DNA of 64,000 nt, taken from Thiotrichales bacterium (lineage in GTDB: Bacteria; Pseudomonadota; Gammaproteobacteria; UWMA-0217). How positions within the stretch are numbered: position 1 is the first letter of the stretch; every line of letters starts with the position of its first letter. The stretch spans positions 61,350 through 125,349 of the forward strand of contig JBHJOI010000032.1 in the NCBI GenBank assembly GCA_050329935.1. The letters are read 5' to 3'. Shown piece after piece: positions 1-64,000 of this stretch. A model generated the notes under the pieces. It worked only from the letters and a program-made list of their open reading frames with translations. It made no database searches and was not told the DNA's origin. The position numbers and the translations under genes were made by a program.

Positions 1-448
1 GATCTTCGACCGATGTTCTGACAACGCCCTTGGTCGATGAGACGTGAATGAAAGTGCCGTCACCGACATAGATACCAACATGGTGCGGCGCGAAGACGCC
101 TTCGAAAAAGAGCAGATCTCCGGCGCGCAAGTAGCTCATTTTAATCGCCTGACCGACGGTGCGCTGCTCACGTGCGGTTCGCGGAAGCGCGACGTTGAAC
201 AGTTCCTGATAGGTACGCTGTACATACGCCGAGCAATCGATGCCACTTTGATCGGTGCCTCCTAGGCGATGCGGCACGCCTTGCCAACGGGTAAAGTGTT
301 CGAGCAACGCGGAGTTGACATTAAGACCTCCACGCCAATGGATGGGTGCCGGCGTGGTGTCGATGCGAACAGGCGCGCGGGCGCAACCGCTGCTCGTAAT
401 CACGATAAAAAGCGCTATAATTCCGATGGTTGGAAGGTAAAGCTTCAT
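1..448 (-). CDS. NlpC/P60 (C40) murein DD-endopeptidase lipoprotein, Spr/MepS-like; gene start at 448, 3' end runs off the window
   Basis: Minus-strand translation from the ATG at 448: MKLYLPTIGIIALFIVITSSGC (lipobox), then ...GVPHRLGGTDQSGIDCSAYVQ...HVGIYVGDGTFIHVS, which is close to E. coli Spr. Not in the ORF track because no stop codon lies inside the window. Confidence 0.8.
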   Translation of the reverse strand, partial: MKLYLPTIGIIALFIVITSSGCARAPVRIDTTPAPIHWRGGLNVNSALLEHFTRWQGVPHRLGGTDQSGIDCSAYVQRTYQELFNVALPRTAREQRTVGQAIKMSYLRAGDLLFFEGVFAPHHVGIYVGDGTFIHVSSTKGVVRTSVED

Positions 449-873
449 GGGTCATTAGGATACCACAATGGCGGTTTGTGGTAACGGTCACGAATCCAGT
501 TGAGTGCCCGATAGATGCCAGGCTGGCGAACGAGGCGACGCTCGAGTGGATACTTGCCTGGAAAATCCGATATCGACAACCCAATCAGTATCGTTAGCAA
601 GCCTTGTCCGGGGAGTACCAACATCAACACCCCCGCGGCAATCAGCACGACGGCGAGCGAGTTCTTGGCGACTCGAATCACGTGGTAGCGCACCGGGTGC
701 CGTTGATGCATGCGACTCAAATGCCGTTGGCGATCGACGAAATAGTCCTCCGGTAGACTGATGACCAACCACGGAATCAGTATGATGGAGGCGAGGAACG
801 TGACCACGGAGAGTGTGGCCAACCAATACACCCACGGATTGACGATCTCCCATAATAGCTCGATCGAGTCCAT
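445..873 (-). CDS. small inner-membrane protein (YbaN/DUF454 or PGPGW-like); stop overlaps the start of the downstream NlpC/P60 gene (ATGA)
   Basis: 142-aa ORF with 3-4 predicted TM segments and a ...VLPGQGLL... motif. GC3-rich. 4-bp ATGA overlap with the next gene suggests an operon. Confidence 0.5.
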   Translation of the reverse strand: MDSIELLWEIVNPWVYWLATLSVVTFLASIILIPWLVISLPEDYFVDRQRHLSRMHQRHPVRYHVIRVAKNSLAVVLIAAGVLMLVLPGQGLLTILIGLSISDFPGKYPLERRLVRQPGIYRALNWIRDRYHKPPLWYPNDP

Positions 874-905
874 GTCGCGGGTTTAGTTGGTTCGGCTTTA
901 TTAAT

Positions 906-2366
906 CTAGAGATTAAGTTCCGTCCATAACTGATCGATCCGACGCTTTACGTCGTCACGCATCACAATGGCGCGGCCCCATTCCCGCTGCGTTTCTCCTG
1001 ACCATTTATTGGTGGCGTCCAGGCCCATTTTTGAACCCAAACCTGAAACCGGCGATGCAAAATCGAGGTAATCAATCGGCGTGTTTTCGACGAGTAGCGT
1101 ATCGCGCACGGGATCCATTCGCGTTGTAATCGCCCAAATGACGTCTTTCCAGTCGCGAATGCAGATATCGTCGTCCACGACGATGACGTACTTGGTATAC
1201 ATGAACTGGCGCAAGAAGCTCCATACACCCATCATTACGCGCTTGGCGTGCCCGGGATACTGTTTTTTCATCGCGACCACGGCGAGCCGGTACGAACAGC
1301 CTTCCGGCGGCAGATAAAAATCCGTGATCTCGGGATACTGCTTCTGTAACAACGGAATAAATAGCTCATTCAGCGCGACGCCCAGGATCGCGGGCTCGTC
1401 GGGCGGTCGACCGGTGTACGTCGTATGGTAGATCGGATCTCGACGATGTGTGATGCGCTCGATGGTAAGCACCGGAAATTCGTCTACCTCGTTGTAATAC
1501 CCGGTATGGTCTCCGAACGGGCCCTCCGGTGCCGTGTCGTTAGGGTATATAAAGCCTTCCAGAATCATCTCCGCGGTCGCTGGTACGAGGAGTTCGCTCG
1601 TGCGTGCCTGGGTAAGCTCCGTTTTAGCACCCCGTAATAGACCAGCAAAAGCATGCTCGGACAGGGAATCGGGTACGGGCGTGACGGCAGCCAACGTGGT
1701 CGCCGGATCCGCACCAAGCGCCACCGCGACCGGAAACGGCTCGCCAGGGCGATGTTCACACCATTCGCGGTAATCGAGCGCTCCGCCTCGATGCGCGAGC
1801 CAACGCATGATCACACGATTGCGCCCGATCACTTGTTGGCGATAGATGCCCATGTTTTGGCGCGGTTTGTGCGGTCCCTGGGTGATGACCAAACCCCAGG
1901 TGATCAAGGGTCCCGCGTCGTCCGGCCAGCAGGTTTGGATTGGGTATTGGCGGAGATCGACGTCCGCGGTCGGGATTTCGATCGCCTGACAAGGGGCATC
2001 GGAGACCTTCTTGGGTGCCATATCAAGCACCTTTTTAAAGATCGGAAGCGATTTCCACGCCTCCCTCAGGCCTTTGGGTGGATCGGGTTCCTTGAGAAAG
2101 GCGAGCAAACGACCGATTTCGCGCAGTGCTTCCACGTCCCGCGCGCCCATGCCGAGTGCCACGCGGCGAGGCGTGCCGAATAGGTTTGTCAACACCGGCA
2201 TCGAGTATCCCGTGGGTCGTTCGAACAACAACGCCGGCCCGGCACTGCGCAGCACACGGTCACTAAGCTCGGTCATCTCGAGGTAGGGGTCGACCTCGAC
2301 GCGGATTCGCTTCAGTTCGCCTTCGGCGTCCAGCGCGGCGATGAAACCGCGGAGATCACGGTACAT
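906..2366 (-). CDS. ubiD: 4-hydroxy-3-polyprenylbenzoate decarboxylase UbiD
   Basis: Near full-length match to E. coli UbiD ([21 protein letters not shown]..., ...GLDATNKW...). Start set at the internal Met corresponding to the E. coli N-terminus; the upstream 25 codons of the ORF look spurious. Confidence 0.9.
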
Positions 2367-3132
2367 CAACGCGAAACTCCGCGACCACGGGTGCGTGGTC
2401 AGATGGTCGCTCCCATTTGCGCGGCTCGCGGTCGACGCCACTCGAGAGGCAATTCGTGGCCAGTTGCGCGTCGGCGAGTATTAGATCAATTCTCAGGCCC
2501 GCGTTCCGCCGAAAACCCGCGGCGCGATAATCCCACCAGGAGTAAATTGCTTGCGGTTGCTCGAACAAGCGGAATGTGTCGCTTAAGCCGAGGTCCAGAA
2601 TCCGTTGTAGCGCGTCACGCTCAGGTTGCGAACACAGCACGCGACCCGCCCATGACACCGGATCGTAGACGTCGCGGTCGTCGGGCGCGATGTTGAAATC
2701 GCCGAGTACCACATACCGCGGATGGCGTTGCATATCCTGGGCAATGTAGCGTGTAACCGCGTCCATCCACGCTAGCTTGTATTGATATTTGTCGGAGGTG
2801 ACTTCCTGTCCATTGACGACGTATAGATTGAGGATGCGCACACCCATAACGGTCGCGGCGAGTATGCGCCGCTGTGGATCACCCAAGGCCGGAATTTCGG
2901 TCAATACCTCCGAGGGTTCCGAACGGGTGAGCAAGGCAACCCCGTTGTACGTCTTTTGGCCGGAATAAACGCAGTGGTAACCCGCCGCATTGATCTCGGC
3001 GAGTGGAAATGCTTCGTCTGGCAGCTTGGTCTCTTGCAACGCCAAAACATCGGGTCTCGCCGTTTCAAGCCAGTTGAGTACCTGAGGCAGGCGCACCTTA
3101 AGTGAATTGACGTTCCAAGTAGCAATTTTCAT
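2356..3132 (-). CDS. xthA: exodeoxyribonuclease III
   Basis: [11 protein letters not shown]...QETK... EEP-fold AP endonuclease signature; 258 aa. Confidence 0.9.
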
Positions 3133-3148
3133 GGTTTATTTAAGTGGG

Positions 3149-5185
3149 CTATTGGATACCAGTGTCGGTCAGGAGTGCTGTTTCCGAGGGTGGACGACCT
3201 GCAAACGCCACGAAATTCGCCATCGCCGCGCGAGAAGCGCCCGTTTCTAGAATCTCGGTTGCGAAGCGCTGACCTACGTCCGAACTAACATAGCCGTTGG
3301 TTGCGAAAAAGGAGAACGCGTCGGCGGAAAGGACCTCGGCCCATTTGTAGGAATAATATGCGCAGGCGTATCCGCCGCTGAATATATGCGTAAATGAGTT
3401 GGCGAAGCGATTATAAGCGGGTGGTGGAATCACGGCGGTTTTCGAGCGTACGGACGCGAGGATTTCTTCGAGGCGTGAACCGGTCGCCGGATCGTATTCG
3501 GCATGTAGTCGGAGATCAAACAACGCGAATTCGAGCTGCCGCATGAACTGCAGTCCGGTTTGAAATCGTTTCAGGCTACGAATTCGATCCAACAGGGTAT
3601 CAGGCATGCTTTCGCCACGCTCGACATGACTGGAGATCAGATCCAACCCGGCTCGGTGCCAACACCAGTTCTCCATCCATTGGCTAGGCAATTCAACGGC
3701 ATCCCACTCGACACCGTTGATTCCTGCGATGCTGGGATAATCAACCCGCGTCATTAAATGATGCAAGCCGTGACCAAACTCGTGAAATAGTGTTATGACC
3801 TCTTCATGACTCAGCATCGCGGGTTTCCCGGCCAAGGGCGGGGCTGCGTTACACGTGAGGTAAGCAACGGGTGTGATTGTCTCGTCGCCGATATGCATCC
3901 TGCCAACGCACACGTCCATCCAGGCACCAGAGCGTTTGCTTGGGCGCGTGTACATATCTAGATAGAACTGTCCCCGAAGCGTCCCCTTGCTATCAGTCAT
4001 TGAAAAGAATCGCACGTCTGGATGCCAGACCTCGATTTGGTTTCGTTCTTTGATGGTCACGCCGAATAGTCGCTGAATCAACGTGAACAGGCCGGAGATG
4101 ACGCGTTCCAGCGGGAAGTATTGCCTGAGTGCTTCCTGCGATATTTCCAACTTTAGTTGTTTGAACCGTTCGGTAACGAAGAGTACATCCCAGGGTTCGA
4201 GACTAAAATGAAATTCAAGCGTTTCGTGAGCAAAGTGCTCGAGGTCCGCTATTTCCAAGATCGCCCTGGGTCGTGCCTTTGATATAAAATTATCAATAAA
4301 ATCATATAGGTGTGAATATTTCTCGGCCATTTTGGTGACCAAGGAATATTCTGCGAAGTTTTCATATTCAAGAATGGTTGCCTGTTCATGGCGCAGTGCA
4401 AGTATTTCTTCGATTAGCGGTCTATTATCCCAACTTCGGTTCGCGTACTGGTCGGATGCGCGCGTGGTGTAGGCTTGATAAACGGACTCCCTCAAGCTCC
4501 GCGATTCTGCGTAGGTGAGGACGGCGATATAGATCGGAAAATCGAGCGTTATGACATATCCGCTCAAACCCCGAAGTTTCGCGGCGGCGGCTATTTGCGC
4601 AATTGCTGAATCGGGCAATCCGCGTAGCGCGTCCAGAGTGACTGAGAGCGTCCAGGATTGCGTGGCGTCGAGTACGTTGTCGGCGAAAAGAGCGGAGAGT
4701 TCCGACAGACGCTTGGCTATTTGTTTTAATCTGTGTTGCGCGTGATCGGGTAGATCAACGCCCGCCAGATGGAAGTCGCGTATTGCGTTTGTGATGAGCT
4801 TCACGCGTGGGGGCGACGCTGTCGTCATTTCTTCCGAATCGGCGAGCTTGCAGTACGCGTTGTATAGTGCGCGATTTTGAGCCATTTCGGTCGCATATTC
4901 GCTTAACTTCGGCGTACAGCGATTAAATGCCTCCCGCCAGGCATCGCTGTTTTTCACGGCGTTCAAATGGCGAATGGTTGACCACACCTTCGCCAATCGA
5001 TGCTCCATACGTTCAATAGGGTCAATCAAGCTTGACCACGTATAGTCATCTTGTTCCAGTAATACACGCACCCGATCTCGGTTCTCGGAAAGTACGTGGT
5101 CGATGGCGGGCTCGACGTGGGACGATTCGATCGAGTTGAATCGTGGCAAACAATCATCGAACAACAACGGATTTGTGGTATTCAC
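3149..5185 (-). CDS. prlC: oligopeptidase A (M3 metallopeptidase)
   Basis: 678 aa with the HEFGH zinc motif (LFHEFGHGLHH), the same length as E. coli PrlC. Confidence 0.9.
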   Translation of the reverse strand: MNTTNPLLFDDCLPRFNSIESSHVEPAIDHVLSENRDRVRVLLEQDDYTWSSLIDPIERMEHRLAKVWSTIRHLNAVKNSDAWREAFNRCTPKLSEYATEMAQNRALYNAYCKLADSEEMTTASPPRVKLITNAIRDFHLAGVDLPDHAQHRLKQIAKRLSELSALFADNVLDATQSWTLSVTLDALRGLPDSAIAQIAAAAKLRGLSGYVITLDFPIYIAVLTYAESRSLRESVYQAYTTRASDQYANRSWDNRPLIEEILALRHEQATILEYENFAEYSLVTKMAEKYSHLYDFIDNFISKARPRAILEIADLEHFAHETLEFHFSLEPWDVLFVTERFKQLKLEISQEALRQYFPLERVISGLFTLIQRLFGVTIKERNQIEVWHPDVRFFSMTDSKGTLRGQFYLDMYTRPSKRSGAWMDVCVGRMHIGDETITPVAYLTCNAAPPLAGKPAMLSHEEVITLFHEFGHGLHHLMTRVDYPSIAGINGVEWDAVELPSQWMENWCWHRAGLDLISSHVERGESMPDTLLDRIRSLKRFQTGLQFMRQLEFALFDLRLHAEYDPATGSRLEEILASVRSKTAVIPPPAYNRFANSFTHIFSGGYACAYYSYKWAEVLSADAFSFFATNGYVSSDVGQRFATEILETGASRAAMANFVAFAGRPPSETALLTDTGIQ

Positions 5186-5372
5186 CGCTCGACCAATCCT
5201 CTCATACTGTCCGCGACTCAGATAAAGCGAATATCACGTATAAGGTCTGCATACCATCAGTCACTCGTCGTTTAGCATCATCTAGTGTCACGCGAGAACT
5301 AGTGTGTTGGTTTCTACCCACGGGACGGTACGATTCGCTTTTTGCTGAATGAACGACGTGTTCCGTCATAAC

Positions 5373-7808
<2,436 letters not shown>

Positions 7809-7817
7809 TTAACCGGC

Positions 7818-8894
7818 CTAGTATATCACCTCGCTGACGCGACCTTGTTCCACGTGGAACATCTTGACGTTGCGGAACTCATCGAGCCACTCGCTTCGCT
7901 CTCTTGTACTTGTTAACAGAATCTGCGCCGGGAAAGAAGCCAAATAGCTCATAACCTGTTTAAAGCGCTCGCTGTCAAACTCCGACTCAATATCATCAAG
8001 AAGTAATACCGGCCAGTAACCTTGATCGTACGCAAATAACTTCGCCTGTGCTAATAGCCAAACAACGACCAATTGCCTCTGCTGCCCTCTAGAATTCGTA
8101 GTAGCGGGTAGGCCGTCCTGCTTTATTATTAAATCCGCTCGGTGAGGCCCAAACCGCGTGAATCCAATTTTTCGATCGCCTTCGATCTCAGCATCAAGAA
8201 GCACCCCTAGGTCTCTATCGACCGACCAGCCCTGCATAATCTCTAAAGCCGAAGATTCCCGAACGCTCATTTTATCAATAACCTCCGACATCAACGCCCC
8301 AAGCTGCCGGATGTACTCTCTCCGGATTCGCGTAATCTCCTTTGCCGAGTTCGCGAGTACCGACGACCATACCGAAATCTCACGATCCGAACCTCCGTTG
8401 CGCAGCAGCGCGTTCCTTTGACTAAGACCCCGCTTATACTCTCCCCAATAGGAGAAGAACTCCGGCTTAAAATAAAAGCAACCCCAATCGAGATGTTTCC
8501 TTCGGACTTCCGGCGGACCGGAAACTAGCCCTAACGAGCTAGGATCGAATAGAAGGGTCGGAAGTAGTCGGGACAGAAGCGATAGCTTTCGAACAGGTTC
8601 GTGGTTGTGCTTCGCAGAGATTTTCGTTACAGACCTCTCAACGCCAATCTTGTCACGCACACCATCCCGGTCAACTTCGCCAAAAACCGACATCGACTTA
8701 CAACCAAACCGGATAAGCTCCCGTTGTTGATGCGTACGAAAGGATCGAGCCCGCCCAAGGATCTCGATAGCTTCCAGAATCGTTGTTTTCCCAGAGGCAT
8801 TCGCACCGCTCAGGTAGTTAAGTCCGGGGCATAAATCCAATTCCCCTAAAACTATACGTCGAAGGTTCTCGATCCGGGTCCGGACCACGTACAT
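7818..8894 (-). CDS. recF: DNA replication and repair protein RecF
   Basis: 358 aa; Walker A GANASGKTT; conserved dnaA-dnaN-recF-gyrB order. Confidence 0.95.
   Translation of the reverse strand: MYVVRTRIENLRRIVLGELDLCPGLNYLSGANASGKTTILEAIEILGRARSFRTHQQRELIRFGCKSMSVFGEVDRDGVRDKIGVERSVTKISAKHNHEPVRKLSLLSRLLPTLLFDPSSLGLVSGPPEVRRKHLDWGCFYFKPEFFSYWGEYKRGLSQRNALLRNGGSDREISVWSSVLANSAKEITRIRREYIRQLGALMSEVIDKMSVRESSALEIMQGWSVDRDLGVLLDAEIEGDRKIGFTRFGPHRADLIIKQDGLPATTNSRGQQRQLVVVWLLAQAKLFAYDQGYWPVLLLDDIESEFDSERFKQVMSYLASFPAQILLTSTRERSEWLDEFRNVKMFHVEQGRVSEVIY
7846..7861. promoter_or_regulatory. parS centromere-like site (TGTTCCACGTGGAACA), perfect 16-bp palindrome inside the recF 3' coding end
   Basis: Exact match to the ParB-binding parS consensus of Pseudomonas-type genomes. 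The parAB genes are at 18.0-19.7 kb. Confidence 0.7.
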
Positions 8895-8906
8895 TGCTCT
8901 TGACGA

Positions 8907-10007
8907 TCAGAGCCGCATCGGCATGATCACGAAACGAGAACCGCCAGACGTCGGATCGGAAACTAGCATACTGCTGTTCGGATCTTTTAAATCTATTGTC
9001 ACTCGTTCTGACTCGATAACGTTTAGTACATCTAGAAGATATTGAACATTAAATCCAACTTCCATCGCTTCACCGTCGTAGTCAACTTCGAACGTTTCCT
9101 CGGCTTGTTCTTGTTCCGCGTTATGCGCTTCAAGTTTCGCAAGTCCGTCTGACAGATGTAATCGAACTCCGCGGTATCTCTCGTTCGACAAAATGGATAC
9201 GCGTTGCAACGCGTCCTTGAGCGCCCTCTTCTCGGTAGTAAGCCGGTGTGGGAGATCCGTAGGAATGACGCGTTCATAGTCTGGAAACCTCGCGTCAATG
9301 AGTTTCGACGTGAACTCTATCGTCGGGGTACAAATTCTTATATGTTGAGCGGTAAGTTCTAGTGTCACTTCTGCGCCGAAATCAGACGCCAAGCGCTGAA
9401 TCTCTAGGACACCTTTGCGCGGCACTATAACTTGCTGCGTCTCTACGACATCGAACTGTCCGTCAAATTGATTTATCGAAAGCCGATGTCCGTCTGTCGC
9501 AACGACGGTCAGTCGCTGTCGTTCGACTTTAATCAGCAATCCGTTTAGGTAATAGCGAACATCCTGGTTTGCCATTGCGAATGCTGTCCGTGCCAACAGC
9601 ATCAGAAAATCATGTGTACTCAGGCGAATCGCGGTTGAATCGTGCGAACTTTCTAAGATCGGAAAGTCGTTTGCCGCCAAGCAAGCCAACGAAAACCGAC
9701 TACGGCCCGCGGCAAGAGAAGCCTTACCCTCGGTAAACGAAATCGTTATGCCACTCCCTTCCGGTAACGACTTGCAAATGTCCAACAACTTTCGTCCCGG
9801 TAACAGCGCGTTGAATCGATCACCTTCAAGGTACGGAACATGGGATCGTAACATGATCTCAAGATCGGTTCCGGTCAGTGTGATGCCATTGTCCGATACC
9901 TCAAACAATACATGCGCGAGTGCTGGCATAGTGTTCCGCTTCTCGACCGCACCCATAATCTTCTGCAACCCGTCAAGCAACTGACTTCGGTCGACTTTCA
10001 CTTTCAT
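8907..10007 (-). CDS. dnaN: DNA polymerase III beta sliding clamp
   Basis: 366 aa, MKVKVDRSQLL..., typical DnaN. Confidence 0.95.
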   Translation of the reverse strand: MKVKVDRSQLLDGLQKIMGAVEKRNTMPALAHVLFEVSDNGITLTGTDLEIMLRSHVPYLEGDRFNALLPGRKLLDICKSLPEGSGITISFTEGKASLAAGRSRFSLACLAANDFPILESSHDSTAIRLSTHDFLMLLARTAFAMANQDVRYYLNGLLIKVERQRLTVVATDGHRLSINQFDGQFDVVETQQVIVPRKGVLEIQRLASDFGAEVTLELTAQHIRICTPTIEFTSKLIDARFPDYERVIPTDLPHRLTTEKRALKDALQRVSILSNERYRGVRLHLSDGLAKLEAHNAEQEQAEETFEVDYDGEAMEVGFNVQYLLDVLNVIESERVTIDLKDPNSSMLVSDPTSGGSRFVIMPMRL

Positions 10008-10263
10008 CGCATTATTCCTGCTAACCGAACCAATTATATAAAGCTACTTTATATATCTAATTACTATATTAATAAGGTCGTTGCCGCGCTGGGTATAAGC
10101 CATTTAAACCTCTATTTTTCATTCAGTTACAACTCGCAAAAGTGCGTCGATCTCTTGTTCGTAACGCATTTCGAACCGTTGTACAGTATGTGGATAAGTC
10201 ACGGATCATCTCACGCGACGCGATTATCCCTTTCTTGCCCATACCTTATCCACAGGAAAATCA
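10008..10263. other. candidate oriC (dnaA-dnaN intergenic): DnaA boxes plus an AT-rich unwinding element
   Basis: Perfect TGTGGATAA at 10181-10189 and perfect TTATCCACA at 10238-10246. Weaker boxes at about 10085 and 10215. A strongly AT-rich tract at 10019-10115 abuts the dnaN start. Confidence 0.5.
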
Positions 10264-11628
10264 TCAGTGCGAGAGCGTACGCTGGAGAATGCGGTAGTCT
10301 TCCTCGATCCGCGGATCTTCCTCGCGTAGTTGAACCACTTTCTTGCAAGCATGAAGTACCGTGGTGTGGTCGCGGCCACCAAAAAACTGACCAATCTCTG
10401 GCAAGCTATGATTGGTGAACTCCTTCGACAACGCCATCGCAATCTGTCGCGGCCGTGCAAGCGAACGGCTTCGCCGATTCGAGAGCAAATCGCTCAACCG
10501 AATTTTGTAGTACTCCGCGACCGTACGCTGGATGTTCTCGACGCTCACTAGCCGCTCTTGCAATGCCAACACGTCCCGCAGCGCTTCTTTCGCGAACTCG
10601 AGATCAATTGACTGTCCGGTCAAACGAGCATTCGCGACAACGCGCCGAAGCGCGCCCTCGAGTTCTCGTACGTTTGAACGGATTCGCTTGGCGATGAAAA
10701 AAGCAACCTCTGAGGGCAAATCGAACTGATTCTCATCTGCTTTCTTTTGAAGAATTGCTACTCTCGTCTCGAGCTCAGGAGGCTCTATCGCAACCGTAAG
10801 ACCCCAACCAAAACGCGACTTTAGGCGCTCCTCCAATCCATCGACCTCCTTGGGATAGCGATCCGAGGTAAGTATGACCTGTTGTTGACCTTCGAGTAGC
10901 GCGTTAAACGTGTGAAAAAACTCCTCCTGCGAACGTTCCTTGCCGGCGAAGAACTGGATGTCGTCGATCAACAGTGCATTTAGTGATCGATAGTGACGCT
11001 TGAAGCGATCGATCGCATTGTGTTGAAGTGCCTTGATCATATCTTGGACGAACCGTTCGGAATGGAGGTAAACCACCTTGGCTTGCGGGTTTCTCTCGAG
11101 TATTTGGTTACCTACCGCGTGCATCAAGTGCGTTTTCCCGAGACCCACGCCACCATAGATGAACAGGGGGTTGTAAGCCTTTCCAACCGAGTCCGCGACT
11201 TGTTGAGCCGCTGCGCGCGCGAGTTGGTTCGATTTCCCCTGGACGAAATTGGAGAAATGGAACGCCGCGTTGAGATTGTTCGAAAAACCGCTACTCATGG
11301 GCGCGCTTTCTATCCGTCCGCTAGCACTCGCCTCGCGCTGGTCATATGTGAGCTTTGGCGGATTACTGGTTGTTGTGCTCGTCGCAGGCGGGGAACCGAT
11401 CTCCAAAACCGCACGGTAAGCTGCGTCTCCAGTGATTTCGAGCAGCAGCTCCCCTATCCTGTGTAGGTAGTGCTCTCTTACCCAATCGAGTACAAACCGG
11501 TTCGGCGCGAATAGCCGAATCAAGCGCTTATCGATGATCGGCTGCAAGGGACGAATCCAAGTATTGATTTCCTGGTCACTCAACTCGCTTTCGAGCAGCC
11601 GTGCACAATGCTGCCAGAGTGTACTCAT
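10264..11628 (-). CDS. dnaA: chromosomal replication initiator DnaA
   Basis: 454 aa; AAA+ Walker [11 protein letters not shown]; C-terminal DNA-binding domain. Confidence 0.97.
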
Positions 11629-11732
11629 AGATTTCGTTTGGATTGCGACAAGGCTTCAGAATCCGTCACTATACACAACAAGTTGCGACCTCGCGACGGG
11701 AGACAATCACGGCTTGAACTCATACTAGCCGA

Positions 11733-11760
11733 TTGACAAACGTCGATCGTGGCGTTAACT
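11733..11760 (+). promoter_or_regulatory. sigma70-like promoter for rpmH-rnpA (TTGACA-16-TTAACT)
   Basis: TTGACA at 11733-11738 and TTAACT at 11755-11760. A DnaA-box-like CTATACACA (8/9) lies upstream at 11669-11677. Confidence 0.5.
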
Positions 11761-11813
11761 TCGCGAGCCTTTTGAGTCAGTCTCAAGAACATCCCGAATC
11801 GAGGAACACGCAG

Positions 11814-11948
11814 ATGAAACGCACCTTTCAACCGAGCAACCTGCACCGCGCCCGCACCCATGGGTTCCGCGCACGTATGCGTACCGTTGGTGGCCGCAAG
11901 GTTATCAGTGCTCGTCGAGCCAAAGGGCGCGCCCGTCTTACCCCTTAA
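11814..11948 (+). CDS. rpmH: 50S ribosomal protein L34
   Basis: [52 protein letters not shown] upstream. Internal start within the longer listed ORF. Confidence 0.95.
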
Positions 11949-11985
11949 CGGTTGTATCGCTGAGACGGAAAATCGATTCATCGAT

Positions 11986-12375
11986 TTGAAATATCCGCGC
12001 TCGACGCGCTTAACCACAGCAGGCGCGTATCGTCGCGTATTCTCCGAACCCCCGTACGTTTCGAGAAACCGCGGCTGGACCATACTTAGCACGCCCGGCG
12101 AGCAGACTCACGCGCGTCTGGGAATAGTGGTAGCTAAGCGAAAAGTACGGCGCGCCGTGGACCGGAATCGACTCAAACGCCTTGTACGGGAGTCGTTCCG
12201 GGTGAACGTAGCTCAACTGCCGGATTGGGATATCGTTATCCTGATACAGACCGCCGCCAACACCATGAAAAATGATGATTTCGTTCAACGATTGTCGCGT
12301 GAATGGGCTAAGCTGAGTCGCGCCGCAAACCACGCCGAGGCGATCGTACCATCGCGAGCCTCACCTGAATCCTGA
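11986..12375 (+). CDS. rnpA: ribonuclease P protein component
   Basis: ...YPRSTRLTTAGAYRRVF...RLGIVVAKRKVRRAVDRNRLKRL... aligns to RnpA. Probable TTG start at 11986; the listed ORF starts further upstream inside rpmH. Confidence 0.8.
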   Translation: MKYPRSTRLTTAGAYRRVFSEPPYVSRNRGWTILSTPGEQTHARLGIVVAKRKVRRAVDRNRLKRLVRESFRVNVAQLPDWDIVILIQTAANTMKNDDFVQRLSREWAKLSRAANHAEAIVPSRASPES

Positions 12376-12393
12376 ACACAGGCAGTAGTCAGT

Positions 12394-14085
12394 ATGGAAA
12401 ATCAGCGCACATTTCTCTACCTATCCCTGCTGTTCGTTGGATTCTTGCTGTGGCAGGCATGGAGTAGCGATCAGGCCCAACGTAATCTTCCGCCCATTCA
12501 AAGCACACCCTCCTCGGCGCCGAGTGCGACTGCCCTCGTTGATCCGGTCGATGTCCCGGTTGATACGCCGACGCCAAGCACCGCACCTGACGCCTCAGCA
12601 GTGCCGCAACCTCACGAGACTACCGGTACATCATCCGCAAGTATTGTTTCGGTCGTGACGGATGTTTTCCAAATCGGTATCAGCACTCGCGGTGGCGATA
12701 TCGTCGAACTTAAACTGCCCACGTACCCTGTTAGTCTCGCGCAGCCCGACAAGCCGTTGGTACTGTATCGAACACAGCCATTTCGCTATCTGCTTCAATC
12801 GGGTTTGATCGCCGAAGCAGCGGATTCGAGCGCCGAGCGCGCACCTAGCCACCATTCGGAATTCGAACCGCTCGCACCGCGTTACGAATTAGCCCCGAGC
12901 GAAAGCGAACTGCGCGTTCCGCTGCGTTGGCGTTCCGCGGACGGACTCGAAGTCGATAAGATCTATACGTTTCGCCGCGGTAGCTTCCTAATCGATATCA
13001 GCTACGAGATTAGAAACAACTCCAACGCGGCATGGCAGGGACGCCATTACCGCCAGTTGCGACATGGCCCAGTCGATACCTCGGGCGATAACAAGCTGCT
13101 CTATACCTATACTGGTGCCGCCTACTACACCGACAAATACGAAAAGTTGCCATTCGACGATCTCGCGAAAAAGCCGGTCTCGTTTGATCTGACGGGCGGT
13201 TGGGCCGCGATGACCCAGCACTATTTCCTCAGTGCGCTGTTGCCGAGCAGTCAAAATGAAATCAACCAGTTGTATACGAAAGTCGCGCGCACAGGTAGCG
13301 TTGACGAGTATATGATTGGTTTGCTGTCGCCGAATATCAGCATAGCGCCCGGCGAACAAACTCGAATTCTCGCTCAGGTCTACGCAGGACCAAAGCTGCA
13401 AAAGGACCTTGAAGCACTGGCACCTGGTCTTGACCTCACGGCAGACTACGGAATCTTCGCGTTCATTGCCAAGCCGCTGTTTTGGTTGTTGAATTGGCTA
13501 CATAGTTGGCTGCACAACTGGGGTTGGGCGATCATCGCGCTAACGTTCCTGATTAAGCTCGTATTTTATAAGCCATCGGAGATGAGTTACCGCTCGATGG
13601 CCAAGATGCGTGCGGTCGCGCCGAAACTACAGCAAATCAAGGAGCGCTATGGCGATGATAAGCAACGCCAGCAGCAAGCATTGATGGAGTTGTACAAGAA
13701 GGAAAAAATCAATCCTCTTGGTGGTTGCCTTCCTATCCTGATTCAGATCCCCGTATTCATCGCGCTCTACTGGGTACTGCTTGAAACCGTGGAGTTGCGG
13801 CAGGCGCCCTGGATGTTGTGGATCAAGGACTTGTCTCTTCGCGATCCCTATTTCATCTTGCCGGTGTTGATGGGCATCACGATGTTTATCCAGCAAAAGC
13901 TCAATCCAGCCCCGCCTGATCCGATTCAGGCCAAGATCATGATGGCGTTGCCGTTCGTGTTTACCGTGTTCTTTGCCTTTTTCCCCGCAGGACTGGTGCT
14001 CTACTGGTTTGTCAATAATCTGCTCTCAATTGCGCAGCAGGGGTGGATCACATCACAGATCGAGAAATCGACCACCAAAGCCTGA
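12394..14085 (+). CDS. yidC: membrane protein insertase YidC
   Basis: 563 aa; N-terminal TM, periplasmic domain, conserved C-terminal 5-TM core. Confidence 0.95.
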
Positions 14086-15434
14086 GTCCCGGACAACGCG
14101 CGCCTAGCGATACGATCGCCGCGCTCGCGACGCCTCCTGGTCGCGGCGGCATCGGCGTGGTACGGGTTTCAGGCCCGCTCGCCGCGAAGATTGCCGAAGC
14201 GGTAATCGGAAACCTGCCGCGTGCTCGCCATGCCTGCTACGTACCTTTTCGTGACGGCGACGGCACGCCTTTGGACCAAGGCATCGCGCTGTACTTTGTC
14301 GCGCCAAATTCGTTTACTGGCGAAGACGTTCTCGAACTCCAGGCTCATGGCGGGCCGGTCGTGCTCGATTTGTTGCTGCAACGCTGCCTGGAATGTGGCG
14401 CGCGCTTGGCGCGACCAGGTGAATTCAGCGAACGCGCCTTTCTCAACGACAAGCTCGATCTCACCCAAGCAGAAGCCATCGCTGACTTGATCGAGAGCAC
14501 CACCGCGCAAGCGGCACGGAGCGCGTTGCGTTCGCTTCGCGGCGCATTCTCCGAGGCGGTGGAGACGCTACAGGGCCAGTTGATAGATCTTCGGGTGTAC
14601 GTCGAGGCGGCGCTCGATTTTCCTGACGAAGAGATCGACTTTCTGGCGGATGTTGAACTGCGCGATCGTGTGGCGCAGGTCGTTCAGCGAGTCGATCAGG
14701 TCGCGCTCAGAGCACAACAGGGTAGTCTGTTGCGCGAAGGCCTGCATCTCGTGATCGCGGGATTGCCTAACGCGGGTAAATCGAGCCTGCTGAACGCGTT
14801 GTCGGGGACCGAAACGGCGATCGTGACCGAACTAGCCGGCACGACGCGCGACGTGCTCCGCGAGCGGATTCAGGTGCGTGGCATTCCGGTTCATGTGATC
14901 GATACCGCCGGCTTGCGCGATAGTAGCGATCCCATCGAGCGCATCGGCATCGAACGCGCGTGGCACGAGATCGAGCGTGCCGACCTCGTCCTCCATCTCA
15001 TCGACGCGACGCGCGGGTTCACGCCGGAGGACGCGGACATTCGACGCCGTCTACCGCCTCGCGTCGCGGTACTCGAGGTGTACAACAAGATCGACCTGAC
15101 GGGAGATCCACCGGGTGTCGACGGGAATCGAATCCACATCGCGGTACGCGAGGGTCTCGGGATCGAAGCTTTGCGCGAGGCCTTGCTCGCGAAGGTTGGA
15201 TACCATGTCGAGGTTGAAGATAGTTTCATGGCGCGACGTCGTCATCTGGACGCGCTTGAACAAGCCCGCGCCGCGGTACTCAAGGCACAGGAATTGCTCG
15301 TGACGACCCGCGCGGGTGAACTGGTCGCCGAGGAGCTTCGGCTCGCGCTCGATGCCTTGGGCAGCATCACGGGTCGATTTACGACCGATGATCTGTTGGA
15401 GCGCGTATTCAGCAGCTTCTGCATCGGCAAGTAG
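14043..15434 (+). CDS. mnmE: tRNA modification GTPase MnmE (TrmE)
   Basis: ...[20 protein letters not shown]..., G-domain [13 protein letters not shown]-terminal CIGK. GTG start overlapping the yidC 3' end by 43 bp. Confidence 0.9.
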
Positions 15435-15531
15435 CGGTTCAAACGTTTTCAGTCAAACGTTTTCTTGGCCGAACGAGCGTCACACCCTACACTGCCGAAC
15501 TCGACCCAATTGACCATCCGAGACGCGTGTC

Positions 15532-17406
15532 ATGCGCTACCCAGAAACCTTCGAATTACTAGTGATTGGCGGCGGCCACGCGGGAACCGAAGCGGCCTTG
15601 GCGGCCGCCCGCATGGGTATCAAAACGTTGTTGCTAACGCACAACATAGAAACTCTGGGTCAGATGAGCTGCAACCCGGCGATAGGCGGCATCGGCAAGG
15701 GTCACCTCGTCAAGGAGATCGACGCGCTGGGCGGCGCCATGGCCTTGGCGGCGGACCAGGCCGGCATCCAGTTCCGCATTCTAAACCGACGCAAGGGACC
15801 GGCCGTACGCGCAACGCGCGCCCAGGCGGATCGCCAGCTCTACAAGGCCGCGATCCGAGGGATGCTTGAAAATCAGCCGAACCTAACCTTGTTTCAGCAG
15901 GCGGTGGATGACCTGTTGTTGGACGGTGAGCGCGTGGTGGGTGTGCGTACGCAGATGGGCCTTGAATTCCGGGCTCCGACCGTCGTACTCACGGTAGGCA
16001 CGTTTCTCGGCGGTAAGATTCATATCGGCGAAAGTCACTATCGCGGCGGCCGCGCGGGCGATCAAGCCGCGCTTACTCTAGCCGAGAAGCTCCGCGAGTT
16101 GCCGTTGCGGGTCGCACGCCTCAAGACCGGCACACCGCCTCGACTCGATGCCCGTAGCATCGACTTCAGCAAGCTGGAGCCACAACCCGGTGATGCGCCC
16201 GTTCCGGTTTTCTCCTACCGCGGCAAGGCCTCGGATCATCCGCATCAAGTGCTGTGCCATATCACGCACAGCAATGAGGCGACCCACGAGATCATTCGCG
16301 GCGGTTTGCATCGTTCGCCGTTGTACAGTGGTCAAATCGAGGGCGTAGGTCCACGTTACTGTCCGTCAATCGAAGACAAGGTGGTGCGCTTTGCCGACAA
16401 GAGCGGGCATCAAATATTCCTCGAACCCGAAGGGCTGAATACGCACGAGATCTACCCCAATGGTATCTCCACGAGTCTCCCCTTCGACATACAACTCGCA
16501 CTGGTGCGGTCCATTTGCGGGCTCGAGAACGCCCATATCACTCGCCCGGGGTATGCGATCGAGTACGACTATTTCGATCCGCGCGACCTGAAGCCTTCGC
16601 TGGAGACCCGCGCGATCAGAGGACTGTTTTTCGCCGGTCAGATCAACGGCACCACCGGTTACGAGGAAGCCGCGGCGCAAGGACTGCTCGCTGGGATCAA
16701 CGCCGCGCTGGCCGTTCGGGGCGACGATGCCTGGACCCCGCTGCGCCACGAGGCCTATCTCGCGGTTTTGGTCGACGATCTGTTGACTCAGGGCACACTG
16801 GAACCCTACCGGATGTTCACGAGTCGCGCCGAGCATCGACTACTCCTGCGCGAAGACAACGCCGACCTTCGACTCACCGAGATCGGCCACCAATTGGGCG
16901 TCGTCGGTGAACCCCAGTGGCGCGAGTTTTCCATTAAACGCGACGCGATCGCGCGCGAACGCGAACGTTTGCGCGATACCTGGATTCACCCCGGTCGGGT
17001 TTCCGAGCGCGAAGCACGCGACGTACTCGGCACGTCGCTACCGCGCGAATACACACTTGAGGAACTGCTGCGGCGTCCCGAGCTCGACTATTCGACGCTG
17101 ATGCGGCTGGAAGCCGCTGGGCCGGGCGTCCAACGCGACGACGTAGCTGAACAAGTCGAGACGCAGGTCAAGTACGAGGGTTACATCGAGCGTCAGCTCG
17201 AAGACGTTGCCAGGACGCGTGCCCAGGAGACAACCTGTTTGCCCGACGACCTCGACTACGACAACGTCATCGGCTTGTCGCACGAAGTCCTGCAAAAGCT
17301 ACGACGGCATCGTCCGGCGACGCTCGGACAGGCGTCGCGGATCCCGGGCATCACGCCAGCGGCGATCTCACTGTTGTTGATTCATCTAAAGAAGCGCCGC
17401 GCGTGA
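15532..17406 (+). CDS. mnmG: tRNA uridine 5-carboxymethylaminomethyl modification enzyme MnmG (GidA)
   Basis: 624 aa; FAD-binding [12 protein letters not shown]. Confidence 0.95.
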
Positions 17407-18065
17407 ACGTGACCGAGCCGGCAACTCGTGTCGAGGCCTGGCGCGATCCCGTTTGGCGCGCGCGCATGCGCGAGGGCCTGCAAGCCTTGGCGTCAACCTG
17501 GGGCGATGCGCAAATCGACGCCGCGATTCGCTATCTGGACCTCATGCAACGATGGAACGCGGCCTTCAATCTAACCGCGATCACCGAGCCTCGCCAGATG
17601 TTGGTGCAACACCTGTTCGACAGCCTCGCGATCGCACCGTTCGTGACGGGTCCAGCGACGCTCGATATCGGCACCGGCGCGGGCCTCCCGGGTATTCCAT
17701 TGGCGCTCAACGCGCCCGACGCGGATTTCACACTCCTCGATTCCAACGGTAAGAAGATTCGTTTTATCCGGCAGGCAGTGATAGAGTTGCGCCTCACAAA
17801 CGTCACGATCGTTCACACGCGCGTGGCGGACTACCAGCCCACAACCGCGTTCGACTGTATCGTAAGTCGCGCCTATGCAAGCCTGCGGCAGTTCGTGGAC
17901 GATGCGCGTCGACTGTGCAATCCCGGCGGGCGCTTGCTGGCCATGAAGGCAAGGCTTCGGGAAGACGAACTCGGCGCGATCAGACCTGATTGCGATTTTC
18001 GGGTGGAACCTTTGAAGGTGCCCGGACTTGAGGCGGAACGACATCTAGTGATTATTGCGAACTGA
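17403..18065 (+). CDS. rsmG: 16S rRNA (guanine527-N7)-methyltransferase RsmG (GidB)
   Basis: 220 aa; SAM-binding [15 protein letters not shown]; overlaps the mnmG stop. Confidence 0.9.
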
Positions 18066-18068
18066 TCG

Positions 18069-18851
18069 ATGACCAAGATTCTAGCGGTCGCCAACCAAAA
18101 AGGTGGCGTTGGCAAAACGACGACCAGCGTCAACCTCGCGGCCTCCTTGGCCGCGACCAAGCGTCGCGTGCTATTGATCGATCTCGACCCACAGGGCAAC
18201 GCCACGATGGGCTGCGGTGTCGACAAGTATGCGTTAGCCCGCTCCAGTTGCGACGTGTTGCTCGCCGACGCAACCGTCGCCGACGCGACCTTGAAACTCG
18301 CGCAGTGGGGCTTCGACCTGCTACCGGCGAACGCTGATCTGACGGTCGCCGAGGTGAAACTCATGACCATGTTCGGCCGTGAATTTCGGCTCCGCAAGGC
18401 GATAGAACCCAGCCTGAAAGGCTACGATTTCGTTATCATCGACTGCCCACCATCGCTAAACATGCTCACGGTCAACGCAATGGTGGCGGCCAAGGGCGTG
18501 TTGATCCCCATGCAATGCGAGTATTACGCACTGGAAGGGCTCAGCGCATTGGTGAAGACCATCGAAGAGATTCGCGGCTCCGTGAACGAGGAGTTACAAA
18601 TCGAAGGCTTGCTACGGACCATGTACGATCCGCGTAACAATCTGTCGAACGACGTCTCGGAACAACTTACGGCACATTTCGGCGATCGCGTCTACAACAC
18701 GATCATTCCCCGCAACGTTCGCCTTGCCGAAGCTCCGTCGCATGGCACACCCGTGCTGCACTACGATCGGGAATCGCGCGGCGCGTTGGCGTATCTCGCA
18801 CTGGCGGGAGAAATGCTGCGTCGCAACCCAGTCACTGGGGTCACGGGATAA
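18069..18851 (+). CDS. parA: chromosome partitioning ATPase ParA (Soj)
   Basis: Deviant Walker A KGGVGKTT; 260 aa. Confidence 0.9.
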   Translation: MTKILAVANQKGGVGKTTTSVNLAASLAATKRRVLLIDLDPQGNATMGCGVDKYALARSSCDVLLADATVADATLKLAQWGFDLLPANADLTVAEVKLMTMFGREFRLRKAIEPSLKGYDFVIIDCPPSLNMLTVNAMVAAKGVLIPMQCEYYALEGLSALVKTIEEIRGSVNEELQIEGLLRTMYDPRNNLSNDVSEQLTAHFGDRVYNTIIPRNVRLAEAPSHGTPVLHYDRESRGALAYLALAGEMLRRNPVTGVTG

Positions 18852-18855
18852 CCGA

Positions 18856-19716
18856 ATGGTGCAAAAGAAACCAGGGCTCGGTCGCGGGCTGGATGCGCTC
18901 TTGAGCGCGGCATCCGGTTTACGCGAACAACCGAAGGAAGGCACTATGCTACGCGATCTGGCAGTGGAGAAGATCCACCGTGGCCAATACCAACCGAGGA
19001 CGCACATCGACCCCGGCGCACTCGAAGAGTTGGCCGAATCAATCCGCGCTCAAGGTGTCGTTCAGCCCATCGTCGTCCGCCCCATCGCGGACGGCTACGA
19101 ACTCGTTGCCGGAGAGCGACGCTGGCGCGCGGCCCAGCTGGCTGGATTGAAAGAGATTCCCGCGATTATCCGCGATATTCCGGATCAAGCCGCGGCGGCG
19201 ATGGCATTGATCGAGAACATTCAGCGCGAGAATCTAAACCCGCTTGAAGAGGCGAACGCCCTGCAACGGCTCATTCACGAGTTTGGAATGACCCACCAGC
19301 AGGCCGCCGAATCCGTCGGTCGCTCACGCGTCGCGGTGACCAACCTTCTGCGTCTGCGTGATCTCGAAGAACCTACCCGCCAGCTTCTTGAAACCGGCAA
19401 ACTCGAAATGGGTCATGCGCGCGCTTTGCTCGCCCTCAGTGGCTCGCAGCAGATTCAGGCAGCCCAGCATGTCGCGGCCAAGGGCCTTACGGTTCGTGAG
19501 ACCGAGCGTTACGTCAATTTTCTGAAAGCGGAACGTAACGTTGAAGCCAAGCAAAACAGGCCTCGCTCACCCGACCTGATTCGCCTCGAAACGGACCTAG
19601 CCGACCGACTGGGTGCAAAGGTCGAGATACAATACAACCAGCAAGGCAAGGGCAAGCTCGTGATCAACTACAATGATCTCGACGAACTCGATGGCATCCT
19701 AGCCCACATTAAATGA
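18856..19716 (+). CDS. parB: chromosome partitioning protein ParB (Spo0J)
   Basis: MVQKKPGLGRGLDALL... ParB box; HTH. Start at the internal ATG 18856, immediately after the parA stop; the listed ORF's upstream extension is spurious. Confidence 0.9.
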   Translation: MVQKKPGLGRGLDALLSAASGLREQPKEGTMLRDLAVEKIHRGQYQPRTHIDPGALEELAESIRAQGVVQPIVVRPIADGYELVAGERRWRAAQLAGLKEIPAIIRDIPDQAAAAMALIENIQRENLNPLEEANALQRLIHEFGMTHQQAAESVGRSRVAVTNLLRLRDLEEPTRQLLETGKLEMGHARALLALSGSQQIQAAQHVAAKGLTVRETERYVNFLKAERNVEAKQNRPRSPDLIRLETDLADRLGAKVEIQYNQQGKGKLVINYNDLDELDGILAHIK

Positions 19717-19739
19717 ATCAATGCTTTCACGTTCCATTA

Positions 19740-19768
19740 TTGACCGGCTTAAGGATGCTCCCTATACT
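19740..19768 (+). promoter_or_regulatory. sigma70-like promoter of the atp operon (TTGACC-17-TATACT)
   Basis: TTGACC at 19740-19745 and TATACT at 19763-19768. Followed by GC hairpins in the leader (acgcgg-tg-ccgcgt at about 19775-19788). Confidence 0.5.
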
Positions 19769-19849
19769 GCCGCACGCGGTGCCGCGTACCAAGGTGGCCG
19801 TGGACGTCCCGCCACCGTGCATATGATCAGTTCGTAGCGCCTCCTAGGC

Positions 19850-20206
19850 ATGCATACGCGACTGTTCCTGACGCAGATGATCCTGATCACAATCGTGATC
19901 GCGGTATCCGCGTACCACCATCAGGCTGGGGGCGTAATCGCAGCACTTTTTGGTGGAGCGGTTGCGTTGATCAATACAATTTGGCTGAATAGGCGGATCG
20001 TCGCCGCGGGTGAACTCGCAAAAGACGATCCCAAGCAGGGCGTTTACGCGATATACTTCGGCGCCGTGCAACGCTTCGTGTTTGCCTTGGTGATGTTGGG
20101 CATAGGACTTGGGGCTTTGCATCTGGACGCGATACCATTGCTCGCCAGTTTTGCCGTGGCGCAGTTCGCCTACCTCATATCGGGCAAGGCAGCCATCGGC
20201 AGTTAA
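19850..20206 (+). CDS. atpI: ATP synthase protein I
   Basis: 118-aa hydrophobic protein directly upstream of atpB. Confidence 0.8.
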   Translation: MHTRLFLTQMILITIVIAVSAYHHQAGGVIAALFGGAVALINTIWLNRRIVAAGELAKDDPKQGVYAIYFGAVQRFVFALVMLGIGLGALHLDAIPLLASFAVAQFAYLISGKAAIGS

Positions 20207-20222
20207 CAACAAGAGGAACGAC

Positions 20223-21083
20223 GTGAGTACTGTCGAAGAGCCGATCTCCTCATATCCGGTGCAGTATATCCAGCACCACTTGACGAACTGGTGCATCGGA
20301 TGCGACCCGGAGACTCACAAGCCGTCCAGCATCATCGATTTCGGTGCATTTTTCGTCGATACATTTCTTTGGAGCGTCGCGCTCGCTTGTCTGTTCGGAT
20401 TTTTCGCCTGGCGCGTTGGCAAGAATCTCAGTGCGGATAACCCGACCGGATTCCAGAACGTAGTCGAAGCGATCGTCGAGTTCGTTAATCAGCAGATCAA
20501 GGATATCTTCCCAGGTTCCAACCCGATCATTGGTCCGTTGGCGCTGACGATTTTCGTTTGGGTATTCTTGATGAATGCCATGGATCTGGTGCCGGTCGAC
20601 TTGATTCCAGCCATCACCACGACTGTCGCGGGATGGTTTGGTGCCGATCCACACCATGTATACATGAAAGTCGTGCCCACAACGAACCTGGACACGACTT
20701 TTGCGCTCGCGCTTTCGGTATTCGCACTGATCATCTACTACAACATCAAGGTCAAAGGCGCGATCGGGTACGCGAAGCAGTTCTTGTTTCACCCGTTCGG
20801 GAAATTCGCGATCCCTATCAACATCGTCATGACGGCAATCGAGGAAATCGCCAAGCCCGTCAGTCTAGCGCTACGTCTGTTTGGCAATATGTTTGCCGGC
20901 GAGCTCCTGTTCTTGTTGATCGCCCTGCTCTCGTTCTCCGTTTACGCGAGTCTTGGTCACGTCGTCCTGGGTACTTTATGGGCGATTTTCCATATCCTGG
21001 TGATCAGTCTACAGGCGTTCATCTTCATGCTCCTCACCATCGTGTATCTTGGTTTGGCGCATCAATCCGACGAGCATCATTAG
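20223..21083 (+). CDS. atpB: F0F1 ATP synthase subunit a
   Basis: ...YIQHHLTN..., conserved LRLFGNMFAGEL. GTG start with SD AAGAGGA; the listed ORF starts inside atpI. Confidence 0.9.
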   Translation: MSTVEEPISSYPVQYIQHHLTNWCIGCDPETHKPSSIIDFGAFFVDTFLWSVALACLFGFFAWRVGKNLSADNPTGFQNVVEAIVEFVNQQIKDIFPGSNPIIGPLALTIFVWVFLMNAMDLVPVDLIPAITTTVAGWFGADPHHVYMKVVPTTNLDTTFALALSVFALIIYYNIKVKGAIGYAKQFLFHPFGKFAIPINIVMTAIEEIAKPVSLALRLFGNMFAGELLFLLIALLSFSVYASLGHVVLGTLWAIFHILVISLQAFIFMLLTIVYLGLAHQSDEHH

Positions 21084-21120
21084 TTTTTAAAATCAACGTC
21101 TAATCTAGGAGATCTTGATC

Positions 21121-21405
21121 ATGAGTCCAGCTGAACTAGCCATGATTTACGCTTACACCGCACTCGGCGTGGGAATTATTCTCGCCGCCGCCGGGCTCGG
21201 TTCCGCGCTAGGATGGGGTTTGATCTGTTCCAAATTTATGGAAGGTATCGCAAGGCAGCCCGAAATGCGCCCACAACTGACCGGTCAGATGTTGTTCACC
21301 GGTGGTTTGATGGAAGCGTTTCCGATGATCGTTCTGGGCATCTCGATGTGGTTCATCTTCGCCAACCCGTTTGTCGGCGCCGCGAAGGCTGCCATCGGCG
21401 GTTGA
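21121..21405 (+). CDS. atpE: F0F1 ATP synthase subunit c
   Basis: GLGSALGWG...ARQPE...; SD AGGAG 9 nt before the ATG at 21121. Confidence 0.9.
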   Translation: MSPAELAMIYAYTALGVGIILAAAGLGSALGWGLICSKFMEGIARQPEMRPQLTGQMLFTGGLMEAFPMIVLGISMWFIFANPFVGAAKAAIGG

Positions 21406-21462
21406 TATAAAACGCGCATAGATGAAATTCATTAACAACTAGCACAAAGAGAGAGCGTCGTC

Positions 21463-21933
21463 GTGAATATCACCGCTACTCTGATTGGGCAAATGCTGGT
21501 ATTTGCCATCTTGGTATGGTTCATCAGGGCCGTGCTCTGGGATCCGATGATCAAGATGCTGGATGATCGCAAGAAGCGCATCGCCGAGGGCCTTGCCGCG
21601 GCAGAACGCGGACGCCATGAACAGGAGCTTGCCGAGGAACGAGCGGGCGACGCGATGCGTGCCGCGAAGCAACAAGCGTCCGAAATCATCGCTCAAGCCC
21701 AGCGCCGAGCAGGTGAAATCGTGGATGAGGCGAAGACTGCCGCGCGCGACGAAGGCGAGCGACTTAAGGCCGCTGCTCAAGCGGAAATCGCACAAGGGGT
21801 CAACCAGGCGCGCGAACAGCTGCGGCAGGAAGTCTCGTCGGTCGCACTGGATGCGGCGAAAAAAATCATCGGCAAGGAAGTGGACCCCAAAGTACATCGC
21901 CAAGTACTTGATGAGTTGATCGCGCGAATCTGA
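21463..21933 (+). CDS. atpF: F0F1 ATP synthase subunit b
   Basis: 156 aa; N-terminal TM then a long charged helix. Confidence 0.9.
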   Translation: MNITATLIGQMLVFAILVWFIRAVLWDPMIKMLDDRKKRIAEGLAAAERGRHEQELAEERAGDAMRAAKQQASEIIAQAQRRAGEIVDEAKTAARDEGERLKAAAQAEIAQGVNQAREQLRQEVSSVALDAAKKIIGKEVDPKVHRQVLDELIARI

Positions 21934-21943
21934 AGGCCTAAAC

Positions 21944-22480
21944 ATGTCTGACTTGAATACCGTTGCCAGACCCTACGCCCGGGCTATTTTTGAAACCGCA
22001 CGCGATAGCGGGACGCTCGAGTCATGGTCAGAGAATCTACAAACCTTGGCCGCGTTCGCTCAAGAACCCACGCTGCTGGCCCTTCTTCATCGCCCCGACT
22101 TAACGCGGGACGCGGCGGCGACCCTGTTGATCAAGAGCTGCGGCGATCAGATCGACGACTCGGCCCAAAAACTGGTTAGGGTGCTTGCCGATAATGGTCG
22201 GCTCGCCGTGCTACCGGAGATATCGCAGCTCTACGAGAGCTTACGCGCCGACGCGGAAGGTATTGTCGAAGCAGAGATCATTGCCGCGATGCCAGTTGAT
22301 GCTAAACAACAATCGGCTATCGTTAAGGCCCTTGCGAAGCGCCTGGGGCGCGAGGTCAAAGTATCGACCCGGGTCGACCCTACCCTGATTGGCGGCGCGA
22401 TTATCCGCGCCGGCGATATGGTGATCGACGGTTCAATCAAAGGCCGCCTGGATAAACTGACCAGCGTAATGAATCGCTAA
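21944..22480 (+). CDS. atpH: F0F1 ATP synthase subunit delta
   Basis: 178 aa; OSCP family; position in the operon. Confidence 0.9.
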
Positions 22481-22493
22481 CGAGGAATTTCAA

Positions 22494-24035
22494 ATGCAAT
22501 TAAATTCCACTGAAATCAGTGAATTAATCAAAAAGCGAATCGCCGATTTCGAAGTCGTATCCGAGGCGCGCACCGAAGGCACCGTCGTCAACGTCACCGA
22601 TGGTATCGTTCGTCTCCACGGCTTGGGCGAGGTGATGGCGGGCGAAATGATCGAGTTCCCGGGTGACACCTTCGGTCTCGCGCTCAACCTTGAGCGCGAT
22701 TCCGTCGGCGCCGTGGTGCTCGGTGATTACAAGCATATCACCGAAGGTGATACCGCAAAGTGCACCGGCAGAATCCTTCAGGTGCCGGTCGGACGCGGAT
22801 TGCTCGGGCGGGTCGTCGATGGATTGGGTAATCCCATTGACGGGCGCGGACCTATTGACGCGGAAGCGTATGAGCCGATCGAAAAGATCGCGCCTGGCGT
22901 TATCGAGAGAAAGTCCGTTTCGCAACCGGTTCAGACCGGTTTGAAAGCGATTGATGCAATGGTGCCCATTGGCAGGGGCCAGCGCGAGTTGATCATCGGT
23001 GACCGCCAGACAGGGAAATCCGCCGTCGCGATCGATGCAATCATCAATCAGCGCGGCACCGGCATCAAATGTATCTATGTGGCGATTGGGCAAAAGGCAT
23101 CCTCGGTTGCAAACGTGGTCCGAAAGCTTGAGGAACACGGCGCGATGGAGCATACCATCGTCGTCGCAGCATCCGCCGCGGACTCCGCGGCCATGCAATA
23201 CATCGCGCCTTATTCCGGATGCTCGATGGGCGAATACTTCCGTGACCGTGGCGAAGACGCACTGATCGTATACGATGACCTGACCAAACAGGCCTGGGCT
23301 TATCGCCAGGTTTCCTTGCTACTGCGTCGCCCGCCGGGACGCGAGGCCTACCCGGGTGACGTGTTTTATCTGCACTCGCGATTGTTGGAGCGCGCAGCGC
23401 GCGTGAACGAAGAGTTTGTCGAACGGTATACCAAGGGCGCGGTTACAGGAAAGACCGGATCCCTCACGGCGTTGCCTATTATCGAAACCCAGGCGGGTGA
23501 CGTGTCCGCTTTCGTGCCTACCAACGTGATCTCGATTACCGACGGACAAATTTTCCTCGAGACCGACTTGTTCAACTCGAACATTCGGCCCGCGATCAAT
23601 GCCGGTTTATCGGTTTCGAGGGTGGGTGGTTCGGCGCAGACAAAAATCATTAAAAAACTCGGCGGCGGCGTGCGACTCGCGCTTGCGCAGTTTCGGGAAC
23701 TGGCGGCGTTCTCGCAGTTTGCTTCCGATCTCGATGAGCAGACCCGCAAGCAACTCGAGCGCGGTCGTCGCGTGACCGAGATGATGAAACAGCCGCAGTA
23801 CTCGCCACTCTCGGTGGCCGAAATGGCATTCTCGCTCTACGCGATCAACGAAGGCTTCCTGGATGACGTGGAAGTCAACAAGGTCGTCGATTTCGAAGGC
23901 GCCATGTTGAGCTATATTCGTTCCGAACACGGGGCGTTGCTGGACAATATCAACGCGACCGGTGACTACAATAGCGAGATCGAGCAAGGTATACGTGCCG
24001 CGCTAGAGTCGTTCAAGAAGTCCCATAGCTGGTAA
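22494..24035 (+). CDS. atpA: F0F1 ATP synthase subunit alpha
   Basis: 513 aa; Walker A GDRQTGKS. Confidence 0.97.
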
Positions 24036-24047
24036 GCGGTAACGATC

Positions 24048-24905
24048 ATGGCAGGCGCCAAAGAGATTCGCACCAAGATCAAGAGTATTAAGAGTACTCA
24101 GAAGATCACCAAGGCCATGGAGATGGTTGCAGCCTCCAAAATGCGGAAAGCCCAGGACCGAATGGCTGCGTCCAAACCGTATGCGCAAAAGATTCGGACC
24201 GTCATCAGTCACTTGGCGATGGCCCATCCCGAATACAAGCACCCTTATCTGATTGAACGCGAGGTCAAGCGAATTGGGGTCATCGTGGTCTCCACGGACA
24301 GGGGTTTGTGCGGCGGCCTGAACATCAACCTCTTCAAGAAGGCCGTGATCGCGGTGAAAGAGTGGCGCGAGCAAGGCAAAGAGGTCGAATTTTGCCTGAT
24401 CGGAACCAAGGCGCAGGGATTTTTCAAACGCCTTGGCGACATACGCTCCACGGTAACCCATCTCGGCGATGTGCCTCATGTCGATGACCTGATCGGTACC
24501 ATCAAGGTCATGCTTGACGCGTACGAGGCGGGTGCCATCGATCGCATCTACTTGGTTGAGAACGAGTTCGTCAATACGATGACTCAGCAGGCAAGAATTT
24601 CGACGCTGGTGCCTATCGAAGCCTCCGGCGAGGACGAATTGAAGCATTACTGGGACTATATCTACGAACCTGATTCGAAAGAGGTTCTCGATGGTCTGCT
24701 AACGCGCTATGTGGAGTCCGTCGTCTATCAGGCCGTCGTAGAAAACGTTGCCTGCGAAATGGCGGCTCGCATGGTGGCGATGAAAAGCGCGTCGGACAAC
24801 GCCGGTGAGCTTATTAATGAGCTACAGCTGATGTACAACAAGGCACGTCAGGCGGCGATCACGCAGGAAATCTCCGAAATCGTGGGCGGCGCCGCAGCCG
24901 TCTAG
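24048..24905 (+). CDS. atpG: F0F1 ATP synthase subunit gamma
   Basis: 285 aa; [36 protein letters not shown]. Confidence 0.95.
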
Positions 24906-26327
<1,422 letters not shown>

Positions 26328-26347
26328 AAACAGGCTCGGAATTCGTT

Positions 26348-26773
26348 ATGGCTATGACCATGCATGTCGAGATCGTCTCCGCCGAAGCCGCGATCTATTC
26401 GGGTACGGCCGAGGAGGTCATCGCGCCGGCAGAAATGGGAGAGATTGGCATCCTCCCCCGCCACGCGCAGCTCGTGACTCGGCTAAAACCGGGCGAGGTA
26501 CGCATCAAGGTGCCCGGCGATCAGGATTTCATCCACGTATTTGTTAGCGGTGGAATTCTTGAAATTCAACCTCATGTTGTCACGGTGTTGGCGGATACCG
26601 GCATCCGCGCCGAGGATCTGGACGAAGCCAAAGCCCTTGAGGCAAAGCAGCGCGCGGAAGAGGCGTTACGCAACCGGCAGACCGGTATCGACTACGCGCG
26701 CGCTCAAGCGGAATTGATTGAAGCAGCGGCGCAGCTGCAGTTGATCGCGAAACTCCGAAAGCGTCTCAAATAG
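26348..26773 (+). CDS. atpC: F0F1 ATP synthase subunit epsilon
   Basis: 141 aa; epsilon family. Confidence 0.95.
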
Positions 26774-26811
26774 TTCGTCTTGCCGCGGTAAACTGTGAAG
26801 CGAGTTCAAAA

Positions 26812-26835
26812 GGCAGCACGCGCTGCCTTTTTTTA
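26812..26835 (+). terminator. rho-independent terminator of the atp operon
   Basis: ggcagc-acgc-gctgcc stem-loop followed by TTTTTTT. Confidence 0.75.
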
Positions 26836-26886
26836 TCTTCACCCGATGTAAAATGGCGGCCTTTCGATCGTAAGGGAATCCCCGTC

Positions 26887-28248
26887 ATGAGTCTGGGAAT
26901 CGTGATACTCGCCGCCGGGCAAGGTACCCGCATGCGCTCCGAGCGGCCCAAGGTTCTGCATGAACTTGCGGGCGCCCCATTGCTAGAACACGTCATCAAC
27001 ACCTGTCGCGCACTGGCGCCAGAGCAAATCTGTATCGTTGTTGGCCATGGGTCGGATCTTGTGCGCGATGCGATTCGCGGCGACTACGATTGGGTACTGC
27101 AGTCGCAGCAACTGGGAACCGGCCACGCGTTGCAGCAAGCCATGCCACACTTGAACACCGAGCGCATTTTGGTGGTGTATGGCGACGTACCTCTGCTCCG
27201 AGCCGATACCCTGCGTCCGCTGCTCGAAACGCTCAAACCTGGCGATCTCGCGCTGCTGACTGTGGATCTGACAGACCCACGCGGCTATGGTCGAATCGTT
27301 CGCGACCCAACCGGGCGGGTACGTGGCATCGTTGAAGAAAAAGACGCGTCACCCGAGATCAAGGAGATCACGGAGGGAAACACCGGGGTCATGTGCGCGC
27401 ATCGCGCTGATTTCGCGCGCTGGCTGTCGCGGCTGGACAACAATAACGCGCAGGGCGAGTATTACCTGACGGATTGCGTCGCGCATTGCGTGGCGGACGA
27501 TGGACAGATTCTAGCCATCAAAGCCGCGAGCGAACTCGAAGTGAGCGGCGTGAATACCAAGAAGCACCTCGAGGCCCTTGAGCGCGCCTACCAATTGAGC
27601 CAGGCGGACGCCTTGCTTGAACAAGCCGTCGGACTCGCCGATCGCCATCGGATCGATATCCGAGGTCGGGTAACCACTGGGCGTGACGTCTTCATAGACA
27701 TCAACTGCGTACTGGTCGGCGAGGTCCAATTAGGGGATGGTGTTCGCATCGGACCGAATTGCGTGATCAAGGATTCGCGTTTGGGGGATGGGGTCGAGGT
27801 ACTTCCCAATACCCTGATCGAGACGTCGGTCATTGGCAATGACTGCACCGTAGGACCCTTCGCTCGCATCAGACCGGGTACGGAGCTGGCGCAAGGGGTC
27901 AAGGTCGGCAACTTCGTCGAGATCAAGAAAAGCCAGGTCGGGATCGGTAGCAAGGTCAATCACCTCAGCTACATCGGTGACGCGACGATTGGCGCCGGTG
28001 TTAACGTCGGCGCCGGCACGATTACCTGTAATTACGATGGCGCTAATAAGCACCGTACCGTGATCGAGGATGCGGTATTCGTTGGCTCCAACACCGCGCT
28101 TGTCGCGCCCGTTCGCGTCGGCCAAGGCGCTACGATCGGGGCTGGTTCGGTCGTCACCAAGGATGCTCCGGCGAGTAAGCTGACGGTGGCGCGCGGGCGT
28201 CAGACGACCATTGAACACTGGGAAAGACCGGTAAAGAGGAAAAGCTGA
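26887..28248 (+). CDS. glmU: bifunctional GlcNAc-1-P uridyltransferase / GlcN-1-P acetyltransferase
   Basis: 453 aa; LAAGQGTRM nucleotidyltransferase motif plus C-terminal LbH hexapeptide repeats. Confidence 0.95.
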
Positions 28249-28249
28249 T

Positions 28250-30082
28250 ATGTGTGGAATAGTTGGCGGTGTCGCCCAAAGGGATGTCTATCCGATACTG
28301 CTCGAAGGGCTGCGGCGACTTGAGTATCGCGGCTACGATTCGTCGGGGCTCGCGGTTGTGCCACAGAGCGGTACGCTCACGCGTTATCGCCGACTGGGTA
28401 AGGTCGCCGAACTCGAGGCGGCGCTGAAGGCCGATCCGCTGCCCGGGGGACTCGGCATTGCTCATACTCGATGGGCAACCCACGGCGTGCCATCGGAGCG
28501 CAATGCACACCCGCATATCTGCGATCGCACAATCGCCGTGGTCCATAACGGCATCATCGAAAACCATGAGTTTCTGCGTGAGGTTCAGCGAGATCGCGGT
28601 TTCCGTTTCACATCGGAGACCGATACCGAGGTCGTTGCACATCAGGTCATGCACTACGTACGCCAAACCGGCGACCTGTTGAGCGCAGTGCAACTCGCGG
28701 TCAAGGACTTTCGAGGCGCCTATGCATTGGGCGTGGTTTCGCAGGAACATCCCGACACGCTGATTGCCGCGCGGGAAGGCAGTCCACTGGTGATTGGTCT
28801 CGGTATCGGCGAGAACTTTATCGCCTCGGACGTCCAGGCATTGCTGCCCGTCACGCATCGCTTCATTTACCTGGAAAATGGCGATATCGCGCGCATCACT
28901 CGACACGCGGTCGAGGTGTTCGACCGCGACATGCAGCCCGTTCGCCGTGAAGTCAAAACCAGTACCTTGAATGCTGGTGCGACCGATCGTGCGGGTTACA
29001 AGCATTTCATGCTGAAGGAGATCCATGAGCAGCCCGAGGCGATCCGCGCGACCGCCGAAGGCCGGATATCTGGCGACGATGTGATGGAGCAGGTCTTCGG
29101 CGTCAAGAGCAACGAGTTGTTCGATCGGGTCAAGAATGTCCAGATTGTTGCCTGCGGTACCAGCTACCATGCCGGTTTAGTTGGCAAATATTGGATGGAG
29201 GCCCTCGCCGAGGTTCCCTGTCAAGTCGAAGTCGCCAGCGAGTTTCGATATCGTAAGACCTTGGTGCCCGCCGACACTCTGTTTGTCACGATTTCGCAAT
29301 CGGGGGAGACGGCTGACACCTTGGCTGCATTGATGCAGGCGCGCCAGCGCGGCTACCTCGGTACGCTCACCATCTGCAACGTGCCGGAAAGTTCCTTGGT
29401 TCGAGAATCGGATCTCAGTCTGATGACGCTTGCGGGACCGGAAATCGGCGTTGCGTCGACGAAGGCTTTCACTACGCAGCTCGTTGCGCTGTTGATCATG
29501 GTGCTCGCGATTGCCAAGCGAAAAGGTGTCGCACGCGAGACGATCGCGGACTCGGTAGCAGCGTTACAACAACTGCCGCGCTTTGTCGAAGCCGCGCTTG
29601 AAAGCGATGCCGTTATCGAGCGCTTGTGCGAACAATTCGTAGACAAGCAGCACGCGCTGTTCCTGGGGCGTGGAGTCGAGTTTCCGATCGCGATGGAAGG
29701 CGCCCTCAAGCTCAAGGAGATTTCATATATTCACGCCGAAGCTTATCCGGCAGGGGAACTTAAGCATGGTCCGCTCGCACTCGTCGATGAGAACATGCCG
29801 GTCGTGACGGTCGCACCGAACAACGAGCTGTTGGAAAAGTTGCGTTCCAATCTTGAGGAGGTTCGAGCGCGTGGCGGTCGTCTCTATGTATTCGCGCCGG
29901 CGCAATCGGGATTCGTGGACAGTGAAGGCGTAACTGTTGTACTGACGCCGCACGTGCCCAATATCATTGCGCCCATCGTAAACGTGGTGTTTTTGCAGCT
30001 TCTTGCGTACCACACCGCCGTGCTTAAGGGTACCGACGTCGATCAGCCACGCAACCTGGCAAAAAGCGTCACCGTAGAATAA
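28250..30082 (+). CDS. glmS: glutamine--fructose-6-phosphate aminotransferase
   Basis: MCGIVG... Ntn amidotransferase plus two SIS domains; 610 aa. Confidence 0.95.
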
Positions 30083-30285
30083 GCACCCACCTGCGCCTGC
30101 GGGTAAATGCCGCGATTGGCGGCTTGCCTGCAGGCAACGCTTCGTTCGTTCCCAATCGAGACCTCGTTCGTCGCAAACGCGTCACTGCCCCGGTTTAGAG
30201 CGCTATTCGCGTATCCTTTCGAACGAGTAGGTATAGGCGTCGAATTTTTTGGCGCGTCGCGATACCGAGGGAATGAGTCGACCCG

Positions 30286-30645
30286 CTAGCGGGTCGAGCT
30301 CTTGTGCTCGAGGTATTGCACAATCCGAGTGATGCCTTGGGGCGTTTTGACAAGCTCTCGGGGTATAGCCTCGAGCCGTGGCTCAAGGTGATTGAACCAG
30401 TGTCGCGCGCTGCTGAGATCACCGTCAAAAACGCAGTCCAGCGCCCGATTCATGCGGATCAATAGAAGTCGGCAGGCGGTGTCGGTAATGGCGCCGCTTG
30501 CTGATTCCGCGCATCGTGAAGTGGATTGCGACGCCTGCAAGAGTACGATCAGTTCCATCGAGGGAATGCCGATACAGCAGGCTGCTCGAAACGAAGCCAC
30601 TGATAAAAGGGCATCGGGGTCGAGGTCAACGGTCATTGCTTCCAT
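30286..30645 (-). CDS. hypothetical protein (119 aa, soluble; no family recognised)
   Basis: GC3-biased ORF, the only plausible reading frame in the 0.85-kb glmS-distal spacer. Its stop TAG is the centre of a 20-bp perfect palindrome. Weak SD. Confidence 0.35.
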   Translation of the reverse strand: MEAMTVDLDPDALLSVASFRAACCIGIPSMELIVLLQASQSTSRCAESASGAITDTACRLLLIRMNRALDCVFDGDLSSARHWFNHLEPRLEAIPRELVKTPQGITRIVQYLEHKSSTR

Positions 30646-30929
30646 GACTAGTCCGATAAAAGCGATAGGGTATATCGGATTTTAGGTGATCGTGGCGCGC
30701 TCGCGCTGCGAGCGACGGCGCCTTTCAGGCGCAACCAAAAGCAATAAGTTTGTCGGAGTGCTCGGCAGTGCCATCGAGATAAGGTACCTGACGGTTCGCG
30801 CGCTGGCTGCCAAGCGGGTTGGCAGCCGACCTTTTGTTTACGCGTCCGGCAACTGGAAAGAACAGGCGCTGCCTCCGGCGCCGAAAGTTCCCGTGGCGCG
30901 GAGGTGTGAACAGCAGACGGATCGGAGGT

Positions 30930-31490
30930 TTAGGTTCGGCTGAGAGATGCTTCTACCTGCGCCGCGACACTCGGTCCGCGCAGTTGTCTGATCAACTCGA
31001 GCGTAAAATCTATCGCCGTTCCCGGGCCACGAGACGTAATAACGTTTCCGTCGATCTCAACGGCCGCGTGACTCAAGGTGGTCGAAGCCAGGCCAAGAGG
31101 CTCCAATACGCCCGGATAAGCGGTGGCCGTGCGGTCTTTGAGAACGCCAGCGGCCGCCAACGCCTTGGGCGCCGCGCAGATGGCGGCGGTGAACCGCCCC
31201 GACGCGCTAAATCGCTGCAGCAAGTCGATAATACGCGGATCATCGCGCAAATGATCCGCGCCGGGCAGTCCTCCAGGCAGCGCGATCATGTCGAAATCCT
31301 GGTTCAGGACAAGGTCCAGTGTCGCATCCGGTACCAGAACGGTGCCGCGCGCACCTCTAACGGACCCGTCGTCGAGCAATGACGCGGTGACCACATCAAC
31401 GCCCGCGCGCCGAAGCAAGTCGATCATCGTCACCGCTTCGAGTTCCTCGAATCCGCTTGCAAGCGGTATCAGCACCCTGGCCATGAACAA
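30930..31490 (-). CDS. DJ-1/PfpI (ThiJ/YajL-like) family protein
   Basis: ...IALPGG..., class I glutamine amidotransferase-like fold with the conserved Cys in AICAAP. Confidence 0.85.
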   Translation of the reverse strand: MFMARVLIPLASGFEELEAVTMIDLLRRAGVDVVTASLLDDGSVRGARGTVLVPDATLDLVLNQDFDMIALPGGLPGADHLRDDPRIIDLLQRFSASGRFTAAICAAPKALAAAGVLKDRTATAYPGVLEPLGLASTTLSHAAVEIDGNVITSRGPGTAIDFTLELIRQLRGPSVAAQVEASLSRT

Positions 31491-31508
31491 CGTCTCCGCT
31501 CGAATTGC

Positions 31509-32846
31509 TTATCTCTTTGAGATGATAGCCAAGCCCTTCAACAAGTTGAGCGCTTCGTACAGTTCGTAATCCTCCTGAGCGAGCGTCGTGGAGCTTGCCG
31601 TCGTCTCCGACTCGTCCTTGGTTGCCTCCTTGGCGACGTCCTTGGCCGAGCCAGATCCGCCGTTCTTCAAGTGGCCGCTGAGATTGGCTTCCTTGATCGG
31701 ATCGACACCAGAATCGGTACGCTTCGCGAGCTCGAGCGATTCGAGCTGGATATCAGGTTCAATGCCCTCGGCCTGGATCGATCGACCCGATGGGGTAAAG
31801 TAGCGTGCAGTGGTCAGTTTGAGCGCATTGTCCTCCTTCAGCGGCAGGATTGTTTGCACCGATCCCTTGCCGAATGTTTTGGAGACGCCGACGATTACCG
31901 CCCGCTTATGATCTTGCAGCGCTCCAGCAACGATTTCGGACGCGGACGCCGAGCCTGAGTTGACTAGAACGACGATCGGCGCGCCTTCCAACACGTCGCC
32001 CGGCGTGGCGTCGTACCGCATTTTCGAATCGGCTACTCGCCCTTCGGTGTAGACCACGAGCCCACTGTCGAGAAACGCATCGGCGACGCCGACCGCGGCA
32101 TTTAATACGCCGCCGGGGTTATTTCGCAGATCAAGAATCAGGCCCTTCAATGCCCCTTTCTCGTCCGCCTTGACCTTCTCAACGATTTCATTAAGTGAAT
32201 CCACGGTCTTCGACTGGAAGTTTGTGATGCGAATATAGGCGTAACCGGCTTCGAGTGGTCGTGTTTTGACGCTCTCGACGCGGATAATGTCACGGACGAT
32301 CGTGATCTTGAGTGGTTTGTCCTCACCCTCGCGTACAACCGTCAACACAATCGGCGTACCTTTCTTACCGCGCATCGTATTGACCGCTTCTTGCAGCGTC
32401 ATGCCCTTGACCGGCGTATCGTCGAGGCGAATGATCAAATCACCTGCCTTGATACCCGCGCGTTGCGCCGGCGTATCGTCAATCGGCGATATCACCTTGA
32501 CGAACCCATCCTCCATGCCAACTTCGATCCCGAGACCACCGAATTCACCCGTGGTACCGATTTGAAGATCGCGGAACTCCTCCTTGTTGAGGTAGGACGA
32601 ATGTGGGTCGAGGCCGGTCAGCATGCCTCGTATCGCAAACTCGATCAGCGTCTTGTCCTCTACGTCTTCGACGTAATCGTTTTTGATCCGCGCATAGACA
32701 TCGGAGAAAATCCGCAATTCCTCAAGTGGCAACGGCTGCAACGCGACAGGCTTTTCCGCGACGACGTTGTAAACGGTACCCAGCGGCAGGCCAAGGGCGA
32801 CACCCAACAGCAAACCCAACCCGATGCGCGACCTTGATTTCATCAA
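31509..32846 (-). CDS. ctpA: carboxy-terminal processing protease (S41)
   Basis: Signal peptide, PDZ (GIKAGDLII) and S41 domains; 445 aa. Confidence 0.9.
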   Translation of the reverse strand: MMKSRSRIGLGLLLGVALGLPLGTVYNVVAEKPVALQPLPLEELRIFSDVYARIKNDYVEDVEDKTLIEFAIRGMLTGLDPHSSYLNKEEFRDLQIGTTGEFGGLGIEVGMEDGFVKVISPIDDTPAQRAGIKAGDLIIRLDDTPVKGMTLQEAVNTMRGKKGTPIVLTVVREGEDKPLKITIVRDIIRVESVKTRPLEAGYAYIRITNFQSKTVDSLNEIVEKVKADEKGALKGLILDLRNNPGGVLNAAVGVADAFLDSGLVVYTEGRVADSKMRYDATPGDVLEGAPIVVLVNSGSASASEIVAGALQDHKRAVIVGVSKTFGKGSVQTILPLKEDNALKLTTARYFTPSGRSIQAEGIEPDIQLESLELAKRTDSGVDPIKEANLSGHLKNGGSGSAKDVAKEATKDESETTASSTTLAQEDYELYEALNLLKGLAIISKR

Positions 32847-32937
32847 TGAGCTCCTTGAAAGACAGATATCGCCGAAACGTTCATAGGTTAAAGTGTATCA
32901 CTAGTGTTCCAATTGAAGTGTGAAGCGCCACCGAACT

Positions 32938-34161
32938 CTAGCCCCGAACGCACCAAACGAACGGATCGAGCGCCTTGGTGTTTTCACGAATTTCGAAATA
33001 AACGCCCGCTTCGGATTGCCCGCCGCTACGCCCGGCGGTCGCGATGACGGCGCCCGCTTTGACCTGATCGCCACGTTTGACAAGCAACGCTTCATTGTGA
33101 CCATACAGAGACAAATAACCGGAGCCGTGGTTGACGATCGCCAGCCATCCCAGCCCCCGCATCCAATCCGCGAATACCACCTGTCCCTCACCAATCGCTC
33201 GAACATCGACCCCTTCATCCGTCTTGATCTTTACACCACTCGCGTACTGAACCAATTTGCCCTTGGCGGGCCAAGGTAGCTTTCCTTTGAATTTCGCGAA
33301 CGGTGAGTCGCCGTCAAAGGGTAAGCCCTTGCCGTCAGCTTGACGTTTCTGGGCGTCCGCGCGCAGCTGCTTCAATAGGTCGTTCAATGCTTGTCGGTCA
33401 GCGTTGAGCTGATTGATACCGCTCTGCGTGTTGCCCAGCTCGCGCTTAAGACTTGCGACAAGCTCGGCCTGTTTGGCTTTTTGCGCCTTGAACGCCTGCT
33501 GTTGCGCCCGATGGGCCTGTTGCTCTCGCGTGAGCGTCTCTTGCGTGGTTTGAATCTCATCGGTGATTCGATCCAGCTCCACAGTCTGTTCGCGCAAAAG
33601 CCGTACCTTGCGCTCTCGCGCCCCCTGGAGGTAATGCAGATTGGCCTGGGTACGCAGAAACTCATTCAACCGTCGGGGTTCCAGTACTGCTTGCCATTGC
33701 ACCAGCTGGCCCGAGCGAAACAATGCCGCCAGATGCTGCCCGAGCAACGCCTTGTGTTGTTCGATGTGCGCCACGTGATCCTTGCGCCGAGTTTCCAAAC
33801 GCTTGAGTTCGGCCTGAGACTTGTTGACCTCCCGCGTTAGCGCGCGCATGCGCGCCGCGGTCTCTGCGATCTCGCGATCAACCGCGACGACCGCCGCTTC
33901 CGTTTTACCCAAGTCGGCTTGCTGCGCGAACTGTTGACTCTTTAGCGAGCGCAGTTTTTCCACGATCGAATCGAGCTCCCTCTTGATGCTCGTCATCTTG
34001 CCATCGTCCGCGGCAAACACGGGCGTTACCGCAAGCAGTGCGGTGGCCGCGACTCGCGCGAGCAGGCGCCTCTTTCGCGAACGCACTGGCGCGGTGGATC
34101 TCCATTTTTTTGGTGGAAGCACGTGAATCAGCTTTCGATAGAGAGGTGTTTGTCTATTCAA
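32938..34161 (-). CDS. envC: murein hydrolase activator EnvC-like (coiled-coil plus M23/LytM domain)
   Basis: Long Q/A/R-rich coiled coil, then C-terminal LytM (GQVVFADWMRGLGWLAIVNHG...). The real start may be the internal GTG near 34086 (signal peptide RRLLARVAATALLAVTPVFA). Confidence 0.8.
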   Translation of the reverse strand: MNRQTPLYRKLIHVLPPKKWRSTAPVRSRKRRLLARVAATALLAVTPVFAADDGKMTSIKRELDSIVEKLRSLKSQQFAQQADLGKTEAAVVAVDREIAETAARMRALTREVNKSQAELKRLETRRKDHVAHIEQHKALLGQHLAALFRSGQLVQWQAVLEPRRLNEFLRTQANLHYLQGARERKVRLLREQTVELDRITDEIQTTQETLTREQQAHRAQQQAFKAQKAKQAELVASLKRELGNTQSGINQLNADRQALNDLLKQLRADAQKRQADGKGLPFDGDSPFAKFKGKLPWPAKGKLVQYASGVKIKTDEGVDVRAIGEGQVVFADWMRGLGWLAIVNHGSGYLSLYGHNEALLVKRGDQVKAGAVIATAGRSGGQSEAGVYFEIRENTKALDPFVWCVRG

Positions 34162-34219
34162 CTCGGCGGATTGGTTGTAATATTACTATATAGTAAAATA
34201 CATAATGAGGGTTTCGCCT

Positions 34220-34551
34220 TGATCGATCAAAAATCCGGTTGCGTCGGTTTCAGGGCCTCCGAGCTCATGAAGCGGGAAGAAGACATCGAGCGTGCCTCGC
34301 GGTCATTAAAGGCCATGTCGCATCCGTTGCGTTTGCGAATTCTATGCACGCTGGGCGATCGCGAAGTCAGCGTACAGGATATCGTCGAATGTGTCGGTAC
34401 TTCGCAAAGTAACATCTCGCAACACCTCGCAATTCTGCGCGACAAGGGTATTCTCGCGGCTCGCAAGGACGCAAACAAGGTATACTACCGAGTCGGCGAT
34501 GCGCGCACCTTGAGATTGATTGACATGATGCAAGAGGTGTTCTGCTCCTAG
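34220..34551 (+). CDS. ArsR/SmtB-family transcriptional regulator
   Basis: ...LKAMSHPLRLRILCTL...SQSNISQHLAILRDKGIL... wHTH. TTG start preceded by SD GAGGG; the ATG at 34267 is an alternative. Confidence 0.75.
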
Positions 34552-34594
34552 TCGGAGCGCATCGCGACCTCAAGTTGCGATCAAGGGTTCTTCC

Positions 34595-35020
34595 ATGCAG
34601 GAATATTTACAGTTCGCCGAGCGACATCTGTTTCTCGTGCTGGGTTTTTTTGCGTTGCTGGCGCTGACGCTTTGGACAGAGATTCGACGTCTCACGCGCA
34701 ATTTCAAGGACATAACACCGCAAGAAACCGTCAGGCTGATGAATGACGACGCGGTTTTCTTGCTCGATGTCCGCGAAGACAGCGAAATCGGTCAAGGCAC
34801 GATCGTTGGCGCCAAGCACATTCCATTGAGTGCGCTCAAGGCGCGTTTGGGCGAGCTAGATAAACTCAAGGGCAAGAAGGCGGTAGCGTTTTGCCGCTCC
34901 GGCAACAGATCGCAGCTCGCCTGCGGTATGTTGAAGAAACAGGGCTTCGAAGAAGTATATAATCTTCGGGGAGGCATTCTCGCTTGGCAATCGGATAATC
35001 TACCGCTCAAGAAGAAGTAA
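34595..35020 (+). CDS. membrane-anchored rhodanese-domain sulfurtransferase
   Basis: N-terminal TM; rhodanese active-site loop CRSGNRS. Confidence 0.8.
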   Translation: MQEYLQFAERHLFLVLGFFALLALTLWTEIRRLTRNFKDITPQETVRLMNDDAVFLLDVREDSEIGQGTIVGAKHIPLSALKARLGELDKLKGKKAVAFCRSGNRSQLACGMLKKQGFEEVYNLRGGILAWQSDNLPLKKK

Positions 35021-35022
35021 AC

Positions 35023-35280
35023 GTGCCAGCCAAAATCACGATCTACACATCCGCGTTTTGCCCCTACTGCATCTGGGCAAAGCAGCTATTGCAGCGCAAA
35101 AACGCGAGCTTCGATGAAGTGCGCGTGGATCGAGATGCCGCACAAGGCGAGCTAATGGTTCAACGTTCCGGTCGCGTGACGGTGCCGCAGATCTTTATCG
35201 GCGATTTCCATGTCGGTGGTTACGACGATTTGGCGGCGCTCGATCGTGCGGGGAAACTGGATCCGCTGTTGGCAGGATAG
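35023..35280 (+). CDS. grxC: glutaredoxin 3
   Basis: 85 aa; CPYC active site; ...VPQIFIGDFHVGGYDDL. Confidence 0.9.
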   Translation: MPAKITIYTSAFCPYCIWAKQLLQRKNASFDEVRVDRDAAQGELMVQRSGRVTVPQIFIGDFHVGGYDDLAALDRAGKLDPLLAG

Positions 35281-35282
35281 CC

Positions 35283-35726
35283 GTGGTGACGCAGGCCACG
35301 CTGGAGCTCATCTGTCCGGAGTGCCGCAAGGTCAACCGCCTACCCCGGCAACGGCTCGCAGAAAACGCGCGCTGCGGCGCTTGCCACCAGCCGCTATTCG
35401 CCGGCCGCTCGATCAACCTGGACGACCGATCGCTGCCGCGGCACATAGAGCGCGACCAGGTTCCACTCGTCGTAGACTTCTGGGCACCGTGGTGCGGCCC
35501 CTGTAAGATTATGATCCCGGTGTTCGAGCAGGCGGCTCGGGAGCTCGAACCGGCATTGCGTTTCGCGAAACTCGACACCGAAGCGCATCCGGCGGTCGCC
35601 CAAATCTTTGCCATACGCAGCATCCCATGTGTGGTGCTGTTTCGTGACGGCGCCGAACGCGCGCGTGTCTCAGGGGCAATGAACCTGACGCAGCTCAAGG
35701 CTTGGCTGCGTCAACATCTAGATTGA
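35283..35726 (+). CDS. trxC: thioredoxin 2 (N-terminal zinc finger plus WCGPC)
   Basis: CPEC...CGAC zinc-finger pair and WCGPC. Confidence 0.85.
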   Translation: MVTQATLELICPECRKVNRLPRQRLAENARCGACHQPLFAGRSINLDDRSLPRHIERDQVPLVVDFWAPWCGPCKIMIPVFEQAARELEPALRFAKLDTEAHPAVAQIFAIRSIPCVVLFRDGAERARVSGAMNLTQLKAWLRQHLD

Positions 35727-35755
35727 AATACACCAGCGATATCAAGGAACTTACC

Positions 35756-36232
35756 ATGGCCGACGCCGCACAAGATCAGCAGCCCCAAATCGTTTTCGAG
35801 ATCCAGCGCGTATACCTGAAGGATGTGTCCTGGGAAGCGCCAAACGCCCCTACTATATTCACCAAACCTTTCAAGCCGGCAACGAATGTCGATTTGAATT
35901 CAGCGTTCAAGCGCCTCGCCGAAAATGTATACGAGGTCGATATCAATCTCACCGTGACCGTCAAATCCGAAGAAGAAACGGCATACTTGGTCGAGATCAA
36001 GCAATCCGGGATATTCAGCATCGTGGGCTATCCCGACGACCAATTGGCGCAGCTGCTCGGCAGTTACTGCCCCAACATCTTGTATCCGTTCGCGCGGGAA
36101 GCGATCAGCGACCTGGTCGTCAAAGGCGGCTTCCCGCAGATGTTACTGGCGCCGATCAATTTCGACGCGTTATACCAACAGCATCTGATGGATCGACAGA
36201 AAGCGGCCGAGGCTGCGGCCGCTGCTCATTAG
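35756..36232 (+). CDS. secB: protein-export chaperone SecB
   Basis: MADAAQDQQPQIVFEIQRVYLKDVS...; SD AAGGAA; internal start within the listed ORF. Confidence 0.9.
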   Translation: MADAAQDQQPQIVFEIQRVYLKDVSWEAPNAPTIFTKPFKPATNVDLNSAFKRLAENVYEVDINLTVTVKSEEETAYLVEIKQSGIFSIVGYPDDQLAQLLGSYCPNILYPFAREAISDLVVKGGFPQMLLAPINFDALYQQHLMDRQKAAEAAAAAH

Positions 36233-36265
36233 CGCGAACAAGGCAGGAAAAGACGGGCATTCGCA

Positions 36266-37267
36266 GTGGACGTTAAGCCCGTAGCGGTATTTGGTGCTGG
36301 CGCGTGGGGCACTGCGCTGGCGTTGCAGATACAACGCAACGGCTTTGAGGTCATGCTCTGGGGGCGCGATCGCGCCCAGATTGATGCGATGAGAGCGACT
36401 CGGGCCAACCCGCATTATCTGCCAGGCGTCGTGCTCCCGCCGGAACTCCAATTCACTTCGGATCTGGAAGCGGCAGCGCGATTCGCCGCGTTTTGGGTGA
36501 TCGTGGTGCCTAGCGAAGGGTTTCGAGACGTCCTGAACGCACTCAGACCGTTTCTCGCGCCAACCACGCAAGTCGTCTCGGCGACCAAGGGTTTTGATAA
36601 GGACAGCGGTCAATTCCTACATCAAGTTGCCGAGACCGCGCTTGGGGAATCAGTAACATTTGGTATTGTGTCCGGTCCGACGTTCGCGGTCGAAGTGGCG
36701 CGTAACCTGCCGACAGCCATGACCCTCGCGGTTCGGGACGAGCACCTTGCCGCGGATCTTGTACGCGTTTTTCATGGCGAGCACTTGCGGGTATATAGCA
36801 GCACCGATGTTATCGGCGTGCAACTCGGCGGCGCGGTCAAGAACGTACTTGCGATCGCGGCGGGTATTTCCGACGGGCTTGGCTTTGGCGCGAACGCGCG
36901 CGCGGCGCTCATCACCCGCGGCCTTGCCGAAATGATGCGGCTCGGTGTCTGTTTAGGCGCGCGAACCGAAACCATGATGGGACTCGCCGGCCTCGGCGAC
37001 TTGGTGCTGACGTGTACCGATGATAAATCGCGAAACCGGCGTTTCGGGCTGGCGTTGGGTCAGGGCAAAACCGCCGAGCAGGCGCGGATCGAGATCGGCC
37101 AGGTCGTCGAAGGCGCGGTCACCGCGCGGATGCTGAATCAGATCGCGCAACGTGTAACCGTGGAGATGCCGATCGCCAAGGAGGTATTCCGTATCCTTTA
37201 CGAGGGACTCTCACCCGCAACGGCTGTGAATGACCTGCTGGGCCGGCGCCTGCGCTCCGAGTTCTAA
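36266..37267 (+). CDS. gpsA: NAD(P)H-dependent glycerol-3-phosphate dehydrogenase
   Basis: VFGAGAWGTALA Rossmann motif; 333 aa; grxC-secB-gpsA synteny as in E. coli. Confidence 0.95.
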   Translation: MDVKPVAVFGAGAWGTALALQIQRNGFEVMLWGRDRAQIDAMRATRANPHYLPGVVLPPELQFTSDLEAAARFAAFWVIVVPSEGFRDVLNALRPFLAPTTQVVSATKGFDKDSGQFLHQVAETALGESVTFGIVSGPTFAVEVARNLPTAMTLAVRDEHLAADLVRVFHGEHLRVYSSTDVIGVQLGGAVKNVLAIAAGISDGLGFGANARAALITRGLAEMMRLGVCLGARTETMMGLAGLGDLVLTCTDDKSRNRRFGLALGQGKTAEQARIEIGQVVEGAVTARMLNQIAQRVTVEMPIAKEVFRILYEGLSPATAVNDLLGRRLRSEF

Positions 37268-37361
37268 CCCAGTCTGAGCCAACTCGCGAATGCAATTTCT
37301 CTTGTGAGCAATCGCGCCCTTCTCCGTCGAGCCGTAACGATCAACCGCCAGTCGTCAAGCA

Positions 37362-37841
37362 TCACCGCTCCCTCGGCAATCGAAGTGAAGTGAACCCGAG
37401 TTGACGCCAAGCCTCGTATACGGCAATTGCAACACTGTTGGATAAATTGAGGCTACGGCTTCCCGGTTGCATGGGAATCCGTAACACGGCGGTCGTTGTT
37501 CCAGCGGCTAACACCGACGCGGGCAAACCGCGCGTTTCTGGGCCAAAAACCAGATAGTCATCGTCGGCATAGGTTTGGTCCGTATAGTAGCGCGCGCCGC
37601 TTGTCGAGTACGCAAACAGTCTGCCGGGTCGCTCCGCCTCGACAAATGCGCTGAAGTTCGCATGTTCACGGCAGTTCGTCAGTTCGCGGTAATCGAGACC
37701 TGCACGGCGGAGATAGCGATCGCTCAGGGTAAATCCAAGTGGGTGAATCAGGTGCAGCCGCGCGTCGCAGTTGACCGCTAGGCGCATGATGTTGCCGGTG
37801 TTGGGCGGAATTTCTGGCTGGTAGAGGACAATATTCAGCAT
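37362..37841 (-). CDS. trmL: tRNA (cytidine/uridine-2'-O)-methyltransferase TrmL (SpoU family)
   Basis: [21 protein letters not shown]...; SPOUT knot motifs; 159 aa. Confidence 0.9.
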
Positions 37842-37953
37842 TCAATCCACGAGATGAGCCGTTGATCGGATTCCGTGCTCGACGCGTTTCGCCGGCGGTT
37901 CGACTGTACTAATTTTAGACGTAGGCAACGCGTCAAATGTAGGAATAATAACC

Positions 37954-38178
37954 ATGGTAAAGTGGAAAAAGTTGCACGAGATCCGATTGGGGACCCTTCA
38001 TTTTCTGATATTGGCGGTCATCCTACTGGTAGCGACGGTGGGTGTCTTGCGATCCATCAGCGCGAGCGAGTTCGCGGAATTGAACAAGCCGCCGGCGTCT
38101 GGACTCAAGATGCCGGCGCACCGGCAGGTTGCGCCGCCGCTGACGCCCATTATCAAGGCAGCGAAGACCGAGGAATAG
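37954..38178 (+). CDS. hypothetical small membrane protein (74 aa, 1 TM)
   Basis: SD AGGAAT 7 nt upstream of the ATG; GC3 about 75 percent; one hydrophobic helix (LHFLILAVILLVATVGVL). Confidence 0.35.
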   Translation: MVKWKKLHEIRLGTLHFLILAVILLVATVGVLRSISASEFAELNKPPASGLKMPAHRQVAPPLTPIIKAAKTEE

Positions 38179-38234
38179 CGGTTCGTCAGAAAATCGGTGC
38201 GAGGCGAAGGTCGGACACGAACGAGCGTTGCCGA

Positions 38235-39653
38235 CTATTCATCGCCACCTTCCAGGTCATTCAGCGCAAGTTCCTTGATTTTTCTGGTCAGCGTGTTGCG
38301 TCCCCAACCGAGTAACCGCGCGGCGTCCTGGCGCCGCCCATGGGTGTGACGCAAGGCGAGTCTGATCATCGTCTCCTCGAACAGCGGTGTTGCTTCATCC
38401 AAAAGGGTGGTCGCGCCAAGCTCGATGCGTCGATTTGCCCAGGTGACGAGCTGCGCCGTCCAGTCGGTATCGGCGGGTACGCCTTCCGGTTGGGTCAGCG
38501 GTATCAAGTCCGGCGGCAGGTCTTCAAACAAGATCTCGCGCCCGGCGGCCATGACCGTCAGCCAACGGCACGTGTTCTGCAGCTGTCGCACGTTTCCCGG
38601 CCACTCCAGCCGCGCCAGGTGTTCGAGGACATCCGGCCGGATGGCCTTGGCTTCGACCTTGAGTTCCTGGGCCGCACGCTTCAGGAAGTACCGGGTTAGC
38701 AGCGGAATGTCTTCGCGCCGTGAACGAACCGGCGGGAGCTGTATCTTGATGACATTGAGTCGATGATAGAGGTCCTCGCGAAACAGCCCTTGTTGAACCA
38801 GTCGTTCAAGGTGTTGGTGGGTCGCCGCGACGATGCGCACATCGACTTGAATCGGTTCGTGGCCACCCACCTTGTAGAACACGCCGTCCGAGAGTACCCG
38901 TAGTAACCGGGTCTGCATTTCCGCGGGCATATCCCCGATCTCGTCGAGGAAGAGTGTGCCGTGATTGGCCTGTTCGAAACGGCCCTTGCGTCCCGCGTGA
39001 GCGCCGGTGAACGAACCCTTCTCATGACCAAACAGCTCCGATTCGAGCAGATCGCGCGGGATGGCAGCCATATTCAATGCGATGAAAGGCGCACTGGCGC
39101 GTGGGCTATGTTTATGTAGCGCCTGAGCGACCAATTCCTTGCCGGTGCCCGACTCACCCGTGATGAGGACATTGATGTTGGAATGACTGAGGCGCCCGAT
39201 CGCGCGAAACACGTCCTGCATCGCCGGGGATTCGCCAATGATGTCGGATGCGAGTTCCGGTGCGTCGCGGACCTTCGGTTGGTTTTCGTTGCGTGTTGCG
39301 CACGCTCGACGTACCAGGGTAACGGCATCATCGATATCGAATGGCTTCGGCAGGTACTCGAATGCCCCGCCCTGATACGCCGATACCGCGCTATCGAGGT
39401 CGGAATGTGCGGTCATCACGATCACGGGCAGGCTCGTGTGTTGTCGGCGTAGCTGTTCGAGCAAGGTGAGGCCGTCCATTTCGGGCATGCGAATGTCGGT
39501 GACTAATGCATCGGGCTCGTCGCGCTCCAGTGCCTTGAGCACCGCGTTCGCGTTTGAGAACGTGCGCACGGCGAGCTTGGCTTTTTGCAGTGCCTTTTCG
39601 AGTACCCAGCGAATGGCCTGGTCGTCGTCTACAACCCAAACGCGTTCATTCAT
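38235..39653 (-). CDS. glnG: nitrogen regulation protein NR(I), sigma54-dependent response regulator NtrC
   Basis: Receiver domain (DDD...D), AAA+ GESGTGKE, GAFTGA motif, C-terminal HTH; 472 aa. Confidence 0.95.
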   Translation of the reverse strand: MNERVWVVDDDQAIRWVLEKALQKAKLAVRTFSNANAVLKALERDEPDALVTDIRMPEMDGLTLLEQLRRQHTSLPVIVMTAHSDLDSAVSAYQGGAFEYLPKPFDIDDAVTLVRRACATRNENQPKVRDAPELASDIIGESPAMQDVFRAIGRLSHSNINVLITGESGTGKELVAQALHKHSPRASAPFIALNMAAIPRDLLESELFGHEKGSFTGAHAGRKGRFEQANHGTLFLDEIGDMPAEMQTRLLRVLSDGVFYKVGGHEPIQVDVRIVAATHQHLERLVQQGLFREDLYHRLNVIKIQLPPVRSRREDIPLLTRYFLKRAAQELKVEAKAIRPDVLEHLARLEWPGNVRQLQNTCRWLTVMAAGREILFEDLPPDLIPLTQPEGVPADTDWTAQLVTWANRRIELGATTLLDEATPLFEETMIRLALRHTHGRRQDAARLLGWGRNTLTRKIKELALNDLEGGDE

Positions 39654-40704
39654 GGGTATTCTCGTAGGGTAGCAGAATTTCGAAAATCGTCTTTCCGGGC
39701 TCCGAGTGAAACTTGATCAGACCCCCGTGGCCGCTGATCAGGGATTCCGCGATGGAAAGGCCGAGACCGGACCCGTTGGCTTTGTTCGTCACCATGGGAA
39801 AGAAGATCTGCGGTTGTAGCGTTTCGGGGACGCCAGGGCCGTCGTCTTCGATCTGCAAGCGAATCACGAGCGGGTGGCAGGTGCCGTCGATCGTATAATG
39901 GCGCGACACCCGTGTTCGAAGCACGATCCGGCCCCCACTCTTTGAAAGTGCCTCAAGCGCGTTGCGTGCAATGTTGAGCACGGCCTGGACCAATTGATCA
40001 CGATCTGCCCGGAGCTCGGGTATGCTGGGATCGTAGTCGCGGTCGATGCGAACGTTGCGATTGGCCTCGGCTTGAAGTAAACGCCGCACATGCTCGGTGA
40101 CCTCGTGAATACTGAGCGATTGCTTGTTGGGTGGGCGGCGCGGCCCCAGGATTCTGTCGATCAAGACCTGCAAGCGATCGGTCTCGCTAATGATGACTTG
40201 CGTATATTCGTGTAGCTCCGGATTCTCGAGTTCCGCCTGAAGGAGTTGCGCGGCGCCACGAATGCCGCCCAGCGGGTTTTTCACCTCATGCGCCAAACCG
40301 CGCGCAAGCTGACGTAGCGCGCTGTACTCTTTCTGTCGTACCTCGTCCTGCGTGATATTCAACAAGCGGGCGATCTGTTGCACCTCGATCAGTGCCCCGC
40401 CTTCACCGATCGGTGTGCAGGTCAGATTGACAATGATCTCGCGGCCCGAGGGTAGGCGTAGCGACAGTTCCCGGCGACTGATCGGCGCACCGTCGCGGAT
40501 CGCGGACTGAATTAGTTCGATCAGTCCACGCTGAGTCGGGCAGATCGCCGTCAATTTCCGATTTCGGATTCGCTTCAGGCTCTTTTCGAACAGCATTTCG
40601 CCTGCAGGGTTCAGAAATACCACGCCGAGACGCTGATCCAGCAGTAGCACCGCTGTATCCATATGCTCGAGAATCAGATGGGTCTCGGAGTTGTGATCAA
40701 CCAT
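39646..40704 (-). CDS. glnL: nitrogen regulation sensor histidine kinase NtrB (NR-II)
   Basis: PAS, then H-box LARGLAHEVKNPLGGIRGAAQLL, then HATPase. Start at internal ATG 40704 (352 aa, like E. coli NtrB); the listed TTG at 40788 has no SD. Confidence 0.85.
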   Translation of the reverse strand: MVDHNSETHLILEHMDTAVLLLDQRLGVVFLNPAGEMLFEKSLKRIRNRKLTAICPTQRGLIELIQSAIRDGAPISRRELSLRLPSGREIIVNLTCTPIGEGGALIEVQQIARLLNITQDEVRQKEYSALRQLARGLAHEVKNPLGGIRGAAQLLQAELENPELHEYTQVIISETDRLQVLIDRILGPRRPPNKQSLSIHEVTEHVRRLLQAEANRNVRIDRDYDPSIPELRADRDQLVQAVLNIARNALEALSKSGGRIVLRTRVSRHYTIDGTCHPLVIRLQIEDDGPGVPETLQPQIFFPMVTNKANGSGLGLSIAESLISGHGGLIKFHSEPGKTIFEILLPYENTHE

Positions 40705-40807
40705 GCCGTATCCGCATGCAATATGGATGCCAAGACAGGCCAGGGGCCGTAAACGAGTAGAATCAAATGGTCTGCGACCGAGGCGCAAAGTTCAGCCAAA
40801 TACATGA

Positions 40808-40824
40808 TGCACCAAAATAGTGCG
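40808..40824. promoter_or_regulatory. NtrC-binding site upstream of glnL (TGCACCAAAATAGTGCG)
   Basis: 12/14 match to TGCACCA-N3-TGGTGCA in the ntrB promoter region. Confidence 0.45.
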
Positions 40825-40922
40825 CTTCGCGACCGCTGTCTTGCAAACCAGGGTAATTCTGCGCGTCGAAGTCTGCCGAGAGGCTCAATGCGCGCGTGGA
40901 AAAAGTCTAACCGAGCCGGAAT

Positions 40923-41462
40923 TCAGGGCTTAATCTGCGTGAAACGCAGGACATGGAACTGGACCGACGGTGATTCCTTGAGCGTGTCGCCTTCGCGCGT
41001 GATCACCAGCGCTTGCACGGTATGAGTGCCGCGATCAACGTTATCGAGCACCACAAAGGGGCTCAGGCCTTCCTTGACCGGATTGCCGTTGAACAAGATC
41101 CGAAATCGGTGCCCGAGTTCCACCTGAAGCGTTGGGGACAGAGAAATGCTGACGTCGATCGCGCCGGTATTGGAGCGTATCGATTCGTCGGCTTTCGGGC
41201 TGAGGATCTGGAGGGTTTCATAGCCGCCGCCGTCCGGAGACTCGGCTGGCGATTCGTCCGCCCCAGCCTCTGCCTGCGGCTTCGCCGGCGATTCGGTGCG
41301 CGATGATAGGTTGGGTGAGGTAATCTGTAGCTTCTCGACTTTATGTCCGGGCGGCGGCTGGTCGGAGAACATCACGTTCCCATTTTTATCCGTCCAGCGA
41401 TAGATCTCCGCGTGACTTGCGCAGGATAGCAGCAGTAAGGCGACGACCAAAAGATTTCGCAT
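40923..41462 (-). CDS. DUF4124 domain-containing secreted protein
   Basis: Signal peptide MRNLLVVALLLLSCASHA, then EIYRWTDKNGNVMFSD (DUF4124 signature). Start chosen downstream of the glnA terminator. Confidence 0.65.
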   Translation of the reverse strand: MRNLLVVALLLLSCASHAEIYRWTDKNGNVMFSDQPPPGHKVEKLQITSPNLSSRTESPAKPQAEAGADESPAESPDGGGYETLQILSPKADESIRSNTGAIDVSISLSPTLQVELGHRFRILFNGNPVKEGLSPFVVLDNVDRGTHTVQALVITREGDTLKESPSVQFHVLRFTQIKP

Positions 41463-41492
41463 ACCCAGCAATTTACCGAAATCCGTCGCCCT

Positions 41493-41526
41493 GCGCAAAA
41501 TAGAAAACCCCCGCCGGTGGCGGGGG
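41493..41526 (-). terminator. rho-independent terminator of glnA
   Basis: Minus sense: cccccgcc-acc-ggcggggg followed by TTTTCTATTTTG. Confidence 0.75.
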
Positions 41527-41561
41527 TTAGACAGGCTCAACAAAGGGTATCTAAGACCGGA

Positions 41562-42971
41562 TCAGAGGCTGTAATACATGTCGAACTCGACCGGGTGGGT
41601 CGTCATCCGGATCCGAGTGACGTCTTCCATCTTGAGCGCGATGTAGGCGTCGATCATGTCATCGGTGAACACCCCGCCCGCCTTGAGGAAGTCGCGGTCG
41701 CGGTCCAGATTATCGAGGGCCATGTCGAGTGAGTGGCAGACCTGTGGGATTCTCTTTTCTTCTTCTGGCGGAAGATCGTAGAGATCCTTGTCCATCGCCT
41801 CGCCCGGATGAACCTTGTTCAAGATGCCATCGATTCCCGCCATCATCATCGCCGCGAACGCCAGGTAGGGATTGGCGGTGCTGTCGGGGAAGCGCACTTC
41901 GATCCGGCGGCCCTTGGGGCTCGAGACCCAGGGAATCCGAATCGACGCCGAGCGGTTGCGCGCCGAGTACGCCAACATGACGGGCGCCTCAAAGCCAGGT
42001 ACAAGGCGTTTGTAACTATTGGTCGACGCGTTACAGAACGCATTCAATGCCTTGGCATGCTTGATGATACCGCCGATGTAGAACAGCGCGGTTTCAGACA
42101 GACCCCCATAGAGGTCACCGGCGAACAGATTCTGGCCACCTTTCGCGAGTGATTGGTGAACGTGCATGCCGCTGCCGTTGTCGCCGACCAAGGGCTTCGG
42201 CATGAAGGTGACCGTTTTGCCCCACTGGTGCGCAACGTTCTGAATGACGTATTTTTGAACCTGGGTCCAGTCCGCGCGCTCTACCAGCGTCGAAAAGCGG
42301 GTGCCGATTTCACATTGACCGGCGGTGGCGACTTCGTGGTGATGAACCTCGACGGGCACGCCCATTTCTTCAAGGGTATCGCACATCGCGGAGCGAAGAT
42401 CCTGCAACGAATCCACGGGCGGAACCGGGAAATATCCGCCCTTGGTCGTCGGACGGTGGCCAATGTTTCCGCCTTCGAAGACTTTTTCGGAGTTCCAGCC
42501 GGCCTCGTCGGAGTCGATTTCGCAGAACGAGCCCTTCATCGTTGCGCCCCAGCGCACGTCATCGAACACGAAAAACTCGGGTTCAGGCCCGAAGTATGCG
42601 GTATCTGCGATGCCGGTGGACTTGAGGTATTCCTCGGCGCGTTTCGCGACGGAACGTGGGTCGCGCTCGTAGCCTTGCATCGTGGTTGGCTCGATGATAT
42701 CGCAGCGTACGATCAGCGTGGCATCCTGGAAGAACGGATCCATGACAGCGGTGCCCGAGTCGGGCATCAGGATCATGTCGGATTCGTTGATGCCCTTCCA
42801 GCCGCCGATCGACGATCCGTCGAACATCTTGCCGTCTTCGAAGAACGAATCATCGATCTGGTGGGCTGGCAGCGTGACGTGCTGCTCTTTGCCGCGCGTA
42901 TCGGTAAAGCGCAGGTCGACGTACTTCACCTGCTTTTCCTGCATCATCTTCAATACGTCACTCGGTGACAT
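41562..42971 (-). CDS. glnA: glutamine synthetase type I
   Basis: [24 protein letters not shown]...; 469 aa; SD GGAGG; Tyr adenylylation-site region present. Confidence 0.97.
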
Positions 42972-43066
42972 GGTTTCCTCCGGGATTGAACAAACAGAGT
43001 CGCCACGCGGGCAGATGCGATGCACCCACTTAGGTGGTCGGGTTAACAAATTACGGGAAATTGTAA

Positions 43067-43082
43067 AGCACTATCCATGCCA
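43067..43082 (-). promoter_or_regulatory. sigma54 (-24/-12) promoter glnAp2: TGGCATGGATAGTGCT
   Basis: GG and GC spaced exactly as in TGGCAC-N5-TTGC, about 95 nt upstream of the glnA ATG. Confidence 0.55.
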
Positions 43083-43134
43083 CCCAGCCAATCTAGGGCG
43101 CTCCGTAGGCATGCGGGGCGGAATTCGCGATCCA

Positions 43135-43182
43135 TGCACTAACGTAGTGCGGCTCTGGCGGGCGATGCACCGATACGGTGCG
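43135..43182. promoter_or_regulatory. tandem NtrC enhancer sites upstream of glnAp2
   Basis: TGCACTAACGTAGTGCG (43135-43151) and TGCACCGATACGGTGCG (43166-43182); centres 31 bp apart, 60-110 bp upstream of the sigma54 promoter. Confidence 0.5.
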
Positions 43183-43481
43183 ACCGAGCCATCTCACCAG
43201 GGGGTATCCATTTTCCTGCGACTTCTGCACGGTCAATGATTACGTTTTCGATCATCGCATCTTGCCCGAGCGTAGGGCGGTTCGGCAAGCGTGGGCGGGT
43301 TGGACTGCTTGAAGCTGTCGACGTCCTGCGAGGGCATGGCGCCACGGCCACGGCGTGCCGGGGCTGCATGGTGGCTCACCAGAATGGGTCGAACAAAAGC
43401 CGAACTTCTACAGCGCCTGACGCCTCGTCTAGGCGCGAGTTGCCACGCGTTACAACGCCCATGCCGATCACTTTACCGCGG

Positions 43482-44207
43482 TTAGAGTTCCATCAGTTTG
43501 GCGCGTTCGGTCGCGGTTGGTTCGAACCCGCGCTTTTCGTAATAGTCGAAGATGGCGTCGACGACCTCCCGCGGTTCGTCGATGACCTTGAACAGCCGTA
43601 GGTCCTCCGCAGAGATCTTACCTTCGCTCGCGAGCGTTTGCTCAAACCAGTCCAGTAATCCGCTCCAGAACGGGCGATGCACCAAAATGATGGGGATGCG
43701 ACGCGATTTGCCGGTTTGCACGAGCGTCAGGATCTCGGCGAGTTCATCGAGCGTCCCAAAACCGCCGGGGAGCACGACATAGGCGGAGGCATACTTCACA
43801 AACATCACCTTGCGCGAAAAGAAATGCCTGAAGCTGAGCGCGATGTCCTGATAGTCATTGCCGACTTGCTCGTGCGGCAGCTGGATATTCAGGCCGACGC
43901 TGGGTGAGCGACCGCGCTTGGCGCCTTTGTTCGCCGCCTCCATGATGCCAGGTCCGCCACCGCTGACCACCGCGAAGCCGGCCTCCGATAGCTGGTAGGC
44001 GATTTCCTCCGCAAGCTGATAGATGGGATCGTCGGCTGGCGTGCGTGCCGAACCAAATATGCTCACCGACGGTTTGATGCGGGCCAGTCGCTCGAATCCT
44101 TCGACGAATTCGCCCATGATCTGAAAGATCTTCCAGCTCTCGCGGGTGAGCTGTTGTTCATCCACCGGCAGCATGACCGGGTGCGAACCACGTGTGTGCA
44201 AATTCAT
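43482..44207 (-). CDS. LOG-family protein (cytokinin riboside 5'-monophosphate phosphoribohydrolase / Rossmann-fold nucleotide-binding, TIGR00730)
   Basis: ...VSGGGPGIMEAANKGA...PGGFGTLDEL... Start at the ATG 44207, which has SD AGGAA. The longer ORF would leave only 10 bp before the divergent polA. Confidence 0.8.
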   Translation of the reverse strand: MNLHTRGSHPVMLPVDEQQLTRESWKIFQIMGEFVEGFERLARIKPSVSIFGSARTPADDPIYQLAEEIAYQLSEAGFAVVSGGGPGIMEAANKGAKRGRSPSVGLNIQLPHEQVGNDYQDIALSFRHFFSRKVMFVKYASAYVVLPGGFGTLDELAEILTLVQTGKSRRIPIILVHRPFWSGLLDWFEQTLASEGKISAEDLRLFKVIDEPREVVDAIFDYYEKRGFEPTATERAKLMEL

Positions 44208-44334
44208 CGGTACAGTTCCTGTCTCGAAGGTCGCCCGTTGTACCATAAGCCCCGCATCCGGGAAAACACGCCGGATCGAGACCGCCGGATCGCCGCTGCG
44301 TTCTGGTTGTGTAACGGCTGGCACGAGGTAAGCA

Positions 44335-47052
44335 ATGACTGAAGTCCCCCCACTGATTCTGGTCGACGGTTCGTCCTACCTATACCGTGCCTTTCATGCG
44401 TTGCCATCGCTAGCGACCGCCGACGGGCAGCCAACCGGTGCGGTGTACGGCGTGGTCAACATGGTGAAGAAGCTGATTCGCGAGTACCGGCCCACCCATA
44501 TGGCGGTGGTCTTCGATGCCAAGGGGAAGACTTTTCGCGATGCGATGTTTCCGCAGTACAAGGCAACCCGGCCGCCGATGCCCGATGAGCTCGTGTGCCA
44601 GGTCGAACCGCTGCATGAGCTGATCGCCGCGTTGGGTGTGCCTGTGCTGCTGGAGTCGGGCGTCGAGGCCGACGATGTCATCGCGACGCTGGCGTGCGAG
44701 GCCAGCGCGCAGGGCGTATCGGTACTGATTTCCACCGGCGACAAGGATCTCGCCCAGTTGGTCGATGGCAACGTGCGATTGATCAATACGATGACGGACG
44801 CGATGCTCGATCGCCAAGGCGTAATTGACAAGTTCGGGGTCGCGCCCGAGCAAATCGTCGACTATCTGGCGCTGATTGGCGACAAGGTCGACAACGTGCC
44901 TGGCGTGGATGGGGTGGGTCCCAAGACCGCGGCCAAGTGGCTGGAAACCTACGGTTCGCTGGATGCGATCGTGGCCCACGCGAGCGAATTCAAAGGCAAG
45001 ATCGGTGATAATCTCCGAGCGGCGCTTGCGCAACTGCCGTTGTCTCGCCAATTGGTGACTGTCGCGCTGGATCTCGAACTCGCACGGTCGCCGGCGGAGC
45101 TCGTGTTGCAACCGCCCGATGTCGGCCGCCTGCGTGCCTTATATCAACGGCTCGAGTTTCGAACCTGGCAGAAGGAGCTTGAAGCGGAGGTTGAGTCCGG
45201 CGATCCAGCTGATTCCGCGCTCCGACGCGGCGACGGTACCGATTATGGTCCCTATCCGACGATTCTCACCGCGGATGCGCTCGAAGACTGGATCGCACGC
45301 CTGGAGCAGGCGCAATTGTTCGCAATCGACACCGAAACCACGTCGCTGTCATACATCGACGCTCGTATCGTCGGGCTGTCGTTCGCGCTGGTTCCGGGCG
45401 ACGCGGCCTATCTGCCGTTGGCGCACGACTATCTCGGCGTGCCGGCGCAGCTCGACCGTGATGCAACCCTCGAGCGGCTGAGGCCACTGCTGGAGGATCC
45501 CGCACGCGGCAAGGTCGGGCACAACCTGAAATACGATCAGAGCGTATTGGCCAATCATGGCGTCGAGTTGGCGGGCATTCATCACGACACGATGCTCGAA
45601 TCCTACGTGTTGAATTCGACCGCGAGTCGGCACGATATGGACACGTTGAGTGAAAAGCACTTGCAACACACGACGATCCGGTTTGAGGACGTTGCGGGCA
45701 AAGGGAGTAAACAGAAGACCTTTAATCAAGTTCCGCTGGAAGCGGCGACGCCGTACGCCGCCGAGGACGCCGACGTCACGCTGCGTTTGCACCAGCATTT
45801 CTGGCCGCGATTGACCGAGGTAGATCGCCTGCGATCCTTGTATGAGCGAATAGAGATCCCCTTGATCGGTGTGCTATCGCGGATCGAGCGCAAAGGCGTG
45901 TGTGTCGACGCCGGTGCGTTGGCGCGGCAAAGCGTCGAACTGGCGCGCCGAATGGTCGAACTTGAGCGCGAGGCCTACAGTGAAGCCGGTGCCGAGTTCA
46001 ATCTTGGATCGCCGAAACAGCTCCAGGAAATCTTGTTCGAAAAATTACAGTTGCCGATCGTGAGCAAGACCCCAACCGGACAACCCTCGACGGCCGAAGA
46101 CGTGTTGCAGGAGCTGGCGGCGGACTATGCCCTCCCGCGCCTGGTGTTGGAACACCGTGGCTGCAGCAAACTCAAGTCGACCTATACCGATCGCTTGCCG
46201 CAACAGATCAACCCAAGCACCGGGCGGGTGCACACGTCCTACCATCAGGCCGTGGCATCGACCGGTAGGCTGTCGTCGTCCGATCCAAATCTACAGAACA
46301 TTCCGATTCGTACCGAGGAGGGGCGGCGAATCCGGCGAGCGTTTGTCGCGCCGGAGGGCTTTCGAATGATCGCGCTCGACTACTCGCAGATCGAGTTACG
46401 TATCATGGCCCATCTATCCGCCGACGAGGGACTGCTGCGCGCGTTTGCCGAGGGTCGCGACATCCATCGCGCGACAGCCGCGGAGGTTTTCGGAGTCGCC
46501 CCCGATGAGGTCGACGCGGAGCGTCGCCGTGCCGCCAAGGCGATCAACTTTGGTTTGATTTATGGCATGTCCGCGTTTGGCTTGGCGCGCCAGCTCGGGG
46601 TCGGGCGTAACGAGGCGCAGCAATACATCGATCTATACTTTTCGCGGTATCCGGGGGTGAAGCGATATATGGAGGACACGCGTACTCTCGCTCGAGAGCA
46701 AGGTTACGTGGAAACCCTGTTCGGACGCCGTTTGTTCGTGCCCGAGATCCGCTCGCGCAACAATCAGCGCCGCCAGTACGCCGAACGCACCGCGATCAAC
46801 GCACCGATGCAGGGAAGCGCCGCCGACATCATCAAGCGCGCGATGATCGAGACCGATGCCTGGCTGCAATCGTCCGCGGCGCCCGCGGCGATGATCATGC
46901 AGGTACATGACGAACTGGTGCTCGAGGCTGCGACCGATGCGGTGGAGCAAGTGACGCGCAAAGTCCGTGCCCTCATGCAGGACGTGGTCGAGTTACGCGT
47001 ACCGCTGGTGGTCGAGGCGGGAGTCGGTGCGAACTGGGACGAGGCGCATTAG
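44335..47052 (+). CDS. polA: DNA polymerase I
   Basis: 905 aa; 5'-3' exonuclease, 3'-5' exonuclease and polymerase domains (…RRAAKAINFGLIYG…). Confidence 0.97.
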   Translation: MTEVPPLILVDGSSYLYRAFHALPSLATADGQPTGAVYGVVNMVKKLIREYRPTHMAVVFDAKGKTFRDAMFPQYKATRPPMPDELVCQVEPLHELIAALGVPVLLESGVEADDVIATLACEASAQGVSVLISTGDKDLAQLVDGNVRLINTMTDAMLDRQGVIDKFGVAPEQIVDYLALIGDKVDNVPGVDGVGPKTAAKWLETYGSLDAIVAHASEFKGKIGDNLRAALAQLPLSRQLVTVALDLELARSPAELVLQPPDVGRLRALYQRLEFRTWQKELEAEVESGDPADSALRRGDGTDYGPYPTILTADALEDWIARLEQAQLFAIDTETTSLSYIDARIVGLSFALVPGDAAYLPLAHDYLGVPAQLDRDATLERLRPLLEDPARGKVGHNLKYDQSVLANHGVELAGIHHDTMLESYVLNSTASRHDMDTLSEKHLQHTTIRFEDVAGKGSKQKTFNQVPLEAATPYAAEDADVTLRLHQHFWPRLTEVDRLRSLYERIEIPLIGVLSRIERKGVCVDAGALARQSVELARRMVELEREAYSEAGAEFNLGSPKQLQEILFEKLQLPIVSKTPTGQPSTAEDVLQELAADYALPRLVLEHRGCSKLKSTYTDRLPQQINPSTGRVHTSYHQAVASTGRLSSSDPNLQNIPIRTEEGRRIRRAFVAPEGFRMIALDYSQIELRIMAHLSADEGLLRAFAEGRDIHRATAAEVFGVAPDEVDAERRRAAKAINFGLIYGMSAFGLARQLGVGRNEAQQYIDLYFSRYPGVKRYMEDTRTLAREQGYVETLFGRRLFVPEIRSRNNQRRQYAERTAINAPMQGSAADIIKRAMIETDAWLQSSAAPAAMIMQVHDELVLEAATDAVEQVTRKVRALMQDVVELRVPLVVEAGVGANWDEAH

Positions 47053-47379
47053 GGTAGGGCAGTCGCCAATCAAGTGACCGCGCGGACTACGCGCCATAAC
47101 GCGCAGCGCGGTGCTCCGGACGTCTGTCGGGCTACCCCCGTTTGATTATTGCTCCTTCGGGTTCATAGGCGGATGGTTAAGCAATCGTGCGGCGCGTGGA
47201 CCGCGGCCGTGTCGCGATTTCGAAAGAACAGGTCGCCGCGTTACTTGGGCACTCTCAAGCCGAGCCGCGAACATGTCCGTGGAACCACGACGCGAATTCG
47301 ATTCCGACAAACACATTGAATCTGGCGACCAACGGCAGCGAAAATTTTGTGAGCTGGTTCCTTGTGTTCAATTTTGAAC

Positions 47380-47408
47380 TTCAAATGGAACCAAAGTTGT
47401 GGTATTCT
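47380..47408 (+). promoter_or_regulatory. candidate sigma70 promoter (TTCAAA-17-TGgTATTCT, extended -10)
   Basis: Drives the structured RNA candidate; predicted TSS near 47415. Confidence 0.4.
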
Positions 47409-47414
47409 CTCTAA

Positions 47415-47531
47415 CGCAATAAGCGCTTAAGCCCAGCGCTTCCCGCTATCCTCCCTGAGCGGGATGGCCCGAATCCCCAAGTCGGGCCGCAAAATTACCC
47501 CGGCCGCCTTAGGCCGGGGACTTTTCTTCCG
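47415..47531 (+). ncRNA. candidate structured sRNA (about 117 nt) in the polA-engB gap (Spot42/ErsA syntenic position)
   Basis: Four consecutive hairpins: aagcgc/gcgctt (47421-47441), cccgct/agcggg (47442-47463), ggcccga/tcgggcc (47466-47488), and the terminator ccccggcc/ggccgggg plus T-tract (47498-47531). No convincing ORF. Confidence 0.45.
47498..47531 (+). terminator. rho-independent terminator (plus strand) overlapping the engB 3' end
   Basis: 8-bp GC stem, 6-nt loop, then ACTTTTCTTCC. The engB stop TAA lies in the loop, and the T-tract encodes the engB C-terminus EEKS on the opposite strand. Confidence 0.7.
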
Positions 47532-48126
47532 AATCCAGCCAGCCATTCAGTTTCGCGATCACCTCGTCCAGCCCGGCGCCATTGCTGGCGGAAAACACTT
47601 GCACAGTTGCGTTTAGTCTCATGTCCGCCAGCTTCCGCCGAACCTCGAGTAGTGTCGCCTGCTGTGCGCCGCGTCCCAGCTTGTCGGCTTTGTTCAGTAA
47701 GACATGCACGGGCAAGGCGCGCGCGTCGCACCAGGCGAGCATTTGCTGATCCAGCGCGGTGAGCGGGTGGCGCACGTCCATGATCAAAAGCAGGCCACGG
47801 AGTGATTCCCTGCGAGTGAGGTACTCTTCCATCAATCGTTCCCATTTCAGCCTGACTTCTTCTGGCACCTTGGCGAAGCCGTAGCCAGGCAGATCCACTA
47901 AGAACGCACCGGAGGGCAGCGAGAAATAATTGATTTGTTGCGTGCGGCCGGGCGTTTTGCTGACCCGTGCAAGTTGGCGCCGCTGGCAGAGGCGATTGAG
48001 GGTGCTCGATTTGCCGGAATTCGAGCGTCCGGCCACGGCGACCTCGGGTCCGGTGGCGGCGGGGAATTGGCGCGAATGCGCGCAACTCAAAACAAATGTG
48101 GCTGCGTTGTAGTTCTGCATGATCAA
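47509..48126 (-). CDS. engB: ribosome biogenesis GTP-binding protein EngB (YihA/YsxC)
   Basis: GRSNSGKSSTLN G1 motif; 205 aa; divergent from cytochrome c4 as in Pseudomonas. Confidence 0.9.
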   Translation of the reverse strand: MIMQNYNAATFVLSCAHSRQFPAATGPEVAVAGRSNSGKSSTLNRLCQRRQLARVSKTPGRTQQINYFSLPSGAFLVDLPGYGFAKVPEEVRLKWERLMEEYLTRRESLRGLLLIMDVRHPLTALDQQMLAWCDARALPVHVLLNKADKLGRGAQQATLLEVRRKLADMRLNATVQVFSASNGAGLDEVIAKLNGWLDSEEKSPA

Positions 48127-48243
48127 TTGTTACGGGTGATGGGTTCCGAGGCTTTTGCTGGTGAGAGGGGGTCTGTGATATAAACCCGCAGGTTTCGGCG
48201 CGGCGCGCGTGGTTTGGCAAGACCCTGAGGAGAGGTTGAATTT

Positions 48244-48852
48244 ATGTTAAGGCTGGTTTCGGTCTGCTTGGCGGTATTGGCACTTGCGGTGAGTGTGCCC
48301 GCGGTGGCTCAAGGTGACAAGGCGGCAGGAAAAGAGAAAGCGGCGGTTTGTGCCGGATGTCATGGGCTCGACGGTAATAGTGCCAATCCGGAGTGGCCTA
48401 AACTGGCGGGTCAGAGCGAAGCCTACATTGTCAAGCAGCTCCAGGATTTCAAGTCCAAGGCCCGAGACAACGCCGTTATGTATCCACAGGCTGCGGCACT
48501 ATCCGATCAGGACATGGCGGATCTCGGCGCTTTTTACGCGGCACAAGCCATTTCGGCTGGCGCGGCGGAGGAAGCGGTAATTGCGCTGGGTGAGTCCGTG
48601 TACCGAGGCGGCAATAGCGCGACCGGCATTCCGGCCTGCATCGGGTGTCATGCGCCGAACGGCGTCGGCAATCCTGCCGCGAAATTCCCGCGACTGTCTG
48701 GTCAGCATGCGACCTACACTGCCAGTCAGCTAAAGACGTTCCGCAGTGGCTTGCGCGCCAATGACGCCGGAAAAATGATGCGCATGGTTGCACAGCGGTT
48801 GACCGATGCCGAGGTCGACGCTGTTTCGCAATACGTAAGCGGCCTTAAGTAA
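48244..48852 (+). CDS. cytochrome c4 (dihaem)
   Basis: Signal peptide; two CxxCH motifs (CAGCHG, CIGCHA); 202 aa. Confidence 0.9.
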   Translation: MLRLVSVCLAVLALAVSVPAVAQGDKAAGKEKAAVCAGCHGLDGNSANPEWPKLAGQSEAYIVKQLQDFKSKARDNAVMYPQAAALSDQDMADLGAFYAAQAISAGAAEEAVIALGESVYRGGNSATGIPACIGCHAPNGVGNPAAKFPRLSGQHATYTASQLKTFRSGLRANDAGKMMRMVAQRLTDAEVDAVSQYVSGLK

Positions 48853-48943
48853 CAACGCCGCCGAATTGCTCGAATCAGTGCGGTTCGGGGGCCGAATGCG
48901 CCCGACACGCACAGCCTTGATCAACGATATCCTCACCGGATTC

Positions 48944-48965
48944 GGCGCCGCTTGAGCGCGGCGCC
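48944..48965 (+). terminator. possible terminator or GC hairpin after cytochrome c4 (no T-tract)
   Basis: ggcgccgc-ttgagc-gcggcgcc perfect 8-bp stem. Confidence 0.3.
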
Positions 48966-49075
48966 TCACTTCGATATAAACTCCGCTAGACTAAGCTCAC
49001 CCGAGGCGATGCCGCTAACACGTGGCGACGAGCGCCAATCGGTCCCTAACCGTATGAACGACGCGGAGATCCTGG

Positions 49076-49738
49076 TTGATGTTGATGAGTTGGACTAGAG
49101 CGACGTGGCTGACCTTCTTGATGTTTGTGCCACTATGGGCGGGGGCGGAGCTTCCGGCTAAAGCGCGCGCGTTTCAGGAGGGTTCGCATTTCGAAACGCT
49201 ACCCAATCCGGTTGCGTCTTCCGACGGTAAACTCGAGGTGATCGAGTTTTTCTGGTACGGGTGCCCCCACTGTTACCGCATCGAACCGTATGTCAAGCAA
49301 TGGCAGGCGTCGGTTGGGCCAGACGTGCGCGTCGTGCGCATGCCGGGGGTGCTAAACGCGAACTGGAGTCTCTTGGCGCGTGCCTATTACGCCGCCGAAT
49401 CGCTTGGCGTGCTCGACAAGGTGCACGAGCCCTTTTTCCAGGTCATTCACGATCAGGGGCGGCGGCTCGGGAGTGAGGATGCTGTGCTTCAGGTCGTGAA
49501 CGCGGTGGGTGTCGATGGCGTGGCGTTTCGCGAGGCAATGCGGTCGATGGGGGTCGAGTCCAAAGTGCGCCGATCGATTGAGCTGGGGAACGATTTGCAG
49601 CTTTCCGGCGTGCCCGCGCTGATCGTCGCAGGCAAATACCGCGTACTGAACGCCGGCGCCGCCAATTATCAGGAGATGTTTCAGATCGTCGACTATTTAT
49701 TGGAGCGGGAGCGCCAGGCGACTAAACCTGCCGGATGA
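49076..49738 (+). CDS. dsbA: thiol:disulfide interchange protein DsbA
   Basis: Signal peptide; CPHC active site (FFWYGCPHCY). Confidence 0.9.
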   Translation: MMLMSWTRATWLTFLMFVPLWAGAELPAKARAFQEGSHFETLPNPVASSDGKLEVIEFFWYGCPHCYRIEPYVKQWQASVGPDVRVVRMPGVLNANWSLLARAYYAAESLGVLDKVHEPFFQVIHDQGRRLGSEDAVLQVVNAVGVDGVAFREAMRSMGVESKVRRSIELGNDLQLSGVPALIVAGKYRVLNAGAANYQEMFQIVDYLLERERQATKPAG

Positions 49739-49857
49739 GTTTGGACCTCGCTTCAGCGCGAATTTTGTGAACGTGATAGCGACACGCAAGCGCGTTAGAA
49801 TGTAGCCTAGCGGCAAAGGAACGTCGGACTGCCTCCAACGAAAAGACCACGGCGACA

Positions 49858-50637
49858 ATGGATAATCTTTACCGGCAACGGCTCAAGCTCCTCAGTTACA
49901 ACATCCAGGTTGGCATACCCACAAATAAGTATCGTCACTATCTTACGCATAGCTGGAAACACGTTTTGCCGTTTCCGCAGCGCCAGTCGAACCTCGACCG
50001 GATCGCGGACTTCATCACCGATTTCGATATCGTGGGGCTGCAGGAACTTGATGCCGGCAGCATCCGCAGCGAATTCGTTCATCAGCCTGAGTATCTTGCG
50101 CTAAAGGCTGGATTTCCTTATTGCTACCACCGAGTCAATCGCGACCTCGGGCTCTTGGCGCAGCACAGTTTGGCCATCATGAGTCGGATTGAGCCGATCG
50201 CGGTCGCTGAACATCGGCTACCGAGCACTATCCCGGGACGCGGTGCGCTGGAGGTCCATTTCGGCGACCCGATGGATCCGCTGGTCGTCGTGCTGGCTCA
50301 TCTTTCGCTGTCCGCGCGCGCTAGACGGCGGCAGCTGCAATACATTGCTCAGGTCATAAAGGGGCGACGGCAGGTTGCTTTGATGGGTGATTTTAATGCC
50401 GAGATCAGTAACACGGAGATGGTTGAGCTGTTCGAGACAACGGACTTGATCAGGCCAACTCAAATGTCTCGCACCTATCCGAGTTGGCGGCCACGTCTGG
50501 GCTTCGATCACATCTTCGTGACGCCGGACATTCGCGTGGCAGAGTCTGAGGCCTACGGCGTGCGCCACTCCGATCACTTACCCGTCGGCATGGAAGTCGG
50601 CGTTCCACTGGCGACATGTCTCACGACCGCCGCCTGA
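49858..50637 (+). CDS. endonuclease/exonuclease/phosphatase (EEP) family protein
   Basis: ...IVGLQELD..., ...GDFN..., C-terminal SDHLPV; 259 aa. Confidence 0.75.
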   Translation: MDNLYRQRLKLLSYNIQVGIPTNKYRHYLTHSWKHVLPFPQRQSNLDRIADFITDFDIVGLQELDAGSIRSEFVHQPEYLALKAGFPYCYHRVNRDLGLLAQHSLAIMSRIEPIAVAEHRLPSTIPGRGALEVHFGDPMDPLVVVLAHLSLSARARRRQLQYIAQVIKGRRQVALMGDFNAEISNTEMVELFETTDLIRPTQMSRTYPSWRPRLGFDHIFVTPDIRVAESEAYGVRHSDHLPVGMEVGVPLATCLTTAA

Positions 50638-50674
50638 TCATTGAATACCTAACCAGACAAGGAGGTCCGTCCTT

Positions 50675-50956
50675 ATGAACGATACTCAAAAGCCGTCTCA
50701 ATGGAATGCCTACAAGCAACTCAAGGCTTGGGACAACGAGGTCGATGCGATCGACGAAGGGAAGGCTGAGCGCGACGAGATCGAAACGGAGTCGGTGGAT
50801 GTGGGCGTTGTCCGACGTAAAGTCGCGTTGGATCGATCCAGCCTGACGCAGGAACTCGGCATCGTCTCGGTCGACGAGCTGTTTGAGCCCACCGTTGAAA
50901 TCGCGGACTTTCGCGATGTGCTCGGTTCCAATTTGTTCGGAAACGACGATTGGTGA
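50675..50956 (+). CDS. hypothetical small acidic protein (93 aa)
   Basis: Excellent SD AAGGAGG 9 nt before the ATG; D/E-rich; no family recognised. Confidence 0.5.
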   Translation: MNDTQKPSQWNAYKQLKAWDNEVDAIDEGKAERDEIETESVDVGVVRRKVALDRSSLTQELGIVSVDELFEPTVEIADFRDVLGSNLFGNDDW

Positions 50957-51047
50957 TGCCGATTGTAATCTTTGGCTTGATCCGCATCGCGACCAGCGGC
51001 GGAGCGCATCGCACCCGCCGCATGAGGCGCAGCCGCGAAGTCTGCGA

Positions 51048-52898
51048 TCAGAATTGCAGCGACGCGCCGACGCTAAGCGTTCGCCCCGCATTGCGGTAAC
51101 CAAATATCGTCTGGTAATCCTCGTCTAATAGATTGCCGAGCTTGATATGAGCACTGAACCGCGGGCTGAACGCCTGGCGCAACTGTAGGTTCGCGAGCAC
51201 GAAGCTTGACAGTGTCACGGGGATTGCCGGGAACGAGCCATAGTCCTGGTCCTTGCTCGTGCTGGTGTAGGTCGCGTCAAGATCCAGCTGGAGCGTGTTC
51301 CAACTTCGGCTTAGATTAAGACCTAGCACGCTTTCGGGGCGGCGCGGCAAGCGCTCGCCAGTGGTGCCATCCGCGGGATGGGAGTAGGTATAACGCAGCC
51401 CGGTAATCCACGCGCCCCATAAGCGTTCGAGCCCAAGTTCGACGCCGTCGATCTCGGCTTCCCCTATGTTTTGAACGCGCTGGATCAGGTCAGTGACTCG
51501 CGTGCGGTAGGCCTGAAGCTCGATATTGCCCCATTGGGCTTGCTGCCTGAGGCCAAGTTCGAGCGTTCGCGATTGTTCGGATTTGAGGTCGGGATTGCCG
51601 AAGCCCGGATAGTACAGGTCCAGGAAAGTGGGCGCCTTGAACGCCTCCCCGACGCGAGCTAAAAGTAGCGTCGTCGAACTCAGGCGCCAACCCAGCTCGA
51701 GATTTCCGCTCGTATGACGACCATATGCCTCATTGTCATCAAAGCGCAGGCTGGCCTGAACCTGACCATCGCCCGCGAAGGGCGTGCCACCGGTAACAAA
51801 GATCCCGGTATTATCGCGCGATCGACGCGCGAAGGCGGTCGAGTCGCCACCAAATGCGTCGCGATACTCGACGCGGTCGTTGCGTAGGTCGGCGCCGGTC
51901 ACCAGCACCGAGCCCGTCCCGGTCGTGTACCGCGCTTGCAGTCCGAGTTCGCTGACCTGGCTGTGACTCCGATAGGTCGCGGTCCCGTTCGCCTCGGTGT
52001 CGAGCTCGTCGCGGCTGCGTCCAACGCGGGCTTGAACCGACCAGAGAGAGGTCAGGGTTTGGTCCCAGGTCACCTGAGCCGAGTGTTCGACAAACTGGGT
52101 CCTGGAATCGGCGTCGGCTCCGAAAGTGTCGTCGAATTCGGAGCGCCCCTCGGCATGGAGCAACGACACGTTCAGCCGACTATCAGGCGTGAGCGTGTAC
52201 TGAAATCCCGCATTCACGGCATCATTGCGATAGCCATCGCGATCGGGCTCCACTCCCTCGAACGCATCGATCCCGGCGCTACGTAGCGTCGCGGCGCGGA
52301 TTGAATATTGACCCTCGCGGTTGCCCATGCGGTCGGTGAGGCCCGCGCTGAGCTGAACGGTCCTATTGGAGCCTGCCTCGACATTGCCATCTGCCAGATC
52401 CTCCCTGCCATCACCGGCGCGAGTGAAGATTTGTATCACGCCGCCAATCGCCTCTGACCCGTATACGCTTGAGCGCGGACCGCGCACGATCTCGACGCGT
52501 TCAATCACTGCCAGCGGCAGGTGTTCCCAGGAAATCGTTCCGGCGGTCGATGAGCCGAAACGCATCCCATCGACGAGCACCAATACATGATTCGAGTTCG
52601 TGCCGCGCATGAAGACCGAGGTTTGCTTGCCAACGCCGCCCGTGGTTGCGACGTGCAACCCCGGCAGGCCACGCAACAGTCCTGGCACATCAAGTGCCGT
52701 CGAACGCTCGATATCGTCGCGCGTCAGAACCAGGGCGGGGGCCAGGAGTTCCTCGAGGGGTTGGGCGATTCGGTTCGCGGTGACCTGAACCCGTGGTAGT
52801 GGTGTGGCCGCCGCAGCGACCGAGGGTAGCGAAATGAGTAGTGTTGCCGTGCCAAGCACGGACATGATTCGGGCGGGGCCCGGTAAGCGAGCGGACAT
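51048..52898 (-). CDS. btuB: TonB-dependent vitamin B12 outer-membrane receptor BtuB
   Basis: TonB box region PRVQVTANR, ...VLVLVDGMRF...VEIVRGPRSSVYGSEAIGGVIQI... aligns to E. coli BtuB; C-terminal ...SLQF. Start at ATG 52898 with SD GGAG; the longer ORF reads through the riboswitch. Confidence 0.85.
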   Translation of the reverse strand: MSARLPGPARIMSVLGTATLLISLPSVAAAATPLPRVQVTANRIAQPLEELLAPALVLTRDDIERSTALDVPGLLRGLPGLHVATTGGVGKQTSVFMRGTNSNHVLVLVDGMRFGSSTAGTISWEHLPLAVIERVEIVRGPRSSVYGSEAIGGVIQIFTRAGDGREDLADGNVEAGSNRTVQLSAGLTDRMGNREGQYSIRAATLRSAGIDAFEGVEPDRDGYRNDAVNAGFQYTLTPDSRLNVSLLHAEGRSEFDDTFGADADSRTQFVEHSAQVTWDQTLTSLWSVQARVGRSRDELDTEANGTATYRSHSQVSELGLQARYTTGTGSVLVTGADLRNDRVEYRDAFGGDSTAFARRSRDNTGIFVTGGTPFAGDGQVQASLRFDDNEAYGRHTSGNLELGWRLSSTTLLLARVGEAFKAPTFLDLYYPGFGNPDLKSEQSRTLELGLRQQAQWGNIELQAYRTRVTDLIQRVQNIGEAEIDGVELGLERLWGAWITGLRYTYSHPADGTTGERLPRRPESVLGLNLSRSWNTLQLDLDATYTSTSKDQDYGSFPAIPVTLSSFVLANLQLRQAFSPRFSAHIKLGNLLDEDYQTIFGYRNAGRTLSVGASLQF

Positions 52899-53160
52899 AG
52901 GTGTGACTCCGGTGGGTTGTGCCCACCGCACAACCTGGATCGTACAACGCCATCGGTCGTGCCGACGGCGGCCTGCCACAGGCCGGTCTCCGGACTCGCG
53001 AGTGAGTCTAGACTCCACTTCGGCGCCTTCCCATGCCTTGGGGCACAGTGGCGTAAGGCCGAAGTCAAACTCGCTTACCGTTGCGGGGGCAGTGCCGGGA
53101 TTGCGTACGAACGCGCACCGGCTTCCCGTTTAACCATAAACCGGACAATCCGGTACGGCA
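52899..53160 (-). promoter_or_regulatory. cobalamin (B12) riboswitch plus expression platform in the btuB leader
   Basis: Minus sense: ...GGTTAAACGGGAAGCCGGTG...AATCCCGGCACTGCCCCCGCAACGGTAAG...CGCCACTGTGCC (B12 box)...TGGGAAGGCGCC... Then alternative hairpins ggttgtgc/gcacaacc versus ggtggg/cccacc next to the SD GGAG. Confidence 0.8.
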
Positions 53161-53300
53161 CCTGCTGGCGATGCGCAGAGTAGCGGGATCGATGATTGTT
53201 GGTCAATGTCGATCGTCAAGGGCCGTCGAGAATCGCTTTGATGGGCGCTGAGCCGTGTCACCTGCGTGTCGCGGCAACAGTCAGTCGACTGACGTTTCGA

Positions 53301-54503
53301 TCAATCGACCAGGTAACGCGCGACGCGATAGCGCAACCCACGCTCAACGGGCTGGTTGATCAGCAGCGCAAACGGCGCCCAGTCTTTTCCCGACTCAACG
53401 TAGCCTGCGTAGCAGCTGACATTGGTCAGGGTGCCGGTTTTGGCCAGGATCGAGCGTTGGTTCGATGGCATCAGGTCGCGGTAGGGTTTGAAATATTGCA
53501 ATAAAGTGACGAGCTGACGGGCGGTGAATCGGTTACGGCGCGACAGGCCGGACCCTTCCACCATATCGAACTCTTCCCAATCAAAGATCGCGCGAATCCG
53601 TTCCTGGGCATAACGTTGAGACTTTTCCAGCGTTGCCGGTCCGCCATAGGTCTGTGCACCCAGCATCAAAAAAAGTTGATTCGCGATGAAATTATTGGAC
53701 GACTTCAACATGCCGCGAACGACTTCTTGCAGGTTATGGCTATTGAAATGGCGATACACACGTTTGCTACCCTTGGGAACCACACCGAGTTTGACCGGTT
53801 CGCCAACCGCGACGCCGATGCCGACCAATTTCGCGCGCATCAACTCGGCGAAATATTGCGGTGCGCGACGCGGATCGCCGAGGTTCAGTCGTTGCTCGCC
53901 GGGTTCGGCAAACGCTTGCGCAAGCTCGTGAACGATCGGCGTCAACGGCGTTTGTGGTTCGGCGCTACTTAGCCCCGTTTCAGGGTCGTTAATAAAATAA
54001 ACTGTGTTGAAATTGGCGGAAACAGCACCGACGGGTGCGTCATAGGGGCTCAGGCTCCTGTCGCCGCCATCGATCGAGATATTTTTCGAAAAGTAAGTGC
54101 CGTCGATTCCGATACCTGATACTCGCTTGACTCCCGCTTTCTTCAACCGTGTGGCGATTCGCGACAGTTCCTCGGAGATCAGGTAGGGATCCCCGTAGCC
54201 CTTGATCCAGAGAAACTTTTTCTTGTCGATGTAGAAATCGGTATGAAATCGAAAGTCCCGGCCCCAGTGTTCCAGCGCCAGGAGTGCGGTCATAATCTTG
54301 AGCGTCGACGCCGGTACCATGAATTCGTCCGGGCGTACCGAGATCTTTTCGTTGCCCAGGTGGTCGAGCACGAGAAGACTCGAGTGTTTGAGTCCCGTGA
54401 TACTCTCCAGCGGCGACGCGGGCGCCGCCCTGGGTGACTGAGGGCTTACCGCGAATAACATCGCGATCACGAGGACGAGATGCTTGAAGAAGCTTGTTCG
54501 CAT
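53301..54503 (-). CDS. dacB: D-alanyl-D-alanine carboxypeptidase/endopeptidase (PBP4 / DacB, S13 family)
   Basis: Signal peptide; SxxK active site (PASTLKIMTALLAL); ...KTGTL... KTG motif; 400 aa. Confidence 0.8.
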   Translation of the reverse strand: MRTSFFKHLVLVIAMLFAVSPQSPRAAPASPLESITGLKHSSLLVLDHLGNEKISVRPDEFMVPASTLKIMTALLALEHWGRDFRFHTDFYIDKKKFLWIKGYGDPYLISEELSRIATRLKKAGVKRVSGIGIDGTYFSKNISIDGGDRSLSPYDAPVGAVSANFNTVYFINDPETGLSSAEPQTPLTPIVHELAQAFAEPGEQRLNLGDPRRAPQYFAELMRAKLVGIGVAVGEPVKLGVVPKGSKRVYRHFNSHNLQEVVRGMLKSSNNFIANQLFLMLGAQTYGGPATLEKSQRYAQERIRAIFDWEEFDMVEGSGLSRRNRFTARQLVTLLQYFKPYRDLMPSNQRSILAKTGTLTNVSCYAGYVESGKDWAPFALLINQPVERGLRYRVARYLVD

Positions 54504-54744
54504 TGGGAGTTATTCGTTGTTTTCCGGCGTGAGCATCATGCCCGCGTTCTCAAACCAGAAGCATAGCCGGCTTGGCGCCCGATCGCTGTGAAGCGAATCA
54601 TAAGTCGGGCAGGGCGATTGGAAAATGGTCCATTTAACGCCCGCGTGAGCCGATCCGAAACCACTCTCCGCGGGCGCGGGCAACCCACCCCCGCACCGTC
54701 GCGCGTCACGCGCTCGCTCCGGGCGCTAATGGGGCGGCTGCTAA

Positions 54745-55728
54745 CTAGGCGATTGCCTGATAGTACAGATTCTGCGGATGATTGGCTTCGGCGAAAAAAT
54801 ACCAGCGCTCGGCCAGCAGGCCGACATACTGCACGACAAACGCGATCAGCGGCAGATAATGTATCCCGACTTCCGAGTAAGCCGCGATTAGTAGCGTCAC
54901 CGGCAACACGAAGGCCAGGACCATGAAGCCCCATTTGACGCCCTTGACGAACATCGGACGCTTGCCGTGAAAGAACTCGCGCGTGTTGAATGATCCGCTC
55001 ATAAACCCTTGAGACTTCTGTCGAATGCGCGGGTGGCGAACACCGATCGCGGTGCGCAGCGTGGACTTGGGGCGCAACCCGCGGTTGCGAATCAGTGACG
55101 TGACGCGTGCGATCATCGCGAGCACAGTGAGCACGATGGCCCAGCCGGTAAAGAATCCGGCAATTTCGTTGCCGGTTACGTCGGTGAGCGCGGCGGCCAG
55201 GGTGAAACCCGAGGCGCCGCCCAACAACAGATAGTTGATGAGGGTCAGCGCGCTATGCCACTCCTGGAGAAACCTCAGGCTGGCGTAAATCATCGCCGTA
55301 CAGAGGTAGAGTGCGAACACCGCAAGCATCGCGAGGACACCGACGATCAACGTCAGATCGACCGGTTTGCCGCCCGGTAGGGTAAATAGGGGCCGCTCGA
55401 GTTCAAGATAGTGCGAGGCGCCGAAAATGAAAATCAGAAACATCGCGATCGGCAACACAATAACCTCGCGCGAGAGCCATGATGTGCGCCATTGCGTCGC
55501 ACTCCGCCAGGCTCGCTCTGGGCGGCCGAGGTGGAAAAACGACGCGATCAGACCGGCGACGAGCAGTAGCAATGCCACCAGACTTCCGGGTCCATAGAAA
55601 TCCGGGCCGCTTTGGGTGGGCAATAGACCATCCCACGCGTAAATCTGTGCCGTGAATAACGCGAGGTACAACCCCTGGCCTGCGCCGATGAGGGTTGTAA
55701 GCAGGATCACTGAAAGAGCAGGATGCAT
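54745..55728 (-). CDS. soeC: NrfD/PsrC-type polytopic membrane anchor of a complex iron-sulfur molybdoenzyme; best fit sulfite dehydrogenase subunit SoeC
   Basis: 327 aa with about 8 TM helices; last gene of the three-gene operon. Confidence 0.6.
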   Translation of the reverse strand: MHPALSVILLTTLIGAGQGLYLALFTAQIYAWDGLLPTQSGPDFYGPGSLVALLLLVAGLIASFFHLGRPERAWRSATQWRTSWLSREVIVLPIAMFLIFIFGASHYLELERPLFTLPGGKPVDLTLIVGVLAMLAVFALYLCTAMIYASLRFLQEWHSALTLINYLLLGGASGFTLAAALTDVTGNEIAGFFTGWAIVLTVLAMIARVTSLIRNRGLRPKSTLRTAIGVRHPRIRQKSQGFMSGSFNTREFFHGKRPMFVKGVKWGFMVLAFVLPVTLLIAAYSEVGIHYLPLIAFVVQYVGLLAERWYFFAEANHPQNLYYQAIA

Positions 55729-55748
55729 GGTGTCTCCGAAGGAACGCT

Positions 55749-56477
55749 TTACCAGGCCACGTCGTCCAGCGTAGGTCTGTCGCTGACGCTCGATTTGCGC
55801 AGGTCTTCTTTCTTGAGGGGGTTATCGGCGCGTACGAGTTCGTCGGCGTGGATGCGGATCTGCGTTTTGCGGCGCGGCAAATAATGATTGGCAGGATTGG
55901 TGCCCCACTCCGGCATAAGCTGATAGCCGCCATTGTCGCGTATCGCGAGTGATACCGCGGAGTCTGGGTCATGGACATCACCGTACAAGCGCGCGCTGGT
56001 TGGGCACGCGAGCACGCAGGCCGGCTTGCGTTCACTCTCGGGCAGCGCCGTGTCGTACAGGCGGTCGACGCACAAGGTGCATTTTTTCATCACCTTTTGT
56101 TTTTCATCGAGTTCGCGTACGCCGTACGGGCAGGCCCAGGAGCAGTATTTGCAGCCGATGCATTTGTCGTAATCAACCAGCACGATACCGTCCTCCGGGC
56201 GCTTGTAGCTCGCGCCGGTCGGGCATACGGGGACGCAGGGCGGATCCTCGCAGTGGAGGCAGCTTTTCGGAAAGTGAACCGTTTCAGTCTTCGGAAACTC
56301 TCCGACTTCGAATGTTTGTACGCGGTTGAAAAACGTGCCGGTCGGATCGGCGGCGTAGGGATTGAAGTCGGTCATCGGTCCCGCGCTACCGGAGGTGTTC
56401 CATTCCTTGCAGCTGGTGACACAGGCATGGCAACCGACACACACATTCAAGTCGATGACTAACGCGAGCTGGGTCAT
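55749..56477 (-). CDS. soeB: four-cluster [4Fe-4S] ferredoxin subunit; best fit SoeB
   Basis: Four Cys clusters (CVGCHACVTSC, CLHCEDPPCVPVCP, CIGCKYCSWACP, CTLC...CVLACP); 242 aa. Confidence 0.6.
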   Translation of the reverse strand: MTQLALVIDLNVCVGCHACVTSCKEWNTSGSAGPMTDFNPYAADPTGTFFNRVQTFEVGEFPKTETVHFPKSCLHCEDPPCVPVCPTGASYKRPEDGIVLVDYDKCIGCKYCSWACPYGVRELDEKQKVMKKCTLCVDRLYDTALPESERKPACVLACPTSARLYGDVHDPDSAVSLAIRDNGGYQLMPEWGTNPANHYLPRRKTQIRIHADELVRADNPLKKEDLRKSSVSDRPTLDDVAW

Positions 56478-56483
56478 GGTGTT

Positions 56484-59384
56484 CTACGCTCCCGATTTCT
56501 TACCGAACTTGCCGGCGATGTAGGCTTGCCACTTCCCGCGCCGCCGCTCCATCCCCGGAAAGGATGGCAGCGGATTGAACTGAGGCCAGCTTTGCTTGGG
56601 TTCGTCCGCCTCGGCTTTGTAAACGCGCACGCGTACGTCGTACCAGCCCGCTTGACCCGTCACCGGATCGGAGTTCGAGATCGTCATGCCTTCGACGCCC
56701 GTGGGCAGCTCCTCGGTAATGATGTGGTTCAACAGAAATCCCTTTTGCGACTCATTGGCTTTCGGATGTAATGCCCATGCCCCGGACGCCTTGCCGATCG
56801 CATTCCAGGTCCACACCGTGCCGGGTTCGACCGCTTCGCTGAACATGCACATGCAGCGGACTTTGCCCCAGGGCGATTCAACCCAGACCCAGTCGCTTTC
56901 CTTGAAGCCATTGGCCTTGCCGAGCAGCGGATTCAGGTAAAGGTAGTTATGGGTATGGATCTGCCGCAGCCATGCGTTCTGCGAATCCCACGAGTGATAC
57001 ATCGCCATTGGGCGCTGGGTGATCGCATTGAGCGGGTACTTCTGCGTATCGATGCGCTGCGACTCGAGTGGCTCGTGATAAAAGGGCAGCGGATCGAAAT
57101 AGGTGCGCACACGCTCGCGCAGGCGTTGCGGCGGCTGGCGTCCATCCGATTTGCCCTCGGCCGCGAGTCGAAACTTCTGCAACACCTCGGAGTAGATGTG
57201 GATGTTGATGGGCTCGGCATAGCGAGTCATGCCGTGGTCCTGAGCCCATTGCAGGTAGCCCTGGTTCCAGTTGCGCATGTATTGGAACGATCGCGGCAAC
57301 TCGTAATGGAATACGCAGTTGTTATTGGCATACATTTCCCACTGGCGCGGATTGGGCTCCCCGCGCAGGAATTTCTCGCCGCCCTTGCCGCGCCACCCGG
57401 CCAGAAAACCAATTCCGGATCCTGGCGCACTCTCGTAGTTGATAATGAAGTCGCGATAATCCCGAAACTTTCGCGAGCCGTCGGCTTGGGTAAACGCCGG
57501 CAGTTGCAGTCGCGTACCGAGTTCGATCATTACCTCCTGAAACGGTTTGCACTCACCCTTCGGCGGGACGACAGGGATTCGCACCGAATCGACCGGCCCG
57601 TCGTACTCTGAGATCGGGCGATCGAGCATCGACATGACATCGTGGCGTTCGAGATAGGTCGTGTCGGGCAACACCAGATCGGCGAACGCGACCGTCTCCG
57701 ACTGGAAGGTGTCGCATACCACGAGAAACGGAATCCGGTATTCGCCGGCCTCATCCTTGTCGGTCAACATCTCGCGCACGCGCGCGGTGTTCATCGAAGA
57801 GTTCCAGGCCATATTGGCCATGAACAACAGCAAGGTGTCGATCCGATAGGGATCGCCGCGCCATGCGTTGGTGATCGCATTGTGCATCAGGCCGTGCACC
57901 GACAGCGGGTATTCCCACGAAAACGCCTTGTCGATCCGCAACGGTTCGCCGTCCTCACTGACGAACAGGTCATCCGGATCCGCCGGCCAGCCCAGTGGCA
58001 TCCCATTCAAAATCTCACCGGGGACTACGTCCGCTTCGCTCCTTGGCGGCTTCGGGCAGGGCGGAATCGGGCGCGGAAACGGTGCCTTGTGGCGAAAACC
58101 GCCCGGCCGATCGATCGTGCCAAGCAGGGTCATCAGGATGCCGAGTGCCCGGATCGTGTGAAAGCCATTGGAGTGTGCGGCCAACCCGCGCATCGCGTGA
58201 AACGCGACCGGATTGCCGATCACCGAGTTGTGTTCCTTGCCCCAGGCATCGGTCCACGCAATCGGCAGCTCGATCTGCTGATCTCTTGCGGTCACGCCCA
58301 TTTCGTGCGCCAAGCGTCGAATCGTTTCGGCCGGAATTCCGGTGATTCCCGCCGCCCACTCGGGCGTGTATTGCTCAACACGCTCCTTCAGCAGTTGGAA
58401 CGACGGTTTGACCGGTGTGCCGTCATCCCAACGGAATTCGCCGAGCAGATAGGGGTCGGCACCCTCGGTGTGGGTCGAAATGGGACGGTTCAGCTCGCGG
58501 TCCCACCACAACTTGTTCTGCGGGTCGAAGCAACCCTCCTCGGGGGGGATCTCGAAGCGCAAGAACATGCCGAACTCGCTACTCTTGGGGTCGAGATTCA
58601 CCAACTCGGGGGCGTTGGTGTAACGCACCAGGTAGTCGCGATCGTAAAGGCCCTGCTTGATGATCTCGTGAATCATCGCCAGCAACAGCGCGCCGTCGGT
58701 GCCCGGCTTTATCGGCACCCATTCATCGGCGATCGCCGAATAGCCGGTTCGCACCGGGTTGATCGAGATGAACCGTCCGCCCTGGCGTTTGAATTTTGAG
58801 ATTTGCACCTTGAGCGGATTCGAGTGATGGTCCTCGGCGGTGCCGAACATCAATAACAACTTGGCGCGTTCGAGATCCGGGCCGCCGAATTCCCAGAACG
58901 AACCGCCGATCGTGTAGATGAGACCCGCGGCCATGTTGACCGAGCAGAATCCGCCATGCGCCGCATAGTTCGGCGTCCCGAACTGGCGCGCGAATAGCCC
59001 GGTCAACGCCTGCATCTGATCGCGGCCCGTGAAAAGCGCGAAGCGCTTCGGATCCGTTGCGCGAATCTTGCCGAGTCGTTCCGCCAACAGCGAAAACGCC
59101 TCGTCCCAGCTCACGGCCTCAAATTCGCCACTGCCACGCTCCGCGCCGGGTTTACGCCGTAACGGCCGCGTCAGGCGTGCCGGCGAATACTGCTTCATGA
59201 TCCCGGAAGCGCCCTTCGCGCAAATAACGCCTTGGTTCAGAGGATGATTCGGGTTCCCCTCGATATAGCGGACCTCGCCGTTCTCCAGCGTTACCCTGAT
59301 GCCGCAACGGCACGCGCACATATAACATGTGGTGGTTTTGACTTCGCGGCTCGGGGCTTGAACGGATTCCGGCTGGGCGTTCAT
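56484..59384 (-). CDS. soeA: molybdopterin (bis-MGD) oxidoreductase catalytic subunit without a Tat signal; best fit sulfite dehydrogenase SoeA
   Basis: 966 aa; N-terminal FeS motif CYMCACRCG...C; no twin-arginine leader. Subunit sizes of about 108, 27 and 36 kDa and the A-B-C order match the cytoplasm-facing SoeABC. Confidence 0.6.
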   Translation of the reverse strand: MNAQPESVQAPSREVKTTTCYMCACRCGIRVTLENGEVRYIEGNPNHPLNQGVICAKGASGIMKQYSPARLTRPLRRKPGAERGSGEFEAVSWDEAFSLLAERLGKIRATDPKRFALFTGRDQMQALTGLFARQFGTPNYAAHGGFCSVNMAAGLIYTIGGSFWEFGGPDLERAKLLLMFGTAEDHHSNPLKVQISKFKRQGGRFISINPVRTGYSAIADEWVPIKPGTDGALLLAMIHEIIKQGLYDRDYLVRYTNAPELVNLDPKSSEFGMFLRFEIPPEEGCFDPQNKLWWDRELNRPISTHTEGADPYLLGEFRWDDGTPVKPSFQLLKERVEQYTPEWAAGITGIPAETIRRLAHEMGVTARDQQIELPIAWTDAWGKEHNSVIGNPVAFHAMRGLAAHSNGFHTIRALGILMTLLGTIDRPGGFRHKAPFPRPIPPCPKPPRSEADVVPGEILNGMPLGWPADPDDLFVSEDGEPLRIDKAFSWEYPLSVHGLMHNAITNAWRGDPYRIDTLLLFMANMAWNSSMNTARVREMLTDKDEAGEYRIPFLVVCDTFQSETVAFADLVLPDTTYLERHDVMSMLDRPISEYDGPVDSVRIPVVPPKGECKPFQEVMIELGTRLQLPAFTQADGSRKFRDYRDFIINYESAPGSGIGFLAGWRGKGGEKFLRGEPNPRQWEMYANNNCVFHYELPRSFQYMRNWNQGYLQWAQDHGMTRYAEPINIHIYSEVLQKFRLAAEGKSDGRQPPQRLRERVRTYFDPLPFYHEPLESQRIDTQKYPLNAITQRPMAMYHSWDSQNAWLRQIHTHNYLYLNPLLGKANGFKESDWVWVESPWGKVRCMCMFSEAVEPGTVWTWNAIGKASGAWALHPKANESQKGFLLNHIITEELPTGVEGMTISNSDPVTGQAGWYDVRVRVYKAEADEPKQSWPQFNPLPSFPGMERRRGKWQAYIAGKFGKKSGA

Positions 59385-59543
59385 GAGGCGGATTAGTACA
59401 TTAGTAAGTAGCGATAAAGCCTAAGGTACTCCCGTTGCGGTGTCGGGCGGAAATACTTTCTGCTTATTCAAGGATAACTAGAATTTATCCAGATAATTTT
59501 TGTTTATGAGAAAGTGGTTGATCCGATTGGGCGTTGGGCAATC

Positions 59544-59834
59544 CTAGCGCGGATCGACGATGGTCGCTGGGAGTCGCGCCGGCGAATCGATCCGCAGCGT
59601 TTTGTCGCGTGCCGTCGCGCCGCTCACCAGTTCGATCTGCCGCAGGGGCACACCAAACAGCTTGCTGAACAGTTTCGTGATATGGGCGTTGGCCTTGCCG
59701 TTGACGGGAGGCGCCGTGATCCTTAGCCTGATGCGTCCACTCAGAACCTCGCCGAACCCATCGTTTGTGGCCCTGGGGTGGACGCGAATATTGAGGATCA
59801 GGCAGTTGCCATCCCAACGATACCAGTCACCCAC
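59544..59834 (-). CDS. yggU: DUF167 (YggU) family protein
   Basis: ...ITAPPVNGKANAHITKLFSKLFGV...; a start at the internal GTG gives about 96 aa, like YggU; the listed ORF is 15 codons longer. Confidence 0.7.
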   Translation of the reverse strand: MGDWYRWDGNCLILNIRVHPRATNDGFGEVLSGRIRLRITAPPVNGKANAHITKLFSKLFGVPLRQIELVSGATARDKTLRIDSPARLPATIVDPR

Positions 59835-59925
59835 GCCATACGCCCCGCGCGAGGGTGGATTCCACGCAGGGTGAAACACGCCGGCACTGTAACGATTGTT
59901 TGCCTGGCATCGTGAATCCGCGCGA

Positions 59926-60483
59926 TCAGCCGAAGGCGCGAATCACGATCAATAGTATATTCAAGATCAGGATCGCGACCAGCGGCGTGATGTCGATCAT
60001 GCCGATGCGCGGCACGATGCGCGAGAGCGGATGCAGCAACGGCGTATTGATGCTATGCAGAATCGACGCTAGCGGGTTTTGGCGGTCGTAGAACGCGGTG
60101 GGATTGATCCAGGTCAACACCGCCTCGATGATGATCGAGAACATGTAAACGTAGATCAGCATCGAGAGCAGTTGGACGATAGTTGTCCCCGCCAACCACA
60201 TCAGTTCCGGCGTTTTACCCTGGACCACTAGCAATAGCGTGAGCTGGAGCAGCTTCAGGGCGACCATGATGACGACCGCCGCCGTATCGATCCGCCCCAC
60301 CGGCGGCACGACGCGTCGCAGCGGTTTCAGCAGGGGGTTGGTCGCAGTCACGATGAACTGCGAGAACGGATTGTAGAAATCCGCCCGCGATAAACCGAGC
60401 AACATGCGGATCATGAACAGCGCGATAAAAAGCGTGAAAAGCGTGTCGATCAGAAAAAACGCGATTTCGGTCAGAACGTTCAT
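59926..60483 (-). CDS. yggT: YggT family membrane protein
   Basis: 185 aa, two YggT repeats, 4 TM. Confidence 0.85.
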   Translation of the reverse strand: MNVLTEIAFFLIDTLFTLFIALFMIRMLLGLSRADFYNPFSQFIVTATNPLLKPLRRVVPPVGRIDTAAVVIMVALKLLQLTLLLVVQGKTPELMWLAGTTIVQLLSMLIYVYMFSIIIEAVLTWINPTAFYDRQNPLASILHSINTPLLHPLSRIVPRIGMIDITPLVAILILNILLIVIRAFG

Positions 60484-61316
60484 ACGATATCGACTCCAAG
60501 CTGTTCGGCCAGTTCATCCGCCCGCGCCGCGGCGGCGTGCATCGCGCGAGCAAACAGCCCAACCAGATCGCCCGCGTTGAACTCCGCGAGCGCACGTTCG
60601 GTTGTGCCACCCTTGGAGGTCACACGCTCGCGCAGCTCGGCGGGAGTCTCGTTACTTTCGAGGGCCAGCTTGGCCGCGCCAGCGACGGTTTGCAGTGCCA
60701 GGAGACGTGCTGCCTCTGGCGTCAAACCCAGGCCTTCCGCGCCATGCTGGAGCGCTTCCAGGACCAGGAAGACATAGGCAGGTCCACTCCCCGATAGCGC
60801 GGTCACCGCGTCAAGCTGTCGCTCCTCGCTCACCCAAATCGTGATGCCGACGGAGCGCATCAGACGCTCGGCGATCTCGCGTTGCTCATGCGAAACGCTC
60901 GGATTGGCGAACAATCCTGTTGCGCCGCTCATGACCAGCGCGGGTGTATTCGGCATGCAACGTACGATGGGGAGGTCGCCCCCCAACCAGCGTTCGATAT
61001 CCGCGCTGCGGACCCCGGCGGCGATCGAAACAATCAGCGGCCGGTGCGTTTGCACGCCGCCGCGAATCGAACGCGCGACTTGCTGCAGGACTTGCGGTTT
61101 GACCGCGAGCACCACCACGTCGACGTTCGCCGCGATCTGTTGCCCGTCGGGGTGGACGTGTAGCGCCGGGTTCAATGCCTGGACACGGTCGCGTTGTGCC
61201 GGGTCCGGATCCGCGATGTGGAGCGTGCTGGCGGGCCAGGCGTTCGTGAGAAGCCCGCCAACGAGGCTGCGCGACATATTGCCGCCACCAATGAAGCCTA
61301 AGCGTAGCGTTTGCAT
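60480..61316 (-). CDS. proC: pyrroline-5-carboxylate reductase
   Basis: MQTLRLGFIGGGNMS... Rossmann motif; 278 aa from the internal ATG. Confidence 0.9.
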   Translation of the reverse strand: MQTLRLGFIGGGNMSRSLVGGLLTNAWPASTLHIADPDPAQRDRVQALNPALHVHPDGQQIAANVDVVVLAVKPQVLQQVARSIRGGVQTHRPLIVSIAAGVRSADIERWLGGDLPIVRCMPNTPALVMSGATGLFANPSVSHEQREIAERLMRSVGITIWVSEERQLDAVTALSGSGPAYVFLVLEALQHGAEGLGLTPEAARLLALQTVAGAAKLALESNETPAELRERVTSKGGTTERALAEFNAGDLVGLFARAMHAAAARADELAEQLGVDIV

Positions 61317-61371
61317 CGATCTGCCGTATGAGTGTGACGGGCCGGTATTGTACGCAAGGCGAGGTTGAGTT

Positions 61372-62067
61372 TCAGTGCCGTGCGCCAAAAATCGCGGTGC
61401 CGATGCGAATCAACGTCGCGCCTTCCGCGATCGCGGCCCGGTAGTCGCCGGACATGCCCATCGACAGGGTGTCGAGGGCCAGTCCCGCGTCGCGCAGTTC
61501 CATAAGCGCGCCGTGTAGCCGTCGGAAAGGCGTGCGTTGGTCGGACGTCTCGGCGTCTGGGCGGGGGATGCACATCAAGCCGCGCAATCGTAAACGCGCG
61601 GGGTCGAGCGCCGCTACCTGGCGAGCGAGCGCGGGCAGCTCGTCCACGGCAACCCCTGATTTACTCGTCTCCTTATCGATATTGACCTGCAAGCAGACTT
61701 GAAGCGCCGGCCGTTCCAGCGGTCGGTGCGCGACCAGTCGCTCGGCGATTTGAATCCGATCGACGCTGTGTACCCAGGCCGCATGTGCGGCGATCAAGCG
61801 CGTCTTGTTACTTTGAATCGGGCCGACGAAATGCCATTCGATCGCAAGATCGGCGAGCTGTCGGGCCTTGTCGGTCAGTTCCTGCGCGTAGTTTTCGCCA
61901 AAGGCGCGTTGACCGCATGCATAGGCCGCTCTAATTCGGTCCACCGAATGAGTTTTGCTGACGGCGATCAGGCGTACCGAATCGTCGGAACGACCGCTCT
62001 CCGCGACACATCGCTGGATTTCTTGTCGTAATTGTTGCAAGTGTTGACACAAAGCATCGTAAGGCAT
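61372..62067 (-). CDS. yggS: YggS-family PLP-binding homeostasis protein
   Basis: ...RLIAVSKTHS... (PLP Lys), ...HFVGPIQSNK...; 232 aa from the internal ATG. Confidence 0.85.
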   Translation of the reverse strand: MPYDALCQHLQQLRQEIQRCVAESGRSDDSVRLIAVSKTHSVDRIRAAYACGQRAFGENYAQELTDKARQLADLAIEWHFVGPIQSNKTRLIAAHAAWVHSVDRIQIAERLVAHRPLERPALQVCLQVNIDKETSKSGVAVDELPALARQVAALDPARLRLRGLMCIPRPDAETSDQRTPFRRLHGALMELRDAGLALDTLSMGMSGDYRAAIAEGATLIRIGTAIFGARH

Positions 62068-62173
62068 GTGACTCGATTCGTGTACACGAGGCATGTCGGT
62101 GTTGTACAAACTGAAACTGTGACGACGTGGAACCGGTGTGGTCACGCATCCCCCTAGCTCAGGTCAGGTCGAT

Positions 62174-63208
62174 ATGGATATTACGCAGCTTCTCGCGTTT
62201 GGTGTCAAAAACGGCGCATCGGATTTGCATCTCTCCGCGGGCTTACCGCCGATGGTGCGGATCGACGGTGATATACGACGCCTCAATGCCGCGCCGTTGT
62301 CACATAAAGACGTCCACGCGATGGTCTACGACATCATGTCCGACAAGCAACGGAAGGACTACGAGGAATTTCTCGAAACGGATTTCTCGTTCGAGGTCAA
62401 GGAGCTGGCGCGTTTCCGGGTCAATGCCTTTACCCACGATCGCGGCGCCGGCGCGGTATTCCGGACCATTCCCTCGCGCGTGCTGTCGCTTGAGGACCTG
62501 GACGCGCCGGAAGTCTTCAAGAAGATCTCCGGCCTGCCACGCGGCCTGGTGTTGGTGACCGGCCCCACCGGTTCGGGCAAATCGACCACCTTGGCGGCGA
62601 TGATCAACCACAAGAACGACAGCGAATTCGGCCATATACTGACCATCGAGGATCCGATCGAGTTCGTCCACGAATCTAAAAAGTGCTTGGTCAATCAGCG
62701 CGAGGTGCACCGCGATACGCACAGTTTCAATGCCGCGCTACGTTCGGCGCTACGCGAGGATCCTGACACGATTCTAGTGGGCGAGATGCGCGATCTGGAG
62801 ACCATCCGGCTTGCCCTGACCGCGGCCGAGACGGGCCACCTAGTGTTCGGAACGCTGCATACGACCTCGGCGGCTAAAACGATCGACCGGATCGTCGACG
62901 TGTTTCCCGCCGAGGAAAAGGACATGGTCCGAGCCATGCTCTCGGAGTCGTTGCGCGCGGTCATCTCGCAGACCCTGCTCAAGAAAGTCGGCGGCGGACG
63001 CGTCGCAGCGCACGAAATCATGATCGGCACGCCTGCGATCCGCAACCTGATCCGCGAAGGAAAGATTGCGCAAATGTATTCCGCGATCCAGACTGGGCAA
63101 CGCGAGGGCATGATCACGCTGGATCAAGGTCTTAAAAATCTGTTGGCTAAAGGCATCGTGACGCGCGAAGAGGCTCGGCTTCGAGCCGTCTCGCCCGATT
63201 CGCTGTAG
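62174..63208 (+). CDS. pilT: type IV pilus retraction ATPase PilT
   Basis: MDITQLLAFGVKNGASDLHLSAG..., Walker A GPTGSGKST; 344 aa, as in P. aeruginosa PilT. Confidence 0.95.
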   Translation: MDITQLLAFGVKNGASDLHLSAGLPPMVRIDGDIRRLNAAPLSHKDVHAMVYDIMSDKQRKDYEEFLETDFSFEVKELARFRVNAFTHDRGAGAVFRTIPSRVLSLEDLDAPEVFKKISGLPRGLVLVTGPTGSGKSTTLAAMINHKNDSEFGHILTIEDPIEFVHESKKCLVNQREVHRDTHSFNAALRSALREDPDTILVGEMRDLETIRLALTAAETGHLVFGTLHTTSAAKTIDRIVDVFPAEEKDMVRAMLSESLRAVISQTLLKKVGGGRVAAHEIMIGTPAIRNLIREGKIAQMYSAIQTGQREGMITLDQGLKNLLAKGIVTREEARLRAVSPDSL

Positions 63209-63250
63209 ATTCGGATCGCCCGCAACCCCAGATCTGACAGGAAATCCACG

Positions 63251-64000
63251 ATGGATCGCGCCAAGGCCATTGAATTCGTACATGAGTTGCTACGCACGAT
63301 GGTGGAGCAACAGGGCTCGGACTTGTTCATCACGGCCGGAGCGCCGCCGAGCATGAAGGTGAACGGCCTCCTGCAGCCGATCACGCAGCACAAACTCACG
63401 CCGACCCACACGCAAATGTTGGCGCGTGCATTGATGAACGACCGCCAGTTGGGCGAGTTCGAAAAGCACCAGGAAACCGGATTCAGCATAGCGGTGACCG
63501 GCGTTTCGCGGTTCAGGGTCAGTGCGTTCATGCAGCGGGGTTTTTATGGGATGGTGTTGCGGCGCATCAACGATCAGATTCCTACCTTCGAAGAGTTGAA
63601 TCTACCCTCGTCGCTGCGGGAAGTCGCGATGATGCGGCGTGGACTCGTGCTCGTGGTTGGGGCGACCGGATCCGGCAAATCAAGCACGCTGGCGGCGCTG
63701 TTGGGTTTTCGCAATCGCACCAGTCGCGGACATATCATTACGATCGAGGATCCGGTCGAGTTCGTGCACGAACACGATCAGTGCATCGTGACTCAGCGCG
63801 AAATCGGTATCGATACGGAATCCTATGAAGCGGCGCTCAAGAATGCGTTGCGTCAGGCGCCCGACGTGATTGTCCTTGGCGAAATTCGCGACCGTGCCGC
63901 AATGGATTATGCCATCACCTTCGCCGAGACCGGCCACCTTTGCATGTCCACGGTTCATGCCAACAGCGCCAATCAAGCCATGGAGCGGGTGCTGAATTTC
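63251..64000 (+). CDS. pilU: type IV pilus ATPase PilU; 3' end runs off the window
   Basis: MDRAKAIEFVHELLRTMVEQQGSDLFIT..., GATGSGKSST. Confidence 0.9.
   Translation, partial: MDRAKAIEFVHELLRTMVEQQGSDLFITAGAPPSMKVNGLLQPITQHKLTPTHTQMLARALMNDRQLGEFEKHQETGFSIAVTGVSRFRVSAFMQRGFYGMVLRRINDQIPTFEELNLPSSLREVAMMRRGLVLVVGATGSGKSSTLAALLGFRNRTSRGHIITIEDPVEFVHEHDQCIVTQREIGIDTESYEAALKNALRQAPDVIVLGEIRDRAAMDYAITFAETGHLCMSTVHANSANQAMERVLNF

What the first reader, a model, noticed from the sequence alone, without database searches (positions are those of the whole stretch)
10008..10263. Probable oriC lies between dnaA and dnaN, not between rpmH and dnaA
The 256-bp dnaA-dnaN spacer has two perfect consensus DnaA boxes in inverted orientation, TGTGGATAA at 10181-10189 and TTATCCACA at 10238-10246. 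There are at least two weaker boxes (TTATCCctt at about 10215, TGgGtATAA at about 10085). A strongly AT-rich tract at 10019-10115, immediately upstream of dnaN, looks like a DNA-unwinding element. The rpmH-dnaA spacer has only one near-consensus box (CTATACACA, 11669-11677), as expected for dnaA autoregulation. The mnmE-mnmG spacer is only 97 bp. Among gammaproteobacteria, Pseudomonas uses rpmH-dnaA and enterics use mnmG-mioC. A dnaA-dnaN origin is the Xanthomonas/Firmicute-like arrangement.
Basis: partly seen in the sequence, partly recalled or inferred. Interest (0 to 1): 0.5.

Follow-up and report, generated by a model that had tools for sequence, protein, structure and literature searches.

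The report
Chromosome origin between dnaA and dnaN
The 256-bp gap between dnaA and dnaN in this uncultured sulfur-oxidising gammaproteobacterium has the sequence parts of a chromosomal replication origin, in an arrangement already known from Xanthomonas and predicted for Thioalkalivibrio, so it is a sound but ordinary call.

Summary
The dnaA-dnaN spacer (10008-10263) holds the only two perfect DnaA boxes in 64 kb, at 10189-10197 and 10246-10254. It also holds the most AT-rich and most easily unwound tract of the window (10028-10079).

The layout matches a known origin plan: unwinding element, three DnaA-trio-like triplets, a 14-bp GC spacer, a weak origin-proximal box (10090-10098), and an IHF-like site in the same 21-nt register as E. 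coli oriC. A perfect box follows, then an 11-bp-phased three-box array facing the other way.

About 40% of 112 sampled gammaproteobacterial dnaA loci share this layout (long dnaA-dnaN spacer, short rpmH-dnaA spacer). A profile built only from them finds its best match in the window here (z = 7.4). Two closer relatives (DnaA 89% and 81% identical) and Thioalkalivibrio sulfidiphilus keep one or more of these elements although synonymous sites are saturated.

The rpmH-dnaA spacer has one conserved box and no unwinding element. The mnmE-mnmG spacer has none. GC skew over 82 kb is weak and does not localise the origin: its minimum is near 21.2 kb.

Verdict: probable oriC, a new member of a known kind, low novelty, untested experimentally.

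The parts
10008..10263 (.). dnaA-dnaN intergenic spacer (256 bp), the predicted oriC as a whole
   Evidence: ORF bounds and Pfam calls for DnaA and the beta clamp. Highest DnaA-box density in 64 kb and in 82 kb.
10028..10079 (.). DNA-unwinding element (DUE), 84% AT core, containing a small AT palindrome TATATAAAG/CTTTATATA at 10035-10055
   Evidence: SIDD-like calculation: G(x) falls from 3.6 kcal/mol at sigma -0.04 to about 0 at -0.055. It is the only strong site in the 2.5-kb segment and the lowest of all sites in the 64-kb scan, at 0.10. Method checked on E. coli oriC. Palindrome.
10067..10075 (+). DnaA-trio-like triplets. The + strand reads 5'-TAT TAA TAA-3', which is 3'-AAT AAT TAT-5' read away from the box.
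   Evidence: Sequence. Meets the published rule of at least 3 NAN triplets within 16 bp of a box (PMC8287927). The GACCTTATT junction is identical in the 89% relative and CTTAT is invariant in all 4 aligned genomes.
10076..10089 (.). 14-bp GC-rich spacer GGTCGTTGCCGCGC between the triplets and the proximal box
   Evidence: The same 14-nt gap recurs in the other spacers of this layout. E. coli has 13 bp at the same place.
10090..10098 (-). DUE-proximal, R1-type low-affinity DnaA box. It reads TTATACCCA on the - strand and TGGGTATAA on the + strand.
   Evidence: Two mismatches to TTATCCACA, one to TGTGNAWAA. CTTATACC is shared collinearly with T. sulfidiphilus. It is weaker in the 89% relative (TTATTGGCA).
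10117..10129 (+). IHF-like site TTTCATTCAGTTA, with its conserved C at 10120
   Evidence: Two mismatches to WATCARNNNNTTR, the same count as E. coli's own oriC IHF site. Exactly 21 nt lie between the box end and the conserved C in both. TAA..aTTG is conserved in that register in the 36-locus consensus. TGAAAAATA is identical in the 89% relative.
10189..10197 (-). Perfect DnaA box (TGTGGATAA on the + strand)
   Evidence: TTATCCACAT is identical in the 89% relative and TGACTTATCCACA is identical in T. sulfidiphilus.
10224..10254 (+). Array of three same-orientation boxes at 11-bp phasing: TTATCCCTT (10224), TTGCCCATA (10235) and the perfect TTATCCACA (10246). It faces the opposite way to the other boxes.
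   Evidence: Chance of such a phased trio is about 9e-4. Phased pairs at the dnaA-proximal end recur in other loci of this layout. CCTGTGGATAA is identical in the 89% relative.
8907..10007 (-). dnaN (beta clamp), transcribed away from the DUE
10264..11628 (-). dnaA (initiator)
11669..11677 (+). Single DnaA-box-like site CTATACACA in the 185-bp rpmH-dnaA spacer. It is context only, probably dnaA autoregulation, and is not part of the origin.
   Evidence: TTGTGTATA is invariant in the window and in the 89% and 81% relatives. No unwinding site lies there.

Best explanation
The 256-bp dnaA-dnaN spacer is the chromosomal replication origin (oriC) of this MAG, which NCBI labels 'Thiotrichales bacterium' and which came from a stromatolite metagenome.

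Inferred mechanism, by analogy with E. coli and the Bacillus basal unwinding system:
1. DnaA sits permanently on the two perfect boxes (10189-10197 and 10246-10254).
2. ATP-DnaA then fills the weaker neighbours. These are the 11-bp-phased array 10224-10254 facing one way, and the sites towards the weak proximal box 10090-10098 facing the other way.
3. An IHF-type bend at 10117-10129 brings the DnaA oligomer onto the adjacent 14-bp GC spacer and the AAT-AAT-TAT triplets.
4. The AT-rich element 10028-10079 melts under negative supercoiling, the helicase is loaded, and forks leave in both directions.

dnaN is transcribed away from the element. The lone conserved box upstream of dnaA most likely autoregulates dnaA.

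Shown here: the presence, statistical non-randomness, predicted unwinding propensity, architecture and evolutionary conservation of the elements. Inferred: DnaA and IHF binding, the order of events, and that replication actually starts here.
For: - The only two perfect boxes in 64 kb are here (shuffle expectation 0.20). Box density is top in 64 kb and in 82 kb.
- A SIDD-like model gives one dominant, supercoil-dependent open site at 10028-10079, the strongest in the window. The same model finds the E. coli oriC AT-cluster/13-mer region. Equivalent sites appear in the dnaN-proximal half of the spacer in three relatives.
- All five criteria of Weigel's published prediction scheme are met (for the criteria; for the data). 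The minimal basal-unwinding-system rule is met: box with at most 2 mismatches, 14-bp spacer, 3 NAN triplets.
- The spacer-box-21 nt-IHF register is identical to E. coli oriC.
- 47 of 112 sampled loci share the layout, with median spacers of 222 bp (dnaA-dnaN) and 212 bp (rpmH-dnaA). The window has 256 and 185 bp.
- An 87-column profile built from 36 other genomes scores 49 bits (z = 7.4) at 10046-10132. The next independent locus scores 17.7 bits.
- Against the 89% relative, third codon positions are only 43-47% identical. Even so, CCTGTGGATAA, TTATCCACAT, TGAAAAATA and GACCTTATT are identical and collinear. In total 7 exact blocks of at least 8 nt are shared, against 1.2 in shuffles, with 0 of 1000 shuffles reaching 7.
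- T. sulfidiphilus shares 5 exact blocks (p about 0.001). An origin was independently predicted in its 251-bp dnaA-dnaN spacer.
- Papers on Xanthomonas place oriC between dnaA and dnaN (citing Yen et al. 2002).
Against: - GC skew does not point here. Over 82 kb the cumulative G-C minimum is at about 21.2 kb. The stretch from -4.3 to +5.6 kb on the dnaN side has positive skew, where negative is expected. Flank means are -0.0004 on the left and +0.017 on the right.
- The DUE-proximal box is weak (2 mismatches) and drifts in the closest relatives.
- The 81% relative shares only one exact block of at least 8 nt with the window's spacer, no more than shuffles give. Its dnaA-proximal box has 2 mismatches.
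- The NAN-triplet rule is permissive in AT-rich DNA.
- Overall spacer identity to the 89% relative (66%) is no higher than for other intergenic regions (63-76%). Only the motif islands stand out.
- The AT-rich tract lies just upstream of dnaN, so it could double as promoter or leader DNA.
- The SIDD calculation is my own re-implementation, with parameters recalled from Benham's model. It is not the published program.
- There are no experimental data for this organism.
Confidence: 0.8

Rival explanations
1. The spacer is only a DnaA-controlled regulatory region for dnaN (promoter, leader, DnaA-box operator or titration site). Replication starts somewhere outside the 82 kb examined.
For: - GC skew neither peaks nor switches cleanly at 10.1 kb.
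- One sigma-70-like match (TGGATA-18-GATAAT) overlaps the boxes on the dnaN-sense strand. No terminator separates dnaA from dnaN.
- The AT-rich tract is immediately upstream of the dnaN ribosome-binding site.
- DnaA boxes are known transcriptional operators (established knowledge; see also PMC13438810).
Against: - A plain promoter does not explain the conserved composite module of DUE, triplets, fixed 14-bp spacer, box, and IHF-like site in a 21-nt register. That module is found across 36 other genomes and in E. coli oriC.
- It does not explain the oppositely oriented phased box array.
- The promoter scan found fewer hits than shuffles did (1 against 2.1).
- No other box cluster or box-associated unwinding site exists in 82 kb.
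- Genomes with origins elsewhere have dnaA-dnaN spacers of only about 38 bp.
Confidence: 0.1
2. The origin is bipartite, as in Bacillus subtilis or Helicobacter pylori. The dnaA-dnaN spacer carries the unwinding half and the rpmH-dnaA spacer supplies a second DnaA-binding half that loops over dnaA.
For: - A DnaA-box-like site (TTGTGTATA) is invariant in the rpmH-dnaA spacer of the window and of the 89% and 81% relatives.
- Many loci of this layout keep exactly one perfect box there.
- At 256 bp the spacer sits at the length below which the published scheme asks for this check.
Against: - Only one box is present (2 mismatches to TTATCCACA), not a cluster.
- A single box about 40 bp upstream of the dnaA start is the classical autoregulation layout (established knowledge for E. 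coli dnaA).
- There is no AT-rich or unwinding site there.
- The dnaA-dnaN spacer already contains a complete set of elements.
Confidence: 0.07
3. The boxes and the AT tract are a chance co-occurrence with no function.
For: None beyond the general permissiveness of the relaxed-box and NAN-triplet definitions.
Against: - Two perfect boxes against 0.20 expected in 64 kb.
- Motif islands conserved against saturated synonymous sites.
- Profile match at z = 7.4.
Confidence: 0.01

Closest known systems
Predicted oriC of Thioalkalivibrio sulfidiphilus HL-EbGr7 (Weigel 2025, bioRxiv 10.1101/2025.08.05.668638)
   Same: - Identical gene order from parB to gyrB.
- Spacer lengths are 71, 193 and 251 bp (upstream of mnmG, rpmH-dnaA, dnaA-dnaN). 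The window has 97, 185 and 256 bp.
- The origin is assigned to the dnaA-dnaN spacer.
- Collinear shared blocks TGACTTATCCACA and CTTATACC.
- A destabilised site lies in the dnaN-proximal half of the spacer.
   Different: - DnaA is only 71% identical.
- The dnaA-proximal box is TGTGGACAA there and perfect here.
- The T. sulfidiphilus triplets are a cleaner AAT AAT GAT.
- Both are predictions, not experiments.
Xanthomonas campestris oriC in the dnaA-dnaN intergenic region (Yen et al. 2002, AEM 68:2924; cited in PMC8453159)
   Same: - Location between dnaA and dnaN in a gammaproteobacterium.
- Lysobacterales loci in my sample have 211-279-bp spacers, a reverse and forward box pair next to dnaA, a further box next to an AT-rich tract, and a short rpmH-dnaA spacer.
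   Different: - In Lysobacterales the last box is followed after about 5 bp by TAC/CAC-type triplets. Here there is a 14-bp GC spacer followed by TTA/ATA triplets.
- I could not read the 2002 paper. Its autonomous-replication result is taken from my own knowledge and from the citation.
Escherichia coli oriC (mnmG-mioC)
   Same: - Order: DUE, then a 13/14-bp GC-rich spacer, then a reverse-oriented box.
- 21 nt lie between the box and the conserved C of an IHF site. Both IHF sites have 2 mismatches to the consensus.
- The far-end high-affinity box is in opposite orientation, with 11-bp-phased weak sites, as at R4/C1/I3 (established knowledge; data).
   Different: - Different chromosomal location.
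- No GATC-rich 13-mer repeats: the spacer has only 2 GATC and one weak 13-mer match outside the DUE. It is therefore not a Dam/SeqA-type origin.
- The proximal box is weak here, whereas R1 is high-affinity in E. coli.
Bacillus subtilis incC / basal unwinding system (Richardson 2016; PMC6669920; PMC8287927)
   Same: - dnaA-dnaN location.
- A box followed within 16 bp by at least 3 NAN triplets on the strand where the box reads TGTGGATAA, then AT-rich DNA.
   Different: - B. subtilis is bipartite, with box clusters upstream of dnaA, and uses DnaD/DnaB.
- Its triplets are closer to GAT. Here they are AAT AAT TAT, and only one box lies upstream of dnaA.
Pseudomonas oriC1 (rpmH-dnaA) and oriC2 (upstream of mnmG/gidA)
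   Same: Same conserved gene neighbourhood, from parB to gyrB.
   Different: - Pseudomonas-type loci have rpmH-dnaA spacers of about 570 bp with 4-5 perfect boxes, and dnaA-dnaN spacers of about 39 bp.
- The window has 185 bp with one relaxed box, 256 bp between dnaA and dnaN, and only 97 box-free bp upstream of mnmG.

Membership tests
DnaA-dependent oriC, prediction criteria of Weigel 2025 (sect. 2.2.12) | One DNA-unwinding element detected as a superhelicity-dependent SIDD signal | tested here: met
   At 10028-10079, G falls from 3.6 to 0 kcal/mol between sigma -0.04 and -0.055 (0.01 M salt). At 0.1 M and sigma -0.06 the signal is weak, at 3.3. It is the strongest site in 64 kb. This is my own re-implementation, validated on E. 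coli oriC.
DnaA-dependent oriC, prediction criteria of Weigel 2025 (sect. 2.2.12) | DUE flanked within about 2 helical turns by a reverse-oriented consensus box TGTGNAWAA (1 mismatch allowed) | tested here: met
   TGGGTATAA at 10090-10098 has 1 mismatch to TGTGNAWAA. It lies 11 bp from the DUE edge. Caveat: the box drifts in the closest relatives.
DnaA-dependent oriC, prediction criteria of Weigel 2025 (sect. 2.2.12) | Gene on the DUE side transcribed away from the origin | tested here: met
   dnaN at 8907-10007 is on the - strand.
DnaA-dependent oriC, prediction criteria of Weigel 2025 (sect. 2.2.12) | [quoted passage not shown] | tested here: met
   Boxes at 10189 (perfect), 10224, 10235 and 10246 (perfect). 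Phasing p is about 9e-4.
DnaA-dependent oriC, prediction criteria of Weigel 2025 (sect. 2.2.12) | DnaA-trio motifs between the DUE and the proximal box (optional criterion) | tested here: met
   3'-AAT AAT TAT-5' at 10067-10075. The rule is permissive.
DnaA-dependent oriC (general) | Lies at or near the cumulative GC-skew minimum of the replicon | tested here: inconclusive
   Only 82 kb of a 189-kb contig were reachable. The minimum is at about 21.2 kb, 11 kb away. That is inside the 0-20 kb range the scheme calls usual, but the left flank is not negative.
DnaA-dependent oriC (general) | DnaA binding, DnaA-dependent unwinding, autonomous replication, marker-frequency peak | not testable with these tools
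   Needs experiments or read mapping of SRR3310977.
Basal unwinding system (Pelliciari 2021, PMC8287927) | Box with at most 2 mismatches, spacer of at most 16 bp, at least 3 consecutive NAN triplets on the strand where the box reads TGTGGATAA | tested here: met
   Box with 2 mismatches, 14-bp spacer (13 is the most common published length), 3 triplets.
Gammaproteobacterial dnaA-dnaN origin layout (Xanthomonas / Thioalkalivibrio type) | Long dnaA-dnaN spacer (about 185-280 bp) with boxes and an AT-rich tract, together with a short rpmH-dnaA spacer | tested here: met
   The window has 256 and 185 bp. The medians for this layout are 222 and 212 bp over 47 loci.
Gammaproteobacterial dnaA-dnaN origin layout (Xanthomonas / Thioalkalivibrio type) | Composite module of IHF-like site, 21 nt, forward box, about 14 nt, then AT triplets, about 65-80 bp before dnaN | tested here: met
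   A profile from 36 other loci gives its best hit in the window at 10046-10132 (49 bits, z = 7.4).
E. coli-type (Dam/SeqA) oriC | GATC-rich origin with three GATCTNTTNTTTT 13-mers, located between mnmG and mioC | tested here: not met
   The spacer has 2 GATC and no 13-mer in the DUE. The spacer upstream of mnmG is 97 bp with no boxes.
Pseudomonas-type oriC1 | rpmH-dnaA spacer of at least 400 bp with several boxes and a DUE | tested here: not met
   185 bp, one relaxed box, no unwinding site.
Bipartite origin (B. subtilis / H. pylori type) | Second cluster of DnaA boxes on the other side of dnaA | tested here: not met
   A single box-like site at 11669-11677.

The most novel reading that the evidence does not exclude
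The spacer may be a fully conserved DnaA-binding and unwinding module that is not the place, or not the only place, where this chromosome starts replicating. On that reading, the positive-skew patch on the dnaN side and the skew minimum near 21 kb would reflect initiation elsewhere. The dnaA-dnaN element would then act as a retired or auxiliary origin and a dnaN/DnaA regulatory site.
Probability: 0.07. Interest if true: 0.5.

Novelty: new member of a known kind. Interest (0 to 1): 0.2.

Why it matters
It gives a defensible origin annotation for an uncultured sulfur-oxidising gammaproteobacterium from a stromatolite. That annotation is useful for orienting the assembly, for replichore analyses, and for growth-rate estimates from read depth.

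The comparison also shows that the dnaA-dnaN arrangement is not a Xanthomonas peculiarity. It is about as common as the Pseudomonas/enteric layout among the sampled gammaproteobacterial dnaA loci. It carries the same DUE, spacer, box and IHF register as E. coli oriC.

None of this overturns current understanding. Origins at dnaA-dnaN are the commonest bacterial arrangement and have already been predicted for a related genus.

Tried and rejected
- **Collection scans.** The closest relatives (89% and 81%) came only from the protein search.
- **GC skew.** I tried the window alone, the window plus 9.5 kb, and the window plus 18.3 kb of left flank, and also per-gene and third-position skew. The signal is weak, confounded by gene strand and codon bias, and shows no clean switch. 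I treat it as inconclusive rather than as evidence either way.
- **Contig walking.** Walking further along the contig was blocked for proteins not encoded in the window. One homology search bought 8.8 kb, and I stopped there.
- **Promoters and terminators.** The scan found one weak promoter-like hit overlapping the boxes and no terminator. This is not informative.
- **E. coli-type features.** 13-mers and GATC clustering are absent.
- **tRNA genes.** None near the region.
- **Trio strand.** I first read the TAA/TAG repeats as trios on the strand that carries TTATCCACA. The supplementary table of PMC8287927 shows that trios lie on the complementary strand. On the correct strand the window has AAT AAT TAT.
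- **Unreadable papers.** Yen 2002 and Mackiewicz 2004 could not be opened.
- **Box near 59.5 kb.** I suspected a DnaA box upstream of nrdA. The gene is a molybdopterin oxidoreductase.
Full report
**Source and gene map**

The window is part of a metagenome-assembled genome. The DnaA protein is found verbatim on NCBI contig CAZTIU010000001.1 (GCA_964613875.1, 189 kb) and on a stromatolite metagenome contig from run SRR3310977. NCBI labels the MAG 'Thiotrichales bacterium'.

- On the - strand lie gyrB (5373-7790), recF (7818-8894), dnaN (8907-10007) and dnaA (10264-11628).
- On the + strand lie rpmH (from 11814), rnpA, yidC, mnmE, mnmG (15532-17406), rsmG, parA and parB (to 19716), followed by the atp operon.

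**Checking the observation**

The spacer bounds 10008-10263 (256 bp) are exact. The two perfect DnaA boxes exist, but at 10189-10197 (TGTGGATAA on the + strand) and 10246-10254 (TTATCCACA). Both are 8 bp to the right of the quoted positions.

The weaker sites are at 10224-10232 (TTATCCCTT) and 10090-10098 (TGGGTATAA). The quoted AT tract 10019-10115 is 67% AT. Its core, 10027-10075, is 84% AT in a window that averages 43%. CTATACACA at 11669-11677 and the 97-bp mnmE-mnmG spacer are as stated.

The signal is well beyond chance:
- The two perfect boxes are the only ones in 64 kb, where shuffles expect 0.20 and never reach 2.
- They form a 10-nt perfect inverted repeat.
- The spacer ranks first in the window for box density and for AT content at 40, 60 and 100 bp. 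It also ranks first for box density across the 82 kb I could assemble.

**Anatomy**

Read on the + strand, from dnaN towards dnaA, the spacer contains the following:
1. An AT-rich element at 10028-10079.
2. Three triplets, TAT TAA TAA, at 10067-10075. Read 3' to 5' away from the box they are AAT AAT TAT.
3. A 14-bp GC-rich spacer at 10076-10089.
4. A weak reverse-oriented box, TGGGTATAA, at 10090-10098.
5. Exactly 21 nt further on, the C of an IHF-like site, TTTCATTCAGTTA (10117-10129).
6. A perfect reverse box at 10189-10197.
7. Three forward boxes at 11-bp phasing (10224, 10235 and the perfect 10246), facing the opposite way.

The chance of such a phased trio next to one of the perfect boxes is about 9e-4.

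**Unwinding propensity**

No SIDD program was available, so I re-implemented Benham's stress-induced duplex destabilisation model. It allows up to 3-4 open runs, uses AT/GC opening energies, and takes its parameters from my recollection of the published model.

I checked it on E. coli MG1655 oriC. There the strongest internal site falls on the AT-cluster and the left 13-mers.

On a 2.5-kb segment centred on the spacer there is one dominant site, 10028-10079. Its opening energy falls from 3.6 kcal/mol at sigma -0.04 to about 0 at -0.055. Under a stricter salt setting it still gives a 'weak' signal of 3.3. In a tiled scan of all 64 kb it is the most destabilised site (0.10 kcal/mol). The next sites, at 4275-4323 and 34170-34210, have no DnaA boxes. 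The same model places the main destabilised zone in the dnaN-proximal half of the spacer in three relatives.

**Comparison across genomes**

I collected 160 dnaA loci from genome and metagenome collections. For each I located dnaA, dnaN and rpmH by tblastn. Among the 112 loci with at least 50% DnaA identity and both spacers measurable, two layouts dominate:
- 48 loci have a short dnaA-dnaN spacer (median 38 bp) and a long, box-rich, AT-rich rpmH-dnaA spacer (median 577 bp). These include enterics, Pseudomonas, Halomonas and Shewanella.
- 47 loci have a long dnaA-dnaN spacer (median 222 bp) with boxes and an AT-rich tract, and a short rpmH-dnaA spacer (median 212 bp). These include Lysobacterales/Xanthomonadales, Chromatiaceae, Sedimenticolaceae, Wenzhouxiangella and many MAGs.

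The window (256 and 185 bp) belongs to the second group.

I anchored 36 such spacers on the last forward box before the AT tract. This reveals a shared module: TAA..aTTG (an IHF-like half-site pattern), 21 nt, a TTATCCACA-like box followed by G, 13 further non-conserved and comparatively GC-rich positions, TAATAA-type triplets, AT-rich DNA, and then dnaN about 65-80 bp later.

A profile built from those 36 sequences, with the window excluded, gives its best score in the whole window, on either strand, at 10046-10132 (49 bits, z = 7.4). The next independent locus scores 17.7 bits. The anchoring rule selected for a box followed by AT-rich DNA, so those two features are partly built into the profile. 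The IHF-like pattern, the G after the box and the triplets were not selected for.

**Close relatives**

A protein search found DnaA homologues at 89% and 81% identity on 150-212-kb MAG contigs with the same gene order. It also found Thioalkalivibrio sulfidiphilus at 71%. Their dnaA-dnaN spacers are 247, 314 and 251 bp.

Between the window and the 89% relative, third codon positions of dnaA and dnaN are only 43-47% identical, so neutral sites are saturated. Overall spacer identity is 66%, no higher than other intergenic regions (63-76%).

The predicted elements nevertheless survive as exact, collinear blocks: CCTGTGGATAA, TTATCCACAT, TGAAAAATA and GACCTTATT. In all, 7 exact blocks of at least 8 nt are shared, against 1.2 in shuffles, and 0 of 1000 shuffles reach 7.

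T. sulfidiphilus shares TGACTTATCCACA and CTTATACC, 5 blocks in total (p about 0.001). The 81% relative shares only the central TTATCCACA as an exact block, which is no more than chance. Its dnaA-proximal box is degenerate.

The weak proximal box itself drifts: TTATACCCA here, TTATTGGCA in the 89% relative and TTTTCCGCA in the 81% relative. This is a caveat for its assignment.

**The other candidate spacers**

The rpmH-dnaA spacer is 185 bp. It has one box-like site and no destabilised site. That site (TTGTGTATA in the dnaA-sense strand) and a TTGTCAATCG block are invariant across the three close genomes. This fits promoter elements and dnaA autoregulation rather than a second origin half. The mnmE-mnmG spacer (97 bp) and the parB-atp spacer have no boxes with two or fewer mismatches.

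**GC skew**

I added 18.3 kb of left flank. Cumulative G-C over 82 kb has its minimum at about 21.2 kb, 11 kb from the spacer.

The stretch from 6.4 to 21.2 kb is negative, and everything to the right of it is positive. A patch from -4.3 to +5.6 kb on the dnaN side is also positive. Further left the skew is near zero. Mean skew is -0.0004 left of the spacer and +0.017 right of it.

Per-gene third-position skew is dominated by gene-specific effects. [quoted passage not shown] I therefore score skew as inconclusive. It is the main item on the 'against' side.

**Comparison with the literature**

The published rule for the basal unwinding system requires a box with at most 2 mismatches, a spacer of at most 16 bp (13 is the commonest), and at least three NAN triplets on the strand written 3'-AATAGGTGT...GAT-5' (PMC8287927). 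The window meets it with 2 mismatches, 14 bp and AAT AAT TAT. The rule is permissive.

Weigel's five criteria for a predicted oriC are a DUE, a reverse box next to it, the flanking gene transcribed away, a contiguous box array, and trios. All five are met. The same preprint predicts oriC in the 251-bp dnaA-dnaN spacer of T. sulfidiphilus. That genome's mnmG-upstream and rpmH-dnaA spacers are 71 and 193 bp, essentially the window's layout.

E. coli oriC, read from the record, has a 13-bp GC spacer before R1 and 21 nt between R1 and the conserved C of its IHF site. That IHF site has the same two mismatches to the consensus as the window's. Unlike E. coli, the window has no GATC-rich 13-mers.

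Xanthomonas oriC is placed between dnaA and dnaN by papers citing Yen et al. 2002. I could not open that paper. That it demonstrated autonomous replication rests on my own knowledge.

**Conclusion**

The dnaA-dnaN spacer is very probably oriC (confidence about 0.8). It would work by the standard DnaA mechanism described under the best explanation. The sequence architecture, unwinding propensity and conservation are shown here. Protein binding, the order of events and actual initiation are inferred.

This is a new member of a known and common kind. Interest is low, apart from the modest point that this layout is about as frequent as the Pseudomonas/enteric one among the sampled gammaproteobacteria, and that it carries the E. 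coli-like DUE, box and IHF register.

Noticed in passing
window 59457-59514: AT-rich intergenic stretch upstream of a molybdopterin oxidoreductase gene (56484-59384, - strand). It carries a one-mismatch DnaA-like box, TTATCCAGA, at 59485-59493 and a moderate predicted unwinding site (G = 1.4). It is probably just a promoter.
   Followed up: partly
window 4275-4323 and 34170-34210: The second and third strongest predicted duplex-destabilised sites in the window. The first lies inside the M3 peptidase gene (3149-5185). The second lies at the divergent junction of an M23 peptidase gene and an ArsR-family regulator gene. Neither has DnaA boxes.
   Followed up: partly
window about 4000-11000: GC content drops to about 50% across the M3 peptidase, gyrB, recF, dnaN and dnaA genes, against 57-63% in most of the rest of the window.
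   Followed up: no
window -4300 to +5600 (left extension from L163/L166 plus the window start): An unexplained patch of positive GC skew on the dnaN side of the putative origin, regardless of gene strand. It is bordered by a negative stretch at 6.4-21.2 kb.
   Followed up: partly
window 5303-8329: The ENA stromatolite contig differs from the window at 9 positions. All lie within the gyrB-recF region, including the spacer just downstream of gyrB, and there are none elsewhere in the 10.9 kb compared. This suggests strain-level variation or consensus differences between the two assemblies.
   Followed up: no
window 11725-11740 and 11669-11677: Two invariant blocks in the rpmH-dnaA spacer across the window and the 89% and 81% relatives. 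One is TTGTCAATCG, which reads TTGACA on the + strand and is likely the rpmH -35 element. The other is the DnaA-box-like TTGTGTATA.
   Followed up: partly
window 14043-15434: The longest mnmE ORF (GTG start, 463 aa) overlaps the end of yidC by 43 nt. MnmE is 446-447 aa in the two close relatives, so the true start is probably about 45 nt downstream.
   Followed up: no
L166 11597-15429 (left of the window): Genes for flavocytochrome c sulfide dehydrogenase, a c-type cytochrome, SoxY and SoxZ mark the organism as a sulfur oxidiser. This fits its nearest named relatives: Thioalkalivibrio, Thiohalobacter and Ectothiorhodospira.
   Followed up: no
loci L085, L088, L096, L097, L110 (dnaA-dnaN spacers): A subgroup of metagenome loci shares a further near-identical block, TTCCAATATTTATTAACAGGTGGAA, immediately before the dnaN start. 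It includes a relaxed box, TTATTAACA. The window lacks it.
   Followed up: no

Follow-up and report, generated by a model that had tools for sequence, protein, structure and literature searches.

What does the 0.85-kb gap between glmS and a DJ-1-family gene encode? The stop codon of glmS ends at position 30082 and forms the left edge of this spacer; the DJ-1-family gene on the minus strand ends at 30930 and forms its right edge. The initial annotation had left the gap without an assigned function, describing a 119-aa minus-strand open reading frame (ORF) and two perfect palindromes. To answer the question, we analyzed the spacer within the 64-kb stretch of DNA that surrounds it (the window). 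The ORF was found at 30286-30645 with the sequence quoted for it, and the palindromes at 30278-30297 and 30124-30137 exactly as given. In our reading, the gap contains a single real protein-coding gene and, probably, hairpins that mark the 3' ends of two converging transcripts. Its features are listed below, each with the evidence used.

30084..30105, minus strand: terminator-like hairpin followed by CTTATTCTAC (consensus scan only)
30095..30135, plus strand: nested 41-nt hairpin, first base 12 nt past the glmS stop (fold compared with shuffles)
30138..30277, no strand assigned: non-coding stretch separating two hairpins, with a CTCGTTCG/CGAACGAG stem (Pfam, tblastn, codon score)
30278..30297, minus strand: perfect 20-bp palindrome, stem of 8 bp and loop of 4 nt (fold, uniqueness in the window)
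30286..30645, minus strand: ORF of 119 aa, toxin-less homologue of the Xre/MbcA/ParS/NatR antitoxins (profiles, relatives, AF2 model, synteny)
30652..30684, minus strand: candidate promoter/operator of the ORF, TAAAAT plus TCCGATA-N14-TATCGGA (repeat search, comparison with a related genome, L083)
30804..30840, plus strand: terminator-like hairpin with a 10-bp stem, followed by TTTTGTTT (scan; stability z -1.1 against shuffles)
30865..30882, minus strand: weak terminator-like hairpin followed by TGTTCTTTCC, 48 nt past the DJ-1 stop (scan)

Family and predicted fold of the 119-aa protein

When the ORF product was compared with Pfam, the Xre/MbcA/ParS toxin-binding domain (PF09722, DUF2384) matched residues 69-113 with 24.4 bits (E 2.9e-5). 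This score is 0.1 bit below the gathering cut-off of 24.5, and the match covers positions 2-46 of the 51 in the profile. The NCBIfam model Xre_ParS_antitoxin matched weakly (residues 27-113, score 16.9, far under the model's cut-off of 90). Among PDB entries, NatR gave the best sequence match (8qnl_A, E 3.6e-5, ORF residues 10-113); 8QNL is the NatR-NatT complex (PMC11535050). An exhaustive HMMER search of 1.84 billion representatives yielded 81 relatives at E<=1e-3, nearly all of them 110-140 aa long (about 120 aa) and alignable end to end. PF09722 was matched by 35 of the 36 aligned relatives and PF20432 by 28 of them. Plasmid homologues are annotated as Xre-like antitoxins and adjoin a RES NAD+ phosphorylase. 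All four family-invariant residues (R64, W83, P95, G104) are present in the ORF. A word-indexed homologue search returned the self-match only, a scan of genome contigs with the ORF found no relative, and neither a viral-contig scan nor the PADLOC defence models gave anything; the source lineage is one without a close species representative (best DJ-1 identity 66%).

Structure prediction, which had been proposed for the 119-aa product, gave a confident AlphaFold (AF2) model (pLDDT 88.9, pTM 0.78) that superposes on NatR. In a Foldseek comparison of this model with the PDB, the top four matches were NatR (TM 0.72-0.79, probability 1.00), followed by 6gw6_B (Pseudomonas putida Xre), 6fkg_C (MbcA) and 8gug_C (VPA0769) with probabilities of 0.96-0.99, and everything below the VPA0769 level was noise. 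According to the model, the protein is predicted to be all-helical and to adopt the fold of the Xre/MbcA/ParS/NatR antitoxins. The ORF is a very divergent but real member of this family (COG5642; PF09722 + PF20432), and the Pfam, PDB, HMMER and Foldseek results supersede the earlier statement that it could be placed in no family.

The Xre-like HTH profile PF20432 was not matched by the ORF or by its three closest relatives (P0002-P0004), even at E<=10. The alignment with NatR passes through the HTH region, and an S-T-S-R stretch lies near the T-V-S-R of the family. In the AF2 model, residues 29-43 form a single long helix and residues 41-50 have a pLDDT of 59; both conservation and model confidence are lowest in the recognition-helix region.

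Absence of an adjacent toxin gene

Canonical Xre/MbcA/ParS/NatR antitoxins are encoded directly upstream of a RES-domain toxin, an NAD+-degrading or ADP-ribosylating enzyme which they neutralize. Among the more distant relatives of the ORF, P0005 and P0007 are each overlapped by a RES gene, and at two canonical loci (L087, L089) the RES gene overlaps the antitoxin gene by 14 nt. Downstream of the ORF, we found no RES toxin gene. Only 203 bp separate its stop codon from that of glmS, and this interval, too, is devoid of Pfam or RES similarity. Its three minus-strand frames had no Pfam match, and tblastn with two RES toxins of canonical relatives returned only noise (best hit in the 64-kb window E 0.5). 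A possible toxin remnant at 30279-30118, on the expected strand and at the expected place, had a tblastn E of 40 and was treated as noise. The reading frame stays open past the UAG stop codon; a continuation was rejected, with no start codon and a non-coding codon score, and codon scores are about 0 throughout 30138..30277. The search for RES similarity was limited to the 64-kb window, and throughout this window none was present beyond noise. Therefore, the locus is a solo ('orphan') antitoxin homologue and not a toxin-antitoxin module.

[quoted passage not shown] The ORF fits this category of solo antitoxin homologues. Unlike solo antitoxins in general, it shares its solo state with a distinct group that is marked by a Cys-Cys pair, a degenerate recognition helix and the loss of a C-terminal Arg.

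Conservation of the ORF and of the toxin-less group

The three closest relatives of the ORF (P0002, P0003, P0004; 34-41% identity) likewise lack a toxin. Together, the toxin-less group comprises four 50%-identity clusters, to which a metagenome scan added only one more copy of the P0004 type (L090); the group is small and fast-evolving. A vicinal Cys-Cys in helix 1 is present in all four members and in none of the 32 canonical relatives, and the group-specific motif RA[AG]CC[LI]G[LI] is conserved in four lineages and three different genomic contexts. The C-terminal Arg that is common in the family (20 of the 32 relatives) is Ser in the ORF. By these alignments, the group has kept the invariant core of the family and gained the Cys-Cys, and it has lost the Xre-HTH Pfam signature and the C-terminal Arg. 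A limited literature search found no description of the solo state of the COG5642/DUF2384 family as a group with a signature of its own.

The genome GCA_050330555.1 (L083) carries a 119-aa orthologue at the identical position between DJ-1 and glmS. Conservation and synteny of the spacer, suggested earlier as a check, gave a split answer in this genome: the ORF is kept in place, but the spacer DNA is otherwise unalignable (from 30114 to 30991), with glmS and ctpA 92% identical between the two genomes. Past glmS, DNA homology ends at 30114, 32 nt after the stop codon. In L083, only 63 bp separate the stop codons of the ORF and of glmS, and the 30138..30277 stretch is absent. When nucleotide identity was broken down by codon position, position 2 (0.63) exceeded position 1 (0.54) and position 3 (0.32, i.e., saturated), and this order was seen in all six pairwise comparisons. 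Since identity falls from position 2 over position 1 to position 3, the pattern indicates selection on the ORF protein. The protein is only 40% identical to its syntenic counterpart, compared with 71-92% for the neighbors, and this fast divergence fits relaxed constraint or decay.

These data bear on whether the ORF might be a decaying relic of a former Xre-RES module, whose toxin was deleted and whose antitoxin gene is drifting without function. The lack of an adjoining toxin gene and the very fast divergence relative to the neighbors would fit this scenario, as would the low codon-usage score of the ORF (0.08 vs 0.24-0.40 in the neighbors), the weak expression signals and the loss of the C-terminal Arg common in the family and of the Pfam signature for the Xre-HTH. 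However, in L083, where the surrounding intergenic DNA can no longer be aligned, an intact 119-codon frame persists in the same place, and the codon-position order holds in every pairwise comparison. Moreover, the four family-invariant residues and the Cys-Cys motif are conserved across four lineages and three genomic contexts, and the predicted fold is confident. We consider such a functionless relic unlikely. The GC3 bias that had been reported for the ORF is real (GC at codon positions 1/2/3 of 0.59/0.48/0.63), though weaker than in the neighboring genes.

A second scenario is that the spacer is what a mobile element left behind, as a scar or as residual cargo, at a hot spot downstream of glmS (attTn7-like) and that the antitoxin gene was imported with this element. 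The spacer does lie immediately downstream of glmS, homology with the related genome breaks off 32 nt past the glmS stop, and the codon usage of the ORF looks foreign. The adjacency of glmS and DJ-1 is lineage-specific (0 of 80 other gammaproteobacterial loci), and the ORF copies of the window and of L083 resemble each other no more than they resemble copies in other genomic contexts. On the other hand, the 850 bp contain no transposase, integrase or other ORF, there are no terminal inverted or direct repeats around the ORF, a GC anomaly is absent, the spacer DNA had no match in a plasmid collection, and viral contigs gave no hit. The hairpin directly past glmS is intact, and the other group members adjoin housekeeping genes unrelated to glmS. 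The ORF has its 5' motif and its position in common with the L083 copy, suggesting descent from a shared ancestor. Overall, an origin from a mobile element appears highly improbable.

Palindromes and gene-end hairpins

The 20-bp perfect palindrome TCGACCCGCTAGCGGGTCGA at 30278-30297 includes the CTA at 30286-30288 that is the UAG stop codon of the ORF, and this codon occupies the loop and the closing pair of the hairpin. The palindrome is unusual for an 850-bp spacer because only 0.13 perfect palindromes of 20 bp or longer are expected per 64 kb (present in 12 of 100 first-order Markov simulations). A REP-like repeated element was considered and rejected, the 20-mer being unique in the window even when 3 mismatches were allowed. 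The hairpin has a folding energy of -18.3 kcal/mol (z -3.2) and is a candidate 3'-end or terminator hairpin, lacking a U-tract, of the ORF transcript.

The 14-bp palindrome TTGCCTGCAGGCAA at 30124-30137 is not remarkable by itself, with 13 perfect palindromes of at least 14 bp observed in the window against 6.4 expected. A 14-bp palindrome with identical 7-nt arms also occurs within the gene for the delta subunit of ATP synthase (OSCP family, 21944-22480), probably by coincidence. The spacer copy forms the 3' arm of the nested 41-nt hairpin at 30095-30135. The fold of 30083-30155 (-35.1 kcal/mol, z -3.4) was equalled by none of 200 shuffles, and L083 also has a nested hairpin after glmS. The 41-nt hairpin is a probable, U-tract-poor transcription terminator of glmS. 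Neither this hairpin nor the one at 30278-30297 is followed by at least 5 T in 8 bases, and the terminator scan called neither of them. A terminator role is inferred solely from where they lie, at the gene ends, with the comparable hairpin after glmS in L083 in its favor.

The earlier remark that glmS has no canonical T-tract terminator was confirmed up to 30804: on the plus strand, no hairpin-plus-T-tract terminator was found before this position. The hairpin at 30804..30840 would halt glmS read-through on the plus strand, or antisense transcripts, before DJ-1. On the minus strand, the hairpin at 30084..30105 is a possible distal end of the ORF transcript before it enters glmS, and the one at 30865..30882 is indistinguishable in stability from shuffled sequences.

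The palindromes had been taken as possible operators. Their positions speak against this role: located at the 3' ends of convergent genes, one in the hairpin after glmS and the other on the stop codon of the ORF, they do not occupy operator positions, and both look like terminator or 3'-end hairpins, which is a mundane explanation for them.

Alternatively, the functional element of the spacer might be a structured non-coding RNA, with the ORF being incidental. Such an RNA could be an sRNA, either antisense or derived from a 3' UTR, in the interval from glmS to the ORF, or it could lie upstream of the ORF and end at 30804-30840. The plus strand of 30075-30300 indeed folds better than shuffled sequences (z -3.1, 2 of 200), the 30804-30840 hairpin with its T-tract has no plus-strand gene upstream, and the inverted segments of the initial annotation do exist and pair in the minimum-energy fold, a few bases away from the positions quoted (CTCGTTCG at 30163-30170 and CGAACGAG at 30220-30227). 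However, the hairpins at the two gene ends, each strongly stable in isolation, probably account for much of the folding signal, and neither the 30804 hairpin nor the stretch upstream of the ORF exceeds its shuffles in stability. A lenient Rfam 15 scan of the spacer placed no family near its threshold (radC 17 bits vs 40, sR30 15.6 vs 38, Yar_3 15.1 vs 50). The 30138-30277 stretch is missing from the syntenic relative with its gap of 63 bp, no spacer DNA aligns with this closest related genome, and the ORF has independent and strong support at the protein level. A structured RNA is very unlikely on these grounds. The earlier proposal named either a structured RNA or a regulator and its operators. 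Of these, the regulator-like protein stands in kind (a family of small HTH-type antitoxin/repressor proteins), the palindromes are not placed as operators would be, and the structured RNA found no support.

Candidate promoter and comparison with related antitoxins

A sigma-70 consensus scan of 29900-31100 detected no promoter, and the Shine-Dalgarno sequence of the ORF is weak. At 7 nt upstream of its ATG, we found an inverted repeat, TCCGATA-N14-TATCGGA (30652-30679), that overlaps a TAAAAT -10-like box (30684->30679). The motifs CTAAAATCC(G/A)AT ... ATCGGA ... GTCATGGAAG are common to the window and L083, with the rest of the spacer unalignable. This repeat, partly conserved in L083, is a better operator candidate than the perfect palindromes.

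Of the characterized systems, NatR of the Pseudomonas aeruginosa NatR-NatT system (8QNL/8QNQ) is the best PDB match of the ORF in both sequence and structure. The two proteins are similar in length (119 aa vs 129 aa for the PDB chain) and share the same helical architecture including a long C-terminal helix. They differ in that the ORF has no toxin gene, no Xre-like HTH that Pfam would detect, and a Ser in place of the C-terminal Arg common among the relatives, and when the structures are aligned no more than 22-24% of the residues are identical. In P. aeruginosa, natR precedes natT, and the 4:2 complex represses its own promoter (PMC11535050). The C-terminal helix of NatR plugs the active site of the toxin (PMC11535050), and DNA is bound by the hexameric NatR-NatT complex only (PMC11535050).

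The Xre-RES system of P. putida (6GW6, 9R35), MbcA-MbcT of M. tuberculosis (6FKG) and VPA0769-VPA0770 of Vibrio parahaemolyticus (8GUG) have PF09722 and the fold in common with the ORF. Their antitoxins are small proteins encoded upstream of the toxin, and their structural similarity to the ORF is lower than that of NatR (TM 0.41-0.57). All three are two-gene operons with a RES toxin, which the ORF locus is not. The operator of P. putida is an imperfect inverted repeat in the promoter (PMC12204516), to which the candidate repeat overlapping the -10-like box of the ORF is analogous. Repression is reported neither for Xre monomers nor for the 2:2 complex of Xre and RES (PMC12204516), and in the known systems it requires the toxin (PMC12204516, PMC11535050). 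By analogy, the solo ORF protein may not regulate in the way P. putida Xre-RES does. Autoregulation by the solo protein appears doubtful, because P. putida Xre alone is non-repressing and only the complex of NatR with NatT binds DNA.

Proposed function and implications

Taken together, we consider it probable that the spacer consists of a solo antitoxin gene plus hairpins at the 3' ends of two converging transcripts, those of glmS and of the ORF. In this arrangement, the ORF would be transcribed from its own promoter with the conserved TAAAAT box, and the overlapping inverted repeat may permit autoregulation. The transcript would end either at the hairpin on the stop codon or at the distal one adjoining glmS, and the 41-nt hairpin, including the 14-bp palindrome, most likely terminates glmS. 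The protein most likely acts via protein binding by its DUF2384-type C-terminal domain and not as a classical HTH repressor.

As to what the solo antitoxin homologue does, we tentatively put first that it buffers a RES-type toxin that is encoded elsewhere or arrives with a mobile element. Exaptation to another partner is possible, with a slightly smaller chance, and we rather doubt that the gene is a slowly decaying relic. Quite improbably, the ORF could belong to an undescribed, toxin-independent branch of the NatR/Xre fold that was domesticated in chromosomal housekeeping contexts, with a functional Cys-Cys and a new binding partner. If this were true, the Cys-Cys site might be, for example, thiol- or redox-sensitive, or metal-binding; the old toxin-binding domain would bind the new partner, and the protein would be neither an antitoxin nor a classical HTH repressor. 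In that case, the conserved location beside a DJ-1/PfpI-family gene, seen in two genomes, would carry meaning.

With these data, the unannotated 0.85-kb gap is resolved: it holds a gene that standard domain thresholds narrowly missed. We suggest that the ORF be annotated as a solo Xre/MbcA/ParS-family antitoxin-like protein and not as a toxin-antitoxin system. Members of this family were otherwise known only as partners of RES NADase toxins; the finding adds to them a small and rare group that consistently lacks a toxin, and this group offers a modest test case for the fate of an antitoxin after toxin loss, be it trans-immunity, exaptation or decay.

Coding potential of the glmS–DJ-1 spacer

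The window derives from a stromatolite metagenome contig. Since glmS and the DJ-1/PfpI-family gene end facing each other, they are convergent and an 847-bp spacer separates them:

glmS, plus strand, stop codon ending at 30082
ORF of 119 codons, minus strand, 30286-30645, the sole sizeable spacer frame with coding character
DJ-1/PfpI-family gene, minus strand, ending at 30930

The ORF lies where the initial annotation had placed it. Its GC content at codon positions 1, 2 and 3 is 0.59, 0.48 and 0.63, and its codon-usage log-odds are positive but low (0.08 vs 0.24-0.40 in six adjacent genes). Beyond its UAG the frame lacks stops for about 133 codons (about 29887-30285, minus strand) and runs antisense into the 3′ end of glmS; the first 67 of these codons score as non-coding and gave no Pfam match. 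The location of the UAG in a hairpin loop with an open frame beyond it is a curiosity, and there is no sign of read-through.

Family and fold of the ORF product

The initial annotation had found no family for the 119-aa product, but database comparison provides one. Residues 69-113 match PF09722, the C-terminal domain with which Xre/MbcA/ParS antitoxins bind toxin (Pfam; 24.4 bits, E 2.9e-5, 0.1 bit below the curated cut-off), and residues 27-113 weakly match the NCBIfam Xre_ParS_antitoxin model. The sole match among PDB sequences was 8qnl_A (E 3.6e-5, residues 10-113). This entry is NatR, which serves as antitoxin in the NatR-NatT RES-toxin system of Pseudomonas aeruginosa (PMC11535050). A word-indexed homologue search returned nothing besides the ORF itself; when 1.84 billion cluster representatives were scanned exhaustively with HMMER, 81 relatives emerged (E<=1e-3), nearly all of them 110-140 aa long and aligned end to end. 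Four residues (R64, W83, P95 and G104) do not vary across 36 aligned relatives, and all four are present in the ORF; PF09722 was matched by 35 of the 36 and PF20432, an Xre-like HTH, by 28. Structure prediction, which the initial annotation had proposed, gave a confident AlphaFold2 model from this alignment (pLDDT 88.9, pTM 0.78). Its best four PDB structural matches were NatR chains (TM 0.72-0.79), followed by P. putida Xre, M. tuberculosis MbcA and Vibrio VPA0769; lower matches were noise. Taken together, the sequence and structural matches establish the ORF product as a member of the Xre/NatR family.

Conservation and selection

The closest relative, P0002 (119 aa, 40-42% identity), is encoded in the metagenome-assembled genome GCA_050330555.1 (locus L083) in the same DJ-1/ORF/glmS order. 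Amino-acid identity between this locus and the window is 92% for glmS and ctpA, 77% for glmU and 71% for DJ-1 and envC. DNA homology ends at 30114 and restarts at 30991, while tblastn detected the ORF protein there at equal length (E 8e-27). The spacer is thus not conserved as DNA, though its protein is. Aligned codons of the ORF and P0002 were most alike at position 2 (identity 0.63), less so at position 1 (0.54) and least at position 3 (0.32), and the order 2 > 1 > 3 recurred in all six pairwise comparisons within a four-cluster group (see below). Judged from these alignments, this pattern is a signature of protein-level selection.

In L083 only 63 bp separate the ORF stop from the glmS stop. 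Hence, the 140-bp stretch 30138-30277 is peculiar to the genome of the window, and there is no ancestral remnant of a toxin. Neither glmS nor the ORF adjoins DJ-1 in any of 80 gammaproteobacterial loci with an envC-ctpA-DJ-1 cluster (DJ-1 identity 52-66%). In all 80, glmS is absent within 5 kb downstream, and the glmS–DJ-1 junction (window 28250-31490) is common only to the window's genome and GCA_050330555.1. The adjacency is lineage-specific, which puts the spacer at a synteny breakpoint. That the spacer is of mobile-element origin, at a hot spot downstream of glmS, is conceivable but lacks support. It holds no recombinase genes and no repeats bracketing the ORF, and neither a GC anomaly nor plasmid or viral matches were seen.

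Absence of an adjacent toxin gene

In the canonical relatives P0005 (L087) and P0007 (L089) a RES toxin gene directly follows the antitoxin gene with a 14-nt overlap, and plasmid homologues are annotated with the same arrangement. In contrast, the ORF locus is without a RES gene. The ORF stop is only 203 bp away from that of glmS; the three minus-strand frames of this interval gave no Pfam match, and tblastn of the whole 64-kb window with the two RES toxins from the P0005 and P0007 loci found nothing better than E 0.5. A match at the expected place (30279-30118) had an E-value of 40 and was treated as noise. By its gene content, the ORF locus is not a toxin-antitoxin module.

Two further relatives are also toxin-less: P0003 (L085), flanked by a CbiX-like gene and the mnh operon, and P0004 (L086, L090), flanked by a Crp-like gene and aroQ-accBC-prmA. 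When we compared the four toxin-less clusters (ORF, P0002, P0003, P0004) with 32 canonical relatives, a vicinal Cys-Cys in the motif RA[AG]CC[LI]G[LI] was present in 4/4 vs 0/32, and an Arg three residues past the YL(D/E) motif in 0/4 vs 20/32. PF20432 was not matched in the four clusters even at E<=10; their recognition-helix region is variable and prone to indels, and residues 41-50 of the ORF model have a mean pLDDT of 59. The C-terminal helix of NatR enters the substrate cavity of its toxin (PMC11535050). The Arg loss would be compatible with loss of a canonical toxin partner, the residue mapping to NatR being inexact.

The P0004-type copies are near-identical, but the gap before aroQ is 590 bp in one (L086 1826-2414) vs 230 bp in the other (L090 455-683), which indicates an indel of roughly 360 bp in L086. 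P0006, a 136-aa relative with 35% identity (L088 61-1302), has no RES gene downstream on its short contig and is preceded on the same strand by a 214-aa ORF without Pfam match; it could be another solo case or have an unconventional partner.

Palindromes, hairpins and candidate promoter

Both palindromes of the initial annotation were recovered at its coordinates, and its inverted CTCGTTCG/CGAACGAG pair is real (30163-30170 and 30220-30227).

30278-30297, 20-bp perfect palindrome TCGACCCGCTAGCGGGTCGA, unique in the window even at three mismatches
30124-30137, 14-bp palindrome TTGCCTGCAGGCAA
30095-30135, plus strand, 41-nt nested hairpin GCCUGCGGGUAA..GCCGC-GAUUG-GCGGC-UUGCCUGCAGGC, beginning 12 nt past the glmS stop
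30278-30297, minus strand, stop-codon hairpin formed by the 20-bp palindrome at the ORF stop (8-bp stem, 4-nt loop)
30105 to 30084, minus strand, second terminator-like site from a consensus scan
30684 to 30679, minus strand, TAAAAT box upstream of the ORF, overlapping the next feature
30652-30679, inverted repeat TCCGATA-N14-TATCGGA upstream of the ORF

Simulating the window 100 times with a first-order Markov model gave 0.13 perfect palindromes of at least 20 bp per 64 kb, which makes the 20-bp palindrome unusual. For at least 14 bp, 13 were observed vs 6.4 simulated (about twofold), and the 14-bp palindrome is by itself unremarkable. Several window palindromes of this size hold restriction-site-like cores (CACGTG, GCATGC, CGATCG, GTCGAC). 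One of 14 bp, TCGACCCGGGTCGA (22364-22377), falls within the gene for the ATP synthase delta subunit (OSCP family, 21944-22480, plus strand) and has 7-nt arms identical to those of the 20-bp palindrome. The window contains two matches to the pattern TCGACCC-N0-12-GGGTCGA vs none in any of 100 shuffles, but this recurrence is probably coincidence because the pattern was picked after seeing the data.

The 14-bp palindrome is the 3′ arm of the 41-nt hairpin plus flanking bases. The fold of 30083-30155 reaches -35.1 kcal/mol (z -3.4, 0/200 shuffles equally stable), and L083 also has a nested hairpin after glmS. The 41-nt hairpin is most simply explained as a terminator of glmS whose U-tract is poor (AACGCUUCGUUCGUU). 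The central CTA of the 20-bp palindrome is the reverse complement of the ORF UAG; by its position the stop-codon hairpin (-18.3 kcal/mol, z -3.2) is a candidate 3′-end hairpin of the ORF transcript. A further terminator-like hairpin (10-bp stem, then TTTTGTTT; 30804-30840, plus strand) has no plus-strand gene upstream. Its stability does not exceed that of shuffled sequence, and it might keep read-through from glmS, or antisense transcription, from reaching DJ-1.

No sigma-70 promoter emerged from the consensus scan. The motifs CTAAAATCC(G/A)AT ... ATCGGA ... GTCATGGAAG also occur in L083, where the remainder of the spacer is unalignable. The TAAAAT box and inverted repeat are the best candidate for an ORF promoter/operator, and the ORF would be transcribed from its own promoter, with 3′ ends set by the hairpins. 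In the characterised systems DNA binding requires a toxin-containing hexamer (PMC12204516, PMC11535050).

Of the two initial proposals, a regulator with its operators holds for the ORF product, which belongs to a regulator family, but not for the palindromes as its operators. For a structured RNA we found no evidence: the Rfam scan of the spacer gave sub-threshold noise only, and the folding z-score of the plus strand (30075-30300, z -3.1) is probably due in large part to the two hairpins.

Possible roles of a solo antitoxin homologue

These data show that the ORF is a real, selected, divergent Xre/NatR-family gene in a small, consistently solo group with no adjacent toxin. Of three possible roles none reaches even odds. 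Slightly favoured is that its product still neutralises a RES-type toxin whose gene lies at another locus or arrives on mobile elements; exaptation to another partner or role comes close behind, and slow decay as a relic is only a little less likely. Solo antitoxins are a common finding, and Makarova et al. (2009, PMC2701414) considered them as trans-regulators or as regulators arising by exaptation; the category is therefore already known. The mild interest of the present group lies in its being toxin-less and Cys-Cys-bearing.

What the first reader, a model, noticed from the sequence alone, without database searches (positions are those of the whole stretch)
47380..47531. Four-hairpin small RNA candidate between polA and engB (Spot42/ErsA syntenic slot)
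The 445-bp polA-engB gap has no credible ORF. It contains a sigma70-like promoter (TTCAAA-17-TGgTATTCT) followed by about 117 nt that folds into three perfect 6-7-bp hairpins with C-rich loops (aagcgc-ttaagccca-gcgctt; cccgct-atcctccctg-agcggg; ggcccga-atccccaag-tcgggcc) and a strong intrinsic terminator. In E. coli, Vibrio and Pseudomonas the polA-engB spacer encodes the Spot42/ErsA sRNA. The sequence here does not resemble Spot42, so this may be a lineage-specific sRNA occupying the same conserved slot.
Basis: partly seen in the sequence, partly recalled or inferred. Interest (0 to 1): 0.6.

Follow-up and report, generated by a model that had tools for sequence, protein, structure and literature searches.

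The report
Known-family small RNA beside engB
The four-hairpin element between polA and engB is very likely a real small regulatory RNA gene, but it is an outlying member of the already catalogued anti-hemB/ncS04 family, not a lineage-specific novelty.

Summary
Window 47415/47421-47529 (+) folds into three hairpins with C-rich loops plus a terminator (z = -4.3).

It is not lineage-specific. Rfam assigns 47440-47528 to anti-hemB (RF02837, = Burkholderia cenocepacia ncS04) at 51.2 bits against a gathering score of 49.5.

Comparison with about 200 loci shows:
- The RNA is convergent with engB in beta- and gammaproteobacteria. hemB (beta) or polA (gamma) lies on the other side.
- A four-hairpin model matches every family locus. 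Helices 1, 3 and 4 covary, and G-U outnumbers A-C 118 to 17, which gives the strand.
- In eight genomes of the window's clade (EngB 61-84% identical) the RNA body is invariant while the flanks cannot be aligned.
The window also carries GGAACC-N17-TCTAA, the sigmaE-type motif found in 49 of 67 engB-adjacent relatives.
- One locus bridges anti-hemB and Xanthomonas sX13.

The likely mechanism is inferred, not shown: a trans-acting RNA whose C-rich loops mask Shine-Dalgarno regions.

Verdict: a new member of a known kind, of moderate-to-low interest.

The parts
47348..47364 (+). Conserved upstream box TGTGA-N5-TTCCTTG. Probably a regulator binding site; the factor is unknown.
   Evidence: Invariant in all 8 genomes of the window's clade while the N5 spacer varies. 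It occurs once per locus, only in this clade, and nowhere else in the window.
47380..47408 (+). Sigma-70-type promoter: -35 TTCAAA (47380-47385), 17-nt spacer, extended -10 TGg-TATTCT (47400-47408). Predicted TSS about 47415.
   Evidence: Read from the sequence. It falls below the scanner's threshold. TTGnnn-N16/17-(TGn)TAnnnT is kept at the same position in 8 of 8 related genomes although the surrounding bases differ.
47387..47414 (+). Overlapping sigmaE/ECF-type motif: GGAACC (47387-47392), N17, TCTAA (47410-47414). Predicted TSS about 47420-47421.
   Evidence: GGAAC(T/C)-N16-18-TCnnA lies at this distance from hairpin 2 in 49 of 67 engB-adjacent family loci, against 0.008 expected per 29-nt stretch. 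The same holds for most hits in an unbiased engB sample. Within the window's own clade it is kept only in WIN and L204, and partly in L202 and L206.
47415..47529 (+). Predicted sRNA transcript of about 108-115 nt, depending on which TSS is used.
   Evidence: Rfam anti-hemB at 47440-47528, 51.2 bits against GA 49.5. Own four-hairpin model R1 at 47416-47530, 47.1 bits, E = 8e-10, the only hit in the 64-kb window.
47421..47441 (+). Hairpin 1 (AAGCGC / GCGCUU, loop UUAAGCCCA). It lies outside the 81-nt Rfam model.
   Evidence: Fold. All 6 pairs of this helix show compensatory changes across 100 loci. Sequence-invariant within the clade.
47441..47464 (+). Hairpin 2 (UCCCGCU / AGCGGGA) with the anti-Shine-Dalgarno loop AUCCUCCCUG. 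This is the family signature.
   Evidence: In a sample not selected on this motif the stem covaries (for example CCTGCTC/GAGCAGG, CCGTTC/GAACGG, TCCGGTC/GACCGGA) while the CCUCC(C) core of the loop is kept.
47466..47488 (+). Hairpin 3 (GGCCCGA / UCGGGCC) with loop AAUCCCCAAG.
   Evidence: There is a compensatory C>U / G>A change in L203, L205 and L207. All 7 pairs of the helix covary across 100 loci. The loop core UCCCCAAG equals loop 2 of the Rfam sX13 consensus.
47498..47529 (+). Intrinsic terminator: 8 G-C pairs, loop GCCUUA, tail ACUUUUCUU. It is shared back-to-back with engB.
   Evidence: Terminator scan on both strands. All 8 pairs covary across 100 loci. The engB stop codon at 47509-47511 lies in the loop.
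47509..48126 (-). engB (yihA/ysxC), the conserved convergent neighbour that anchors the sRNA locus.
   Evidence: TIGR03598 at 230.7 bits against a cut-off of 124. In 67 engB-adjacent loci the sRNA is always convergent with engB.
44335..47052 (+). polA, the upstream neighbour in gamma-type lineages. In beta-type lineages hemB takes this place.
   Evidence: Pfam DNA_pol_A and exonuclease domains. polA lies upstream in 16 gamma-type loci. hemB lies there in L076 and L040.

Best explanation
This is an independently transcribed small regulatory RNA gene of about 110 nt. It is a peripheral member of the anti-hemB/ncS04 family (Rfam RF02837). The defining genomic anchor of that family is the 3' end of engB, not hemB.

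Transcription starts at about 47415-47421. It starts from a sigma-70 promoter with an extended -10, possibly also from an overlapping sigmaE-type promoter inherited from the family ancestor. A conserved box for an unknown factor lies upstream. Transcription stops at the terminator shared with engB.

The RNA folds into three hairpins that display C-rich apical loops: GCCCA, CCUCCC and CCCC.

Inferred, not shown: these loops pair in trans with G-rich Shine-Dalgarno regions of target mRNAs and block translation initiation. This was demonstrated for Xanthomonas sX13 and proposed for the CU-rich sRNAs of B. cenocepacia. Hfq probably assists, because ncS04 binds Hfq.
For: Shown here:
- Rfam hit above the gathering score.
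- A four-hairpin covariance model matches every one of 100 sources (99 family loci plus the window) full-length and exactly once, the window at E = 8e-10.
- 97.1% of cells are paired, with 546 compensatory cells against 139 in shuffles. Slid controls give 33-50% paired.
- G-U outnumbers A-C 118 to 17, so the + strand is the RNA strand.
- The RNA is always convergent with engB.
- In the clade alignment A6 (8 genomes, EngB 61-84% identical) the RNA body is invariant, has a compensatory change in hairpin 3, and the flanks cannot be aligned.
- Promoter elements are conserved.
- No conserved ORF.

From the literature:
- ncS04 is a 105-nt primary transcript seen by dRNA-seq, RACE and Northern blot, and it binds Hfq (PMC5688073).
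- sX13 lies downstream of polA, is 115 nt long, has three C-rich loops, and represses mRNAs with G-rich motifs at the ribosome binding site (PMC3771888).
Against: - There are no expression data for this organism.
- No target was identified. Scans of the 64-kb window for loop complements showed no meaningful enrichment: none for loop 2 and a marginal, unexplained excess for loop 3, with no exact match at a start site.
- The Rfam score is only 1.7 bits above threshold.
- The stems of hairpins 1 and 2 are sequence-invariant in the clade. That is more constraint than pairing alone requires and could point to protein binding.
- ncS04 showed no regulation under any condition tested in B. cenocepacia, so the physiological role of the family is unknown.
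- No terminator-like site was found between the polA stop and the sRNA in the stretch scanned (46900-47700). Some of the RNA could therefore arise from polA read-through.
Confidence: 0.62

Rival explanations
1. A protein-binding or decoy RNA. The invariant hairpins would be recognised by a protein, or would mimic the 16S rRNA anti-SD end to titrate a factor, rather than pairing with mRNAs.
For: Stem sequences of hairpins 1 and 2, not only their pairing, are invariant across genomes whose EngB is 61-84% identical. The hairpin-2 stem CCCGC/GCGGG is written in capitals, meaning highly conserved, in the Rfam consensus.
Against: In the sample not selected on the motif, the hairpin-2 stem does covary while the C-rich loop stays. 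That pattern is what is expected when the loop is the functional surface. The characterised analogue sX13 acts through its loops on mRNAs.
Confidence: 0.15
2. A cis-acting or antisense element that controls a neighbouring gene. A 2026 preprint proposes this for anti-hemB and hemB. Here the candidates would be engB, through the overlapping terminator, or polA.
For: The terminator overlaps the last codons of engB. The preprint 10.64898/2026.09.01.748597 argues for cis regulation of hemB.
Against: - hemB is absent from this locus, and polA replaces it.
- Comamonadaceae copies lie away from engB.
- The distance from the end of hairpin 2 to engB ranges from about 40 to more than 1,600 nt, so overlap with engB is not conserved.
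- The RNA is divergent from hemB in beta lineages, so it is not in the hemB mRNA.
Confidence: 0.07
3. Not a separate gene: merely the structured 3' UTR of polA together with a bidirectional terminator.
For: No terminator-like site was found between the polA stop and 47498 in the stretch scanned (46900-47700).
Against: - Conservation starts abruptly at hairpin 1, preceded by conserved promoter elements. The roughly 300 nt between polA and the upstream box match no other locus.
- In beta lineages the upstream gene is divergent, and in L204 polA is not the neighbour at all, yet the RNA is kept.
- The Burkholderia homologue has a primary TSS.
Confidence: 0.04

Closest known systems
anti-hemB RNA motif / ncS04 of Burkholderia cenocepacia (Rfam RF02837; Weinberg 2007, Sass 2017)
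   Same: - Covariance-model match above the gathering score.
- Identical signature hairpin CCCGC-(N)CCUCCCUG-GCGGG, followed by a second hairpin and a terminator.
- Similar length: 105 nt against about 110 nt.
- Convergent with engB.
   Different: - The host is a gammaproteobacterial MAG that NCBI labels Thiotrichales, not a betaproteobacterium.
- The upstream neighbour is polA, not hemB.
- The score is marginal: 51 bits against 77-84 for beta-type loci.
- The hairpin-3 loop is UCCCCAAG.
- The terminator loop lacks the CCCCUU motif common in beta-type members.
sX13 of Xanthomonadaceae (Rfam RF02232; Schmidtke 2013)
   Same: - About 115 nt and encoded just downstream of polA.
- Successive stem-loops with C-rich apical loops.
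- Loop 2 of the sX13 consensus (UCCCCAAG) equals the core of the window's hairpin-3 loop.
- Bridging loci exist. L169 scores 47.8 bits with sX13 and 25.3 with anti-hemB on one interval. L042 scores 50.9 with anti-hemB and 27.1 with sX13.
   Different: - No sX13 model match on the window itself at E <= 10.
- Pairwise similarity to the sX13 consensus is weak (z = 2.9).
- sX13 has an unstructured 5' region, and its first loop is CCCC rather than CCUCCC.
- sX13 acts independently of Hfq.
ErsA of Pseudomonas aeruginosa
   Same: Same polA-engB intergenic slot. ErsA is driven by the envelope-stress sigma factor sigma-22/AlgU (PMC8575079). Most engB-adjacent relatives of the window RNA carry a sigmaE/AlgU-type motif, and so does the window.
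   Different: ErsA is 132 nt and uses a U-rich single-stranded domain between SL1 and SL2, not C-rich loops. No ErsA sequence was available for a direct comparison.
Spot 42 (spf) of Enterobacterales and Vibrionales (Rfam RF00021)
   Same: Same polA-engB slot.
   Different: No covariance-model match at E <= 10. Spot 42 has a different architecture, with three single-stranded U-rich seed regions, and is controlled by CRP.

Membership tests
anti-hemB / ncS04 (RF02837) | Match to the Rfam covariance model at or above the gathering score (49.5 bits) | tested here: met
   51.2 bits, model positions 1-81 of 81, window 47440-47528 (+). The margin is only 1.7 bits.
anti-hemB / ncS04 (RF02837) | Signature hairpin CCCGC...CCUCCCUG...GCGGG, followed by a second hairpin and a Rho-independent terminator | tested here: met
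   The same architecture is found in 100 of 100 sources (99 family loci plus the window) with model R1, supported by covariation.
anti-hemB / ncS04 (RF02837) | Transcribed from the strand opposite to hemB, that is, the 'anti-hemB' strand | tested here: met
   Strand inferred from 118 G-U against 17 A-C cells, from the U-tail and from the promoter side. It is the same strand relative to engB as in beta-type loci.
anti-hemB / ncS04 (RF02837) | Located next to hemB | tested here: not met
   polA is upstream and engB downstream. Across 67 loci the invariant neighbour is engB, and hemB is the other neighbour only in beta lineages. This feature therefore describes the first-found members rather than the family.
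anti-hemB / ncS04 (RF02837) | Betaproteobacterial host | tested here: not met
   NCBI names the identical EngB as coming from a 'MAG: Thiotrichales bacterium'. The nearest genome loci are gammaproteobacterial MAGs. Even so, 8 of 16 such polA-engB loci pass the Rfam threshold.
anti-hemB / ncS04 (RF02837) | Expressed as a discrete primary transcript of about 105 nt that binds Hfq | not testable with these tools
   Known only for B. cenocepacia J2315 (PMC5688073).
sX13 (RF02232) | Match to the Rfam covariance model (gathering score 50 bits) | tested here: not met
   No sX13 hit on window 47380-47540 at E <= 10. Relatives L169, L042 and L092 reach 47.8, 27.1 and 25.7 bits.
sX13 (RF02232) | Encoded directly downstream of polA; about 115 nt; three stem-loops with 4C/5C apical motifs | tested here: met
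   The loops contain CCC, CCUCCC and CCCC. The family definition comes from PMC3771888.
Spot 42 (RF00021) | Match to the covariance model | tested here: not met
   No hit at E <= 10. Only the synteny is shared.
ErsA | Sigma-22/AlgU-dependent promoter in the polA-engB spacer | tested here: inconclusive
   GGAACC-N17-TCTAA is present, but it is kept in only part of the window's clade. A sigma-70-type promoter is kept in 8 of 8 genomes.
ErsA | Sequence or structure similarity to ErsA (SL1, U-rich domain, SL2, SL3) | not tested

The most novel reading that the evidence does not exclude
anti-hemB/ncS04 (beta), sX13 (Xanthomonadaceae) and the engB-convergent C-rich-loop sRNAs of many other gammaproteobacteria, including this one, are a single ancient sRNA gene family.

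The family is anchored at the 3' end of engB. It was ancestrally driven by a sigmaE-type envelope-stress promoter, which was later swapped for sigma-70 promoters in some lineages (Comamonadaceae, the window's clade). ErsA, and conceivably Spot 42, may be further divergent occupants of the same locus.

Rfam lists the two families without a clan. No paper in the searchable library mentions them together.
Probability: 0.4. Interest if true: 0.55.

Novelty: new member of a known kind. Interest (0 to 1): 0.33.

Why it matters
For this window it turns an unannotated 456-bp gap into an annotatable sRNA gene with defined ends, strand and promoter candidates.

More broadly, four points correct or extend how the family is described:
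- engB, not hemB, is the conserved neighbour, which argues against the recently proposed cis regulation of hemB.
- The Rfam model lacks a covarying 5' hairpin.
- The family reaches deep into Gammaproteobacteria, with members at or just under the Rfam threshold.
- Most engB-adjacent members carry a sigmaE-type promoter motif.

If the bridge to sX13 holds, the experimentally established sX13 mechanism could be transferred to a much larger group of bacteria. The polA-engB 'sRNA slot' would then reflect descent rather than coincidence.

Tried and rejected
1. Target search inside the window:
- Exact and 1-mismatch complements of loop 2 (CAGGGAGGA): 8 matches against 9.9 expected. The only exact match lies inside a TonB-receptor coding region.
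- Loop 3 complement: 16 matches against 10.3 expected. None was exact apart from the RNA's own copy, and the positions were not checked against start codons.
- RNAduplex of the whole sRNA, or of the loops, against 54 crude translation-start regions gave no outlier. The whole-RNA version ignores intramolecular structure and is meaningless.

2. Coding potential: the ORFs in the gap (88, 75, 56, 50 and 39 aa) have no conserved homologue. The weak hits only mirror nucleotide conservation of the RNA itself.

3. Purely sigmaE-dependent promoter: I favoured this after the family-wide count. I had to retract it for the window's own clade, where only a sigma-70-type promoter is kept in all 8 genomes.

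4. The MAFFT/RNAalifold consensus on the raw alignment recovered only hairpins 1 and 2, because hairpin 3 and the terminator were out of register. This was solved with a covariance-model alignment.

5. Invariance of hairpin 2 in the first 100 loci is an artefact of the search pattern used to find them. It was not used as evidence.

6. TGTGA-N5-TTCCTTG as a CRP site: only the left half fits, and there are no further copies from which to define a regulon.

7. The look-up of a Thiothrix EngB contig failed.

Full report
**1. The observation**

Window 47410-47531 folds into three hairpins and a terminator:
- Hairpin 1: 47421/22-47440/41, loop UUAAGCCCA.
- Hairpin 2: 47441-47464, loop AUCCUCCCUG.
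- Hairpin 3: 47466-47488, loop AAUCCCCAAG.
- Terminator: 8 G-C pairs at 47498-47519, followed by ACUUUUCUU.

The MFE is -53.4 kcal/mol. Dinucleotide shuffles give -37.9 +/- 3.6 (z = -4.26), and none of 200 folds as well. The terminator scan reports the last hairpin on both strands.

The neighbours are these:
- polA at 44335-47052 (+).
- engB/yihA at 47509-48126 (-), confirmed by TIGR03598 at 230.7 bits against a cut-off of 124.
- A dihaem cytochrome c gene and dsbA beyond engB.

The engB stop codon lies in the terminator loop, so the gap is 456 bp. None of the small ORFs in the gap is conserved in the loci held at that point (L001-L201). The window is part of a stromatolite metagenome contig. 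NCBI labels the identical EngB 'MAG: Thiotrichales bacterium'.

**2. What it is**

A scan of the whole window against Rfam at gathering thresholds gave two hits. One is anti-hemB (RF02837, 'Burkholderia RNA 7') at 47440-47528 (+), with 51.2 bits against a gathering score of 49.5 and the full model matched. The model starts at hairpin 2, so hairpin 1 lies outside it.

The literature on this family:
- anti-hemB was predicted by Weinberg et al. 2007 as a probable non-coding RNA ending in a terminator, found in betaproteobacteria (PMC1950547).
- It is ncS04 of B. cenocepacia J2315, a 105-nt transcript mapped by dRNA-seq and RACE, seen on Northern blots, and reported to bind Hfq (PMC5688073).
- It did not respond to any condition tested there.

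**3. Comparative evidence from genomes**

About 107 of them have the full architecture.

The hosts are:
- Burkholderiales in the broad sense, Rhodocyclaceae, Methylophilaceae and Gallionellaceae.
- Gammaproteobacteria: Steroidobacteraceae, Immundisolibacter, Rudaea and unclassified MAGs.

In 67 loci the RNA is immediately followed by a convergent engB and then by the cytochrome c gene. polA lies upstream in 16 gamma-type loci, as in the window. In beta-type loci the upstream, divergent gene is hemB (ALAD domain). The conserved anchor is therefore engB, and 'anti-hemB' describes only the beta context. Comamonadaceae copies lie elsewhere in the genome.

**4. Structure and strand**

I built a covariance model with all four hairpins from 23 beta-type sequences. 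It found exactly one full-length hit in each of 100 sources. In the window the hit is 47416-47530, 47.1 bits, E = 8e-10, with no second copy in 64 kb.

On the resulting alignment:
- 97.1% of cells are paired, against 74% for shuffles and 33-50% for slid partners.
- 546 cells carry changes on both sides, against 139 in shuffles.
- Every pair of helices 1, 3 and 4 covaries.

This alignment is fitted to the model. However, hairpin 1 also covaries on a plain MAFFT alignment.

Helix 2 never varies in this set, but that is forced by the search pattern. In a sample chosen only through EngB similarity, the helix-2 stem does change in a compensatory way while the CCUCC(C) core of the loop stays.

G-U pairs outnumber A-C oppositions 118 to 17. 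The structured strand is therefore the one convergent with engB.

**5. The window's own clade**

EngB relatives at 61-84% identity were traced to their contigs. Together with two metagenome loci they give 8 distinct genomes. In their alignment:
- The RNA body (window 47421-47488) is invariant, apart from the loop positions of hairpin 3 and a compensatory C>U/G>A pair in that hairpin.
- The terminator covaries.
- The flanking intergenic DNA cannot be aligned.

In one of these genomes (L204) polA is no longer the neighbour, yet the RNA remains beside engB. This is strong purifying selection on a non-coding element.

**6. Promoter**

Family-wide, GGAAC(T/C)-N16-18-TCnnA lies at a fixed distance from hairpin 2 in 49 of 67 engB-adjacent loci. 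The expectation is 0.008 per 29-nt stretch. The motif is also present in most hits of the unbiased sample.

By established knowledge this is the RpoE/AlgU (ECF02) promoter type: GGAACTT-N16-TCAAA or TCTGA. The window has GGAACC-N17-TCTAA at the canonical position (47387-47414). This sigmaE-type motif in the family is absent from the papers I could search.

Within the window's own clade the picture differs:
- The sigmaE-type motif is kept only in the window and L204, and partly in L202 and L206.

The TSS would be about 47415 for sigma-70 or 47420-47421 for sigmaE.

All 8 genomes also share an invariant box, TGTGA-N5-TTCCTTG (47348-47364). It is found nowhere else in the window or in the other loci. 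Its factor is unknown.

**7. Mechanism**

What is shown is structural: conserved hairpins that present C-rich loops, a terminator with a U tail, and promoter conservation.

What is inferred is the action: the loops, above all the anti-SD-like CCUCCC, pair with G-rich ribosome binding sites in trans. The closest characterised analogue is Xanthomonas sX13 (PMC3771888):
- 115 nt, encoded 175 bp downstream of polA.
- Three stem-loops with 4C/5C loops.
- It represses mRNAs with G-rich motifs at the start site.

That paper already noted that the polA locus also encodes Spot 42 and the alpha-r7 RNAs. ErsA of Pseudomonas occupies polA-engB and depends on sigma-22 (PMC8575079).

I could not identify targets. 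Scans of the window were uninformative.

**8. Relation to sX13**

- The Rfam sX13 model does not hit the window at E <= 10.
- It does hit the engB-convergent RNA of L169 at 47.8 bits (gathering score 50), on an interval that also scores 25.3 bits with anti-hemB.
- It hits Rudaea L042 and L092 at 27.1 and 25.7 bits, where anti-hemB scores 50.9 and 54.5.
- Loop 2 of the sX13 consensus (UCCCCAAG) is the core of the window's hairpin-3 loop.
- Direct pairwise similarity of the window RNA to the sX13 consensus is weak (z = 2.9).

This suggests one superfamily but does not prove it. Rfam lists no clan for either family, and no searchable paper names them together.

**9. Verdict**

This is a real and well-supported sRNA gene, but it belongs to a catalogued family and a routine Rfam scan would have annotated it. 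It is a new member of a known kind.

The wider observations are of moderate specialist interest:
- The engB anchor.
- The missing 5' hairpin in the Rfam model.
- The sigmaE-type motif and the promoter switching.
- The bridge to sX13.
- Tandem arrays in some lineages.

These observations come from the relatives rather than from the window element itself.

Noticed in passing
window 52964-53180 (-): Cobalamin riboswitch (RF00174, 109 bits) upstream of a TonB-dependent receptor gene, presumably a btuB-like transporter.
   Followed up: no
L174 3117-3682 (-); also L191, L171, L139, L186: Two or three tandem copies of related C-rich-loop sRNA genes directly downstream of engB in some gammaproteobacterial metagenome contigs. 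The middle copy in L171 gets a sub-threshold alpha-r14 hit, 41.9 bits against GA 58.8.
   Followed up: partly
L169 2880-2997 (-): An engB-convergent sRNA that scores 47.8 bits with Rfam sX13 (GA 50) and 25.3 bits with anti-hemB on the same interval. It bridges two Rfam families that are not in a clan. The polA stop codon TGA forms part of its sigmaE-like -35 element TGAACTC.
   Followed up: partly
window 47348-47364 (+): TGTGA-N5-TTCCTTG is invariant in 8 related genomes while the N5 spacer varies freely. It occurs once per locus and nowhere else. The left half resembles a CRP half-site. The factor is unknown.
   Followed up: partly
L008, L032, L033, L037, L038, L081 and other Comamonadaceae loci: Copies of the same sRNA that are not adjacent to engB. 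They carry a TTGAAA-N17-TGtTAAATT sigma-70 promoter with extended -10 instead of the sigmaE-type motif. The locus and the promoter type changed together.
   Followed up: partly
L166, L180, L183, L184, L200 and many others among L122-L201: In an unbiased sample of 76 engB loci, only 25 have the sRNA at E <= 0.01. In the rest, polA abuts engB with almost no spacer, or an unrelated convergent protein gene fills the slot. The slot is therefore not universally occupied.
   Followed up: no

What the first reader, a model, noticed from the sequence alone, without database searches (positions are those of the whole stretch)
54745..59384. Cytoplasm-facing three-subunit molybdoenzyme consistent with sulfite dehydrogenase SoeABC
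The operon has a 966-aa bis-MGD catalytic subunit with an N-terminal CxxC(xC)xC...C FeS motif but no twin-arginine signal, a 242-aa four-cluster ferredoxin, and a 327-aa NrfD/PsrC membrane anchor. Polysulfide, thiosulfate, tetrathionate and DMSO reductases of this complex iron-sulfur molybdoenzyme type carry Tat leaders. Absence of a Tat leader together with this A-B-C order and these sizes fits SoeABC, which oxidises sulfite in the cytoplasm of sulfur oxidisers. This suggests the host is a sulfur-oxidising gammaproteobacterium. The operon sits immediately next to the yggSTU-proC/pilTU housekeeping cluster.
Basis: inference. Interest (0 to 1): 0.5.

Follow-up and report, generated by a model that had tools for sequence, protein, structure and literature searches.

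The report
Ordinary SoeABC cytoplasmic sulfite dehydrogenase operon

The parts
56484..59384 (-). soeA: catalytic bis-MGD molybdopterin subunit, 966 aa, 109.4 kDa
   Evidence: ORF. Pfam PF04879, PF00384 and PF01568. 100% identical to NCBI 'sulfite dehydrogenase subunit SoeA [Thiotrichales bacterium]'. 78% identity and 0 gaps over 951 aa to A. vinosum SoeA P0246. Mass.
59220..59327 (-). Codons for SoeA residues 20-55: the FS0 [4Fe-4S] binding motif C20-x2-C23-x3-C27-x27-C55, plus an extra Cys25
   Evidence: Cysteine positions. In the 214-sequence family alignment, C55 is invariant and C20/23/25/27 are Cys in 211 sequences, with the other 3 gapped at those columns. Pfam Molybdop_Fe4S4 covers residues 15-66.
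58944..58946 (-). Codon for SoeA Cys147, the probable Mo-coordinating residue
   Evidence: Aligns with Cys173 of T. thermophilus PsrA (2vpw_A) in the HMMER alignment. Invariant in 214 family sequences. That PsrA Cys173 is the Mo ligand is from my own knowledge of Jormakka et al. 2008.
59421..59423 (-). In-frame TAG stop 13 codons upstream of the soeA ATG, which excludes any N-terminal extension
   Evidence: None of the 12 intervening codons is ATG, GTG or TTG.
55749..56477 (-). soeB: four-cluster ferredoxin subunit, 242 aa, 26.9 kDa, no signal peptide
   Evidence: 16 Cys in groups 13/16/19/23, 73/76/81/85, 106/109/112/116 and 133/136/154/158. Pfam Fer4_11. 78% identical to A. vinosum SoeB with all 16 Cys conserved.
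54745..55728 (-). soeC: haem-less 8-TM quinone-interacting membrane anchor, 327 aa, 36.2 kDa
55465..55533 (-). SoeC residues 66-88 (HLGRPERAWRSATQWRTSWLSRE): the loop after TM2, carrying the invariant His66 and five Arg; the predicted quinone-site loop on the cytoplasmic face
   Evidence: Aligns in register with E. coli DmsC 58-88, including His65. H66, P70, E71, R72, W74, R75 and W80-E88 are invariant in the 30-sequence alignment A1. Charge count. Quinone-site His65 is listed for A. aeolicus SoeC in PMC8076601, Table 2.
54931..55089 (-). SoeC residues 214-266: long loop between TM6 and TM7 with 14 K+R, predicted cytoplasmic
   Evidence: It is the low-confidence, largely disordered part of the model.
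59385..59543 (-). 159-nt spacer between yggU and soeA, the presumed promoter region (no element identified)
   Evidence: Sequence. The consensus scan found nothing above chance.

Best explanation
The locus is an orthologous copy of soeABC, which encodes the membrane-bound sulfite:quinone oxidoreductase (sulfite dehydrogenase) of the complex iron-sulfur molybdoenzyme family.

Inferred mechanism: sulfite made in the cytoplasm is oxidised to sulfate at the Mo-bis-MGD centre of SoeA, with Cys147 as the likely Mo ligand. Electrons pass to the N-terminal [4Fe-4S] cluster FS0 (Cys20/23/27/55), then along the four [4Fe-4S] clusters of SoeB. [quoted passage not shown]

Unlike Psr, Phs, Ttr, Dms and Arr enzymes, SoeA has no Tat leader, so SoeAB stay in the cytoplasm. 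SoeC is accordingly inserted N-in/C-in, the reverse of DmsC, which places the quinone site at the cytoplasmic face.

Shown here: orthology of all three subunits to the A. vinosum enzyme, conservation of the cofactor ligands, the impossibility of a Tat leader, and the charge-bias topology.

Inferred, not shown: the catalytic activity, the quinone as acceptor, and the physiological source of the sulfite.
For: Orthology and family placement:
- Direct BLASTP against A. vinosum DSM 180 (CP001896.1): SoeA 78% identity, 88% positives, 0 gaps over 951 aa; SoeB 78%; SoeC 59%. The sizes also match: 967/240/325 aa against 966/242/327 aa.
- NCBI already names the identical protein SoeA, and JGI KO names at 62-81% identity are SoeA and SoeC.
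- The A-B-C order is kept in 79 of 80 (B) and 74 of 80 (C) related loci; the tblastn coordinates suggest most of the remainder are cut by contig ends.
- All rival named families score far below their NCBIfam cut-offs.

No export signal:
- No Tat motif and no possible upstream start.
- 0 of 79 homologous loci have a Tat-like motif. The median maximum extension before the first Cys is 22 aa.
- The E. coli DmsA control shows SRRGLV.

Cofactor ligands:
- The FS0 cysteines and Cys147 are conserved throughout the 214-sequence alignment.
- Cys147 aligns with PsrA Cys173.

SoeC orientation and fold:
- K+R count is 21 on the N-terminal side against 2 on the other. All 107 family members predicted with 8 TM helices show the same bias, with medians of 19 and 2.
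- The E. coli DmsC control shows the opposite bias, 4 against 8.
- The TM2 and His66 register with DmsC is preserved.
- The fold matches NrfD-like ActC and PsrC.

Literature:
- PMC6335251, PMC6397845 and PMC6620896: SoeA lacks the Tat signal.
Against: - No enzymology or expression data exist for this uncultured organism.
- NCBIfam release 20 has no SoeA/B/C model, so membership rests on pairwise identity and not on a curated cut-off.
- No sulfite-generating pathway (dsr, hdr) and no sox or apr genes were found in the window or within 10 kb either side.
- Soe-like paralogs of unknown substrate exist in Thioalkalivibrio (PMC6620896).
- The orientation of SoeC is a positive-inside prediction, not a measurement.
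- No promoter or terminator was identified.
Confidence: 0.93

Rival explanations
1. It is a Soe-like paralog (the 'cluster 2' type seen in Thioalkalivibrio) that has the same architecture and no Tat leader but acts on another substrate, for example arsenite or thioarsenate.
For: PMC6620896 and PMC6382920 describe a second SoeABC-like cluster, also without a Tat signal, about 55% similar to cluster 1. It is induced by As(III) and its substrate is unproven.
Against: - Cluster 1 is defined as the group around A. vinosum SoeA. The window protein is 78% identical to that protein with no gaps, far closer than the ~55% that separates the two clusters.
- It is 76% identical to the SoeA-encoding locus of Thioalkalivibrio sp. 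ALJ3 (L036), a strain reported to carry a single soeABC copy (PMC6382920).
Confidence: 0.03
2. It is a periplasm-facing reductase of the Psr/Phs/Ttr/Dms type that was mis-assigned because the true start codon was missed.
For: - The best NCBIfam hit is PhsA, and the best PDB hit is T. thermophilus PsrA.
- Pfam assigns subunit C to DmsC.
Against: - Scores are far below the family cut-offs: PhsA 235 against 694, DmsA 177 against 778, TtrA 128 against 1750.
- An in-frame stop 13 codons upstream, with no alternative start, rules out a hidden Tat leader.
- 0 of 79 homologs have a Tat motif.
- The SoeC charge bias is the reverse of DmsC.
Confidence: 0.01
3. The enzyme is a true SoeABC, but in this host it detoxifies or recycles sulfite from organosulfonate or other heterotrophic sulfur metabolism, and is not the last step of lithotrophic sulfur oxidation. 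This rival concerns the physiological role, not the identity of the enzyme.
For: - SoeABC was first implicated in the heterotroph Ruegeria pomeroyi (PMC6335251).
- Homologs at 68-77% identity occur in loci labelled Paraburkholderia, Bordetella, Hydrogenophaga, Rhodoferax and Magnetospirillum.
- No sox, dsr, hdr or apr genes lie in the window or within 10 kb either side.
Against: - The MAG is labelled Thiotrichales.
- The closest named homologs are from sulfur oxidisers: Sulfurivermis, Thiolapillus, Sedimenticola and Chromatiaceae.
- In A. vinosum the soe operon also sits away from dsr and sox, among housekeeping genes, so the lack of linkage says little.
Confidence: 0.15

Closest known systems
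Allochromatium vinosum DSM 180 SoeABC (Alvin_2491-2489; ADC63403.1, ADC63402.1, ADC63401.1), identified genetically as the major cytoplasmic sulfite-oxidising enzyme (Dahl et al. 2013, cited in PMC6397845 and PMC6382920)
   Same: - Same A-B-C order and nearly the same sizes: 967/240/325 aa against 966/242/327 aa.
- 78%, 78% and 59% identity.
- No Tat leader.
- All FS0 cysteines, the Mo-ligand cysteine and the SoeB cysteines are conserved.
- Subunit C is also PF04976.
- Both operons are flanked by unrelated housekeeping genes.
   Different: The genomic neighbours differ: yggU and PBP4 here, metA-like and sensor kinase genes in A. vinosum. The host here is an uncultured Thiotrichales MAG, not a purple sulfur bacterium.
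Aquifex aeolicus SoeABC (SoeC = aq_1231), described as a quinone-reducing molybdenum sulfite dehydrogenase (Boughanemi et al. 2020, cited in PMC8076601)
   Same: - Same three-subunit composition: Mo-bisPGD plus one [4Fe-4S], four [4Fe-4S], and an 8-TM NrfD-like anchor.
- A quinone-site His65 is listed for A. aeolicus SoeC. The window SoeC has an invariant His66 in the same HLG motif (PMC8076601 Table 2).
   Different: The phylum differs (Aquificae).
Thermus thermophilus polysulfide reductase PsrABC (PDB 2VPW-2VPZ), the closest solved structure
   Same: - Same CISM architecture.
- SoeA residues 12-256 align to PsrA 34-283 (E 3e-45 for the whole sequence), with Cys147 on the Mo-ligand Cys173.
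   Different: - PsrAB are exported by Tat and face the periplasm; SoeA has no leader.
- SoeA is about 200 aa longer.
- The direction of catalysis differs: quinol oxidation with polysulfide reduction, against sulfite oxidation with quinone reduction.
- The predicted orientation of SoeC is inverted.
Escherichia coli DMSO reductase DmsABC
   Same: - Subunit C belongs to the same Pfam family, DmsC PF04976.
- The segment from the end of TM2 through the HLGxPxRA loop aligns in register.
- Both have 8 TM helices.
   Different: - DmsA carries a Tat signal (SRRGLV); SoeA does not.
- The DmsA/YnfE model score is 177 bits against a cut-off of 778.
- The K+R bias across the membrane is opposite: DmsC 4 against 8, SoeC 21 against 2.
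Thioalkalivibrio 'Soe-like' cluster 2 (PMC6620896, PMC6382920)
   Same: Three-subunit operon with no Tat signal.
   Different: Cluster 2 is about 55% similar to cluster 1 and its substrate is unknown. The window protein is 78% identical to A. vinosum SoeA, the cluster 1 reference.

Membership tests
SoeABC sulfite:quinone oxidoreductase | Catalytic subunit orthologous to the experimentally characterised SoeA (A. vinosum Alvin_2491) | tested here: met
   78% identity, 88% positives and 0 gaps over 951 of 966 aa to P0246 from CP001896.1.
SoeABC sulfite:quinone oxidoreductase | Bis-MGD molybdopterin domains plus an N-terminal [4Fe-4S] (FS0) cysteine motif in subunit A | tested here: met
   PF04879, PF00384 and PF01568. 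C20/C23/C27/C55 and Cys147 are conserved throughout the 214-sequence alignment.
SoeABC sulfite:quinone oxidoreductase | No Tat (twin-arginine) leader on subunit A | tested here: met
   No RR in residues 1-75. An in-frame TAG lies 13 codons upstream with no alternative start. 0 of 79 homologous loci have a Tat-like motif. The DmsA positive control shows SRRGLV.
SoeABC sulfite:quinone oxidoreductase | Subunit B with four [4Fe-4S] clusters, orthologous to SoeB | tested here: met
   16 Cys in four groups. 78% identical to A. vinosum SoeB with all 16 conserved.
SoeABC sulfite:quinone oxidoreductase | Subunit C is a haem-less 8-TM NrfD-like anchor orthologous to SoeC | tested here: met
   [not shown]
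SoeABC sulfite:quinone oxidoreductase | Contiguous soeA-soeB-soeC operon | tested here: met
   Gaps of 6 and 20 nt. The same order is found in 79 of 80 (B) and 74 of 80 (C) related loci.
SoeABC sulfite:quinone oxidoreductase | SoeAB on the cytoplasmic (N) side, with SoeC inverted relative to other NrfD-like subunits | tested here: met
   Prediction level only. K+R is 21 on the N-terminal side against 2 on the other. All 107 family members predicted with 8 TM helices share the bias. The DmsC control is opposite, and the helix register is preserved. Experimental topology cannot be tested with these tools.
SoeABC sulfite:quinone oxidoreductase | Sulfite-dependent quinone reduction activity | not testable with these tools
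   Requires biochemistry on membranes or purified complex.
SoeABC sulfite:quinone oxidoreductase | [quoted passage not shown] | tested here: inconclusive
   None found in the window or within 10 kb either side. The rest of the MAG could not be read. A. vinosum also lacks linkage.
Thiosulfate/polysulfide reductase (PhsABC/PsrABC) | PhsA equivalog score and a Tat leader | tested here: not met
   NF012032 scores 234.8 bits against a cut-off of 694, and only the N-terminal third aligns well. No Tat leader.
DMSO/selenate reductase (DmsABC/YnfEFGH) | DmsA/YnfE subfamily score and a Tat leader | tested here: not met
   TIGR02166 scores 176.9 bits against 777.7, and NF011566 scores 124.2 against 1600. 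No Tat leader. Only subunit C shares the Pfam family.
Tetrathionate reductase (TtrABC) | TtrA and TtrB equivalog scores | tested here: not met
   TtrA scores 128 bits against 1750, and TtrB 140.6 against 416.
Soe-like cluster 2 (Thioalkalivibrio) | Groups apart from A. vinosum SoeA, at about 55% similarity to cluster 1 | tested here: not met
   78% identity to A. vinosum SoeA. No cluster 2 sequence was available for a direct tree.

The most novel reading that the evidence does not exclude
SoeC may be a natural case of whole-subunit topology inversion within the NrfD-like family. The helix register and the quinone-site histidine are kept relative to DmsC, but the family-wide charge bias is reversed (median 19 against 2 K+R). 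If the ion half-channels proposed for NrfD-like subunits work in SoeC, the inverted anchor would couple sulfite:quinone electron transfer to ion movement in the opposite direction from Psr- or ACIII-type complexes. The inversion itself was already hypothesised in the literature (PMC8076601). The energetic consequence is untested.
Probability: 0.12. Interest if true: 0.45.

Novelty: already known. Interest (0 to 1): 0.08.

Why it matters
It matters little beyond correct annotation. [quoted passage not shown] The one mildly useful by-product is clean sequence-level support for the hypothesis that SoeC sits in the membrane upside down relative to DmsC: the charge bias holds in all 107 family members predicted with 8 TM helices, and the helix register with DmsC is preserved. 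No SoeABC structure turned up in the PDB sequence search (best hit was T. thermophilus PsrA).

Tried and rejected
- The genome-contig scan with SoeA returned 80 loci but not A. vinosum. A third homolog search seeded with the Thiorhodococcus SoeA recovered it.
- A look-up of PilT from the mechanical GTG start found nothing. The ATG start at 62174 worked.
- The consensus promoter and terminator scan of 54300-59950 gave nothing above shuffled expectation, and no hit lay in the yggU-soeA spacer.
- Looking for sox, dsr, hdr or apr genes in the window and in 10 kb beyond each end found only housekeeping genes.
- Flanking-gene synteny was tested across the 80 loci. None share yggU, yggT, proC, yggS, pilT, PBP4 or btuB next to soe. 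Only the two closest MAG relatives do.
- One family member (P0027) matched a loose RR regex, but the motif (GRREVK) lies 7 residues before the first Cys and has no hydrophobic region, so it is not a Tat signal.
- A Pfam query of ORF 47495-48220 (-) found nothing because it is the wrong frame. The real gene there is engB/yihA at about 47509-48120.
- The DnaA-box count in the window is not above chance.
Full report
**Observation.** They are separated by 6 and 20 nt. Pfam finds Molybdop_Fe4S4, Molybdopterin and Molydop_binding in A, 4Fe-4S dicluster domains in B, and the DmsC anchor family PF04976 in C. A begins MNAQPESVQAPSREVKTTTCYMCACRCGIR, so the first cluster cysteine is residue 20. The motif is C20-x2-C23-x-C25-x-C27...C55. 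B has 16 cysteines in four groups.

**No Tat leader.** There is no RR in the first 75 residues of A. Translating upstream in frame gives a TAG at 59421-59423, 13 codons before the ATG, and none of the 12 codons between is ATG, GTG or TTG. I examined 79 homologous loci fetched from one-genome-per-species contigs. None has a Tat-like motif before the first cluster cysteine, and the furthest possible start leaves a median of only 22 residues there. Among 213 annotated family proteins, 17-35 residues precede the first Cys. The only loose RR match (GRREVK, 7 residues before the Cys) is not a signal. As a positive control, E. coli DmsA shows its SRRGLV Tat motif.

**Identity.** No NCBIfam equivalog is reached. 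PhsA scores 235 bits against a cut-off of 694, DmsA/YnfE 177 against 778, and TtrA 128 against 1750. B scores below the NrfC, TtrB and DsrO cut-offs, and C has no NCBIfam hit. The best solved structure is T. thermophilus PsrA, mostly over the N-terminal 250 residues.
- The large protein collection holds a 100% identical protein named 'sulfite dehydrogenase subunit SoeA [Thiotrichales bacterium]'. Proteins about 80% identical are named SoeA in Sulfurivermis fontis, Thiorhodococcus minor and Thiolapillus.
- A further search seeded with the Thiorhodococcus protein recovered SoeA of Allochromatium vinosum, on the 3,526,903-bp replicon CP001896.1. This is the organism in which SoeABC was genetically identified as the major cytoplasmic sulfite-oxidising enzyme (Dahl et al. 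2013, cited in PMC6397845, PMC6382920 and PMC6335251).
- Direct comparison gives 78% identity, 88% positives and no gaps over 951 residues for A. B is 78% identical with all 16 cysteines conserved. C is 59% identical over the full length.
- The A. vinosum subunits are 967, 240 and 325 aa, and its C subunit is also PF04976.
- The A-B-C order is kept in 79 of 80 (B) and 74 of 80 (C) related loci.

This settles membership.

**Mechanistic anatomy.** In a 214-sequence family alignment, Cys55 and Cys147 are invariant. Cys20, 23, 25 and 27 are Cys in 211 sequences, and the other three are gapped at those columns. Cys147 aligns with Cys173 of PsrA, the Mo ligand in that structure according to my own knowledge of Jormakka et al. 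2008. The composition matches the one tabulated for SoeABC in PMC8076601: SoeA with one Mo-bisPGD and one [4Fe-4S], SoeB with four [4Fe-4S], and SoeC without cofactors. The inferred path is therefore sulfite to Mo to FS0 to the four SoeB clusters to quinone in SoeC.

**Orientation of SoeC.**
- Hydropathy gives eight helices, and the AlphaFold model agrees (pTM 0.82).
- K+R residues number 21 in the loops on the N-terminal side, including 5 in loop 66-88 and 14 in loop 214-266. The other side has 2.
- Of 120 homologs, 107 were predicted with 8 TM helices. All 107 show the same bias, with medians of 19 and 2.
- The E. coli DmsC control shows the opposite bias, 4 against 8. This fits its known periplasmic termini (own knowledge, Weiner et al. 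1993).
- The inversion is not a helix-count artefact. SoeC 59-89 (GLIASFFHLGRPERAW...) aligns in register with DmsC 58-88 (GFIASMLHLGSPMRAF...), so His66 falls on DmsC His65. His66 and most of that loop are invariant in the family. PMC8076601 lists His65 in the predicted quinone site of A. aeolicus SoeC and states that SoeC 'would be expected' to be inverted.

The data here support that expectation at the sequence level. The quinone-site loop is predicted to lie at the cytoplasmic face, next to SoeB.

**Context.** The window comes from contig CAZTIU010000001.1 (189,229 bp) of MAG GCA_964613875.1. The same sequence is present in a stromatolite metagenome assembly, ERZ909567 / SRR3310977.
- Downstream lie a PBP4-type D-Ala-D-Ala carboxypeptidase and a B12 receptor behind a cobalamin riboswitch.
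- The rest of the window is the origin-proximal housekeeping block: gyrB-recF-dnaN-dnaA, rnpA-yidC-mnmE, then genes consistent with mnmG-rsmG-parAB-atp-glmUS (assigned from sizes and order, not verified), then glnA and a two-component pair, polA, a cytochrome c and dsbA.
- No sox, dsr, hdr or apr gene occurs in the window or in 10 kb beyond either end.
- The position between yggU and PBP4 is shared by the two closest MAG relatives, at 94% and 88% SoeA identity. None of the 80 more distant loci shares it.
- In A. vinosum the operon also sits among unrelated genes, so lack of linkage says nothing either way about sulfur lithotrophy.

**Rivals.**
- The only rival worth naming at the enzyme level is the 'Soe-like cluster 2' of Thioalkalivibrio. 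It also lacks a Tat signal, is about 55% similar to cluster 1, and has an unproven substrate (PMC6382920, PMC6620896). At 78% identity to the cluster 1 reference, the window protein is not of that type.
- A periplasmic Psr/Phs/Ttr/Dms-type reductase is excluded by the family scores, the upstream stop codon and the SoeC charge bias.
- At the physiological level, SoeABC could serve heterotrophic sulfite disposal and not lithotrophy. It was first implicated in Ruegeria pomeroyi (PMC6335251), and homologs occur in loci labelled Paraburkholderia, Bordetella and Magnetospirillum. The MAG label (Thiotrichales) and the nearest named relatives favour a sulfur oxidiser, but the whole genome must be scanned to decide.

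**Verdict.** Both the observation and the interpretation are correct, and the gene is already named SoeA in the public record. The finding is an ordinary member of a known, widespread system. Novelty: already known. Interest: low.

Noticed in passing
window 52964-53180 (-), upstream of btuB (about 51048-52898, -): A cobalamin riboswitch (RF00174, 109 bits) sits directly upstream of a TonB-dependent vitamin B12 receptor. The mechanical ORF start (GTG 53018) overlaps the riboswitch, so it is too long; the called gene is 616 aa.
   Followed up: partly
window 5373-15434 and onward to about 30082: The window holds the chromosomal origin-region gene set: gyrB, recF, dnaN and dnaA on the minus strand, and rnpA, yidC and mnmE on the plus strand. 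The following ORFs fit mnmG, rsmG, parAB, the atp operon and glmUS by size and order, but were not verified. Two perfect DnaA boxes lie in the dnaA-dnaN spacer at 10189 and 10246, but the box count over the window is not above chance. GC falls to 0.50 at 4-12 kb, and the cumulative GC skew minimum is near 18-20 kb. soeABC therefore lies about 45 kb from dnaA.
   Followed up: partly
window 47440-47528 (+): A borderline Rfam hit to the Burkholderia anti-hemB sRNA (RF02837, 51.2 bits against a gathering score of 49.5) lies between the convergent 3' ends of polA and engB/yihA. It may be only a terminator-like structure.
   Followed up: no
window 30286-30645 (-), just downstream of the presumed glmS (28250-30082, +): A small ORF has a sub-threshold match to the Xre/MbcA/ParS antitoxin C-terminal domain (24.4 bits against 24.5). 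It sits where Tn7-like elements and other cargo commonly insert downstream of glmS.
   Followed up: no
L088 and L089 (closest MAG relatives) compared with L001-L080: The placement of soeABC between yggU and the PBP4 gene is conserved in the two nearest relatives (94% and 88% SoeA identity) but in none of 80 more distant genomes. The operon's location is therefore lineage-specific and not a conserved synteny.
   Followed up: yes
window 62174-63208 (+), 63251-64000 (+), and beyond the window (L081 12360-13664): Three tandem PilT/PilU-type T2SSE ATPase genes (344, 388 and 434 aa) are followed further on by response-regulator, CheW and PilJ-type genes that look like a pilGHIJ chemosensory cluster.
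   Followed up: no
window 2356-3132 (-) and 49858-50637 (+): Two separate Exo_endo_phos (endonuclease/exonuclease/phosphatase) family genes lie in the same 64 kb.
   Followed up: no
[not shown]
   Followed up: no
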